A DNA stretch of 64,000 nucleotides from the NCBI RefSeq assembly GCF_022045235.1, contig NW_027266264.1, forward strand, positions 21,824,001 through 21,888,000, written 5' to 3'. Numbering within the stretch: the stretch's first letter is position 1; each line of letters starts with the position of its first letter. Made by a program: the position numbers and the translations under genes. The stretch is from Haliotis cracherodii (taxonomy: Eukaryota). The notes beneath the pieces were generated by a model. That model saw nothing but the letters and a program-made list of their open reading frames with translations. It had not been told where the DNA came from and did not search any database. This document shows positions 1-64,000 of this stretch, one piece after another.

Positions 1-1470
1 TAAGGCCTGCGGTTTGTTGAATCTGTCTGTCTGTCTGAATCCGTAATTATACTATCATGTGTTATGTTTTTTTAATTTGTTCAATGTACTAATGCTGTAA
101 AAAAAGGTATATTATTACACTTGTTAAATTAAGTGACATCCAGTTTGTCAAGAATCCCAGCCTTTCAGAACACATATTGTTGGGGACCTCTCTGTTTCAC
201 TTGAAATGTCCCATCAGGATCTGCTGTGTTTCACAGTATTTTCTTGTTACAGCTTACTATTTAAAGACATGAAAAGTCTTTGTACAAAAGGCTTTTTTTC
301 AATTTTCAATTTTCTAAGTAACCAATTAGTAATCAAGTAGACACTGACACTGTGAAATAAGAATATACATTTATATCACGTAGATGCTGTGATATAAAGT
401 TATATCACCTTGATGCTGTTAAAAAGGATATATATCACCCGGATGCTTTGATATAAGGATTCACATTTCAGAATTATCAGCTGATCAAATGGTACCACTT
501 GTAACTATATCACTACAAACTTTCAGTAGCTGAGATAATTTTTCTGTAGCCTGGTAATGAAGATAGAGGCTGGCTACACAGCTAGCTCAAGTTAACCAGC
601 AGATAAGACATAGGGCAACAGCAGCAGCAGCAGCTACACAAGTCCTGTCTATGTTCTGGTTCCAGAGAGCAAGGAAAGGTTTGAACCTGATAAGACTCGC
701 TGTGTGACAGGAAATCCTCAATTAGAGAGGGAACACATACCTCTTGAGGCCCACTGCAGGAAGCATAAGTGTTTAATGTCACGGTCACTGTATGAACTAT
801 TAGTTGTAAGTGGAAGAAATACAGATCCTTTTTTATTACCATCTTGTATGTTTTGTAATGTTTCAGAGGTAAAATGTTCTTACAGGCCTCCGCGGTTTAA
901 CTTGTGAACATCTATATCTAACTTTTATCAGTTTAATCATAAGCAGGAAGCCCTTGATCATTTTCATTTCATGTACCAGTGTTAACTAGCTCCTTCAACT
1001 CAAGGGATGTTAATCCTTAAAAAAGTCTACTGCTAGTCCTAGCCTGGCTTTTGATGAATATGTGAACAAATTACATCTTAGGTTAGGTGAGCTGAAATGG
1101 GGTTTAATGTCGAGTCCACGATTATTGCACTTATATAACAATTACATCTTAAAAAACAAAAATAAGAAAAGTATACTTAATTGCATATTCAATAACCAAT
1201 ATAAAATATTCACATTTGCACTCCCCATCCATGACATTATATCCATGGATGTGTTATGTTCTAATATGCATATTTAGGAACAAATAAGATACAAGGTGAT
1301 TATCTAAATCTCCGACCAACACGTGTGCGAAAGTGATTTTTCTCCTCAAATCTGTCTCCATGGTATTCATGACTACAAAATGGCGGCTCCTGACCATGTT
1401 GAGTAATATTTAATAAAGTATGTAGAAAATGGGATCTGCATGTACAATCAGTGACAATAACTGTCAAGTA

Positions 1471-1682
1471 AGACGAGTTCTATGGATGAACGACTTCTTT
1501 ATTACAATTAGTGCGACGTTTCGGTGTAGATCCTAACATCTTTATCAAGCAATAGATCTATTGCTTGATAAAGGTGTTAGGATCTACACCGAAACGTCGC
1601 ACTAATTGTAATAAAGAAGTTGTTCATCCATAGAACTCGTCTTACTTCATCACTCCAACTTCTAAATGCCACTGAAAGAAGT
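1471..1682. mobile_element. Penelope-like retroelement terminal remnant: 182-bp palindrome with hammerhead-like core
   Basis: Inverted arms 1466-1556 and 1557-1647 (2 mismatches); 15-bp direct repeat aataactgtcaagta at 1456-1470 and 1683-1697; TTGATAA-A-GGTGT-loop-ACACC-GAAACGTC followed by AATAAA. Confidence 0.65.
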
Positions 1683-2293
1683 AATAACTGTCAAGTACTC
1701 TAGCTCCATATCTTAGGAGGCTATGTGTTTGGGGATACATGTAGTACATGTATTAGGAATAAACATTGTATTTAGCGAACTCCTACAGTGAGGTATGAAA
1801 TGTTATAGGTTGACAGTCAAAGTTCAATGAACATATGTGATATAAAAAATTTATCAAACGCTAGCGACATCCTCAAGGCCCAATAGGGTGACATGAATGT
1901 CAAAACTCGAGGTATTAGCGGACAGCATTGAAACCATATCACCAGCAGGATGGGGCACTAACCCACAACACGTGTGCTATGAACAAGAAACGCTATTACA
2001 CAATGATGCAAACCCTGAACCAAGGCTTACTCCCCTCTCATCTAAATCAAATCATCCAACCTCAACACATGCATATACCGGTAACTTGGTTACAAAGATA
2101 ACAGCCGCTGTAACAGTGGACATAACACACCCTCGTGTGTAGCTTAGGATACAGACATGTTATGATGTAACACGGTGCATGTGTTAACTAGTCCTCTGTA
2201 ATATTATGATGTAATGGGAAGTTTTGTAGGACAATTTAATATATATATGCTTAACCATGCCTTGGACAGTATGTAACATGTTGATCTCTCTAC

Positions 2294-2448
2294 AGTGAAA
2301 CACATTAACACGGTAACATATTAACAACTTTCCAGTTTAATGAATCACGGGTACAGAGTACTGTCCTTCAAATATCTGTTGACATTTCAAACATCTCCCG
2401 GAAGCTGTTTCCAGATTACCAGGGTCCGGATTAATGAGGTTTCACTGT
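2294..2448. mobile_element. Tc1/mariner-type MITE (degenerate)
   Basis: TA|cagtgaaac...gtttcactg terminal inverted repeats. Confidence 0.55.
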
Positions 2449-3109
2449 GTATATGTTACGGAGCTGTAATGATGTAATCACTTTGCAAGTGCACATCTCT
2501 ACATGGTCAGGGCAGCTGAAGCACGCCCAGCCATGTGGTAGGGGAAGGGAGTACAGCTACCATCAGGCAAATGTACCATGCCTTATGACCTGCTAGCCAA
2601 TTGGACACTAGTGCTGGAATTATTCATAGCTGCCGTTAGAGAAGCAGATCTTGTGTTAGTGTCACAGACTGTAAGCTAAATGTCTGTACAGTAGAATCAG
2701 TCAGAGCCTCAAGCCTTTCTTGAAGAATGTTTACGGCTTCCATCAAATGGAGAAGGTTCTCTTTCATGATGCTGTGTAAAGAAAACATTATTACAATAAC
2801 TGACTTGGCTATGGCTTACGGTGCAGCTCGGAGGCAACATGGTTATCTCTGTATCTTTACGTTCTTCTCCAAGTTTCCTGCGTTCCAACAAACACATTTA
2901 CTGTTACAGATTCATTGTTTCACGTGCTGTGTCAACGATTGCCACACACACAAACAATATTGTGTGTTGACACACATAGGAAATACATTTGATTGAAGTG
3001 TGTTTATTTGTAAATATCTGCCCCAAAAGTCTAAATTAGACTTCTTGATGTTCTTAATTATTTAGTTTTGTGTATTTGTAAGGTGTTGTGCTTGCTATTT
3101 TGGCAGTGT

Positions 3110-3665
3110 TACCATGGTGACCAGAATGTTTCTTCTTACAGCAGTAGAGCCAGCAAACCAAAAATTGTTGAATATGGCACCATGGCAACCAAAATATCAC
3201 TTCTTCCAGCAGTAGAGCTAGTAAGAAAAAAGTGTTGAATATGGTGATATCACTATGGCAACCAGAATATCTCTTCCTCCAGCAGTAGATCTAGTAAACC
3301 AAAACGTTTGAATATGGCACCCTAACCTTGGCAACCAAAATATCACTTCTTCCAGCAAACCAAAAAGTGTTGAATACGGCACCATGTCCATGGCAACCAG
3401 AATATGTCTTCTGCCAGCAGTAGAACTAGTAAACCCAAACGTTTTGAATATGGCACCCTAATCTTGGCAACCAGAATATCACTTCTTCCTGCAGTAGTGC
3501 CAGCAAACCAAAAGTTTTGAATATGGCACCGTAAACGTGGCAACCAGAATATCACTTCTTCCAGCAGTGGAGCCAGCAAACCAAAAAGTGTTTAATATTG
3601 GACCATAACCATTGTAAACGCTAACCAAAATGCTTCTCTTGCAGCAGTAAAGCCAGCAAGCCAAA
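3110..3665 (+). repeat. ~60-75 bp tandem repeat (~8 copies) comprising the intron 3' end and exon start
   Basis: Unit ggcaaccagaatatcacttcttccagcagtagagccagcaaaccaaaaagtgttgaatatggcacc; the last copy is the real acceptor. Confidence 0.9.
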
Positions 3666-3768
3666 GACTACTGTCACTGCCTCAGGTCTCTTCCTGGATG
3701 ATGAGGAGAAACAAGACGATCTGTTTGGTGCAGCAAGCAAGCCCACAGCCAAACCTACACAAGATAAG
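3645..3768 (+). CDS. WASHC2: WASHC2 exon (SKASKPKTTVTASGLFLDDEEKQDDLFGAASKPTAKPTQDK)
   Basis: CTAAC branch site and ttgcag/cag NAGNAG acceptor; donor AAG|gtacag; LF-acidic motifs. Confidence 0.85.
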
Positions 3769-6700
3769 GTACAGTGTTGTTCTTTTCACTGATAGTTTCA
3801 CATTAATGAAACATATCAGAACATGCAATTTGTGAAAACAACAAGAATAACTGTATAAAACGTATCCTATTCGTCACTAACGCCTTTCTGTGCTTATGCA
3901 ACTGAAGAAATAAGAGACCATCATCTGCTTGGATATCCCCACCATTTTAACATGTATTCGATACACTCCCAAATCAGTTGGTCCCAGGATATATATATTT
4001 ATAAGCCAATGACAAGAAATGTTGGTATTCATATGAACACACAATGCCATTTAGAAAAAGGTCAAATGTAACAAATGTTATATTTGGGATTGCACTTTCT
4101 GAGTAAAGTACAGATTCTCGTACTTTTTTGGGTTGAGTCCCATCCGGGATTCGAACCCACACTGCCAGAGTGAGGCACCAAATTGCCAGCACACAAAGTC
4201 AGCGATCTAACCCACTCAACCACCAAAGCTTCCACAAAAAGGAAAGTCCGACATCTGGTAGAGGTGCCTCACTCTGGCAGTGTGGGTTTGAATCCCTGAC
4301 AGGACTCAACCAAAAAAAGTACGAGAATCTGTACTTTACTCAGAAAGTGCTATTCCGGATATAACATTTGTTACGTTTGTATTCATAGATACTGAAAGTT
4401 GCACATTTTATATGGAAGAGAACAGAGTTATGTTGTCAGTATTACTTAACGATATTTATACTTAACACTGGGATCGTCAGGGACTAAAAATGCTATTCCA
4501 AGTTATTTCTTACAGTCAAACACCGGTAGGTGGAATCACTGGGGTATGAGCAGAGATGATATTGCGAAAATAATGATTGTACTTCGAATATATTTATATT
4601 TAATATAGTTATTGATTTGAACTGCTATTGTGTGTGTACAATACTGGTTACAAGTATGTGTTCTGTTCATTGCAAGGCTGACTGTTGTAGGTAGGTGGCA
4701 TGTTAACATTATTTGAATGCTATTGACCAGTAAGCAGTGATATGGCAAGAAGTCGAGATCCACTAAAGACATAGGATACGACCAGTAATATTTGTAGTAT
4801 TATCAAAACAAGTCCCAGATACATCTTTGCTGTGCTATTTGTTACAGAAGGGAGACAAAGCCAAGCCGAGGTCCAGCAGCCTGTTTGATGATGATTTAGA
4901 TGACGAAGAAGATATGTTCTCGTTCAAGTCAAAACCCAAAGACAGGTGAGTTTAATGGTATTCTTCATGTGAAACACATAACGTAATACATATTTTATCC
5001 ATTACAGCATTATGAAAGAGTCTCTGGCTATGGTTGCCTGTGTCAGACATTAATTTGATATCAGAAACAATCATGATCTCCGATTCACCTATGAGATGTT
5101 GCACATGTTGTATGAGATGTGTTGTAATCGTAGCAGTGGAGGCAAGAAGAAGCCTGTTGGTGGGGTGGCACTGTTTGGGGGTGCTGACATTCTGAAGAAG
5201 AAGACGGAAACCCCTGCAGAGGAGCCTGCCAAGGTGAGGACAGTGTTCAGGGTGCACATCTGTTTAAAAACACCTTGAATTTTGAGGTCTGTCTTGACAA
5301 GGTCATGGAACTTATAGTGTGCCATGTATGTTTCTTACCTATTCCCATCTGAATTAAATTACCAAAAAATAGCTTTTTAAGTTTTAAGAATCACTCTTTC
5401 TACCTGTAATAATCTTAATAGAAAACTGTTTGTATGTTTTCTATTTAGTGTCAGTATCAATAAAGTTAATTGTTTGTGTACTGGTGGATTTGAGAAGTGA
5501 AATGTTTGTGTACTGGTGGATTTGAGAAGTGAAATGTTTGTGTACTGGTGGAGTTGAGAAGTGAAATGTTTGTGTACTGGTGGAGTTGAAAAGTGAAATG
5601 TTTGTGTACTTGTGGAGTTGAGAAGTGAAATGTTTGTGTACTGGTGGAGTTGAGAAGTGAAATGTTTGTGTACTGGTGGAGTTGAGAAGTGAAATGTTTG
5701 TGTACTTGTGGAGTTGAGAAGTGAAATGTTTGTGTACTGGTGTAGTTGAGAAGTGAAATGTTTGTGTGCTTGTGGATTTGAGAAGTGAAATGTTTGTGTA
5801 CTTGTGGATTTGAGAAGTGAAATGTTTGTGTACTTGTGCCAGGCCACCCCGGAGGAAGAGAAGCCAGAGGTAAAACCCATACCCCGCAAGTCCACACTGT
5901 CGTTGTTTGATGAGGATGACGAGGATGCAGATTTGTTTGGTGCAGCACCAAAACCTAAACCAGCAGCCAGCACTGCCAAGAAAGAGGTACCATGGTTCTG
6001 TCCAGTTTCTTCTGAGACTTTTGGGGAGGATTGAGTAGGGGTATAGTGCAGGGCTCCAGGTCATCTGTGGAGCCATTGATTATTTTCGCACGCTATCATT
6101 CACATTGGGTTCTTTGGGTATTCAATATGTTTTTACTCCTGTGGGTCCAGTATTATTGGTATTCTTACACGAAGTAGTACCGTATTCGACGTAATAAGTG
6201 CCCCGCTCTAATAAGCACACACTGTGACATTTGCTAAGATATTGGCTAGTGAACAATTCCAATTTGCACCCCTTCCGATTGATCAATGTACACAAGACAT
6301 TTATTCCCGTATCATACGCACTCATGTGTTATATGCACCCTTAATTATGGGCAATTAAATTATGAAAAAATATATCTGTCGTACATAAATATTTCAGCAT
6401 AAATAACAATATTATCCTTCAACTCAGTTTTTTTCACCAAATTAATATTCTAATAAGAGCCCCCTATTTCTAATTTTGAGAGCGCCCTGGGTGCTTATTA
6501 CATTGAATACGTTATCCTTTTTGTTAAGTAATTCTGCTTAAGATACTCTTTCAGGGGGCTTCCAGTTTGTATCTGTATGTGTGCTGCCTGAAGTATGTCG
6601 CATGTTGCATCAACTCACAACAGTAATATACATGCCTAATTGACAATATTCCAGACGTAGTGCTATTTTTATGTATTATTCACTGCAGTAAGGTTCCTAT

Positions 6701-9700
6701 GTGTGTGATGCCTGCACTCCATCAGTAAATATAGATCTGTGAAGGTTTGCAAGTTGAAAAGGATACATTAGGTAATTAAGCAGAGGGATGGTATTTTATT
6801 TGTTTTTTTAATGTTTCTTGCATACTTGTACACACATAAATTAACTGGGTAATGGTGAATTATTCTGTATGTTTTATGCACATATACCTGAGCTCTTTGT
6901 AGCAAAGTTAAAATGTGACTGTAAAAATGAGGGAACTAGGGGTACGTGCATTATGGATGTAAAACATCAGAGCCAAGCATGCTTAGGGGTTTTCATGCCA
7001 GTAGCTGTGTCGCTCGGACCTGCAAAGATATTCGTCTTCCTAGGGAACAATACTTGTGAATCGGTGTGATAGTCAGATGTCTGATGTGGCTCTAAATATT
7101 AACTCACTCACTTTCAGTTATGGGGCCAGTTTGTAGCCTATTGCTTGAGTCTTTGTCTGGTGTGCGGAAGATCTGGGTCCCGTTATGTGAACTTTGTGAA
7201 GCTTGTCCTTGATGTTCTCTGTCATGATTTGCCTTGAATATTGCAAGTGCACATACTTACAATGAAGACACAGAGGTGAAATGAGAGAGGATGTCTAACT
7301 TAACCCAAAGCACAAATCTTGAGGGGAAGTGATGTCACCACACTGTTGGCCAATTTGTTGTACTTCTGAAACATTGTAGCATTGTTTAAATTTCTTTCTG
7401 CAGTATAGATGATATAGGCTGATTTAGTTGAAATAGAGAATAAACTTTTGTTTAACTGCTAAGAAAATATTTTGTATGCTATCCTACAGCAGAGCAAGCC
7501 CAAGGCTGGTGGCAAGAGCCTGTTTGAGGATGAGGATGTTCTGTTTGGTGGGGCCAGTGAGGAGGCACCAGGAGTGGACCTCTTCAGTAAACAGGGACCT
7601 CTGGGAGGCTCCGTGAGTAACAGTTACCAGGCACTGGGTTAAATCTAATCAGTTAGAGACTGGGTGGCTCGGTGAGTAACAATTAACAGGCACTGGGTTA
7701 AATCTAATCAGTTAGAGCCTGGGAGGCTCCGATAGTAACAATTAACAGGCACAGGGATAAATCTAATCAGTTAGAGACTGGGAGGCTTGGTGAGTAACAA
7801 TTAACAGGGACTGGGTTAAATCTAATCAGTTAGAGACTGGGAGGCTCCGTGAGTAACAATTAACAGTCACTTGGTTAAATCTAATCAGTTAGAGACTGGG
7901 AGGCTCCGTGAGTAACAATTAACAGGCACAGGGTTAAATCTAATCAGTTAGAGACTGGGAGGCTCCGTGAGTAACAATTAACAGGCACAGGGTTAAATCT
8001 AATCAGTTAGAGCCTGGGAGGCTCCGTGAGTAACAATTACCAGGGACTGGGTTAAATCTAATCAGTTAGAGACTGAGAGGCTGGTTGACTAACAATAAAC
8101 AGGCACTGGGTTAAATCTAATCAGTTAGAGACTGGGAGGCTCCGTGATTAACAATTAACAGGCACTGGGTTTAATCTAATCAGTTAGAGACTGGGAGGCT
8201 CAGTGAGTAACAATTAACAGGCACTGGGTTAAATCCAATCAGTTAGAGACTGGGAGGCTCAGTGAGTAACAATTAACAGGCACTGGGTTAAATCCAATCA
8301 GTTAGAGACTGGGAGGCTCAGTGAGTAACAATTAACAGGCACTGGGTTAAATCCAATCAGTTAGAGACTGGGAGGCTCAGTGACTAACAGTTAACAGGCA
8401 CTGGGTTAAATCTAATCAGTTAGAGACTGGGAGGCTCCGTGAGTAACAATTAACAGGCACAGGGTTAAACCTAATCAGTTAGAGACTGGGAGGCTCCGTG
8501 AGTAACAATTAACAGTCACTTGGTTAAATCTAATCAGTTAGAGACTGGGAGGCTCTGTGAGTAACAATTAACAGGCACTGGGTTAAATCTAATCTGTTAG
8601 AGACTGGGAGGCTCGGTGAGTTACAATTAACAGTCACTGGGTTAAATCCAATCAGTTAGAGACTGGGAGGCTCATTGAGTAACAATAAACAGGCACTGGG
8701 TTAAATCTAATCAGTTAGAGACTGGGAGGCTTGGTGAGTAACAATTAACAGGCACTGGGTTAAATCTAATCATTTAGAGACTGGGAGGCTCCGATAGTAA
8801 CAATTAACAGGACTGGGTTAAATCTAATCAGTTAGAGACTGGGAGGCTCCGTGAGTAACAATTAACAGGCACTGGGTTAAATCTAATCAGTTAGAGACTT
8901 GGAGGCTCCGTGAGTAACAATTAACAGGCACAGGGTTAAATCTAATCAGTTAGAGACTGGGAGGCTCAGTGAGTAACAATTAGCAGGCACTGGGTTGGAT
9001 CAATTCAGTAAGAGACCTCTGAGAGGCTCCGTGAGTGTCAATGAGCAGAGGGTTGGATCAGTTCAGTAAACAGGGACCTCAGGAAGGATCTGCAAGTATC
9101 ACTAAGCAGGCACTGGGTCTGATTGCCTCGGTAAACAGGGATCATTTGGAGGCTCAGAGAGTAACTCAGCATATCCTGAGCAGCTATACATGCAGTCCCC
9201 TTTAAAACACCTTTGGAAGTTAGTATTCCACCAAGTATTGTTTCCATGTGTACACAAAAGCTTCATTAGAATGAAATTGTTGACAGTGTGTATAATTAAA
9301 CACTGTGGATCCACGCAGTCATCCAGTTATCCAACTTTTCTGTGAATGCGGGCAGGGAGGCAAAACTATGATATAATAACTGAACAGCATTGCATATAAT
9401 AGCTGCTTTGGGTGATGTGTTGCAGTCTAAAGCTGAACCAGCTACAGCAGCCCCTTCTGCTAAGCCATCAGTGAAGGTTGGAGGGGCCACAACCAAGTCT
9501 AGCTCCACAGACCTGTTTGATGATGATGATGATGGCTTATTTGACACAAAGAAAGACAAGGTATGTTTACATTGCAAAAGTATGGACATGGCAAGGATCA
9601 ATCGTCATTGAATGTAAATTTGTGATACTGTATACCCTCATTCACATAGATAGATGTTTAACACTGCAGTCAGAAATAGTCCACCTATATCACGGTAGAC

Positions 9701-12700
9701 TGTTGAGAATCATGTTTCAACCAGACAAACCAGTGGTTGATATTATGAGCAAAATCCATGCCAACAGGGTACAACAATTGTAAGATGGTATGATAGACAA
9801 GGCAGGAACCTGCTCTAACTCTCCTGTGTTTCCCCCAGCCCAAGGAGAAGGTGGAGGTAGCTGGGGCCACTACAACAGAGTCATCTGATGCCGGACCACC
9901 AGCTGCTGAGGAGGTGGGTTGTACACCAGGGCAAAGGGACAAGGTGCCCAGGCTCTACACAGGCTTGTGGGTGGGGTGCCAGATTTTGGTAACTCGGTAA
10001 ACTGTGAAGAAATGTTTCTCTTAGAGATAGGAACAATATATTAAATCATTGATCTGTCTGTAAGCAGGTGCTGACATAATGATTTGGGAGAGGGACTACA
10101 AACTTGTCATTGCTTGTATGCAGTCCCTTTTATAGGAATGAAATGTGTCAAAACTAAAGCATCACTCAATACGACAGCCATATGTTCGCCAACACCAAAA
10201 AAGTTACATAGATGGCAGTGCCAGTAAGGCTTAAAAAAATAATGGAATTGGTTCTCTGGCAATGGCTTTTGAAATTATTGAGCGGGCAGGCATGCGATGG
10301 TAACATTATTTTTTGCTTGTTCAATCTAGTGTGTAACCAAATTTTGTTTACAATAATTTCGGGGAAATCATGTTTTTGTTCTTAAGTATTGTAGCATTTA
10401 ACTGCAGGCAGGTGGTATGTTCGAGACGCAGAATATTTAGAGATTTGGATGATATTTTTTTTTAAATGAAAATAAAAACGAAACAACCAGAAGACTTTAT
10501 GATGATGCGGTTGGTGTCTGAGAACCAAGACTATTAATTTTTTTAGCCTTATATTGATGAAATTCACTGACAGATTTTGTGTTCTAGATGAATAATAACT
10601 TGAAATTTGACTACAAGTTATGCATGAAAAATAATTGAAGTTTGCATGACCCAGGAGGCCAAGCCAGCAGCACCCCCAGCCGTCACCAAGCCCAGGAAAC
10701 CAGCAGGGGCAGTGTCCATGTTTGGAGGAATGGACCCTTCAGCTCTGCTCAAGAAGAAGAAGAAACCTGTGGAAGAGGAAGAAGACAAACCAGCAGAGCA
10801 AGAAAAGAAACCAGAGGAGAAGAAAAAAGGTATTCAGAATTATGTGCAAAAATGTGTTTAAGAAATTTGACATAGCACCCTCTGTGTAATTATTATTGTT
10901 GATATTTGTCTGTTGATAGTACAGTTACCATGCAATGTGGCAATGACCTTGCCTCGGTATCACTATTCCTAAAAGATTGCAATAAGGATGTATATCTTAC
11001 ACAGGGTGTAATCCTGTGTATTCAAAACCTGACTGTAATAAAATGAATGGGTTTGCGTGCCATTGATATTCTGCAGAATGATATTTTTGGGCATGGAATC
11101 CTCAATAACACTCTGAAATCACAAAACATGTGTTTTTCCCCTAAATGTGTACCCACCACATGGGATAACATGTTGCAATTGATATCTGGGACTGACAGTT
11201 TGTTATAGAGGTGAGGTGGGATTTTGTATGGAAACTAGATATTTTTTCAGCTGCAGCTCCAAAACCATCTATTGTTTAAATCTTTTCAAGCATTTTTGGG
11301 GACAATTTAGTATGTTTTTATAAAACCCCAGGCCCCATCCCCCTTGATATCATATGGTCGGACCCTTACCATCACGTTCTTTCCAACACTGTTGCAGCTG
11401 ACCCCCTGTTTGGCGATGCCGATGATGGCAAAGGTGGAGCTGACATCTTCACTGTGGTTGCCCCGAAGCCCAAGCCTCCTGCTGCAGCACCCAAGCCAGC
11501 AGCATCTCAAGATGAGGACAAGTCAGAAGAGGATTCAAAGGCCCAGCAGGTCTGTAGTTGCTATAAATGTAGAAAAATAAAGAAAAGAGCTACTAAGGCT
11601 TAAAAAAAAGGAAGAATTGGTTCCCAGGCAATGACTTTTGAAAATATAGTATGGGCGGGCTGTTGCTTTTTTTGTGTGTGTGTTTTGCTTGTTGAAACTA
11701 GTATGTAACCAAATAAACAGTTGTGTACCATCAACCTAGGAAATGACCTCTCTACATAGACAAGCATAGATTCCTATTGCTGCCATGACCATAACTCAAG
11801 ATGCGCAGTGTAGCAGTGCGCATGTAAAGGGAAGTAACTGTGTGCAATATTGGATCACATTGTTTTTAAGTATTAGGATTTTTTCATTATTTTGAAAATT
11901 GAAATAAAAACGAAATTTGTGGAAGACTTTGTGATGATTTGGGCTGTGCCTGAGAGCCAAGACTATTATTTTTTTAATCCTAATGAAGAAAAGGATAAAA
12001 CAAATGTTAACACCAGTGGATGTTAGCTTTCGGTGCAAGTATGAATTGTGTTTATTTTGAGTGAATATTTATTATAGCACCATATCCATCCTTTAATATA
12101 TGCTCATAATTAAAACAAGCTGTAACAAGAAGATACAGTAAGACACTGTAGATCCTGATGGTAGCATTCCAGGTGATTACAAACTGTCTGGATTAACAAA
12201 TCAGTGTGAGTGAGTTTGGTTTAACGCCGCTTTTAACAGTTTTTCAGTTATATTGCGGCGTGTCAGCTTAATGTGGGAGGAAAGCCCGAAGTGATGCAGG
12301 TCTCAGACGTTTTCTGCGTCTCAACAAGAGAGATGTTATCATTTATAACAAGAGAGATGTTATCAGTTATAACAGGAAAGAAGGTATCAGTTAGAAATAT
12401 AGGTCTGTGTCAGCTCTGTGTCGAGAAGTGTGTCTACCAGTAGCAGTGAGACAATATACACAATGTTAAAATGATGCCAGGTTAGACTGAGTGCAGTTTA
12501 CCACATTCCAATTACCATTGATTGTCGGTGGTTTCTCCGACCTAACTTGAGAGTGTTATAAATGACCTTCCAGGAGGCTCCCAAGCCCACCCGTCCTAAG
12601 CTGGCTGGTGCGGTGTCCATGTTCGGAGGGATGGACCCAGGAGGTTGGTCTGGTCAGAAGAAGATGATGCCGACCAGGCAGATCTCTGAGGGTAAGAGGA

Positions 12701-15700
12701 GGACATCTAGAGAAGTTCTAGAGAAGTTGAACTTAGTAATTAAGTTGCTCCAATAATTAAAATTCATTCAGGGCAGTCTTAGAAATTAAGATAAAATGCG
12801 CTCACTACTTCAGTAATCCAAGTGAGTTATCTCCCTTTCTTCCAGATAACGAAGTGCCACTGCCTCCAGATCTTCCTGACATCGACCAGGTGAGCTTCAG
12901 TCATGTTCCATGCTTCTGCTGAGTTTGTTTTAATTGTAGTTATTTCTGTTGCTGCTTTAAAAAAAGTATTTAGACAGCTTTCCATGCTTTCAGACGGGAG
13001 TCGACTCTAAAATACTGGCAGCAACATTTATTGATTAATTTTTTGGCATCAGGCTTTAGCTTAAAAACTAAATTTATAACAAGAAAGTCATTTGATGTTT
13101 AGCTTGAGGCTTGTTTTGCATGTGCAGTGATGTGATAGGAATTTGAGGAGAAGTTGTGTTTGAAGTGCTTTGCATATATAGTCAACAAATTAAAGGGACT
13201 CTTGTTACATTTTATACAAAGAGATAACTTATTACAGACATTTTAAGAAATACATTTAGACTGTCCCATACCAGTCACTTGAAGCTTCATGATTTAATGA
13301 CAAGATTTTTACTAAAATCTGAAACATCTATTTCCTAGTGTTCATGTTTAAAATTATACCAAATTTGCACCATATCAACCATATTTAATAGCTGAACCTG
13401 AAAGCAGGATTCGACCCAGACCAGTTGGCAGCCGAGCAAGTCTGATTCAAACGATTTAAACGTCCCTTTGATTCACATTTTATTGTGCATATCTCTCCAA
13501 CAATTTATAATCACATTAATTACCCAGAGATACTGTGAGATTCACAGATTGCACTATTGTCTGGACCTGGAATAGGCATCAGGACAATCAGTGTGGTCTA
13601 ACTCAGATATTGCAGTAAATTAGAATGACTTTCTGTATGCTGTGTTGTGGCATCTGCTTGTGGTTCACTGCTAGACTATTGCCATGCTGATACTGTTGGC
13701 TGCTTGGTAGCCTTGCTTAGTATCTGGTGTCACATTTGTCCCTCTGTCTGTAGCCTGCAGCCTCTAGTTCAGCTCCTGGTAAAAAACGTCCTGGAAAAAT
13801 AGGGAAACTTCAGGTAGGTGTTCCTTTGATGTGAGTTTTAGTTCCGGTCTGTACAACCTTTAGTTGATATAGGATTCAGTGGACTCTAAGCCAGGCCTAC
13901 CAAGAAAACCAGCTGAAAGCAAGCAAATTATGGAATCTGTACACACTTTAAATAGAAATAGCCACACAACTTACAAGAAAGACACAATCCAAATAAAGAG
14001 TGTGTCGTAATGATTAAAACCTGACATATTTTCAATGAAACCATGCGATTGTGCAGATTGCAACAAACTGAGTGTGCATGCACTCGGTGCGTTGCAGTCT
14101 CCAATGGAAATGTGGCAGAGTTTAATCATTATGATGCACACTTTATGGGGATTGTGTCTTGTGTGGCCATTTCTATTTCATACAGATTCCATAGTTTGGT
14201 TGCTCTCTGCTGATTTTCTTCGGTAGGCCTGTAAGCTAAGAAACTGTTCTGTGTTGCTTTAAATACCATTCCTGCCTACATTAACTGTGTTGGATAGAGA
14301 CATTGTGATCATATGCATATATTTATGACTGAATATTAGTAATGATGATTATATGGACTGGTTGATCAATACTCTGACTATTGACAGCACATCACAGGTC
14401 AATACACACCATAGAAGCCTTTTCCATGCATATTGGGGTAAAGAAACAAGTCATAGCTAAATTTTCTTCCAACTGCTGTACATCTTGTGAGTGTGAAGGG
14501 TGTATTAATGAATGATGTACAAGGTGTAGTTTGTTTTCATTTCCTTCAATAGACACAGGGCACAGTGATTATACAATTGTAATATTCATATTTATGATTG
14601 ATATGTGGAGGGTGCATTACAGAGAGGATGTATGCGCAGTGTGTATTTGTGAATGACATTTGCTGGATATATTTATCAGAATATATGTTCTGGGTGTGTT
14701 TATGAATTCTGTATGAAGTTTATATTTTTGAATGATGTGTGCAGTATGTATTGATATGATATATGCAGGGTGTATATATGAGATGATCTGTATAGCTCTT
14801 TGTGTTTTTGTATGTCTATAACAGATGAGGTGTGTGTCATGTATATGTTTGGTATGGCAGGGAGGTCTCGGTATCAACCCCGCTGCGTTACTTCCGGGGG
14901 CAGCGCCGCCTCGGGCAGCAGAGAATCAACCAGCTGTGGGCTTCAGCGAACCACCGGAGACTACAGTGCTACCTAGTGCTTCAAAGGTAATAGAACCCTG
15001 GGGGATAGAACCGGTCCTCAGCTTACAATTGTATGCCATAACAGGCAACTAAATGGGATCAAAGGGTCAGGCTCTGTGACTTGCCTGATCGTCATGGTGC
15101 TCTGCTCATAATATCAATCATTGGTTTTTGTGGTCCAGACTTTATTATTTACAGGCAGCTGTTATAAAGTTGGAATTTTGCTGACTGTGTCATGAAACAA
15201 CAAACAAATCAGTCTTCATGTGAAGCCAAATTGGTAGTTTGACATTGTGATTTAATGTGTCAGTTCATAATATTGACAGTCGTATTAACTTATATGATAT
15301 CCTTTTTTTTGCCTTAAATAGGTTAAGGATTCAATACCTGTTTTTATTCTTTAGGTTTAGGATAAATAAGTCCCTGAGGATGTTAAAATTTGATGAACGG
15401 TATTGGGTGCATTATCTTTTCAACTAGACATATTTATAAATGGTGCAAGGGGAGGTGGGGTAGCCTCATGGTTAAAGCGTTGGCTTGTCATGCTGAAAGC
15501 CCTTGTTCATTTCCCCACATGGGTACAATGTGTTATTAGATTGTATGAATTAAGCTGTGTCAAACTTCTTCTTTAGGACCGAGTGAGGATTATCACCAGA
15601 CGCAGGCCCCAGAGTCGAAAGGCTCGGCACTCTGCCGCCCTCTCAGGTGTTTTTGATGACTTCTCCCCAACTATGTCACCAACATCCCCAACAGAACCCA

Positions 15701-18700
15701 ACCCCATTGCTCAAATTGATGGCAAGGATTCCAGCCCTCCAAAAACTGAGACTCGATCAGATTTATTTGGAAATGATGACATTCTTGGAGACTCCTCCAA
15801 ATCAGCTCCAGTGTTAACAGAGGACAAATCTGGTGATAAGGATTTGTTTAGTGATGGACTATTTACCAAGAGTGGTAGCACAAAGCCATCAGACTCTGTA
15901 GATGGACTCTTTGAGTCTTCAGGGAAAAGTGAGAAGAAGGACCCTGTAGCTGCTGCTGATCTGTTTCCCTCCAAGTCTTCATCAGCGAGTGGACAGGCAA
16001 AGAAGGTGGCACCAGTTGATAATGAGGAAGACTTGTTCGCGTCAACATCTAAGTTAGCAGATAAAGAATCCAAGACTGATAGTAGTAGCAAGAAGGAAGA
16101 GAAGAAAGCCAAGGTTGTGGATGACGACGACATCTTTGCTGATGCCAGTATTAACAAGAAAAAAGGTAGATTAGGTTCACATGTTTAATGTAATGATTGT
16201 TGTCACTTAGCTGTGCATAGGGCACATCTAGGAAGTTTCATCACTCTCAATCACAGATTTATTTATCTTTTTAGAAATGTGGGTATAGATTTCATGACTC
16301 TGTCTCGTCTTATATTCGTCATTAGGGCCATGATTTGTCCCTAATCCAGTCAACCATGTCAGGACCCTGTGGGGATTCCGGGTTGGAGTAGGTCCACAGA
16401 AAACCTATGGTGGTTGTAAGAGGCGATCAAATGGATCAGGTGTCAGATTTGGTGACTTTGTTGATTGCATGTCATCAACGCTGTTCTTAATATCAATCAC
16501 TTGATTTTCTGGTCCAGACAGTTATTTTAAAGGCTGCTGTCATATAGCTGGAATATTGCTGAGTGTGACGTTAAACAACAAACAACCATGTCAGGATAAG
16601 TTGGGTGTAGTTTCAAATCCCAGATTGTTTCATGATCACTGATGTGTCATACCCATGGGTTTCACCAAAGTGGTAAGCATCTTACTGCAACTCACTCACT
16701 ACTTCACCTACACACTGTTTGACATGAGGTTAATCTTCTCCTTTAAGAATCAAAGAAACCTCCTGCTGGGCCCAGTGATGACATATTTGGAGACAGTTCA
16801 GCATCCAAGAAACCCTCCCAGAAACCGGCTCCGGGGGTGAGTGGAGCTTGGCCAACATATTCCAAGTGACCACTGTCTTTAATAACTACTGACAAATAAT
16901 TACCTGACAGGCATTCTCTGCACAGTGGCTTAAACACCAAAAGGTTTTTAAGGGAAATTTAGAAATTGTGTTTGTTGGTAGACCTGCTGGTGTCTTACCT
17001 CTTTTCTACCCTTGGTATCCAATTTTCCATTTAATTTATCCCTAGAATACTTTAATAAATGGATGTTGAAAAAGTACATTCTACCCATGTGTGTTTAATG
17101 GATTGAATCATGAGATGGTATGTGGATTATTCTAAAGAACAAATGTTATTTGCCTAACAACTAATGTGTTTGTGTGTTATGCTAGAATGAGGAAGACATC
17201 TTTGCCACATCAGCACCAGCAGAGAAGAGGAGGCCGAAAAAAGCCAGTGTGAAGGACGAGGCCCTATTCAAGGATGAGACCGACATCTTTGCTGACATTC
17301 CCGCCTCCAAGCCCAAGGAGCCCAAGAAGAAGAAGAAGACGACCGAGAAGAAGAGCATATTCAAGGATGATATAGGTGAGAAGGATATCAGTCCTCTGAA
17401 ACCCATCGGTCCTCATTGAACAGTATCCAAACACTCCTCAATAATAGCTCATACCTCCGTAACACATCAATCTTTACCAACCTATCAGTCCTCAGTAGCC
17501 CATCAGTCTTCAGTAACCCATCAGTCCTTGGTAACCCATCTGTCTTCAGTAACAGCTCATACCTCGGTAACCCATCAGTCTTCAGTAACCCAACAGTCCT
17601 TGGTAACCCATCAGTCTTCGGGAACCCATCAGTCCTTGGTAACCGATCAGTCTTCAGTAACCCATCAGTCTTCAGTAGCCCATCAGTCTTCAGTAACCCA
17701 TCAGTCTTCAGTAACCCATCAGTCTTCTGTAACCCATCAGTCCTCAGTAACCCATCAGTCTTCAGTAACCCATCAGTCCTTGGTAACCCATCAGTCTTCA
17801 GTAACCCATCAGTCCTTGGTAACCCATCAGTCTTCAGTAACCCATCAGTCCTCAGTAGCCCATCAGTCTTCAGTAACCCATCAGTCCTTGGTAACCCATC
17901 AGTCTTCAGTAACAGCTCATACCTCGGTAACCCATCAGTCCTTGGTAACCCATCAGTCTTCAGTAACCCATCAGTCCTCAGTAGCCCATCAGTCTTCAGT
18001 AACCCATCAGTCTTCAGTAACCCATCAGTCCTTGGTAACCCATCAGTCTTCAGTAACCCATCAGTCCTTGGTAACCCATCAGTCTTCAGTAACCCATCAG
18101 TCTTCAGTAACCCATCAGTCTTCAGTAACCCATCAGTCTTCTGTAACCCATCAGTCCTCAGTAACCCATCAGTCTTCAGTAACCCATCAGTCTTCAGTAA
18201 CCCATCAGTCCTTGGTAACCCATCAGTCTTCAGTAACCCATCAGTCTTCAGTAACCCATCAGTCCTTGGTAACCCATCAGTCTTCAGTAACCCATCAGTC
18301 CTCAGTAGCCCATCAGTCTTCAGTAACCCATCAGTCTTCAGTAACCCATCAGTCCTTGGTAACCCATCAGTCTTCAGTAACAGCTCATACCTCGGTAACC
18401 CATCAGTCTTCAGTAACAGCTCATACCTCGGTAACCTACCAGTCTTCAGTAACAGCTCATACCTCTGTAACCCATCAGTCTTCAGTAACCCATTAGTCTT
18501 CAGTAACCCATCAGTCTTCAGTAACCCATCAGTCCTCAGTAACCCATCAGTCTTCAGTAACCCATCAGTCCTTGGTAACCCATCAGTCTTCAGTAACCCA
18601 TCAGTCTTCAGTAACCCATCAGTCCTTCGTAACCCATCAGTCTTCAGTAACCCATCAGTCCTCAGTAGCCCATCAGTCTTCAGTAACCCATCAGTCCTTG

Positions 18701-19926
18701 GTAACCCAATCAGTCTTCAGTAACAGCTCATACCTCGGTAACCCATCAGTCTTCAGTAACAGCTCATACCTCGGTAACCTATCAGTCTTCATTAACAGCT
18801 CATACCTCTGTAACCCATCAGTCTTTGGTAACCCATCAGTCTTGTTAACCCATCATACTTCAGTAACCCATCAGTCTTCAGTAACAGCTGATACCTCTGT
18901 AACCCATCAGTCTTTGGTAACCCATCAGTCTTCAGTAACCCATCAGTCTTCAGTAACCCATCAATCCTTGGTAACCCATCAGTCTTCAGTAACAGCTCAT
19001 ACCTCGGTAACCCATCAGTCTTCAGTAACCCAACAGTCCTTGGTAACCCATCAGTCTTCGGGAACCCATCAGTCCTTGGTAACCGATCAGTCTTCAGTAA
19101 CCCATCAGTCTTCAGTAGCCCATCAGTCTTCAGTAACCCATCAGTCTTCAGTAACCCATCAGTCCTTGGTAACCCATCAGTCTTCAGTAACAGCTCATAC
19201 CTCGGTAACCCATCAGTCTTCAGTAACCCATCAGTCCTCAGTAGCCCATCAGTCCTTGGTAACCCATCAGTCTTCAGTAACCCATCAGTCCTTGGTAACC
19301 TATCAGTCTTCAGTAACAGCTCATACCTCGGTAACCCATCAGTCTTCAGTAACCCATCAGTCCTTGGTAACCCATCAGTCTTCAGTAACCCATCAGTCCT
19401 CAGTAGCCCATCAGTCTTCAGTAACCCATCAGTCTTCAGTAACCCATCAGTCCTTGGTAACCCATCAGTCTTCAGTAACAGCTCATACCTCGGTAACCCA
19501 TCAGTCTTCAGTAACCCATCAGTCCTTGTTAAACCATCAGTCTTTGGTAACCCATCAGTCTTGTTAACCCATCATACTTCAGTAACCCATCAGTCTTCAG
19601 TAACAGCTGATACCTCTGTAACCCATCAGTCTTCAGTAACCCATCAGTCTTCAGTAACCCATCAGTCCTTGGTAACCTATCAATCCTCAGTATCTGTCAG
19701 CCCATAGTAACCTATCAGTCTTCAATAACCCATCAGTCATTAGTCCTTAATAACACATCAGTTCTCGGCAACTGCTCTCCTTCCTGTTTCAGATGACATC
19801 TTTGCAGACTCTTCCCCAGTGTCGACCAAGTCCAAGAAGGACACCAAGAAAAAGTCAAAAGATACAGGAAAGTCCAGTGCTGATGATGTTGACATATTTG
19901 AAGACCCCCTTGGGGGAGCCAAGTGA
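3645..19926 (+). CDS. WASHC2: WASH complex subunit 2 (FAM21), 3' part: 17 exons, ~824 aa, 5' end lies upstream of the window. join(3645..3768,4848..4945,5134..5233,5843..5986,7490..7612,9426..9560,9839..9913,10655..10829,11398..11549,12574..12691,12846..12889,13754..13813,14861..14986,15577..16165,16748..16836,17186..17375,19793..19926)
   Basis: All introns are GT..AG with consistent phases; the spliced length is 2476 nt (1 nt + 825 codons including the stop). About 20 L/I-F-acidic motifs (LFDDDLDDEEDMF, LFDEDDEDADLF, LFEDEDVLF, LFDDDDDGLF, IFKDDIDDIFAD). KIGKLQ-GGLGINPAALLP, CPI-like VLPSASKDRVRIITRRRPQSRKAR and C-terminal DIFEDPL are all FAM21 hallmarks. Confidence 0.93.
4068..4374. mobile_element. 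Head-to-head inverted pair of a tRNA-headed SINE-like element
   Basis: Arms 4068-4179 and 4263-4374 are reverse complements; the minus-strand copy has A-box TGGTTGAGTGG and B-box GGTTCGAATCCC. Confidence 0.75.
4848..4945 (+). CDS. WASHC2: WASHC2 exon (KGDKAKPRSSSLFDDDLDDEEDMFSFKSKPKD)
   Basis: ttacag acceptor, AG|gtgagt donor, phase 0-2. Confidence 0.9.
5134..5233 (+). CDS. WASHC2: WASHC2 exon (SGGKKKPVGGVALFGGADILKKKTETPAEEPAK)
   Basis: cgtag/cag acceptor, AAG|gtgagg donor, phase 2-0. Confidence 0.88.
5474..5838 (+). repeat. 32-33 bp minisatellite (~11 copies) running into the acceptor at 5842
   Basis: Unit tttgtgtactggtggagttgagaagtgaaatg. Confidence 0.95.
5843..5986 (+). CDS. WASHC2: WASHC2 exon (ATPEEEKPEV...SLFDEDDEDADLFGAAPKPKPAASTAKKE)
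   Basis: gtgccag acceptor, GAG|gtacca donor, phase 0-0. Confidence 0.9.
6180..6512. mobile_element. pogo/Tigger-like MITE
   Basis: TA|ccgtattc...gaatacg ends, with subterminal taataag(t/c)gccc motifs at both ends. Confidence 0.55.
7490..7612 (+). CDS. WASHC2: WASHC2 exon (QSKPKAGGKSLFEDEDVLFGGASEEAPGVDLFSKQGPLGGS)
   Basis: cctacag acceptor, TCC|gtgagt donor, phase 0-0. Confidence 0.9.
7563..9175 (+). repeat. 59-bp minisatellite (~24 clean plus 2-3 degenerate copies) containing the exon 3' end and 5' splice site
   Basis: Unit aggcactgggttaaatctaatcagttagagactgggaggctccGTGAGTaacaattaac; the first unit overlaps exon 7490-7612. Confidence 0.95.
9426..9560 (+). CDS. WASHC2: WASHC2 exon (SKAEPATAAP...TDLFDDDDDGLFDTKKDK)
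   Basis: ttgcag acceptor, AAG|gtatgt donor. Confidence 0.9.
9839..9913 (+). CDS. WASHC2: WASHC2 exon (PKEKVEVAGATTTESSDAGPPAAEE)
   Basis: ctaac branch site plus strong pyrimidine tract tttcccccag; GAG|gtgggt donor; symmetric 75 nt, so potentially skippable. Confidence 0.8.
10226..10551. mobile_element. MITE family X, copy 1
   Basis: taaggcttaaaaaaa...tttttttagcctta TIRs; homologous to 11593-11983. Confidence 0.7.
10655..10829 (+). CDS. WASHC2: WASHC2 exon (EAKPAAPP...KPAGAVSMFGGMDPSALLKKKKK...)
   Basis: acccag acceptor, G|gtattc donor, phase 0-1. Confidence 0.88.
11398..11549 (+). CDS. WASHC2: WASHC2 exon (ADPLFGDADDGKGGADIFTVV...KAQQ)
   Basis: gttgcag acceptor, CAG|gtctgt donor, phase 1-0. 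Confidence 0.88.
11593..11983. mobile_element. MITE family X, copy 2
   Basis: Shared blocks gaattggttc..ggcaatg.ctttt and tgaaa.taaaaacgaaa..gaagacttt.tgatga with copy 1. Confidence 0.7.
12574..12691 (+). CDS. WASHC2: WASHC2 exon (EAPKPTRPKLAGAVSMFGGMDPGGWSGQKKMMPTRQISE)
   Basis: ttccag acceptor, G|gtaaga donor, phase 0-1. Confidence 0.85.
12846..12889 (+). CDS. WASHC2: WASHC2 exon (DNEVPLPPDLPDIDQ)
   Basis: ctttcttccag acceptor, CAG|gtgagc donor, phase 1-0 restores the frame. Confidence 0.82.
13190..13470. mobile_element. Possible Kolobok-type MITE
   Basis: ttaaagggac...gtcccttt termini. Confidence 0.35.
13754..13813 (+). CDS. WASHC2: WASHC2 exon (PAASSSAPGKKRPGKIGKLQ)
   Basis: tctgtag acceptor, CAG|gtaggt donor; KIGKLQ precedes the INPAALLP motif as in FAM21. 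Confidence 0.87.
14861..14986 (+). CDS. WASHC2: WASHC2 exon (GGLGINPAALLPGAAPP...ETTVLPSASK)
   Basis: ggcag acceptor, AAG|gtaata donor; conserved INPAALLP. Confidence 0.92.
14995..15208 (+). mobile_element. SINE family C copy, starting 8 nt into the intron
   Basis: Homologous to 16365-16582 (tggtccagac...ggaat(a/t)ttgctga...aaacaacaaacaa). Confidence 0.7.
15449..15533 (+). mobile_element. SINE family A, 5' half (CpG-decayed)
   Basis: gggg.ggtggggtagcct..tggttaaagcgtt...ttccccacatgggtacaatgtg. Confidence 0.75.
15577..16165 (+). CDS. WASHC2: WASHC2 large exon (DRVRIITRRRPQSRKARH...DDDDIFADASINKKK)
   Basis: cttctttag acceptor, G|gtagat donor; matches ORF 15583..16188; second half of the CPI motif. 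Confidence 0.93.
16365..16582 (+). mobile_element. SINE family C, full copy with target-site duplication
   Basis: 14-bp TSD caaccatgtcagga at 16351-16364 and 16583-16596; gtaagaggcga motif; (aaac)n tail. Confidence 0.8.
16748..16836 (+). CDS. WASHC2: WASHC2 exon (ESKKPPAGPSDDIFGDSSASKKPSQKPAPG)
   Basis: ctcctttaag acceptor, GGG|gtgagt donor, phase 1-0. Confidence 0.85.
17186..17375 (+). CDS. WASHC2: WASHC2 penultimate exon (NEEDIFATS...LFKDETDIFAD...SIFKDDI)
   Basis: gctag acceptor, G|gtgaga donor, phase 0-1. Confidence 0.9.
17390..19770 (+). repeat. 18-bp minisatellite (~130 copies) filling the last WASHC2 intron
   Basis: Unit cagtaacccatcagtctt, with variants cttggtaacc and aacagctcatacctcgg. 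Confidence 0.97.
19793..19926 (+). CDS. WASHC2: WASHC2 last coding exon (DDIFADSS...DDVDIFEDPLGGAK*)
   Basis: cctgtttcag acceptor; FAM21-type IF(D/E)DPL terminus; TGA at 19924-19926. Confidence 0.92.
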
Positions 19927-21024
19927 TGGCATCAACTTAGGATACATTGTTATATTATGTTATCATTTGTATAGTAAGATTATTTTGTACAGATTAGGTT
20001 GTTTTTATGCGGGTCAGGCTGGAAAGTACAAGAAGAAAATGCTAAAACAATATTTTACAAACACATGTACAGAGATATTTCATTGTTATGAGACTGACCC
20101 CTTCCCCTAAAAAAGAATGATCAGTTGAAATGCTAATGTGTATTAAATGTTTATAGGAACCATGATTATTCTGTCCCTTACCAGTCTCAATGAAGGCCAT
20201 GCTGCACACTGAAATACTCTGCATTGAAGTATAAATGCCCATACACATTTGTCAGCAGAATATCCTTTGATATCCAAAATGCCAAGGTGACCTGGTGCAC
20301 TTTTTTCAACTGAACTATCTCTACAGAAGATGAGTTTCATGCTGGTCGATTGTAGTGTGTTTCTTATTTCTAAATTAATTGACAACATTTGTAGTTGATG
20401 GAAGAACTTCTGTCATCTTGATTTAGATTTTTGTAAGAACTAAATTACATAAGGAAGAGCATTTATGTATCTCAACTTTATATGAAGACTTCAACCTTTT
20501 GTAGTATATACTTACTTCTTCATACCCTGTTACACTTTGAAATGTTGTGTTCCTCATAATAAAGAAGTTGACATACATAAATTCTTCTTCATTATGTGTA
20601 TCACTTCGAAAGGCCATTCAAAGACTTGTGAGTTACATGTACATGTATTTAGTTTCTGTTGTGTTTTCCATCAAATCATGCATGTGAAATTGATCAGAGT
20701 GGATGAAGGTTTAAGTCTTTCTGACAGGCAGTAAATGGTGTCATTTACAGATGTCTATGCTTCATGTTACTGCTAATTCTTACAATCCAATCATTAGTTA
20801 TGGTTTCCATGTTGTGTATCTGCTAGATGAACATTTGATGGGGTGAATGCATCTTCTGAAACACTAGAGGAAATGATTGGCCAAAGACAGCAGGGCAGGA
20901 AGTGTATCCTTGTTGTTTTTTGTTTAATGCCACACTCAACAGTATTCCACCGACATGACAACAGTCTGTAAATAATTGAGTGTGGACCAGACAGTCCAAT
21001 GGTTGATATCATGAACATCATATC

Positions 21025-21570
21025 AACTGGAACAGGATATGTAAGCACTTGGACAGGAAGTGTATCCTGTGGGGTAGGAGATATGTCAACTGGGACAGGA
21101 GATGTATCCACTGGGGCAGGAGATATGTCCACTGGGACAGGAGATGTATCCACTTGGACAGGAGATATGTCCACTGGGACAGGAAATGTATCCACTGGGA
21201 CTGGAGGTGTATCCACTGGGACACAAGATATACACCTACTGGGACAGGAGGTGTATCCACTGGGACAGGAGATATGTCCACTGGGACAGGAGGTGTATCC
21301 ACTGGGACAGGAGATATGTCCATTTGGACTGGAGATATGTCCACTGGGACAGGAGGTGTATCCACTGGGACAGGAGATATGTCCACTGGGACAGGAGGTG
21401 TATCCACTGGGACAGGAGATATGTCCACTGGGACAGGAGGTGTATCCACTGGGACAGGAGATATGTCCATTTGGACTGGAGATATGTCCACTGGGACAGG
21501 AGGTGTATCCACTGGGACAGGAGATATGTCCACTGGGACAGGAGGTGTATCCACTGGGACAGGAGGTGTG
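21025..21570 (+). repeat. 21-bp minisatellite with alternating variants (42-bp dimer), probably in the 3' UTR
   Basis: ggacaggagatatgtccactg alternating with ggacaggaggtgtatccactg. Confidence 0.95.
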
Positions 21571-22147
21571 TTCATCAGGGCACAGGTTTGTTGACCAACA
21601 TGCATCTCTGATCAGAATAGCTGTGAGACATGTTTCGGCAGGAGAAAGTTGCACTGTGACTTGGACAAAGATCATTAGGATAAATATGGAGACTTTCTGT
21701 GTTTGGCATTGATGGTGTCTTGTTTTAAGCTTAACATATAGTGGTTTCAACATAATAAACTTGTTAAGAATAGTTGTATTCAGTTATAACAAGTTGTGTG
21801 GTGCTATTATCAGGTAGATTCGTATCAAGCGAATACACCTTCAAGCTTGCAATGAAGCTTGCATGGAAAGACTGTATAATTGTTTGGGAGTTGAAATGGT
21901 AAAATAAGTGTTACATATATAAGTAATTGTATACACACATCCAATCCTGTGAGCAAATATACAATATGTGGCTCTGTGGAATTTTACCTCAGAATTCAAG
22001 ATTTATCATCAAGACTGATTTGAGTAGTAAGATGTGCACAAATACTGTTGGTCTTGAAGGATTATTATGGAAGGTAATCTTATGACCGGTAAATACATAA
22101 CAGAACAATTAATGCTGTATATCTGATCTGTAAGAGACATTGAGTGC

Positions 22148-22153
22148 AATAAA
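22148..22153 (+). terminator. Candidate polyadenylation signal of WASHC2 (alternatives at 20558 and 21754)
   Basis: AATAAA followed ~20 nt later by a GT/T-rich tract (ctttgttattgtttg). Confidence 0.4.
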
Positions 22154-22431
22154 TGCCTTTATATGATACCCTTTGTTATTGTTTGATCTCAAGCAGCAGA
22201 CTGACTCTGTAGTGTGGTGGATCAAACATCTGCCCGGAGAGCGGAAAGTCAGTGGTTTGGTCCCTGACCACGTCATACCAAATGACTTTAAAATAGGGTA
22301 CTCACCTGGCCACCTCTCTATCAGCTCCAAGATATCCATGTAATGAATGTGCACAACAGAAGTTAACGACCACCCGATTCTTTCATAGGACTATACTTTA
22401 TCTGTCATGCCATGACAGATTAACTATAGTA

Positions 22432-22595
22432 CAGTAAACCACGGTTATAACGAACTCAGCGGGACCACTAATTTTAGTTCGTAATAACCATAGTTCGTTA
22501 TAAGCATATATACAGCATATACAAATGGTCGGGACTAAAAGATAAGTTCATTATCTTGGTCAGTCAGTGTGTTCGTTGTAAAGGTAGTTTACGGC
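22432..22595. mobile_element. Tc1/mariner-type MITE family Y (other copies at 41645-41819, 54700-54868, 57115-57273)
   Basis: TA|cagtaaac..cggttataacgaact...gttcgtt...gtagtttac. Confidence 0.75.
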
Positions 22596-23973
22596 AATAT
22601 GAAAGATGTGGATAGTTTATTAGATCAGGCTGTTAATGAGCGCCTAGTTGTGTCCAGCTTCACAGGAGACTCAGCTCTGTAGCAGCTGTATACCAGCAAC
22701 AAGAGATGCCTGGTAAGAGACTACTATGGCTTCACATTGTGTAGTGGTTCCCCTTGTGCATATCCCCATCAGCAGTATTCAGTGGGAGAAAACATCAACA
22801 GGTTGGTCCACATGGTTGGAATCTCAGTTATTTTGAGGAACTGGATCAAAGAGTTTGAAATTCCGAGTAGAGTCCCCGGGTTGATGAAACAAAACCCTTT
22901 CCATAATCACTAGAAATCCTGATTAGGAAACAAATACCAAGATTTCGAGTAGAGTCCCTGGGTTGATGAAACAACACCCGAAAGCGACGTTAAATTTCAT
23001 TTGGTCTTGCCTCTCCTCAATACAAATGAATGTTATGAAACAAATATGTTTGCGTCTCAGAATTTTGCCGTAACAAACACGTCCCTCAGATATCACGACA
23101 CACGCCCATCCAACACAAAAGTGGGAGGGTAAAGTCATGCAATGACGTAGCTATATAGACAATAGAGCATCCTCATAGTGGATTCATTAGACAGCGTACC
23201 ATGAAAGACTCACATAGTTCAAAGTCAGCTAAAAAATTACTTCAGGGTCAAAACGAATGAAAACATTCAAAATTATATCAGAGATCTATAATTATAACTG
23301 TCATTTGAAATATGAACAGTTATTGACGTTAATACTTGGCAGATGTTTCCTATATTAAAACATTGCAGGCGAATCCAGTGTAATACTCGTAATATACCTC
23401 ATGAGCCTTGCGATATTCTTTAAGTGGTATCACATTTTAATGTCACGACTGACACCCAAATTCCGAAAGAATAGCATGTCAAAATGATCTGGTGTGAGTA
23501 TGTTTGTCCAACCAGCGAGAGACATGTCTGCGTCAAAATGTCGCGTGTTCTGTTACCTGTATCACAGTGAATGATGAATCAGAGAGAACCAGGGATACTG
23601 ACTCCATCACATAAAACAAAACTGCGCCCCCACCCACACACAGCGATCCCACCCACGCACACACCGATCCCACCCCCGCATACACCGACCCCCACGCAAG
23701 TAGACGGTGGGGATCTGACACTGCGGATTACCTCAGTCAGCACTGGTACATGTTGCGCTATAATGTTTTGTATTACATTTGATGACTTAGCGGTGATGGA
23801 GACATCCCTTGCCTTTATTATTGACGAGTTAAGTTGTTGAAAGGAGACTGCGGACATTACCTGGAGAAGTCTTTGGCGTATGCATGACATGTATAACACT
23901 GATTCTGATCACTTGTTCATCAATGTTTCATAATGTCACAGTGACATTCTCCAAGCCTGATACAGATTTAAAC

Positions 23974-24070
23974 TCTAGATCTCGTCCCACAACACAATGA
24001 AAAGAACTGTAAATCTCTATATATCTACGGTATTTAGTTCTTTTCATTGTGTTGTTGGACGAGATCTAGA
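23974..24070. repeat. 35-bp-arm inverted repeat
   Basis: tctagatctcgtcccacaacacaatgaaaagaact / agttcttttcattgtgttgttggacgagatctaga. Confidence 0.85.
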
Positions 24071-25864
24071 CTTCTTTTAATCTGTTTAATCAATGCTCAA
24101 GAAGACAACTAGAAGCACCCGTATAATGCCCACACCAGGTCCGCTAGCACAAAATAATGTGTCACGATTTGTGTAAGTCAATGTCGAAGTATGGGAGTAT
24201 CGCGGCCCTAGAATCTCTTTGTGTAAGTGCGTCACGCCCGCGCAACACAGTAATGCCCCTTTGTCTGAATATGATACGCGTTTCTCTGATTGCCATTATC
24301 ACCCATGGCAACCACACATGAAGAGAACAGGGATGTTATATACCGTCGGGAATATCCAATCACGAACAACTGAATTCTGTTGATTAAGACCGGGAGTTTT
24401 GACGCATGAAGGTGATCACTATTTAGAGAGAAAAAAAGCGTAGAACTGACATTTGATCAAGTAACTAGCAAATGTATACACTTGAAAATCGGAGTTGACC
24501 AACACATTACAAACGTTATCAAAACGTTACTAGGTCTGATTTGTTGTGCGATAATCGTCTATATGATGCATGTAATACCGCGTATCAAATACATCACGCT
24601 CGAATACCATTTCGTTTCATTTTAAGTGTGTCCTCTCTTTCGTTCGGCAGGTTATGTTGACTCTTACAACCAGCATTAGCTCTTATTTTAATCCGTAATC
24701 CCTACGGGACTGAGATGGACCTGTATTGATCAGGTGTCATCTATTTTATTAGTATTATTCCCATTAAGATGGCATTCATTACAATATATGGAGAGAACTC
24801 AGTTTACATTTATGTATTTAATGTTATAAAGCGGGGTCTACATAGGCATGTACTATCACAGGTAAGGTTGAGCCTTGTGGTGGAAGCGTTCGCTCATTGC
24901 GCCTAAGGCACGGGTTCGATTCTCCATTTGGTACAACGCGTAAAGTCCATTTCTGCTTTCTCTGCACTGATAGACCCATACAATCACTGTCACAGTACGT
25001 GGACACACACGCTTACTCTCTCACCGTCCCACCCACTCACTTCCACACTACGAAACATTCTACGGGGCACTGTCGTGATGAATTGTCAGAGAATTAACGT
25101 TGCGTTGACGATGGAGCTTGTGGCAACAAAACACCGCAAATGGTGTTGCACAATAGCTTAACAAACAGAAGCCTACACGGTCCGGGCTATCTGCACATGA
25201 GTGACACGCAAAAAATAGATCAAAGATTGGATATTGTGCACAAAGCTTCAAGATCGCCTAGGGTCAAGTTAGTGTGACTTGCTAAAAATTGGCCAAACTT
25301 ACGTTTCTTCAATAGTTTGCTACAACCGAAATTTTATTTTAAAGAATATCAGCAGCCAAAGAGTGGAATTTTACATTGCGAAATATTTGGTACCTGAGAC
25401 ATGACCATTAAGAGGCTGATTATGTGCAAGATGCTATTTCCGCTATGTTCCTGTAATAGCTGTAACAGTGACGGCCGGTGTTGACAGCGTGAACAGTTCT
25501 TCATTGCAAGGGTGATCTATATCATCCGGATACCGCCAGACAACCAAGTTGTATTTAGGATCAGTTTGACAATATGATTGATGATGAGTTTATTATCGTC
25601 TCACGTATTCGTTCTTGACCAATATTACGTAATATCCGATGATTTTACAGTTGACAGTTATGTCATTTAGTTAGCAATACTGAGCCAATTCCCCATAAAG
25701 ATACGAACTATTCAACAAAAGAAAACGTTTATGTGTGCATAAGAACGTTAACGCCAAAGGATGAAGTTCTCGATTCTTAATTACAGAAATCGACTCTCAA
25801 ACAAAATAGAATGTTTTCTGATCCCTAAAGCGTTTCTAGCAAACTCAATTCACAAGAACATTAG

Positions 25865-26210
25865 ACCGCCTCCGTGGTCTAGTGGTAGAGCGTCCGCCCG
25901 GGGAGCGGAAGGTCCGGGGTTCGATCCCCGGCCGCGTCATACAAAAAGACGTTTACTTGTTCTTACCCTGTCTGGCGCTCGGTATTAAGGGGCTAAAACA
26001 AGGACTGGACGGCTCGGAGTCAGTATGCTGTGTCTGACTGGGGTATTCATGTTAAACTGCGGTAGGTATCTCAGTGATCTAGCACTATAAATCGGCATCA
26101 GTCCGGACTAGTTCAAGCAGCCACACAAACAGATACATGTACATGCACGTCGCTATATAAGTGCAATAATCTTGGACGCGACGTTAAAGGCAATTTCACC
26201 TCACCTCACG
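25865..26210 (+). mobile_element. SINE family B, full-length tRNA-derived copy with TSD
   Basis: A-box TGGTCTAGTGG, B-box GGTTCGATCCC; 13-bp TSD acaagaacattag at 25852-25864 and 26211-26223; (cacct)n tail. Partial copies at ~1080-1135(-), 22203-22315, 27330-27690, 42939-43025, 63370-63560. Confidence 0.88.
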
Positions 26211-27483
26211 ACAAGAACATTAGCAACAGCCTTCTCTCAATATATTTCAGTAAGGAATGTCAGCGTTTATCTTAACGTACAAAAGAAGGGGTCCAGGTAA
26301 CACCTATGAATTACTTTTAAGGGTCCTTGCAGGCTATATGAGGGTCCTATATAGTAACCAAATGGAGTTGTATACTTTACGTTTTAATAATTACTTTAGA
26401 GTCTGGGATGCGTCAAAGATGATGTGGACAGTGATCATGATTGATGGACAAAATATCAGAAACCCATAACTACTCTTGTTGCTCTGTAGGTACAATGAAT
26501 ATTACCGTGCGTCACTCGGGACGCAGTACATATTCTCTATTCTCTATACCTGTGCGTACTTGCACATTTCGGAGTCGCTGTGACTGACGCCTTGTGTATG
26601 TTCAAGGCACATAGGATTGTCAGGAACGACTCTGGGGAGGGTATTTCCATGTTTTAATGAGTGGGTGAGTGATGGAATGGCGTTTAACGTCGCTCCGAGC
26701 AGTAAACAAGCCATGTCGAGGAAGTCGGCACCAATGATGTGCTTTATAAGTGCGGGCTATCGAACCAAGACTAAGTTCAGAGCCTTGGTAACCGGTAGAA
26801 TCTGCCCAAATGTGTAAATACCAGTCTCATCAGGACGATCTACAGTGGAACTGCCACTTCAGGATTTGTGTGTCTGGGACCAACATTTGAAGGATCCGTT
26901 CCGCAGGCATTTCAGAGAAATGTGACCTTAGGCCAAGACGACACTACCGTCGTTACGTTTGTGGTTCCAACATGACCGAATGGAGCCTAAAGCACGTTGA
27001 AGGATTGTTGTCTTCAGCAGCTTCTTACGATGCTCCCTGTAGATCGGTGTGCTGAGTATAGAGGTGTAGGTGTGTTATGTCAAGACCGGGGTCAAGAATG
27101 GTGATCTTCTTGGAGGGGGTGGTGCCATGGCTTAGGGGAGAATCATATATGATAGGCACGGACGTACAGTTTGATATGAGTTGTCTGTTAACTCAACTTC
27201 TAGTTTCACTGACGAAGTATAAATGCTTGACAACGGTATAAGGATATATTCCCAAACGTCGCCCTTACAGTTGATAAAGAAGTTGATAAAGTTATGCCTA
27301 TCAAATTTAGGTTTGCTTTCAAACAGTTTAAGATGACCATCCTGGCACAGAGACACCATCCCTCTCAGCTTCATACAGGACCGGGGCGTCCGCCCGGTGA
27401 GTGGAAGCTTCGGAGTCAATATACTGTGTCTGATTGGGTTATTCATTTTAAAACTGTGGCATGTCCGTGGGCTAGTCCGTACA

Positions 27484-27635
27484 NNNNNNNNNNNNNNNNN
27501 NNNNNNNNNNNNNNNNNNNNNNNNNNNNNNNNNNNNNNNNNNNNNNNNNNNNNNNNNNNNNNNNNNNNNNNNNNNNNNNNNNNNNNNNNNNNNNNNNNNN
27601 NNNNNNNNNNNNNNNNNNNNNNNNNNNNNNNNNNN
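27484..27635. other. Assembly gap (152 N) inside a SINE family B copy
   Basis: N run. Confidence 1.
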
Positions 27636-30600
27636 GATATATAAGTGCAATAAGTTTGGACGCGACGTTAATCCCCATTTCACCTCATACAGATACAGGA
27701 CCACACGTCCAGTGAACACGGACAGACGGTCATGGAGTCCGGCTATTACAGGGGTACTTGATGGTATGCGATGACGTTAATATGATGCACCATTTGTGAA
27801 AGGTTACGCATATCTCTAAATAAAAGAGACAAACTTATTTCCACAATCATAAAAAGAAATTGCGACTATTTCATAGACATGTGTTAACGAATCACTAGAT
27901 GTTCGTGAGACGGTGAGTATATCCTTCGCAACGGTGGCACCCGTCACAACACATGCAAAGGCAAGTCAATTATCCGCTTAACATATTGCATCTGACACCA
28001 TTCTTGTCCTCAACATATAACCCCTAAAGCTTTTCATGACGCTTGACATCTTCGTAGATCATGCTCGATTCAAAAATTGTGAAGGGAAAGTTGAGTAGTG
28101 GATTGCTGAAGTCATCCCTCTTGTCCAACAGTCACTTCCGGTGGATCATTAGTGGAAGGGAATGCGATCATCGATTAAAGCTTATGTTAAACGTCTTGGT
28201 CATATTCTCTTGTTTCTATTTTACAAATCTGTGTAGACAAGTAGACAATATAATAATGTAGGCCCACGCGCGCACCATTATAAAATTGCCCACAGGATAA
28301 TAGAGTTTAAGCGGTTGTTTAAACTGGTATCAGAACACTCTTGAAAGGTCGTCTAAATATAGAGTACACAATATCAAAACAAACTCACTGTCTTCATTGG
28401 ATCAATACCAAAGCTGCATACTTGCCAATAATTGTTGAATTCAGCTACATGTAAAACTATAAACTCTTGGCATTTCACAGTGAACAAGAGAATAGGCGAT
28501 ACGAACATCTTCTCTCCAGATGACGACAAGGGATGATAATACTTTCTTATTCCGTTGTTGTACAAGCAAAACCATCTACCAAGAGTGTCTCACTTTCTTA
28601 TGACAAATTAGTTATTGGCAGTGTTTTTCTGTGACTGGATCAAACATACATGTGTCACGGGCCAGTGAGGCCGGTGCATCGAACACCGCTTATGTTGACC
28701 AGCATTTGAGACTATTGTTCATCGCCACAGCAATATTTCAGGTTTATAATGAATAAATAGGCATACATGCAGATAAAAAAAAGGATGCAGATAAAACAAT
28801 ATCTGTTCAGGGCTCATTCTCCCTAACCTTATATAACGAGTGTCTCCGACATAACGAATGGATATTTGTACCAGAAAATATGCAAACCGGTTGTTGATAT
28901 ATCGTAAAAAATGCTGGTGAGATTCCCTACATACATTCCCCTTGTGATCACATAATCACATACGTTTTCAGTCTTCAAATGAGCCTCGTGCATTTGTACT
29001 GATTGTGTGAATGGCTTTTTAGAGCAACTGGGGCAATTTGATCTTGAGCGAAGTACGGATGAACTACAAATTTAATTATAGGATAAACATTCTAAAAGTA
29101 TGAAAGACGACGTGACGTATATTCGACGTCAAAAATTAAATCCGTGATGTCAGTCACAAACATGTGTATTGATTGAAGTGCACAAGATGCGTTATCCGTT
29201 AAGAGTGTTATGGACCTCGCTTGGCCTACAATGTCGCAATGAGATGTACGAAATTGTGTCCCTTAGGCACAGCAGGATCCCATGTTCGTGGGTTCGGATC
29301 GGAGGTTCGTCCTGATGATGTTCCTTCGTTTGTCAGCACCACATCATGCGTGGGTCTCACCAAAATGGCAAGCGTCTAAGACCTGCATTGCTTTATGCAT
29401 TCCTCCTGCATCAATCAGAAACATCATAATGCCTATCAAGAACGTACTCTAAAGCAGCCAAATTGAATAATAACGTAACTGCATCTGCACTGCAACGTTA
29501 TACTGGGGAGAGCAACAACAGGCTTGATCACAGGGAAAATACAAGTCAGGCAGCATAATTTGTCTCGTTTCCTTTAAAATTTAATGCTAGATGTCGTTTT
29601 CTTACAATATTAATTTCCTTAATACGGCAATATTCTGCGTGACGTAATGAGAGCAACATTGATTAACCTATTATACATACATTAGTCATATTAGACAAGA
29701 TGTTAATGCAAAATGCTGTTTAGTATTGGTAATATGAAGTACCCCAAAGGCAATCTTTGGTTATGATTAATTCCAGACAATACATAAAGGTATTTGGTAG
29801 GCAGTTATTCATATCGCCTTACTTTACGTAAAGTCTGTAATCATTGAGGTAATTCGATAAAGAAAAGGGGTTGAAATTTATACATTTTATTTTATCAATG
29901 AATGCACACGTAAACTGAATTCTGTAGATTAAGACCGGGAGTTTTGATGCATGACGGTGATCACTATCTAGAGAGAAACAAAGCGTAGAGGTAACCTTGT
30001 TACCATACATGTGCATGGACAGTTGAATGTGAATATTCAATGCTGAATGGATTACACGTTTAGAATGTGACGTAAGTACATACTGTTTGAGGCACTAAAT
30101 GTTCTTTGCAATGACTGGAAATATACCACGCTCTGCGTGAATGTGGAATGTGTGTGTTTCGTCTTTGCACATTAACGGGACACAGTATCCGGCTTCACTA
30201 GTCCTCTAGCACCGACCGGCCTGTGGCCATTGGCGCCGCTCTTGCATAATTATGCAGAGTCCCCACTCCCTTGTTGTACCATGATCCGCTGCTTTTTGGT
30301 TCAAATTTGCCTGATTATAAATTCTTTATCAGCAACATATTCGTGGTGCACGTGGGGCACGTGGTCCACGCCTGTCACTTGTGTTACTTTTTCATACCCT
30401 GTGTTGACACTCCGAACTCCGCGAAATGGAACTATTGCTCAAAGCAGCATTAAACAAACGAACGGTATCAAACACATTACTGTAGCATGTTTTCAGTTTT
30501 AAATAGATGAAGACACGATCCTATCTTTGAATATTGTGAGATAGAGAAACCACTCGAACTTCTATATCATTGAACATAGTATCTTCAATTCTTCACCAAG

Positions 30601-31299
30601 AATGACAATGCACAGATACACGTAGTAAGGAGAAACCATATATTATTACATATACATAATCTATTAGTCTGCATTGATAGATTCTTGTAATTTGAGATAA
30701 TATAGATCATTGTTACAGTCTTGTGATAATGTTGTTGTTATAAATGATGCTAACTATACATACTCCAGATACCAATCGAATGTCTCAACTGCCAAAGAGA
30801 GCAAGAATATCTGCAGTATTGTGCATCATCCTTTACTTGTCCTTTCAGTAAGTAATTGGTTACAAAAATATATGTATCGTTAGTATAGTCCAAGGCAAGT
30901 GTGGTCACAAGAGTTCAGGGACAGAACTATATATCTTGGCAAGACAAATATATTATTCATAACAATTTCATAACAGAAAACAAGGCATACTCTGTGATAG
31001 GGAGCACATATTTCTTGCTTTAAAGCGCCCGAACAGTGGCATGCAGTTGAAAGCATGTCACTATATGGTTCTAATACAGCTCTATCAATCACTATATGCT
31101 ATATATATATGCATTGTAAATTAGGTTTGTTAAAATGATAACTTTGAAAACAATGGAGTGTACTCTTGGACTTTTGAGTTAATACTTGATTGTGAACAGT
31201 TCATCCCAATAAATAAAATATTTAATACATATTTGACTTCTATCTTTACATTATTCCTTAAATTATGAATGTACAAATCTGCAGGGTGTCTTATCAATG

Positions 31300-31800
31300 A
31301 ACGTACGACGATTTAATGATAAGTTCTGAGCCTTGCAAGGAAGCCTTGACCAAAACACATTAAAATCATCGATTTCCAGACAATCCCCTTTCACATTGAT
31401 ACACTTTAGCCAGCGATGTTGGAGGGATTGTAGCCATGACAAAGACCGATGTATGCAAGCACTGGCGCATTGTGCTGATGGAAGAGCATTCCTTTTTACA
31501 GCTTCTAACTTCTCAGGTCTCCATTCCATTCCCTAATTGATTCTAAAGTGCAGTATGATATTTTCCGTTTATTGTCTCGTCTTTGGAAATATAGTCCACC
31601 CTGAAGTCCACCCTCCTGCGAATGCTGGTGGTGATGTCAAATGCATCCATTGGTTTTGGTTGTTTATTGGACAGGGTTCCATCAATAGTCAAGAACCTTT
31701 CTGGATCAACTTCAAAGATTTCACTATTACGCAATTCTTTTATGTGAGGCGCAGAACTTATCAATCAATGTTGGTAATTCGCTTCCACTGTTTGCAATGT
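31300..31800 (-). pseudogene. Decayed, internally deleted mariner (Tc1/mariner DD34D-type) transposase
   Basis: Ordered fragments across frameshifts: FEVDPERFLTIDGT, QWMHLTSPP, VDYISKDETINGKYHTAL*NQL, KGMLFHQHNAP, LQSLQHRWLKCINVKGDCLE; these match mariner motifs TxDETW, DYLxxGxTINGxYY, LFHQDNAPAH and RWxKCIxxxGDYxE. Confidence 0.8.
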
Positions 31801-33294
31801 GGAAGTTGATTAATTGATAGGCTCTCGGTATCTGATAAAAGCCTTGATGTTAGAGTGCTTTCTGCTGGGCATAACCACAGAGTATCATTATTCTGGAGAT
31901 GATGCTTGATATTGACTGGCAGATCCTTTTTCATATCAGCAAGAAACAGGAGTAATTGTCATTCATCGCAATTGCCATTAAAGAGAGGTAATAAAGTTAA
32001 CGCATTGCAGTAACAAATATGTCAAATATAAAGGCATTAAAATATCACTGTAAGCAGCCACGTGGCAGCTATGGAAGTATACAAAGGTGAAATTGAATTG
32101 ACACTGAACTACTACAAATATTCTAACAAATGCTTTGTGTGTTTGAGAATCCACATGGCATTAATTCCATGTGTCTCAGAGATTCTGTGAATGTTAGGAA
32201 AATCCTTAGTTCATTGTATTAAGGACTTAATTAAGGACTGGTTAATCTTTAAAACAGGTATTTGGTGGTATATTTGCTGGACCCAGCAATATGTCTCTTG
32301 AATTTTGTTACGAAACAACGTCATAATTGCTAAATGGAGCAATGTGATACTCTCTGAACTGAACCTCCCGAGATTGACACCTACCACACCCCTGATTGTC
32401 ACTGTGATATTGAAGAAACTAAGTGGTCTGGCTACATACTGCCACCGACTTCATCCCTGATTGTCCATGTGACATGGAACGAACCAAATTGTCGTTGGTG
32501 ACCACTCCGACTGATGGTCACTAAAATAATACCCGAACTAAATGCGCGACTGTGTAAATTTATAATTCTGGCGTAGAAAATACATACACTATTGCTTACT
32601 CTCTTATGGTAACAAATTCATAGCAATCGTACAACCTTGGGGCCTGTTTGTATGAAGGACACTATTTAGTGCCAACATGGACGAGTTGACTGCCTGACAA
32701 AAATGGGTTGACGTAGAAGGATGCGTTTTTGTGCCCTGTTATTACGATGGCAGTGAATGTGTAAGTGGGCGAGAAGTGTGATTTCCCGACGGAGCCCATT
32801 ATACGTTCTTTATCATCCAGCTAGTATATCATCTCTGCGTGCACAGTTGCTGCCCACGTGGAATTGTTTTCTCCCTTCAACAAATGATAATGTTTTACGA
32901 GACGTTTGTATATTTCTGTCCCTTGATACAAGTATACCAGCTTATTTAAACCCTTGTGTTTACAGAAGAGGATCAGTGGAGATGGGCCATCAGTGCAGAT
33001 GTCCAAATTTTCTTTGTTTGATTTAATAACTTTGGTACTAGTAAATAAGTGATTGTTATTTTACGCCGCATTATACCTCACCATATCCGTCATTGCCACA
33101 TTGATACTCTCTAAACCTCGACGTGTCCTTGCTACAGGTTATATTATACGGGTCATCACTACGGCCTTTGAATAGTCGTGGTGAACCAGCCAAACCTTTT
33201 GCCGATCATGTGCCTTGATCCATAATCAAGTAGCGGCATAATGTAGCGGGGACTTTTCTGACTCTGAACATGTTTATATTGTAAAATACAAACT

Positions 33295-34300
33295 TATATG
33301 CATAAAATGCGGGGGGATATAGCCATGGGCATGTCCGTCTGTCCGTCTGTCTGTCCGTCTGAATCGTTTCCGGAGCAGAACTGGAAGACCGTTAAATATG
33401 TCTTCATTAAACTTTGCATTTATATCACTTAAGTGGTTAAGTTGTGCCTTTTGTTATTTTGGAATTTTTCCATTTTTTTTATTTCCAATTTTCATGAAAG
33501 CATGCTGAACATAGGCTCACTATGTTAGTTTCCGAAGCAGAACTCACAAACTGTTGAATATTTCTCCATGTTACTTTTCATAGGTTTAAACTAGATAGTG
33601 AACTTGTGCCTTTTGCTATTTAGGAATTTTAGAATTTTTTTATTTTTACGTTTCTATGGCAACAAGTTGGACTTAGGTTCTATAAGGGTGGTGTTCGTTT
33701 CCGGAGCGTAACTCAAAAACCCATTCAAAACTGTCTAACAAAACTTTGTGTGTCTATCAGATTCATGCTGAACTGGTGCTTTTTGCTATTTAGGAATTTT
33801 AGAATTTTTTATTTTTACGTTTCCATTGCAACAATTTGGAATTAGGTTCTATAGGGTAGAGTTTGTTTCCGGAGCATAACTCAAAACCCATTCAAGACTT
33901 TCTATCAAAACTTTGCATGTCTATCAGATTCATGCTGAACTGGTGCCTTTTGCTATTTAGGAATTTTATAAAAAAAAAAAAAAATACGTTTCCATGGCAT
34001 CAAGTTGGATTTAAGTTTTAATATAGGGTGGGTTCACTTATGGAGTATAACAAATAAACTATTAAATATTTGCTTGCCAAACATTGTATGTCGATATATA
34101 AAGCACATACTGAACTGGTGCCATTTGATGTTAAGGAATTTTAGAAATGTTTATGTTACAATTTCCATTGCAGCTATTTTTACATGGGCTAAGAGAAATG
34201 TTGGGTCAGTTACCTAGTCTTGGACCATAACGTGTTAAACTGGGCGGGGGATATAGATGACTTTGTTGACTATGCGATTGTTAATCTATTGTTTCTTGTA
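33295..34300 (+). mobile_element. Helentron-associated non-autonomous element (HINE/DINE-1/pearl-like)
   Basis: gcggggggatat motif near both ends (33309, 34244), a (gtcc/gtct)n microsatellite after the 5' motif, and ~5 tandem ~165-170 bp core repeats starting gtttccggagc..aact. Confidence 0.7.
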
Positions 34301-34528
34301 ATTTGTCATTTGTTTGCATAAAAAACCCACAGAAACACACTTCTTTTACTTTCCATTTTATATGGATGCGACCATGGTAGATCTTTTGTGGGCTTCTTCA
34401 AGAACATTCAACTCTAGACTGATTACATACAGAATTGCACATTTACCTGTGGTTACTTTACAGACAGCTGCCGGGGGGATATGTCATCTTTCTGATGACT
34501 CTTGTTTTAAAAATACATACACCATGTA

Positions 34529-34688
34529 GGGACGGTGAGGTAGCCGAGTGGTTAAAGGGTTCGTTCACCACGCCGAAGACCCGGGTTCGATTCCCCACAT
34601 GGGTACAATGTGTGAAGCCCATTACTGGTGTCCCCTACTGTGATATTACTGAAATATTGCTAAAAGCGGCCTTAAAACCGTACTCACA
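34529..34688 (+). mobile_element. SINE family A, full copy
   Basis: tRNA-like head (TAGCCGAGTGG...GGTTCGATTCCC); near-perfect TSD cata(c/t)accatgta on both sides. Confidence 0.85.
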
Positions 34689-34927
34689 CAGCATATACCA
34701 TGTATATAGTATGTCTACATACGCTTATCAAATATTGTGTAATAAGACTTCTTTGCAATAGCACTGGATGCGTTCAGTACTTTGAAACAAAAACGTATGT
34801 TTTTAATATATGTTCATACATTTACCAAATATTGTTTTGTAAAGCTCTTCAATAGCATGACATGGGGGCTGAACATCCTGCGCTCTCATCACACCCCCCT
34901 CGACCATTGTTGCCCTGTGTCATGCAA

Positions 34928-35070
34928 CAATGTGTGAAGCCCATTTCCGGTGTTCCCCGCCGTGATATTACTGGATATTGCTAAAGAGGCGTAAAACCTC
35001 ACTCACTCACTCACTCACTCACTCACTCACTCACTCACTCACTCACTCACTCACTCACTCACTCACTCAC
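34928..35070 (+). mobile_element. SINE family A 3' half with expanded (ACTC)n tail
   Basis: caatgtgtgaagcccatttc...atattgctaaa; ~18 ACTC units at 34998-35070. Confidence 0.85.
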
Positions 35071-37934
35071 TGTGTCATGCAGTCATGCAGCCACGTCCCC
35101 ATGGTGACTTGCATTAGCAGACTAATAGATCTTCAGCTGAGGGTGAAATCCAGCATGAAAATTGTGCGCAGTAAGTTGAAACATGCCGAAGGCCCCGTTG
35201 TAGGGCTTTACTTTCCCTTCTCTTCCCTTCCCTTCCCTGCCAGACCAGCACCAACTCCCACTGTCCTAGAGCTATGGTACATCATAAGCACACAGAGATA
35301 GACAAGGCACATACAGTAACGAACTACTTGACTCTCTTCCAAAGACACTCCCCCAAGTAATAAGGACTTAGAAGGTCGTCAGTCAGAGATGCTGAATTAC
35401 CCCAACTGGGACTAATTAGGCCTACTGTTAGTGACCATTAGTGTAGGATTACAGAAATAACCACTTACTATGTAGTAATGACAAAGGATAGTTCACACGG
35501 GTCAATGACACTTAGACGTGTAAAAGTTTTACAGATTATGATACTGACATATCAGTGAAATAACATGTTGGTTTGTTTATATTACACCTCTAACTTCTTT
35601 CGAAACTGGGTTAAATATTATGCATGATTTGGAACCATCACAGGTGGATACGATGGAATGTTCAAGACATCTAAATGGGACTGAAGGAAACGTCTCATTA
35701 TGAGGGAGGAGGTGAGTCAGTTTGGTTTAATGCCGCTTAGGACAGTATTGCAGTTATACTCCACAGGGAGATGAGAATGGATACAACGTGTGTACACAGA
35801 TCCAGTGACCGAGCTAATGATAATGTAGCAGCATGATCATTCACTATAAGTGGAATTTGGCGCTTAGGTCAATGGGCTGTCGTGCTGACAAACCTGGAGA
35901 CAGGAGGGATTTGAAACCAAAACAATTTCTGATTTCTGCAAAGCCAAAGGAACGTGACTTCGCAGAGGACGAGCATTTGGAGGATTGTTGGGGGAAATGT
36001 TACTTCTGCGGAGTAAGGGTATATAAATTGTAATATCACTCGCAGGATGGAAAAAGTACCATATTTGATCCACGTTCTAATTCTAAACTACATCCTAGTA
36101 CTTAAGGGAATCTCTAAACGGATATATGATCCGCTTGTATCCGGTTTCAACCAGGAGTCGCTTAGACGTCACTCGGCTCTATATACGGTACACAACACAA
36201 AGGTCAATTTTGTGCTGATTTGAAGACAAATCTACAACATCAGGTTCAAGAGCTTCCAACACAACTGATACCGTTTATATATTAGCCATATCCATTTCAT
36301 TGTTAAAACACTCCAAACAGAGTATTGCCATTTGGTGAAGTCAGATCCATTCCACCTATAATTAAGCCATACGCTCGACACAAATCCTTTTCCCTCGGTT
36401 GTAATTGAAATTTCCATTTCAACAATTGCCACGTGAAACTATCAAATTAATAGAACTATGATGCGCGTTGAGAGCTGTTTATTTATATACACAGTAACTG
36501 CGTTGGATGATAGCCGTTTCAACAATCGATATCGTGCAACTGTGCGGAGCCTGTCCTCTCACGTTAGAAATTCCTTGAAATTCAACACAATGAGTCTAAA
36601 TAAAACACAAAACTGTGTCACTTCAGATGTGGAATGATTTACAGAGTTCAGTACAATTGAACTGGAACAAATAAGAACATTGGTGCTGGTTTGGTTCTTA
36701 ATAGGATCTCAAGTTTAGTATATCGAGGTGTGTATCGCTGGGTAAGGTTAATCGCATCACAAGACAGATGACGTCATACTTTAACATTGTCGTCAGGAGC
36801 ATTATTGTTTCATGGAGGACGTACACGTGAGAATATTAAGACTTTTTATTTTATCTTTTTATTCACATGTTTGTTGAAAATATTTGCGTGGCATAAGTAT
36901 ATATTTATGTATGTAAGCGGATGCAAATAACATTCAGTGAGAGTATTTAATCCCATAATGATTGAAAAATATGAAAGGTCAAGAAGGATTTTTTACGATG
37001 AGAGAGTGAGTGAGTGAGTCAGTCAGTGAGTGTGTGGTATTTTACGTTTTTCTAACGATATTCCGGCAATATTACTGCTAAAGACACCGGATGTGGAGAA
37101 GCGAACCTTTCCATTCGGCGAGACGAGAAACTGCTTTCACCACTATGCCACTCCTACGAACATCAATGCCATGAGCAGACTGAATCTGCAGAGGGTGTCA
37201 GCTAGCAGGGACACCTTTAAATTCATCTTGTTGTCAAGGTATCACGGCATAATCGCATTTACAACAGTAGCCAGACAATACTGGCACGTCGCCCACAAAA
37301 AAGATGTAGCCGCAATCCTGACACGTCACGATTGAAGAACATATGTAGTTGTCTGTATGTTACGATTTTTTTACGTACGTCATTTAGATACATACTAAAA
37401 TAACACATTGGTTATGAGAGGATTTAACTGCTCTCAAAATCCTACGATCTTTCTGCCAGTGCAAAGTCGGACACAGTCAAACATAATTTTTATCCAATTC
37501 TCCGAGCCTTGGCAAACATCGTTACCGTTCTTTGAATATTGAATGTTATAAGGGCGTTATGTTGGACAATGACATTTCGGTAAATATTGACGATGATATG
37601 GTAACGGTGTTTTTTAAATAGTGGCGATGGTGCTAATAATGGCGGTGTTGTAAATAGTGTCAGAAGAGTGAATTGTGACAATAACGTGAACCCTCACCAC
37701 ATGGAAACTAATGATCGTGAGAGTGAATAACGAGGGTAGAACGGCGATTGTATGGAAACCCATGTAGAGTGAATTGAGAACGTATGGTGAACGGTCAATG
37801 ACGTTCAGGGTGAATTATAATTGTAGAATACACTATGACAAACGTTCATTGTACATCTTCGATAGACATGACCTCTCTTCAGGATGAACATGCCAGCACA
37901 ACCTGGTAACAAATCCATGTAGGATAATACAGAA

Positions 37935-38745
37935 TATCCCTGAAGGATGGACGTGCTCTCTCCGCGGGAGATCCCAGTAAGAGGTACTTCTCGCATGGCG
38001 GGAGATGCCTGAAGGATGTACTTCTCGCATGGCAGGAGATGCCTGAAGGATGGACTTCTCGCATGATGGGAGATCCCTGTATGATGTACTTCTCGCATGC
38101 CGGGGGATAACTGTAGGATAGACTTCTCGCATTGCGGGATATCCCTGTAGGATGTACTTCTCGCATGATGGGAGATCCCTGTAGGATGTACTTCTCGCAT
38201 GGCAGGAGATCCCTGTTTAATGTACTTCTCGCATGGGGGGGATCCCTGTAGGATGTACTGCTCGCATGGCGGGAGATCCCTGTAGGATGTACTTCTCGCA
38301 TGATGGGAGATCCCTGTAGGATGTATTTCTCGCATGACGGAAGATCCCTGTAGGATGTACTGCTCGCATGATGGGAGATCCCTGTAGGATGTACTGCTCG
38401 CATGACGTAAGATCCCTGTAGGATGTACTGCTCGCATGACGGAAGATCCCTGTAGGATGTACTTCTCGCATGATGGGAGATCCCTGTAGGATGTACTTCT
38501 CGCATGATGGGAGATCCCTGTAGGATGTACTTCTCGCATGGCGGGAGATCCCTGTAGGATGTACTTCTCGCATGGCGGGAGATCCGTGTAGGATGTACTG
38601 CTCGCATGACGTAAGATCCCTGTAGGATGTACTGCTCGCATGACGGAAGATCAGTGTAGGATGTACTTCTCGCATGACGGGAGATCCCTGTAGGATGGAC
38701 TTCTCGGGTGGCGGGAGATCCCTGTAGGGTGGACTTCTGTAGGAT
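37935..38745 (+). repeat. 34-bp minisatellite (~24 copies)
   Basis: Unit gggagatccctgtaggatgtacttctcgcatgat. Confidence 0.95.
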
Positions 38746-39299
38746 GATCATACCTATACGTGTTGCCAATTACAAACATTCATTTTCATGTATTACAATA
38801 ACAGTCTCAGTCATACCAGCAGAAACATATCAGTGTGTGTTCTAACTGCAACCTGAATGTTGAACCTGTACGCCCGCCACTTTGTGGCTGCGATGTTTTA
38901 TATCACAAACCGACATCTCAACCAGACACTGGGCAACTCTTTTAACCAGAGTTCACTACAAATCTTCCCAATAAATACAAATTTAAATGTCCGTGGTGGG
39001 GGATCGTCTATGAGGCTGTGTGTTTATGAACATTGGCTTCGATCTCCTCGCCCAGTCGGTACAGTTTATGGTTCGTATTTCCTGGCGGTTCATTGACTGC
39101 TCATCGGCGCGTCCATCTCATAAACAGCCAATACACCAACACCAGTTTACTGATAACTATCTTTATGTGCAGAGAGAGCTATACATTTGCTTAACTGTTG
39201 CAAGGAATTCAAATGCAGTGCCACCCCTGTCGACTAACAAACCCCCGTAAGGCCATGTAGACACAAACGGCCTCTACATTCATGTCAACTACACAAGCG

Positions 39300-39995
39300 C
39301 CATACAGAGCCTCTAGCTGCCACTACGTCGACTACATCAGCGCGTTTAGACACTAGCAGCGTCATATTGACACGAGCAGGTCTAAATCTACTACATCAGC
39401 TCCACATAGACACTAGCAGTCTCTATATCGACTACATCAGCGCCATGTTGACACTAGCAGTCTCTATATCGACTACATCAGCGCCATGTTGACACTAACA
39501 GTCTCTATATCGACTACATCAGCGCATATAGACACTAGCAGCACTATAAGGACTACATCAGCGCCATGTTGACACTAGCAGTCTCTATATCGACTACATC
39601 AGCGCCATGTTGACACTAACAGTCTCTATATCGACTACATCAGCGCATATAGACACTAGCAGCACTATATGGACTACATCAGCGCCATATTGACACTAGC
39701 AGCTCCGTGTCGACTACATTAGCGCCATATTGACACTAGCAGCACTATATGGACTACATCAGCGCCATATTGACACTAGCAGCTCTATGTCGACTACATC
39801 AGCGCCATATTGACACTCGCGGCTCTATGTCGACTACATCAGCGCCATATTGACACTCGCGGCTCTATGTCGACTACATCAGCGCCATATTGACACTCAC
39901 AGTCCTATGTCGACTATATCAGCGCCATATAGAGATACTAACAGCCTCTATATTTACTACTTCAGCGCTATACAGCAGCCACTATGTCGACTACC
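39300..39995 (+). repeat. 41-bp minisatellite (~16 copies, degenerate edges)
   Basis: Unit gacactagcagtctctatatcgactacatcagcgccatgtt. Confidence 0.95.
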
Positions 39996-41644
39996 TACGC
40001 TTTTCGTGACTCTAGCTACCCGATGTGTCGGGTACACCTGTGTATGGACGTTACCATGGTTCCCGTCTGTGTCTATGTGATCTGATTATGGATGTACGAA
40101 GCAATATCATTAGGTATATACTTAACAGTCCAACTGGACATTGTTGTTCCGAGAATAGGAATGCAATCGTGATCGGTTTCATTTCCATGAACTTTAGTTT
40201 TTGGATGACTTATGTATGATCCTTCCGAAGGTTAACTCGCAGGTCCTGTTCTTCATCAAGTTATCAACTACTCGTACCCTTTACCGAAATAATTATGTTT
40301 CAAAACAATTATTCTGTTTACTCCAAATGCACCAACATTTCGCTCTTAACATCTACTCTTGTCGCGTGGAAAAACTTGAGACTATCAGATAGAGGAAATT
40401 ATGGTTTTTTTTATCCCATCTTTTTGAACATGTCTGAAGAGAAAAACCCATGTACGATACGCACCCGTGCCAATCTACCATTGCCTGGAACAACTCCAGT
40501 TCCAATGACTGTCCCCTATCTTATAGGTCCATGCTGACATTTAATTCAGCGTTACGCCCTTTCATAGGAACGTTTTTTTCAATCGCCCCCATTCAATTAT
40601 CAGTGACATTAAACCTAGCTATGTGACAACTGAAAACACCCATGCGTTTCCCTCTCGCGCGGTTTGTTGATTTCCTTCTGGTAAAGGCAGTTCAAAGAAT
40701 CGTTTAATTAGAAACGTATTCGGTTAGAATTATAACAAGAAACATGTCTCAGTATGGAGGTTACTAGGAAACACAACTCACCACGAAACACGTCAATTGT
40801 AATAAATATTGGTACAGTTAACTGACATCAAGGGACAATCAAGTCGGGAAGCAGTGTTAATAATCCAAGACCCCCCAACACACTGTTGCACAAGAACTAT
40901 TGGATGGCTGAAAGATGCACACAGCTACAGTTGACCCTTTAATCGATGGCGCTCCATTCTATAGTGGGCAACGCTATCGGGCTTGCCACTGATTGGAAAG
41001 TGTAAATAAGCTAATTAAATCCCTGTGAAACATGATTGAATCTCAAGCAGCGTACGTCGTAATTACAAAGGTGGTTTCATGGTTTGCTACTGACAGTTAT
41101 TGTCCAAAACCGTTTTGCTTTCTATTTTAACGATTTCTATAGGTCATGTTCTTTCACAAATGTAATTCACACTCCCTTAGTCTGTGTTCATGACAATCAA
41201 TTTGTCAATCACAAAGTTTAAAATAGTTCAGAGGCTCTTCAAGCAAACAATTCGAGTAATACCCTGTATTGATCTATCACATTTTTGTAAAAGATATCCT
41301 AACGTTGTTCAACCAAGAATTCGGTAAGTGATAAAAAACATTTGCCAATTGTATGAATATTGACTAGTTTATGTCATGTTATCATATTGCCATCACGTTG
41401 TTGTGATGGTGCGCTAGCGTCACAAGTAGTATTAAACATCACCATAGAACGCCTGTGGAATCCTCTGGGTGTGGAATGCCGAACGCGAAGGCGGCATATG
41501 CGAAAAGTTTACTACAGCTAACCCTTTCCACTCAAAAGAAGCCATAGTTCTGTAACACCAGCCATTCCTTGTCGAGGTCCCCTGCGGAACATAGTTTGGA
41601 TAACACTAAGCAGACAACAGTTGGAGACGACACATTTTAATGTA

Positions 41645-41819
41645 CAGTAAACTACGGTTATAACGAACTCAAAGGGAAAACTGATTTTAGTTCGTAATAA
41701 CCGTCGTTCGTTATATGCATATATACAGCATATATTCATTAAATGTCCGGAACTAAAACATAAGTTCGTAATATCGGTCAGTTCGTTATAAGCGTGTTCG
41801 TTATAAACGTAGTTTACTG
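41645..41819. mobile_element. MITE family Y, intact copy
   Basis: TA|cagtaaactacg...cgtagtttactg|TA. Confidence 0.85.
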
Positions 41820-42547
41820 TATTGGTGTGGAGAAAAATAGGTACATAACAGTGACAGATTTGATCACTGTTTTTGTTGTTTCCCTATAATAGTCATCTCA
41901 TACACGAATCCACCAACAATGTTTATTTAACTACATGTGAGAGTTTCAGTTAATTGAACAAAAAAAACATTACCAGAACAAAAAGCCATGTAGGACCACA
42001 AAACCTGACAGGGTTTGAGAATAATTGACATCGGAAAAAAATGGCGGCTTTCTACACCCCGAATCAGATCGATTCTGTTAGGGTCCGATCTGATAAAAAA
42101 ACACTTTTCTTGTTCTCTCTTGCTGTAAATATTCAATATTTGGATGTAACCAATTATTCTCAGATTTCGGCACACGCATCATAACCATGCATTGATTTTT
42201 AGTCCTAACAAGGTTTCGTTTAATTGATCTAAAGAATCTTATGCATATAAACGCGGTTCTTGTACATAAACGGTAATGAGCCCTACGTTTGGTGTATAAT
42301 TAACACAAACAAGACGATTCTTACTATTGACGGAGCATGAACCACAAGGGCAAAAAAAAGCAAGCAGGTTATCATATTACACAAAAAATCTTTACAGAAT
42401 GAAGATGATATTCCTTTTTATCAATGTTTTATGTTTCGTGTAATGGTTGTAGACAATTTGTATTTCTGGGTGTTCTCTGTCACGTAGTAGAAGTAGATGG
42501 ATTAAATGGATTATTTACACCCCTCCGTGAAATAGCTTGAATGCGTT

Positions 42548-42695
42548 AGTGAGTTGGCATGGTTTGACGTCACTTTTAGCAATATTCCAGCAATATAACG
42601 ACGGGGAACTCCCGAAATGGGCTTCACACAATAGGCCTAATGTACCAGGGCCCGGCGTGACGAGCAGACGCGTAAACCACTAGGCTACCCCGCCG
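42548..42695 (-). mobile_element. SINE family A copy
   Basis: Reverse complement of the family A head and body. Confidence 0.7.
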
Positions 42696-43026
42696 TGATA
42701 TAGCTGGAAGATTGTTGGTGCGGCGTGAAACAACATTCTGTTACTTATCCACGAAAAGCAGATGTCGCCTCTGTCAGGAGCAGGAACAAGACTCCCGTCA
42801 AAAACAAGTATTTATATTTCAGGTAATGAACAGGTAAATTCGGTAATACTACAAACAGTTCTTGTAATAGTTGTACTTATATTTGGATTTGCGTATTTCT
42901 ATTAGCTAATTGATTAGCATATGGTGTCTAGTGGTGATGCCCACCTCCATGGTCTAGTGGATAAGGTATCTTCCCGGGGAGTAGAAAGTCGGTGGTTCGA
43001 TCCCCCGAACGCGTTAAAAGATGGTA

Positions 43027-43496
43027 CAGTAGAACACGGACAGAGCGAACAAACGCGCATAACAAACTGTAAAAAATCCCCGATTTATCTCCTAGATAAT
43101 ATCATATAAAATTTACGTACATAACGAACTCTCCATAGCGATCTAACGTACATAGCGAACTGATATCTGATCACCGACAAGCCCATCTACCACTAATTAG
43201 TGACGTGTATAGCGAACTGAGAAATCTCACTCAGTGTCAAGAGGTCACCCACTGACAATTGGCTGTACGCAATCAGAGGTGAATCAACACAATCGCGGTG
43301 ACGGTAAACTTGTGTTTCTGCCACCGAACACAACTTCCAGCCGATGGACCAGGGGATTATGCTGTAATTGCGTGTATTGTGTTTTGTTGTATCCAAGATG
43401 GCGGACGTTTCCGAGCAAAAACGTATATAACGAACAACGGATATAACGAACTGATTTCTCTGGTCCCTTGTAGTTCGATATATCCATGTTCTACTG
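43027..43496. mobile_element. Tc1/mariner-type MITE inserted into a SINE family B head
   Basis: TA|cagtagaaca.gga...tccatgttctactg|TA, with repeated ata(a/g)cgaac motifs. Confidence 0.8.
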
Positions 43497-44730
43497 TACG
43501 TATTGTACAGACAACTCCCACAACCTGGGTCCTGACATACGTTTTATACAGAAGGAATACGTTTTAATAAACGAATGCCTGATGAATTTGGTTCAACTCA
43601 GCTTGTCAGCCCTGTTGAAAGTCAGGCCGTAGTGTTGCAGGTGTAAGACGTTATGGTGGAAATCACTGGTAGGTGTGGCAAAACAAGAAACATACAGAGG
43701 GCAAAGCTGGCATTCAAACCCACCATCATAGGTTTCTGGCACCCGTAAGGTACTCAACTCTGATCAAGTCTGCGACGCCACGGGTGACGACTGTGTCCCC
43801 CATTTGAAGCGAAGAGTCCTTTTTAGACGTTTACGTGCAGTCACGCTATTTGAAACGAAGAGTATCTTTTAGAAGTATAAGTGCAGTTACAATAATCTGG
43901 CTGTAGCTATTGTTAAGTACTAGTATATCTTAAAAATATTCGTATCAAATATAATTGTTATGTATTCTTTGTTGTACGAAATACATTGAGACAATAATAA
44001 ACCGTTGCCGGTCGGCAAAGAAAGACCACCAGAGGTCTATTTATTGTATGTGTTTAAGAGATAAACGAGCTCAATTGTTGTAAAACATATTAGCATTCTG
44101 GAAAACGTGTCGAAATACATTTCCCTGACATCAAACTTTCAATTACACACCGAAGTTGTATACATGTTATTGGTAATGTTTGGCAGCTCTCTCTTTGTCC
44201 TTGGTATTTAAGCAACTATGTCCTCGTGAATAGCTGGTCGAGAATACGTCCCCGACACCCTGATCCTGGAGGGGTCAAGGGTGGCCCTGTGGTCAGAGGC
44301 GCGGCAATTCGCTGTGCAGAGGAAAACAGTGCAGAAACGTAAGATTGCGGGTTCGGAATCAGTTCGCGCCGATTATGTTGCAAGTTTGTCAGCATCAAAC
44401 CCGTCCTCGCCAATTTGCTGAAATGGTATACGCGCCCATCACTTCGGGCTTTCTGACACGCCGTGGTATAAGTGAAATTCTGTTCAAAGAGGCATTACAC
44501 GAGATTTGCCTGGCCAAGACTCACGCATGGAAAAATCTCCGTGATAAAGCTGGTTGTAAATGGAGTATTCCTGACTGTGGCGTAAAACAAACAACAAACA
44601 AATAAAACAACTATTAAAGAACATGACCCCAATTGCGACAGTTACTGCATATTCAATAGATGAGTGGGGTCATCCAATATATTCGCGCCGATTACGATCC
44701 TTCATCAACACCGTGTCATGATTTCAGATT

Positions 44731-44968
44731 TTTGTTTGTTTGTTGTTTAACTCCACCGCAGTATTCCAACTATGTGACGGTGATCTGTAATAAGTAGAAT
44801 CTGGACCAGATAATAGAATGACTGACATCATGAACATCGATCCACGCAATTGGAATTCGATGACATGTATCAACCAAGTCAGTAAGCCTGTCCCCCCGAT
44901 CCCGTTAGTCGCCTCTTAAGACAAGCATGGGTAGCCTAAGACCTATTCCACACCTGCTCTTCACGGGT
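44731..44968 (-). mobile_element. SINE family C copy
   Basis: cccgttagtcgcctctta.gacaagcatggg; tctggaccaga; (gttt)n tail. Confidence 0.8.
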
Positions 44969-45121
44969 ATTTTGAAATTTACCAAAGCAAAAACGTGTAC
45001 GGTTTGCTTAACTATTGGCTTCCCTTCCACAGTGTAGCTGACACGTAATGCTGTTTGGAGATACATCAGACACTCACTCCGACCACACACACTGGGATAT
45101 GTTTTACGTTCATTTTCAGCT

Positions 45122-45278
45122 GGGGCGGTGGGCTAGCCTAGATGTTAAAGCGTTCGTTCGTCATGCCGAAGACCCGGTTTGATTCCCCACATGAGTACAA
45201 TGTGTGTAGACAATTTCTGGTGTCCCCCGTCGTGATATTTCTGTAATATTGCTAAAAGGGCGTAAAACCATATTCACA
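45122..45278 (+). mobile_element. SINE family A copy
   Basis: ggggcggtgggctagcc...gccgaagaccc...atattgctaaaagggcgtaaaac. Confidence 0.85.
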
Positions 45279-45920
45279 CGTAAACAACATGTACAAATCC
45301 CTCCTTTTGGAATCCTTTTTATGTTGAAATAAATGTTTGTTGATTCAGGTACCATTGTTACCATTATTAGGCGTACCGTTACAACATTAATTTCCTGATT
45401 ATTACCATATCGGTCATAGTTATCGGGATTGGCGGGAAATAGAGCCAAAGCCAGGCCCATGAGGATAAATAACTGACTCCGCAACAAGAAGCGATGTATA
45501 AATATCACAGACAAATGATTTGCACCTAAAATAACTGACTAATGCTTTCTCCGTGTGATCGGCGTACACTCGCGGCACATGTCAGCTCCTACTTATGCTG
45601 TACACCTCAGACTACTTCATATAAAATCAAAAACACAATGTCAAAATCCGACTGGCATAATACAACATAATATAATACAATGAGAGCTCAAATATTGTTT
45701 ATTTGTTTGGCGATTTGATTGGTTCCAAAAATCAGAGTCAATGACGTCACGAAAGAGAGAGTAGAATCGGCGAGGATGAGTGGTTCCAGTTGTACGAGCG
45801 AGTCTGATGCCAGGGACATACTCTCTCACAACTGACAATCGCTTTTAACGATCTCTCGCCAACTGGAGGTAGCCTCTCTTGCAGAATTCACGTACCGGAT
45901 TCCATCTAGTTAGTGGAACC

Positions 45921-45980
45921 ATGGCGGAGGAATATATCGGAGAACAGGACCTGGCACAACTAATGATGGCTCCTCTGAAG
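45921..45980 (+). CDS. Candidate first coding exon of an unidentified downstream gene (MAEEYIGEQDLAQLMMAPLK)
   Basis: Kozak accATGG, AAG|gtagag donor followed by an AT-rich intron-like stretch; unique CpG-containing upstream region with TGACGTCA at 45742. No recognisable homology. Confidence 0.3.
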
Positions 45981-46674
45981 GTAGAGAAATACAACTTTCT
46001 TTGTGTTTAAAACTGGTTCAAGTTTGTTCTTAAACTTCACCTTCATTTCTGATTTTGTCATTATGAATGTTATAGATTTTGGTTCATCCTTACTAATGTT
46101 CAGAGTAACTGATAGACTGAAGGTCTGAATATATTTGAATAAATAGGACCGCCGTTTATACTTGTGTGCTGGAGATTTATATGAAAATGACATCCGTAGA
46201 CAGGGATGGTTCATCCTAAATCCCGTTAACTTTCCTCTCTACGACAAAATTATCAGGTATATGATAACGTGAAAGAATAACTCTAAGAAAACGCTGAAAA
46301 TGCTTTTAAAACATTTTTGTGTATGTCTATTTTTTAAGATATTTAAATTTGCATCGTTATTTATACACATTCTCTTTCTGTATCGGGGACGATGATGAGG
46401 CGCCATGGATGTCTTTGTTTCATTAGATATTTGAATCTGGACCTGACATATCTGGACCACGATATGTGGCTATTCGTTTCCCCTGTGCAGAATACTGACA
46501 CCAAGCTAGCACACAGTAACTGTTGATGACGCGATGCTCTATATTGGTATACCAACATCAACCTATCATTACCAAAGCGATTCTATCTAAAGGGCAGAAC
46601 AGCTTTTCACAAAGTGACCAGAGTAAACCCGATACAAATTACCCAGTTTCCTAGTTACAGGACACGTGGAATTT

Positions 46675-49330
46675 AAGAAAGGTGACAACGTGTAAACCCG
46701 TTACGGTACCCATTCTCCTTGTTACAGGACCCATGGTTAGACAAGGTGACGACGCGTCAATAGTTACGGTACCAATTCTCCTTGTTACAGAATACTTAGT
46801 TAGACAAGGTGACGAAACGTCTACCGTTACGGTAGCCATTCTCCTTGTTACAGGACACTTAGTTAGACAAGGTGACGAAACGTCTACCGTTACGGTAGCC
46901 ATTCTCCTTGTTACAGGATACTTAGTTAGACAAGGTGACGAAACGTCTACCGTTATGGTAGCCAATCTCCTTGTTGAAGACCACTTAGTTAGACAAGGTG
47001 ACGACGTGTCAAACCGTTATGGTAGCCAGTCTCCTTGTTACAGGACACTTAGTTAGACAAGGTGACGACGTGTCAAATCGTTACGGTACCCAGTCTCATT
47101 GTTACAGACCACTTAGTTAGGCAAGGTGACGACGCGCCAAAGCGTTACGGTACCCAGTCTCATTGTAACAGACCACTTAGTTAGGCAAGGTGACGACGCG
47201 TCAAATCGTTACGGTACCCAGTCTCCTTGTTACAGACCACTTAGACAAGGTGACGACGTGTCAAACCGTTACGCTACCCATTCTCCTTGTTGTAGACCGC
47301 TTAGTTAGACAAGGTGACGACGTGTCAAATCGTTACGGTAGCCATTCTCCTTGTAACAGACCACTTAGTTAGACAAGGTGACGACGTGTCAAGCGTTACG
47401 GTAGCCATTCTCCTTGTTACAGAACACTTAGTTAGACAAGGTGACGACGCCTCACCACATTACGGTAGCCATTCTCCTTGTTGTAGACCACTTAGACAAG
47501 GTGACGACGCGTCTACCGTTACGGTACCCATTCTCCTTGTTGCAGAATACTTAGTTAGACAAGGTGACGACGCGTCTACCGTTACGGTAGCCATTCTTGT
47601 TGCAGAACACTTAGTTAGACAAGGTGAGGACGCGTCCATCGTTACGGTACCCATTCTCCTTGTTGTAAACCACTTAGTTGGACAAGGTGACGACGCGTCT
47701 ATCGTTACGGTAGCCATCCTCCTTGTTGCAGAATACTTAGTTAGACAAGGTGACGAAACGTCTACCGTTACGGTAGCCATTCTCCTTGTTACAGACCACT
47801 TATACAAGGTGACGACGCGTCTACCGTTACGATACCCATTCTTTTTGTTACAGACCACTTAGTTAGACAAGGTGACGACGTGTCAAACCGTTACGGTACC
47901 CATTCTCATTGTTGCAGAATACTTAGTTAGACAAGGTGACGACGCATCAAACCGTTACGGTAGCCATTCTCCTTGTTACAGACCACTTAGTTAAACAAGG
48001 TGACGACGTGTCAAACCGTTACGGTACCCATTCTCCTTGTTACAGACCACTTAGTTAGACAAGGTGACGACGCATCTACCGTTACGATACCCATTTTTTT
48101 GTTACAGACCACTTTGTTAGACAAGGTGACGACGTGTCAAACCGTTACGGTACCCATTCTTTTTGTTACAGACCACTTAGTTAGACAAGGTGACGTCGCA
48201 TCCACCGTTACAGTAGCCATTCTCCTAGTTGTAGACCACTTAGTTAGACAAGGTGACGACGCATCCACCGTTACGGTAGCCATTCTCCTTGTTGTAGACC
48301 ACTTAGTTAGACAAGGTGACGATGCATCCACCGTTACGGTAGCCATTCTCCTTGTTGTAGACCACTTAGTTAGACAAGGTGACGACGCGTCTACCGTTAC
48401 GGTAGCCATTCTCCTTGTTGTAGACCACTTAGTTAGACAAGGTGACGACGTGTCAAACCGTTACGGTAGCCATTCTTTTTGTTACAGACCACATAGTTAG
48501 ACAAGGTGACGTCGCATCCATCGTTACGGTAGCCATTCTCCTAGTTGTGGACCACTTAGTTAGACAAGGTGACGACGCATCCAACGTTACGGTAGCCATT
48601 CTCCTTGTTGTAGACCACTTAGTTAGACAAGGTGACGACGTGTCAAACCGTTACGGTAGCCATTCTTTTTGTTACAGACCACTTAGTTAGACAAGGTGAC
48701 GTCGCATCCATCGTTACGGTAGCCATTCTCCTAGTTGTGGACCACTTAGTTAGACAAGGTGACGTCGCATCCACCGTTACGGTAGCCATTCTCCTAGTTG
48801 TAGACCACTTAGTTAGACAAGGTGACGACGCATCCACCGTTACGGTACCCATTCTCCTTGTTGTAGACCACTTAGTTAGACAAGGTGACGACGTGTCAAA
48901 CCGTTACGGTACCCATTCTTTTTGTTACAGACCACTTAGTTAGACAAGGTGACGTCGCATCCACCGTTACGGTAGCCAGTCTCCTAGTTGTAGACCACTT
49001 AGTTAGGCAAGGTGACGACTCATCCACCGTTACGGTAGCCATTCTCCTTGTTGTAGACCACTTATACGAGGTGACGACGCGTCCACCGTTACAGTAGCCA
49101 TTCTCCTTGTTGTAGACCACTTATACGAGGTGACGACGCGTCAACCGTTACGGTACCAATTCTCCTTGTTGTAGACCACTTAGTTAAACAAGGTGACGAC
49201 GCGTCCACCGTTATGGAACCCATTCTTCTTGTTCCAGAAAACCTTGTCCGATAACGCGACCACGCCGTTACTCTTAACAGTACCCAATCTCAGTGTTACA
49301 GTGCATCTGGTCAGACAAGGTGACCACGTT
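46675..49330 (+). repeat. 63/64-bp minisatellite (~42 copies)
   Basis: Unit gacaaggtgacgacgcgtctaccgttacggtagccattctccttgttacagaccacttagtta. Confidence 0.97.
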
Positions 49331-50109
49331 GTTCGACGCTCAGATGACCAGAGCCGGACATTTGATCACCTGAAGCAGAAATGGGAGATATATGATCGCA
49401 AAGACAATAAAGGTTAAAGGAGTCTTGATTTCGCCCACGTGTGTTCATCTAACATTTAAAATGATCTCCTTCACTAATATCCCCAGCAGATACAGATGTT
49501 ATGGGATTAATTTTCATTGATTTCCTGAAAAGAGAAATGTTCATGACATAGCTGTGTTGTATGAAAAATGTTATACTAACATTTCGACTCACATATACAT
49601 ATGGCGGTGACGTTTACTGTTCACTTATATCCCATTCTTATTAGCCGGAATGTCAGCATAGGTGGTTATAATGCTATGCAGTGACAATAGTCGTATTGGA
49701 GACGTGCATGGTTTACTTTGTTACGAAATTCGCATGGTTTTTTTATAATGATGTTCTTGTTTTCTTAAACTGATCAATAATTTATGTACATATTTTACCG
49801 TTCTGCTATCAAGTCATCTTTTGATATATGTCTACCTTTCAATTCATTAACTATCAAATACCTTAAAAAGACATGACTTCTGCTGCCTCACCGATATTGA
49901 TCGACGTACATGGTTATTTTGTCACAGAAATATGGAATGAAAAAACAATGACGTTCTCTTTGAGCAGAGAATTTGATTTATAGTGTGACCAATTATTGTG
50001 AGGTTTGTGTACCAGGATACACGATGTTTACACAAACTGTGCATGAGATTATCAAGTTTACACTGTTCAAAAACCGCACATGAAGTTGTGAAGTTTAGAC
50101 TGTACATAC

Positions 50110-53100
50110 ATGAAGTTGACACTGTACACGAACAGTACATGGAGTTTACACTGTACACAAACTGTACACGGAGTTTACACTGTACACAAACTGTACATGG
50201 AGTTTACGCTGTACACAAACAGTACATGGAGTTTACACTGAAAACAAACAGTACACTGAGTTTACACTGTACACAAACAGTACATGAAGTTTACAATGTA
50301 CACAAACTGTACATGGAGTTTACATTGTACACAAACAGTACACGGAGTTTACACTGTACACAAACAGTACATGAAGTTTACAATGTACACAAACTGTACA
50401 TGGAGTTTACATTGTACACAAACAGTACACGGAGTTTACACTGTACACAAACAGTACATGAAGTTTACACTGAAAACAAACAGTACACGGAGTTTACACT
50501 GTACAGAAACAGTACATGAAGTTTACAATGTACACAAACTGTACATGGAGTTTACATTGTAAACAAAGAGTACATGAAGTTTACACTGTACACAAACTGT
50601 CTATGGAGTTTACATTGTAAACAAACAGTACATGAAGTTTACACTGTACACAAACTGTATATGGAGTTTACACTGTACACAAACAGTACATGAAGTTTAC
50701 ACTGTACACAAACTGTACATGGAGTTTACATTGTAAACAAACAGTACATGAAGTTTACACTGTACACAAACTGTATATGGAGTTTACACTGTACACAAAC
50801 AGTACATGGAGTTTACAATGTACACAAACTGTACACGGAGTTTACATTGTACACAAACAGTACACGGAGTTTACACTGTACACAAACAGTACATGAAGTT
50901 TACACTGAAAACAAACAGTACACGGAGTTTACACTGTACAGAAACAGTACATGAAGTTTACAATGTACACAAACTGTACATGGAGTTTACATTGTAAACA
51001 AAGAGTACATGAAGTTTACACTGTACACAAACTGTCTATGGAGTTTACATTGTACACAAACTGTACATGGAGTTTACATTGTACACAAACTATACATGAA
51101 GTTTACACTGTACACAAACTGTACATGGAGTTTACATTGTAAACAAACAGTACATGAAGTTTACACTGTACACAAACTGTATATGGAGTTTACACTGTAC
51201 ACAAACAGTACAAGGAGTTTACATTGTACACAAACTGTACATGGAGTTTACATTGTACACAAACTATACATGAAGTTTACACTGTACACAAACTGTACAT
51301 GGAGTTTACATTGTAAACAAACAGTACATGAAGTTTACACTGTACAAAAACTGTATATGGAGTTTACACTGTACACAAACAGTACAGGGAGTTTACATTG
51401 TACACAAACTGTACATGAAGTTTACATTGTACACAAAGAATACATGGAATTTACACTGTACACAAACTGTACATGGAGTTTACATTGTAAACAAACAGTA
51501 CATGAAGTTTACATTGTACACAAAGAGTACATGAAGTTTACACTGTACACAAACTGTACATGGAGTTTACATTGTAAACAAACAGTACATGAAGTTTACA
51601 CTGTACACAAACTGTATATGGAGTTTATACTGTACACAAACAGTACAGGGAGTTTACATTGTATACAAACAGTACATGAAGTTTACACTGTACACAAACT
51701 GTACATGGAGTTTACATTGTACACAAACTGTACATGGAGTTTACACTGTACACAAACAGTACACGGAGTTTACACTGTACACAAACTAGATATGGAGTTT
51801 ACACTGTACACAAACTGTACATGAAGTTTACACTGTACCCGAACAGTACATGGAGTTTACACTGTACACAAACTATACATGGAGTTTACATTGTACACAA
51901 ACTGTACATGGAGTTTACATTGTACACAAACTGTACATGGAGTTTACATTGTACACAAACTGTACATGGAGTTTACACTGTACACAAACAGTACATGGAG
52001 TTTACACTGTACACAAACTGTACATGAAGTTTACACTGTACACGAACAGTACATGGAGTTTACACTGTACACAAACTGTACATGGAGTTTACATTGTACA
52101 CAAACTGTACATGGAGTTTACATTGTACACAAACTGTACATGAAGTTTACACTGTACACGAACAGTACATGGAGTTTACACTGTACACAAATTGTACATG
52201 GAGTTTACATTGTACACAAACTGTACATGGAGTTTACATTGTACACAAACTGTACATGGAGTTTACACTGTACACAAACTGTACATGGAGTTTACATTGT
52301 ACACAAACTGTACATGGAGTTTACACTGTACACAAACAGTACATGGAGTTTACACTGTACACAAACTGTACATGAAGTTTACACTGTACACGAACAGTAC
52401 ATGGAGTTTACACTGTACACAAACTGTACATGGAGTTTACACTGTACACAAACTGTACATGGAGTTTACATTGTACACAAACTGTACATGAAGTTTACAC
52501 TGTACACGAACAGCACATGGAGTTTACACTGTACACAAACTGTACATGGAGTTTACACTGTACACGGACAGTACATGGAGTTTACACTGTACACAAACTG
52601 TACATGGAGTTTACACTGTACACGGACAGTACATGGAGTTTACACTGTACACAAACTGTAGATGGAGTTTACACTGTACAAAAACTGTACATGGAGTTTA
52701 CACTATACACAAACAGTACATGGAGTTTACACTGTACACAAACTGTACAGGGAGTTTACACTGTACACAAACTGTACATGGAGTTTACACTGTACACAAA
52801 CAGTACATGGAGTTTACACTGTACACAAACTAGATATGGAGTTTACACTGTACACAAACTGTACACGGAGTTTACACTGTACACAAACAGTACATGGAGT
52901 TTACACTGTACACAAACAGTACACGGAGTTTACACTGTACACAAACAGTACATGGAGTTTATACTGTACACAAACTGTACACGGAGTTTACACTGTAAAC
53001 AAACAGTACATGAAGTTTACACTGTACACAAACTGTATATGGAGTTTATACTGTACACAAACAGTACAGGGAGTTTACATTGTATACAAACAGTACATGA

Positions 53101-54075
53101 AGTTTACACTGTACACGAACAGTACATGGAGTTTACACTGTACACAAACTGTACATGGAGTTTACATTGTACACAAACTGTACATGGAGTTTACATTGTA
53201 CACAAACTGTACATGAAGTTTACACTGTACACGAACAGTACATGGAGTTTACACTGTACACAAACTGTACATGGAGTTTACATGTAAACTCTATGTACAC
53301 AAACTGTACATAGAGTTTACATTGTACACAAACAGTACACGGAGTTTACACTGTACACAAACAGTACATGAAGTTTACAATGTACACAAACTGTACATGG
53401 AGTTTACATTGTAAACAAAGAGTACATGAAGTTTACACTGTACACAAACTGTATATGGAGTTTACACTGTACACAAACAGTACAGGGAGTTTACATTGTA
53501 CACAAACTGTACATGGAGTTTACATTGTACACAAACTATACATGAAGTTTACACTGTACACAAACTGTACATGAAGTTTACACTGTACACGAACAGTACA
53601 TGGAGTTTACACTGTACACAAACTGTACATGGAGTTTACACTGTACACAAACTGTACACGGAGTTTACACTGAAAACAAACAGTACACGGAGTTTACACT
53701 GTACATGAACAGTACATGGAGTTTACACAGTACACAAACTGTACATGGAGTTTACATTGTACACAAACAGTACATGAAGTTTACACTGTACACAAACTGT
53801 ACATGGAGTTTACATTGTAAACAAACAGTACATGAAGTTTACACTGTACACAAACTGTATATGGAGTTTACACTGTACACAAACAGTACATGGAGTTTAC
53901 ATTGTACACAAACAGTACATGAAGTTTACACTGTACACAAACTGTACATGGAGTTTACATTGTACACAAACTGTATATGGAGTTTACACTGTACACAAAC
54001 AGTACACGGAGTTTACATTGTACACAAAGAGTACATGGAGTTTACACTGTACACAAACTGTACAAGAAGTGTACA
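50110..54075 (+). repeat. 29-bp satellite (~135 copies)
   Basis: Unit ggagtttacactgtacacaaactgtacat. Confidence 0.98.
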
Positions 54076-54344
54076 CCGAAACACAAATTTATGAAATGTC
54101 AAGACATACATACACGAAGGCACATGTCAACCTATACTTCAATCAGACGTTGCCCATTTACAATATGGATGTCCGGGTTTGGACAATTGACACACATCAT
54201 CTGGTGATTCCGTTAACTAAACAACATGTACGAAGTAGCTCCCGTAACAATAGAGCATAATGTTTATTATTTACCTATGAAAGCCTCGATACAAATATAT
54301 ATTAGATATACCGACGACCCTAGTATAATGAAAGTATTCATGAG

Positions 54345-56078
54345 AGAAGTATTATGTTAAGTTTCGTTTGACGATTGGCTTTATTTGTTCAAGAAGGATT
54401 CACGATGAAGGATTGGTAAGGATCACGATCATGATCGGCAGGAATTTTTTAAGTTATTTTAGAAAGATTTCATCATGTTTGACTACTGAACGCAGGCGCA
54501 TCATATAACAAATCACATCGATTTAGATAATCTCTCCCCTGCCGACTTAGATGCCAGGTGACATCACTGCGCGCCATCGTGCCCCTACAGAGTGGATTGT
54601 TGTTTATACTTTTAGTCACTGGTTTATCTGGCTCAAACTGCACTATTTACTGGCCGCTGTGATGCTGCTACAATATCGCTGTTGTGGTGTTAGACTAGAA
54701 TAAACTACGTTTATAACGAACACCCTTATAACGAACTGACGGATATAACGAACTGTTTTGGTCCCGTCCATTTGCTGCATATATGCTCTGTATGACTTAT
54801 AACGAACTTCGGGTATAAGGAATTAAAATTAGTGGACCCTTTGAGTTTGTTATAACCGTAGTTTACTGTACATTTATTCTCCAGTAGAGGTGCAGGTCTC
54901 TCGTATGTCGAACCACAAGAATTTCGATATACCTCCTTTTGTACCATGTGTGACAGAGTCTAAAGCCCACTTAAGATCTGTTTCACAAAGTGATCTAAGC
55001 GCTTAGATCGCCGCAAATAGCTGCAAAATTGCTGATGCGGCGTTAAGCAATAATCATTCTTACTCAGCGCTAAAATGATCGCAACTGCCATTGTGTCGCG
55101 AATAGTAGCGCTAAGATCGCTCGCTCCGTGGATAGGGGCCCTGTGCTGTACTTTCTTTCCTAGAATGATACCTGTTCGTAGACATTCGTGATGTATATAG
55201 GAAAAAGAACACCAAGACTTAAGAATCTAACAGCCGTTGTGTAAGCAGGCTTTTCCGATCCACTTAGCTACATCTGTTGGGCGGATGTAAGGAATATGAT
55301 GCGGTAGCCACTTGTCATGTGTTACAAAGAGTTAATTCACATCACTTGAGCTTGGACGCAAGTATAACTGGGATCTCAAGCTTTATTTGGCCACGGATAT
55401 AAGCGTCTGCGGGTATGAACATAATCTCATTAATATGGGACTCATCTCAGTCGGGGTAAAATCACGTCGAGGGAAATGGGAGTAACTCCGGATTCAGATT
55501 GCTAAATTATTGAAATATTTCACACTCGGCATTAAGATAATGGAAGTGTGTCCAGGAAAAGCGGGTCACATTCCAAGAAGGTTAAGTCAAGCAATGTTGG
55601 GTGTCTTTAATAGCAGTGTGAGTATGGAAAGAGACACACGGAGATCGGTATCTGATATTATGAGGGTATATTATTTGGAATCAAAATTACACATCCCTAA
55701 ATAGTTCAACACCTTAAATATATACCAACATACCAACCAGAAAGATTTTAGTTCAAATAGAAGTGACAAAATCCATTCCAATTATCATAAGAACGCCAGT
55801 GTACTATTCTGATTATATCATAAGCAGGTGTTAATGAATCACTATCAAATAGTAGAAATATGATGTTACGTTTCGTTTGACGTTTGGCTTTATTTGTTCA
55901 AGAAGGATAACGATGAAGGATTGGTAAGGATCACGATCATGATCGTCAGGAATTTTTCAAGTTATTTTAGAAACATGACTTCTGAACGCAGTCGCATCAT
56001 ATATCATATCAATCACATCAATTAGATAATGTCTCCCCTGCCGACTTAGATGCCAGGTGACATCACTGCGCGCCATCG
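54345..56078 (+). repeat. Pair of ~225-bp direct repeats (54345-54579 and 55854-56078)
   Basis: Shared gtttcgtttgacg.ttggctttatttgttcaagaagga...ctcccctgccgacttagatgccaggtgacatcactgcgcgccatcg. Confidence 0.85.
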
Positions 56079-57678
56079 CGCGTGAGGATACTTGGTCTTC
56101 GAGAAAAGGTGGCACCGTTGGCAGCTGTCACAAATACATGCAAAGCGAAGTCAATTCTTCACCTGAAAAACATAACTGGGCCATACAACTGGTAAATGTC
56201 AAAATCGAGAAACCATTTTTGTCATTGATCGATGTGTCAAATTTCGAAATGTCCTCCACACATCGACCTTCAAAATATTTAATCCAGTAAATGACAAGTC
56301 ACTTTCAATATGTACATGGAAGGATGTGGATGATGATTAGAGGATGGTGGCACCATGTAAGGACAACAGTGCACCGAGAGACCACTGGTATTTATACCTT
56401 AAACTATATGTTTCCAGTATTACCTGGAACAAATTATAGTGTTGCACACTGAAGGACGCTCGATCCCTTGCGATTACTGAAACGTTATTTAACTGTTTGT
56501 TCCTTCCCCACATTCCCCAAATAACAACTTGGGGATAATTCAGTCCCAGCTGACAACAATCATGTAAAAGGGCGTCATACAAATAATACTTGAGTCAATA
56601 ACTATCATGCACAATGTGGACAGATGGCTATCTAGCTGGAACAGAAATTCGTCGGGCTTCTTCACCACCCTGTTTGCAAACCTCCGCCGTTTTGTCGGTA
56701 GAATTATTTGTGACAAACTGAGTGTGATAGGTCCTCACTGAGGGATTAGTCATGCATGTGTATCTCCTCCGTGCCTCTCATTACAATATTAAGTTCAACA
56801 TGAGCATGACAACGACATAGCCAACTGTCATCTGACTGACTGGTTGAGGACACTGGAGGATTGCTAGATCTCTTACATGCACATGCTAGACCATGGCGTG
56901 TATCCACGGCGACCATCTGGTTAAGTATACTTTGCATTTGTTTGGGTTAATTTATCCAAAATGAATCGATAGTACAGATCGAGATACAAGTACGTTTGAA
57001 CTAATGCTGCAGGAACTAGACCTTCGCGCACAATGATGGAGAGGTTGACAATACAGTAAGATGATTCTTCTGTTATTTGCCTGCAACACAATTGATTTGA
57101 AAAGAGGTAATCATGATTTTATCACGAACTAAAAGGGACCACAAACTTTATTTCGTTATAACCGTAGTTCGTTGTAAGCATATATACAGCAGATAGCCGG
57201 GACCCATAATATGTTTGTTCTATGCGTCAGTTCGTTCGTGTACGTACGTGTTCGTTATAAACGTAGTTTACTGTAGTTTAAAATTGAACGCCTGTAGTTT
57301 AGAATAGTTTCTTTACACATAGAGTTTATGATAATAAAAAGTCAGTCTTCACCTCACTGTAGGATCGCGTTTGCCTATCAAGAGTGTCGTGTCGTGTACT
57401 GAGATGGCTAGCGTAAAGGAAAAAACAGTTAATTTGTTTCTTTTACATAGGACAAGAGGAAGCAAGTATTCATTCACTATTTACAGAAGCACGCACAACG
57501 TGCATGTTATATGTACATTACTTACCCAGTGACGACAGGCCACATGACGCAGTACGAGGATCAGTGCTCTTCTTACCACGATAATCTGTTCACAATGAAT
57601 ATATATTAACTTGTATCCTATCGGGAACTATGCAGTTTGCATATGACTGATATTTCTTTGCCCTTGACAGTACATAAC

Positions 57679-57820
57679 NNNNNNNNNNNNNNNNNNNNNN
57701 NNNNNNNNNNNNNNNNNNNNNNNNNNNNNNNNNNNNNNNNNNNNNNNNNNNNNNNNNNNNNNNNNNNNNNNNNNNNNNNNNNNNNNNNNNNNNNNNNNNN
57801 NNNNNNNNNNNNNNNNNNNN
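57679..57820. other. Assembly gap (142 N) next to a (TTGG)n microsatellite
   Basis: N run. Confidence 1.
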
Positions 57821-60800
57821 TTGGTTGGTTGGATGGTTGGTTTATTGGTTTATTGGTTGGTTGGTCGGTTGGTTGATTTTTTCATTCTAGAATAACACAT
57901 TTATGTTTACAGTAGATATGTGTTAGAACAATGAGTCTCTTCATTTTTTATAATCTACGCTTTTATACCGAAAGGCGCACACCTAAATCATAATACATTC
58001 AGTGTTAGCCTACATTCCACTGGGGAAAGTTGGTTCGTGTTGAGTGAGGGAGTGATTTTGACTCAACACTGGTTTGAACACTATTCAGTGTACATAAGCG
58101 TATGAGCTTTATGTGGGATGAAGACCCAACGTGGTGCAGTTTGTACGTTTGCCTCTTTGATGAAACCACGGGCGCGGATAAATATAATACATACAATCAA
58201 TTTTGATCAACAGACTTGTGATCGCGTCATTGAGAGTGGGCACTGATGCATGTGTACATGAATATTCCGCTATATGAAAGAAAGAATAGTGTGAAATTGC
58301 ACTGTAAATTGTATTCATGACCTGTCTGTAACTGATCGAATTCACTTGAGGTTACCTATGAAATCTGTGAAACTGGTAATGTTTCTTGGTGATAGTTCTC
58401 TGGACGTTTGAGGGATAAAAATATCAACATTTTGAACAGGGTTCCATTGCAAATGGGGAGTCTTCACTCCCTTTTAAAGTGACATTATACTGATATACTT
58501 GTGGTACTGCTACACAACACCAGAGTGGATTTATGAAGTGGGCCAGATAACGATGATGTAGCACCAGAGGCAAATAACTCTGAATGTTTACGACGCCGTA
58601 ACCTGGAATGATCTTAAATTACAGACTGCATGTAAACATCACCACTCCCCTTAATGAAGGAGTCAGGGAAGGAGCGTCTTCATGTAAACCGGCTGTTTAG
58701 CAAGCAAGTCCTCTCATCCGCTCAGGTATGAAGCGAAAAACTTCCGGTCCACTTAACTACACAACCTCAAGTGGCGGGCACGTTAAGCCTACTCCAGAAG
58801 CTATTTGCCACATGGTCATAAACTGTCATTTAACGACATATGTACTTGCCTTACTTCAGAAAAAATGTCAAATGGCATCTGTTTTCTCGACGTATAAATG
58901 TATATTGCATAAGTGATAAAGTAGTAAGATGCTAATACCAATAGCTTCCCTTCGGGCCTGGTGCCCAAACGTCCCTTTAAGTAGATGTGAATGTCTTGTG
59001 GCATAAAATAATGTTTTAAGTCATTGAAGCACATTTCCCTGAGCTCCAACACGTCCGATCCTAAGTATGTAATGCTGAACCTGTAATATATGTATATATA
59101 ACATTAACTGTTACACTTATTCGGCATATACACAACCCATTTATAAAAAGGAATTATAATATTTCGTGTTGGTTCCAATTACATGTATGTACACATTAGT
59201 GCGTGCATTTACCAACTGTGTATATACATATAGAAACGTACATTTGTAAATATTCATGAAGCAATTACATGTTAGTGTTCAGCCTCATATTCTACTGCCG
59301 CCAATGCATTCAGAATGATTTAATCTTTCCATTATGTTTTAACTCTTCACTTTATCTTTGTTTAACGATAGACGATGTTTCGTTCGGTTATGCCATAATT
59401 TAATTTATACTCAATGTTGATACATAATTACTGTCAATATTTTAGCACACCTTGACACAAACAGACTGCTACAATAGCATTGCTCCGGTGCTCTGAAAGG
59501 AGAGGTAACGGCTTCATGTGAGGAAACAGGTGCTGACAATAGCGGTTTAGAGAACCTTGATTCATTATAAAACACAATTTCACAATTACAAACAGATAAG
59601 TGAAGTCATCTCGAACCCATTCAACATACAAACTAATACCCAATGCAGCAGGCTTTTGGAATTGGATGGTTTTGGTGTAGGTTTTACGACTCTATGATCT
59701 ATTGTTCTGTGTCAGTGTGTAATCACTGAGAATCAGTGTCTGTCTGTCGGAGAATGTACCTCAAACAGGGCACCACGTTACATCTAATGTCATGACACTT
59801 TTCTTCTCTATGCAAAAACGTCCCGTTAAGCTGGATCCTGTCAATACTGAAGACATACTAAACTGTGATGTTTCTTAAATGACAACTGAAATCGAGGGCA
59901 AAGTGTTCTGTGGAAGACAAAATCTTTAGATTGCATTTTGGAAGCATAAGCATAAGTACTAATGAAAACTTGGTTGAGATGACTTTGGGATTTCAGTATT
60001 TGTATTCTTTAATGTGAAGTTTCGGTACAGATCCTAGTAAGCTATTGTCCATCAACTGGGTCTGACATGATGGCTTGGTAATCTTACTCGCATTCTCACC
60101 GAAACGTCTTTTTTTAAGAATAAGTAAATTGACTACTATGGGTTCATCTGTAAGACGTTATAAAGAATTTGAACAAAAGTAATTGTCAAATGCAAAAACT
60201 TAATGTATTTAGATATCATATCCCCGTGTCCTCATAGTCGACACTCGTCAAGTTGCGTACAACGTGACCATATCCAGTGCCAGCTGATGTCAAATCGTGG
60301 CTGGAGTAACATTTAGATTTCTGTGATATAATGTAGACTAATCACCGTGTTCCGTTCTGACATTCAAGGTATTTCTTTTCAAGCCGACTCCTGTTTTCAC
60401 CCTGCATAGCTGATCACTCGCACACCGTTGTGTGGCGGTATTTGCCATTCCAGAACAGCCTCCGTCAGCAATATGTATACCCAGGATATTTTGTGATACT
60501 ATTGTATCTCACCCAACAGCTTATACATTATGCATTACATGGCCTTTTCTAAACCAATGATGGATTGTTCTTTTATGTACAGAAATGGAAAACACCATAA
60601 TTTTTATTAATGGATGATAGGTTGTCATGGTGTTTTTGATATTACAAAATTAATAAAAAAGCCAATGATGAATATGAATGATGAGCTATGTTTTATATGT
60701 TGATTGTCAGACTTGTCTGCCACATATGTGATGAGGCAAAAAACATTTTTTTATCAACACGATTTAAGATAATGGTGCCACTATTTTTGACAGACGTGAT

Positions 60801-63800
60801 GTCATTTTATAAGGGGGTGGGGACCAAGATAACAGGACCGTCTGGTAAGCAGAATGCAAAGAACAATAATGTTGTTCCGAGAAATATTAATCGCGGAGAA
60901 TGTACTACAGCAACTCACTACCTCCTTTGCTGAAAGCAGGTGTTTATGTCCTGTGTGGTATGCAGGCGAAAGTGACCCTGAATAAGATGAGAGCAGGTGA
61001 GTGAGTGATTTTGTAACACCACGTTTAGCACCAGGTCGCTAATCAAAGTCTTCAGAAATTGTTTGTTCACAATTGGAGAACAAGGCGTGACGCGTAATTG
61101 CTTAAATCTCCAAGCTACCTCGCCGTGACAATATTAGGAGAAACAATACAAACACTACATCTCTGCTTTATTTTTATATATTCCGAGGTGGAAACATTAA
61201 CAGAACGTTGACTACATTTTGTCTAAGATACCTGTTTAAACGTTGGTTTTAGAAACCTGCATCTTCCTCAACATAGTTCCAAGAACTGGGTCATACCATA
61301 AAATACAAAGGAACAGATGAACCTTTTGAAAGGATGGTTAAACATCTATTGCCTTAGAGTAGTTTCGAAATATTATAACATAATTGATTTCGGTCTCCGT
61401 ATATCAATATCGGTATGTCAATTTGTAAACAAACACGAAATTGGGTGTCGTCAGGACATTAATACAGCATGAATAATATATATGGTAATACATAGTTTGA
61501 GGTTATTTATTAATTTGTGGGTGTCTATATCAAATGTGCTTGTGTCATCGTCGTGGTAATATATCTCAGGAACCTCTACGTGGTCCTCTGTTGTCATCTC
61601 CAGCTCACACCAAACAACTAAAAAAACCGTTTCCATTGAAATCATTGTTAATCTTCTGGGCACATCTTCGTTGTTCTGGTACCTATATGAGTACATTTAT
61701 AGCCCATGGTAATCCAGCATCGCAGACGCTGGCAATATAATTGTTTCTGTCTCCCAGTAAGCACATACCTTCAAACACTAGACTCTTCTTTGAACTCTCT
61801 ATTCTGGGCACTAAATGGCTTTATACATATTCCCCTTTGCACTTGTTAAACGTCTTTGTGTGAAACCTGTATTTAAAGCTCACGACTCGTAAACACCCAG
61901 CAGCTTGAATGATGCTTCTGTGTAGTGAGGAGCGGATATCTATCAGAGACGATAGATGCCCGTCATTATCAGTGCGTTTTTCTCGATGAGGGCCACATGG
62001 TCCTTGTGTAGAGCTGACGCACACCTCAATGAAGCCTTCGCTGTCTTACAGGCTCCAAGGGTTTACATTTCTTTGCTTAATGCCTTAATCCTACTTGACT
62101 ACATGTTATTCACAACTTCGCGTGTATGAAATAGATGAGTTAAAATGTGAGTAATAGCTCTCCATCCCTGATATTGACGCTTCAATATTTATCTAATAAA
62201 CACTTGAATTTGTTTACCAGGTTTCCAAAAACCCAACCCTCAGAGACATCCATTACTACTTCACAGCATCATTTATTTAATTCATACCACATCTATATAA
62301 CTTTACTCTGCTTTGATAAAGTCATAAAGTACACATTTTAAGCCAAGTGAAACCCTGGCACTTTTCACCTACATTAAATACTGACGTGTCTATAACATGG
62401 ACAGAAATGATGCAGAGGTGTGAATTCAACTGTTACAGTAGAAAATGGACCTGATGTTACTTTGATATTTCTTGCTTGCTTGGGTGGGGGGCTTGAGTGA
62501 GTGCTTATCTGCTTCAATGAGTACTTGTTAATGAATAAGTAAGTGAGTGAGTGAGTGAGAGGATAGATGGGAGGATGAGTAAGGTTTTCTTTCACTTTTA
62601 GTGATAGTCTCACCAGTATCACCAAAAAATGCGCTTCACTCATTGTAATTGTACATGAAGTTGAGACAGCTTGTGATAAAAACAAAACTGAACGCATTTT
62701 TCCACTTGGTTCATTTGTTATTTTGATAAACTTCTCTCCTTGTCACTGTTTCACTGAAGGGGAGAAGTGTTAGCTGTTTTGAGTGTGGGAGTGCGATTGG
62801 TTGTGCGTTTGATGTAATCGACATTATCAGATTCCATGGTTAACACATCACAGGGTGTTGACAATGTATTTTCGAAAAGAATCTTGATTGACGTAGGGTT
62901 ATTTTTATTCTTTAAAACGTTATGAAATTGGTCCCTGTTGAGTGACAAAATCACACGAACGAATGACAAGCACTTTTACTTGTCTCTCTCAGATGCTTTG
63001 AATTTGAAATATCTTCTTAATGACAATCGTTATAACAAACCAATAAAGCCTACATCACCATACATTGTTATACATGAACAGAACGCTGTATTCCTGTGTA
63101 TGTGTCACGATGATCTTGTGGAAAGTCCTAGTCCAAGGCCATGTTCATGAGAGTAGAATAATGTAGACATATACAGCCAAGGTCCAGATGTATATATAAG
63201 ACTCATACCCATATCAGGATTCGGATGCTTGCTGCATTCACACTTCCATAACATATTTCCTATCGATGATCGAACATTTGTCCCCATGATGGATGTGCAA
63301 CAAAGGCAATGAATATTGAAAGATTGATTTTGTCTGTATGTCATCATGGTCAGCCTAAACTTCTTAAGATGTGTGGAAGGTCGATAGTTCAATCCCCCGT
63401 CGCACGATACTAAAAGACGTTAAGAGAAGGTATTCCTGTGTCTAAGTAGGGTATCCATGCTAAACTGTGGAATGGTATTTCAGTAGACCAGCACAATAAA
63501 ACTGGCATAAGTCAGAGCTAGTGCAAGCAACTACACACACAAGTGCACGTCTCTAAATAAAGGAACAGTTCAAAAGTTCGATGTCAGACAAAAATCATAA
63601 TTCCTTATTGAGAGCAAAACACATCAACTTCATGATCGTGGCGGACAATGTAGTCGTATTAACTAGAGGTGCCAGGTGTTGAAGTTTCCATTCCTATGGA
63701 AGAAACCCCAACCTTAGAGCTTCCAAACGACAGAAGTGAAATGTCCCGCTGTTGTGTTAGTCTCGTCCTATTACGTTGTACTGCAGGGACGTATTGCTGG

Positions 63801-64000
63801 ATTGTAACACTCTATTTTGTCTGTTCAGACCATGTCTAATCCTGGTGTTTGTGACACATTTCTAACATAGATGTCACTCGAATCAAATAATACTGCCTGA
63901 CTACGCCTGGTAACTGGGACTATTACAAATTTACTAGAATAGAAAATGGACAACATGAATTCCTGTTTTTCATAGAGAGGCTGTAAATATAGAGGTCGTG

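What the first reader, a model, noticed from the sequence alone, without database searches (positions are those of the whole stretch)
3110..19792. Splice-junction-anchored minisatellites in four introns of one gene
Seen: four unrelated arrays each start or end within ~25 nt of a WASHC2 splice site, and two contain the splice site itself (3110-3665 acceptor; 5474-5838 acceptor tract; 7563-9175 donor; 17390-19770 spanning almost the whole intron). No large array within this gene sits free mid-intron. Inference: there may be a lineage-wide tendency for repeats to nucleate at, or be bounded by, exon edges. The selected exon copy would act as a fixed anchor while the intronic copies homogenise, creating banks of decoy splice sites, a route to intron growth and possibly new exon boundaries. 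I cannot say whether this is already described for this lineage.
Basis: partly seen in the sequence, partly recalled or inferred. Interest (0 to 1): 0.72.

Follow-up and report, generated by a model that had tools for sequence, protein, structure and literature searches.

The report
Splice-junction "mirage" repeats in WASHC2 introns
Four tandem repeats lie at the edges of introns in one animal gene, two of them built from copies of the gene's own exon-intron border, which is a repeat type already known from lancelets as a "mirage"; across about 800 other introns of this genome, repeats sit at exon edges only slightly more often than chance, so this is likely a by-product of a repeat-rich genome with short introns.

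Summary
All four arrays are real and lie where stated, in a WASHC2/FAM21-like gene, but they are three different things. A (73-mer) and C (59-mer) are tandem copies of an exon-intron junction, the amphioxus "mirage" type (PMC3087553). B (32-mer) copies the pyrimidine tract and stops 2 nt before the AG. D (18-mer) simply fills a short intron. RNA-type contigs splice at the authentic sites at B and C.

I tested the lineage-wide claim on 823 dynein heavy-chain introns of the same genome. 62 of 179 arrays end within 25 nt of a splice site or cross it, against 43.5 expected (1.4-fold, seen in two intron sets). Masking interspersed repeats raises the expectation to 50-53 (1.2-fold, P 0.02-0.06). Junction-crossing arrays occur at chance rate (23 against 23-28). 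Only arrays stopping just inside the intron stay in excess (39 against 25). Arrays double intron length. No new exon boundary was seen.

Two larger arrays upstream in the same gene sit mid-intron. This scan has noted mirages before, in this genome and others. Verdict: new member of a known kind; the anchoring effect is weak.

The parts
3111..3666 (+). Array A: 73-74-nt unit holding the intron 3' end, acceptor AG and about 22 nt of exon; 7 intronic copies before the authentic junction (acceptor mirage)
   Evidence: TRF; copies in register and site scores
3645..3768 (+). WASHC2-like exon after array A (acceptor 3644|3645; an in-frame alternative AG 3 nt on)
5463..5838 (+). Array B: 32-mer made from the last 36 to 5 nt of the intron (pyrimidine-tract region); unit lacks the acceptor
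   Evidence: 1 acceptor-like site at or above the 5th percentile (4.2 bits) against 10.1 bits for the real one
5843..5986 (+). Exon after array B
   Evidence: Contigs of 4 of 4 RNA-type runs begin their piece at 5841-5843 and join 5986 to 7490
7490..7612 (+). Exon whose donor is the first unit of array C
   Evidence: Pieces end at 7612 (X12, X13) or 7611 (X15, X17); 210 nt to the next anchored exon fits exons 9426-9560 and 9839-9913
7577..9175 (+). Array C: 59-mer core 7601-9036 with 12 nt exon plus donor; three distal degenerate 61-65-nt copies keep about 36 nt of exon (donor mirage)
   Evidence: 18 of 24 listed intronic copies keep GTGAGT
14861..16165 (+). Two exons (14861-14986, 15577-16165) with colinear, sub-threshold matches to Pfam CAP-ZIP_m (WASH complex subunit FAM21/WASHC2)
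   Evidence: E 0.0024 and 0.0017, profile positions 19-46 and 89-115; joint shown by contigs
17386..19770 (+). Array D: 18-mer (TRF core 17459-19738) filling the last intron 17376-19792; no exon sequence in the unit; locus-specific
   Evidence: a 31-nt probe has 12 exact matches in G000, all inside this array
19793..19926 (+). Last coding exon up to the stop codon
   Evidence: Frame; acceptor 12.1 bits; the join itself lay outside the stretches laid with contigs

Best explanation
These are locally born minisatellites, two of them copies of an exon-intron junction ('mirages'), that are likely tolerated passengers in a genome with frequent short tandem duplication and short introns. Shown: the units of A and C are copies of their own junctions; inner copies are homogenised while edge copies keep more exon; assembled transcripts use the authentic sites at B and C; every scored decoy acceptor of A, and any read-through past C's first donor, meets a stop codon; junction-crossing arrays are about as common as random duplication predicts. 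Inferred: a 15-100-nt tandem duplication lands anywhere in a roughly 600-nt intron and is amplified by unequal exchange or slippage. When it spans a junction, the copy in the exon is held by selection. The spliceosome likely takes the exon-proximal site (the first donor, as in human F7), and nonsense-mediated decay would clear rare mis-splicing. A residual 1.6-fold excess of arrays ending just inside the intron probably reflects slower turnover of sequence next to splice signals.
For: Unit anatomy and decoy scores. RNA-type contigs. Control sample of 823 introns and 179 arrays: crossing 23 against 23.3 and 28.1; near-site 62 against 43.5, 50.1 and 52.8. Collapsed intron median 605 nt against 656 nt for array-free introns. 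Only 14 of 179 arrays, and 2 of the 62 near-site ones, match another sampled locus; D's probe is locus-specific. 22 of 179 arrays fill at least 80% of their intron, as D does. Interspersed repeats make up 5-7% of intron sequence within 50 nt of a site but 30-40% at 100-800 nt. The same anatomy and normal splicing are reported for amphioxus (PMC3087553) and human F7 (PMC1557585 abstract).
Against: A near-site excess remains and was seen in both intron sets: 41 against 31.5 (P=0.02) and 21 against 12.0 (P=0.0008). Arrays abutting a site stay in excess after masking (39 against 24.8, P=0.002), so pure chance is not the whole account, and the turnover explanation is untested. My null lets a unit overlap the exon with no cost; if selection removes many such arrays, a chance-level count hides a positive mutational bias. 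The control is one gene family, with junctions from my own homology aligner. Contigs show only majority isoforms, from individuals whose array alleles are unknown.
Confidence: 0.72

Rival explanations
1. Exon edges or splice signals actively nucleate or bound tandem duplication, for example through microhomology in pyrimidine tracts or repair near spliced junctions.
For: Near-site excess of 1.42-fold pooled; purely intronic arrays 32 of 149 against 16.4, or 18.9 after masking; abutting excess in both sets; array A lies at the end of a 10-kb intron (P=0.02).
Against: Crossing arrays are not enriched. The total excess falls to 1.17-fold, P=0.055, with looser masking. 117 of 179 arrays are away from sites. 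Near-site arrays are no longer than others (518 against 459 nt, P=0.55).
Confidence: 0.2
2. The decoy banks are functional: they tune splicing efficiency or feed transcripts to decay in a copy-number-dependent way.
For: Decoys are intact: 13 of 16 donor-crossing and 6 of 7 acceptor-crossing arrays keep a strong site in at least half their copies. Human tandem repeats can affect splicing in cis (PMC10078293, passages).
Against: Contigs show only authentic joins at B and C. Units are locus-specific. Amphioxus mirages are reported not to disturb splicing.
Confidence: 0.05
3. Selection treats the two ends differently: donor copies are tolerated but acceptor copies are purged, so acceptor-side arrays stop short of the AG, as B does.
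For: First intron set: crossing 12 donor and 4 acceptor; abutting 4 donor and 15 acceptor; Fisher P=0.002, with bins chosen after seeing the data.
Against: The replicate, with bins fixed beforehand (note), gave 4 and 3 crossing, 5 and 3 abutting, Fisher P=1.0. Array A and a 71-mer upstream in this gene are intact acceptor mirages.
Confidence: 0.12

Closest known systems
Amphioxus 'mirage' minisatellites: Adh3, globins BflGb6 and BflGb9, troponin C, PGBD5 (PMC3087553, passages of section 16 and legends; PMC3902484, one passage; the original Adh3 paper PMC117041 was not held)
   Same: Tandem units spanning an exon-intron boundary at either end, carrying AG or GT signals; concerted evolution with the cluster edges left out; normal splicing; proposed as a route to intron gain. 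Units of 10-160 bp there, 59-74 bp here.
   Different: A different animal (1.18-Gb assembly; called abalone in earlier scan notes, not tested here). More copies than the globin cases (25 or more against 3-6). Only A and C qualify. The passages I read give no count against a null model.
Human F7 IVS7 37-bp VNTR (PMC1557585, abstract only)
   Same: First unit spans the donor; identical downstream pseudo-sites stay silent; the most upstream site is chosen.
   Different: Mechanism tested with 50 constructs there; here only assembled contigs. At C the used donor scores 1.0 bit by a simple matrix and four decoys score 6.3-6.5.
Ordinary intronic minisatellites, e.g. the 27-bp VNTR in intron 3 of abalone TSSK1-like (PMC6905558, passages)
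   Same: Locus-specific, length-inflating intronic arrays, like B and D.
   Different: The passages read report no splice-site content or position effect.

Membership tests
Mirage minisatellite | Repeat unit spans an authentic exon-intron boundary | tested here: met
   Arrays A and C; C's donor shown by contigs; A's acceptor by frame only
Mirage minisatellite | Repeat unit spans an authentic boundary (arrays B and D) | tested here: not met
   B stops 2 nt before the AG; D holds no exon sequence. They are plain intronic minisatellites.
Mirage minisatellite | Many copies keep AG or GT signals | tested here: met
   A: 13 acceptor-like sites at or above the 5th percentile of 650 real acceptors; C: 18 of 24 listed copies keep GTGAGT
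Mirage minisatellite | Regular splicing at the authentic site | tested here: met
   C: 4 of 4 runs end the exon at the first donor; exact 210-nt offset in X12, X13, X15 (hand arithmetic, for X13). Not tested at A. Minor isoforms cannot be seen in contigs.
Mirage minisatellite | Concerted evolution of inner copies, edges excluded | tested here: met
   C core is a uniform 59-mer scoring 6-11.5 against the last 36 exon bases; the three distal copies score 16-22
Mirage minisatellite | Allelic or somatic length instability | not tested
   One copy of the locus in G000; no DNA runs were laid
WASHC2/FAM21 (host gene) | CAP-ZIP_m region and acidic Leu-Phe repeat tail | tested here: inconclusive
   Two exons hit PF15255 colinearly but below the cut-off; repeats visible; two homologue searches and two PDB searches gave no relative. 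The name also rests on recalled N-terminal motifs.

The most novel reading that the evidence does not exclude
In repeat-rich invertebrate genomes splice signals act as retaining walls: minisatellites ending within about 25 nt inside the intron are kept or made about 1.6 times more often than chance, while about 1 junction in 70 carries a bank of intact decoy sites that the spliceosome skips even when they score higher than the real site. The genome would then offer hundreds to thousands of natural tests of splice-site choice by position.
Probability: 0.3. Interest if true: 0.5.

Novelty: new member of a known kind. Interest (0 to 1): 0.25.

Why it matters
The kind is known, and this scan has logged it many times. 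In the control sample 163 of 823 introns carry a minisatellite, arrays double intron length, and 23 of 1646 junctions (1.4%) are mirages, about as many as random duplication predicts. That argues for tolerance, not targeting. It also warns that a plain within-intron shuffle overstates the effect (62 against 24.3), because it cannot produce crossing arrays and ignores interspersed repeats. Array C, where a low-scoring first donor is used ahead of higher-scoring copies, is a ready minigene test of whether F7-type first-site selection holds outside mammals.

Tried and rejected
Donor/acceptor asymmetry: strong in the first set, not reproduced in the replicate; not claimed.

Abutting arrays as decayed mirages: only 4 of 39 match their own exon edge, against 7 of 252 distant ends and 23 of 23 crossing ends; mostly rejected.

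Mobile satellite families: 14 of 179 arrays shared within the sample; D's probe is unique to its locus; rejected for most.

Intron gain from a junction duplication: none of 179 arrays is near both ends, and 19 of 23 crossing arrays have a period not divisible by 3; no case seen.

Amphioxus as the source: assembly of 1.18 Gb, larger than I recall for lancelets.

Homologue searches with two WASHC2 exons found nothing, nor did PDB sequence searches, so there is no protein-level check of junction A and no congener comparison.

No run was on record as RNA; the five runs laid (X12-X15, X17) are guessed RNA and show spliced joins.

Rows dropped: 255 of 865 first-set and 46 of 259 new introns failed the junction-confidence filter; five poorly matched loci gave few introns, and without them the first set is 32 against 26.0 (P=0.08).

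Literature: seven searches listed no genome-wide count of junction-spanning minisatellites in an invertebrate; the library lacks most subscription papers, and no supplements were read.

An Atlas look-up of a 59-aa frame at 49238 gave no hit.

Full report
Setting. The window is G000:C1:21824001-21888000 in a 1.18-Gb, 80-contig animal assembly. Earlier scan notes call this genome abalone; I did not test that. The host gene is WASHC2/FAM21-like: two consecutive exons match Pfam CAP-ZIP_m colinearly but below its cut-off, and acidic Leu-Phe repeats run through the exons. No homologue was retrieved.

Exon map. Seventeen exons from 3645 to the stop at 19926 were read from frames and splice signals (off-by-one slips were corrected by hand). 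Contigs of five guessed-RNA runs were laid on two array-free stretches. They show the acceptor 5842|5843 and the end of the next exon at 7612 in 2 runs and 7611 in 2 runs. They also show GT..AG joints at 14986, 16165 and 16836. Record offsets leave exactly 210 nt between 7612 and 10655 in X12, X13 and X15, the sum of the two exons between, so the first donor of array C is joined directly to 9426.

The four arrays. A (73-mer) is seven intronic copies of the acceptor plus about 22 nt of exon, ending in the real junction. Thirteen decoy acceptors score 5.5-9.3 bits against 7.7 for the real one, and each would add a stop codon. C (59-mer) starts 12 nt inside the exon. 18 of 24 listed intronic copies keep GTGAGT, four score above the used donor by a simple position matrix (6.3-6.5 against 1.0 bits; such a matrix ignores compensation between positions), and read-through meets a stop after nine codons. 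Its three most distal copies are 61-65 nt long and keep about 36 nt of exon, so the founding unit was probably longer and the core was homogenised later. B copies the pyrimidine-tract region and stops 2 nt before the AG. D has no exon sequence and fills an intron that would be about 50-150 nt without it, so its ends must be near splice sites. A 31-nt probe from D occurs only in this array (12 of 12 matches).

Is the gene special? Upstream of the window the same gene has a 71-mer acceptor mirage, a 52-mer starting 21 nt after a donor, and two arrays of 468 and 311 bp that lie mid-intron relative to script-predicted exons. That makes 5 of 8 arrays at a site by TRF ends, not significantly above the control rate (P=0.10).

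Control sample. I located 18 dynein heavy-chain-family loci on 12 contigs, fetched about 1.6 Mb around them, took 150 homologous proteins and mapped junctions with a spliced profile aligner written here. 610 of 865 introns passed a flank-score filter, then 213 of 259 further ones as a replicate with bins fixed beforehand. Arrays were TRF hits with period 10 or more, 3 or more copies and 100 bp or more: 130 and 49. The null collapses each array and places it uniformly in its own intron, letting one unit overlap the exon.

Results. Ends within 25 nt of a site or across it: 41 against 31.5 (P=0.02), 21 against 12.0 (P=0.0008), pooled 62 of 179 against 43.5 (P=0.0005). Crossing by 6 nt or more: 23 against 23.3. 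Interspersed repeats are scarce near splice sites and cover 28-32% of intron sequence; masking them raises the expectation to 50.1 (P=0.017) or 52.8 (P=0.055). In the second version crossing is 23 against 28.1 and abutting (-5 to 25 nt) is 39 against 24.8 (P=0.002; 0.03 and 0.007 in the two sets). The repeat library came only from the sample, so the residual may shrink further. A donor/acceptor asymmetry in the first set (Fisher P=0.002) did not recur (P=1.0). Arrays are in 163 of 823 introns, make up 14% of first-set intron bases and double median intron length. None is near both ends of its intron.

Mechanism. Shown: local origin, junction content of A and C, edge-excluding homogenisation, authentic splicing at B and C, chance-level frequency of crossing arrays. 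Inferred: frequent small tandem duplication amplified by unequal exchange; selection holding the exon copy; exon-proximal site choice with decay of errors; slower turnover beside splice signals as the cause of the abutting excess. Mutational bias at edges is not excluded.

What is known. Amphioxus mirages have the same anatomy, normal splicing, edge exclusion and a proposed role in intron gain (PMC3087553, passages; PMC3902484, one passage). Human F7 IVS7 shows that the most upstream of identical donors is chosen (PMC1557585, abstract). Seven searches listed no genome-wide invertebrate count. The scan index holds 58 findings with these words in at least 9 genomes, three of them mirage-type notes in this genome; these are unchecked notes.

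Verdict. Observation partly confirmed; interpretation partly supported. Two new mirages and two ordinary intronic minisatellites, with a weak (1.2-1.4-fold) tendency of arrays to lie at exon edges. Limits: one control gene family, homology-derived junctions, majority-isoform contigs, no congener DNA.

Noticed in passing
G000:C23:72312142-72313785 (minus strand; L132-L133): A dynein heavy-chain exon in the first AAA domain occurs three times: a partial copy just upstream of the aligned exon (acceptor duplication) and a diverged, full-length, open copy with AG and GT about 1.4 kb downstream. Candidate mutually exclusive exon pair.
   Followed up: partly
window 13754-13813: A 60-nt WASHC2 exon is present in contigs of X12 and X15 but absent in X13, by record offsets: likely alternative splicing.
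   Followed up: partly
window 46679-49238: 63-mer, 41 copies, each with an acceptor-like tract; the last copy opens a 59-codon frame (49238-49414), and a possible first exon with ATG and donor lies at 45921-45980. Possible further acceptor mirage; no real Pfam match or Atlas hit.
   Followed up: partly
L002 (G000:C1:21812815-21813042 is in L003; 21816426-21817261 in L002): Two more junction-side arrays in the upstream part of the same gene: a 71-mer acceptor mirage and a 52-mer starting 21 nt after a donor.
   Followed up: yes
window 7601-7650: Run X15 (a different organism label) has extra contig depth starting near 7601 and running off the laid stretch (table 2), which hints that it carries the array C unit too.
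   Followed up: no
window 21021-21569: 21-mer array about 1.1 kb after the stop codon, in or just past the 3' untranslated region; the X13 contig's length would end it near the array's start.
   Followed up: no
window 37965-38738, 39357-39972, 50107-54076: Three further large minisatellites (34-, 40- and 29/58-mers) with no exon recognised nearby.
   Followed up: no
window 1499-1620: A long near-perfect inverted repeat centred near 1559, read by eye; likely a foldback or MITE remnant.
   Followed up: no
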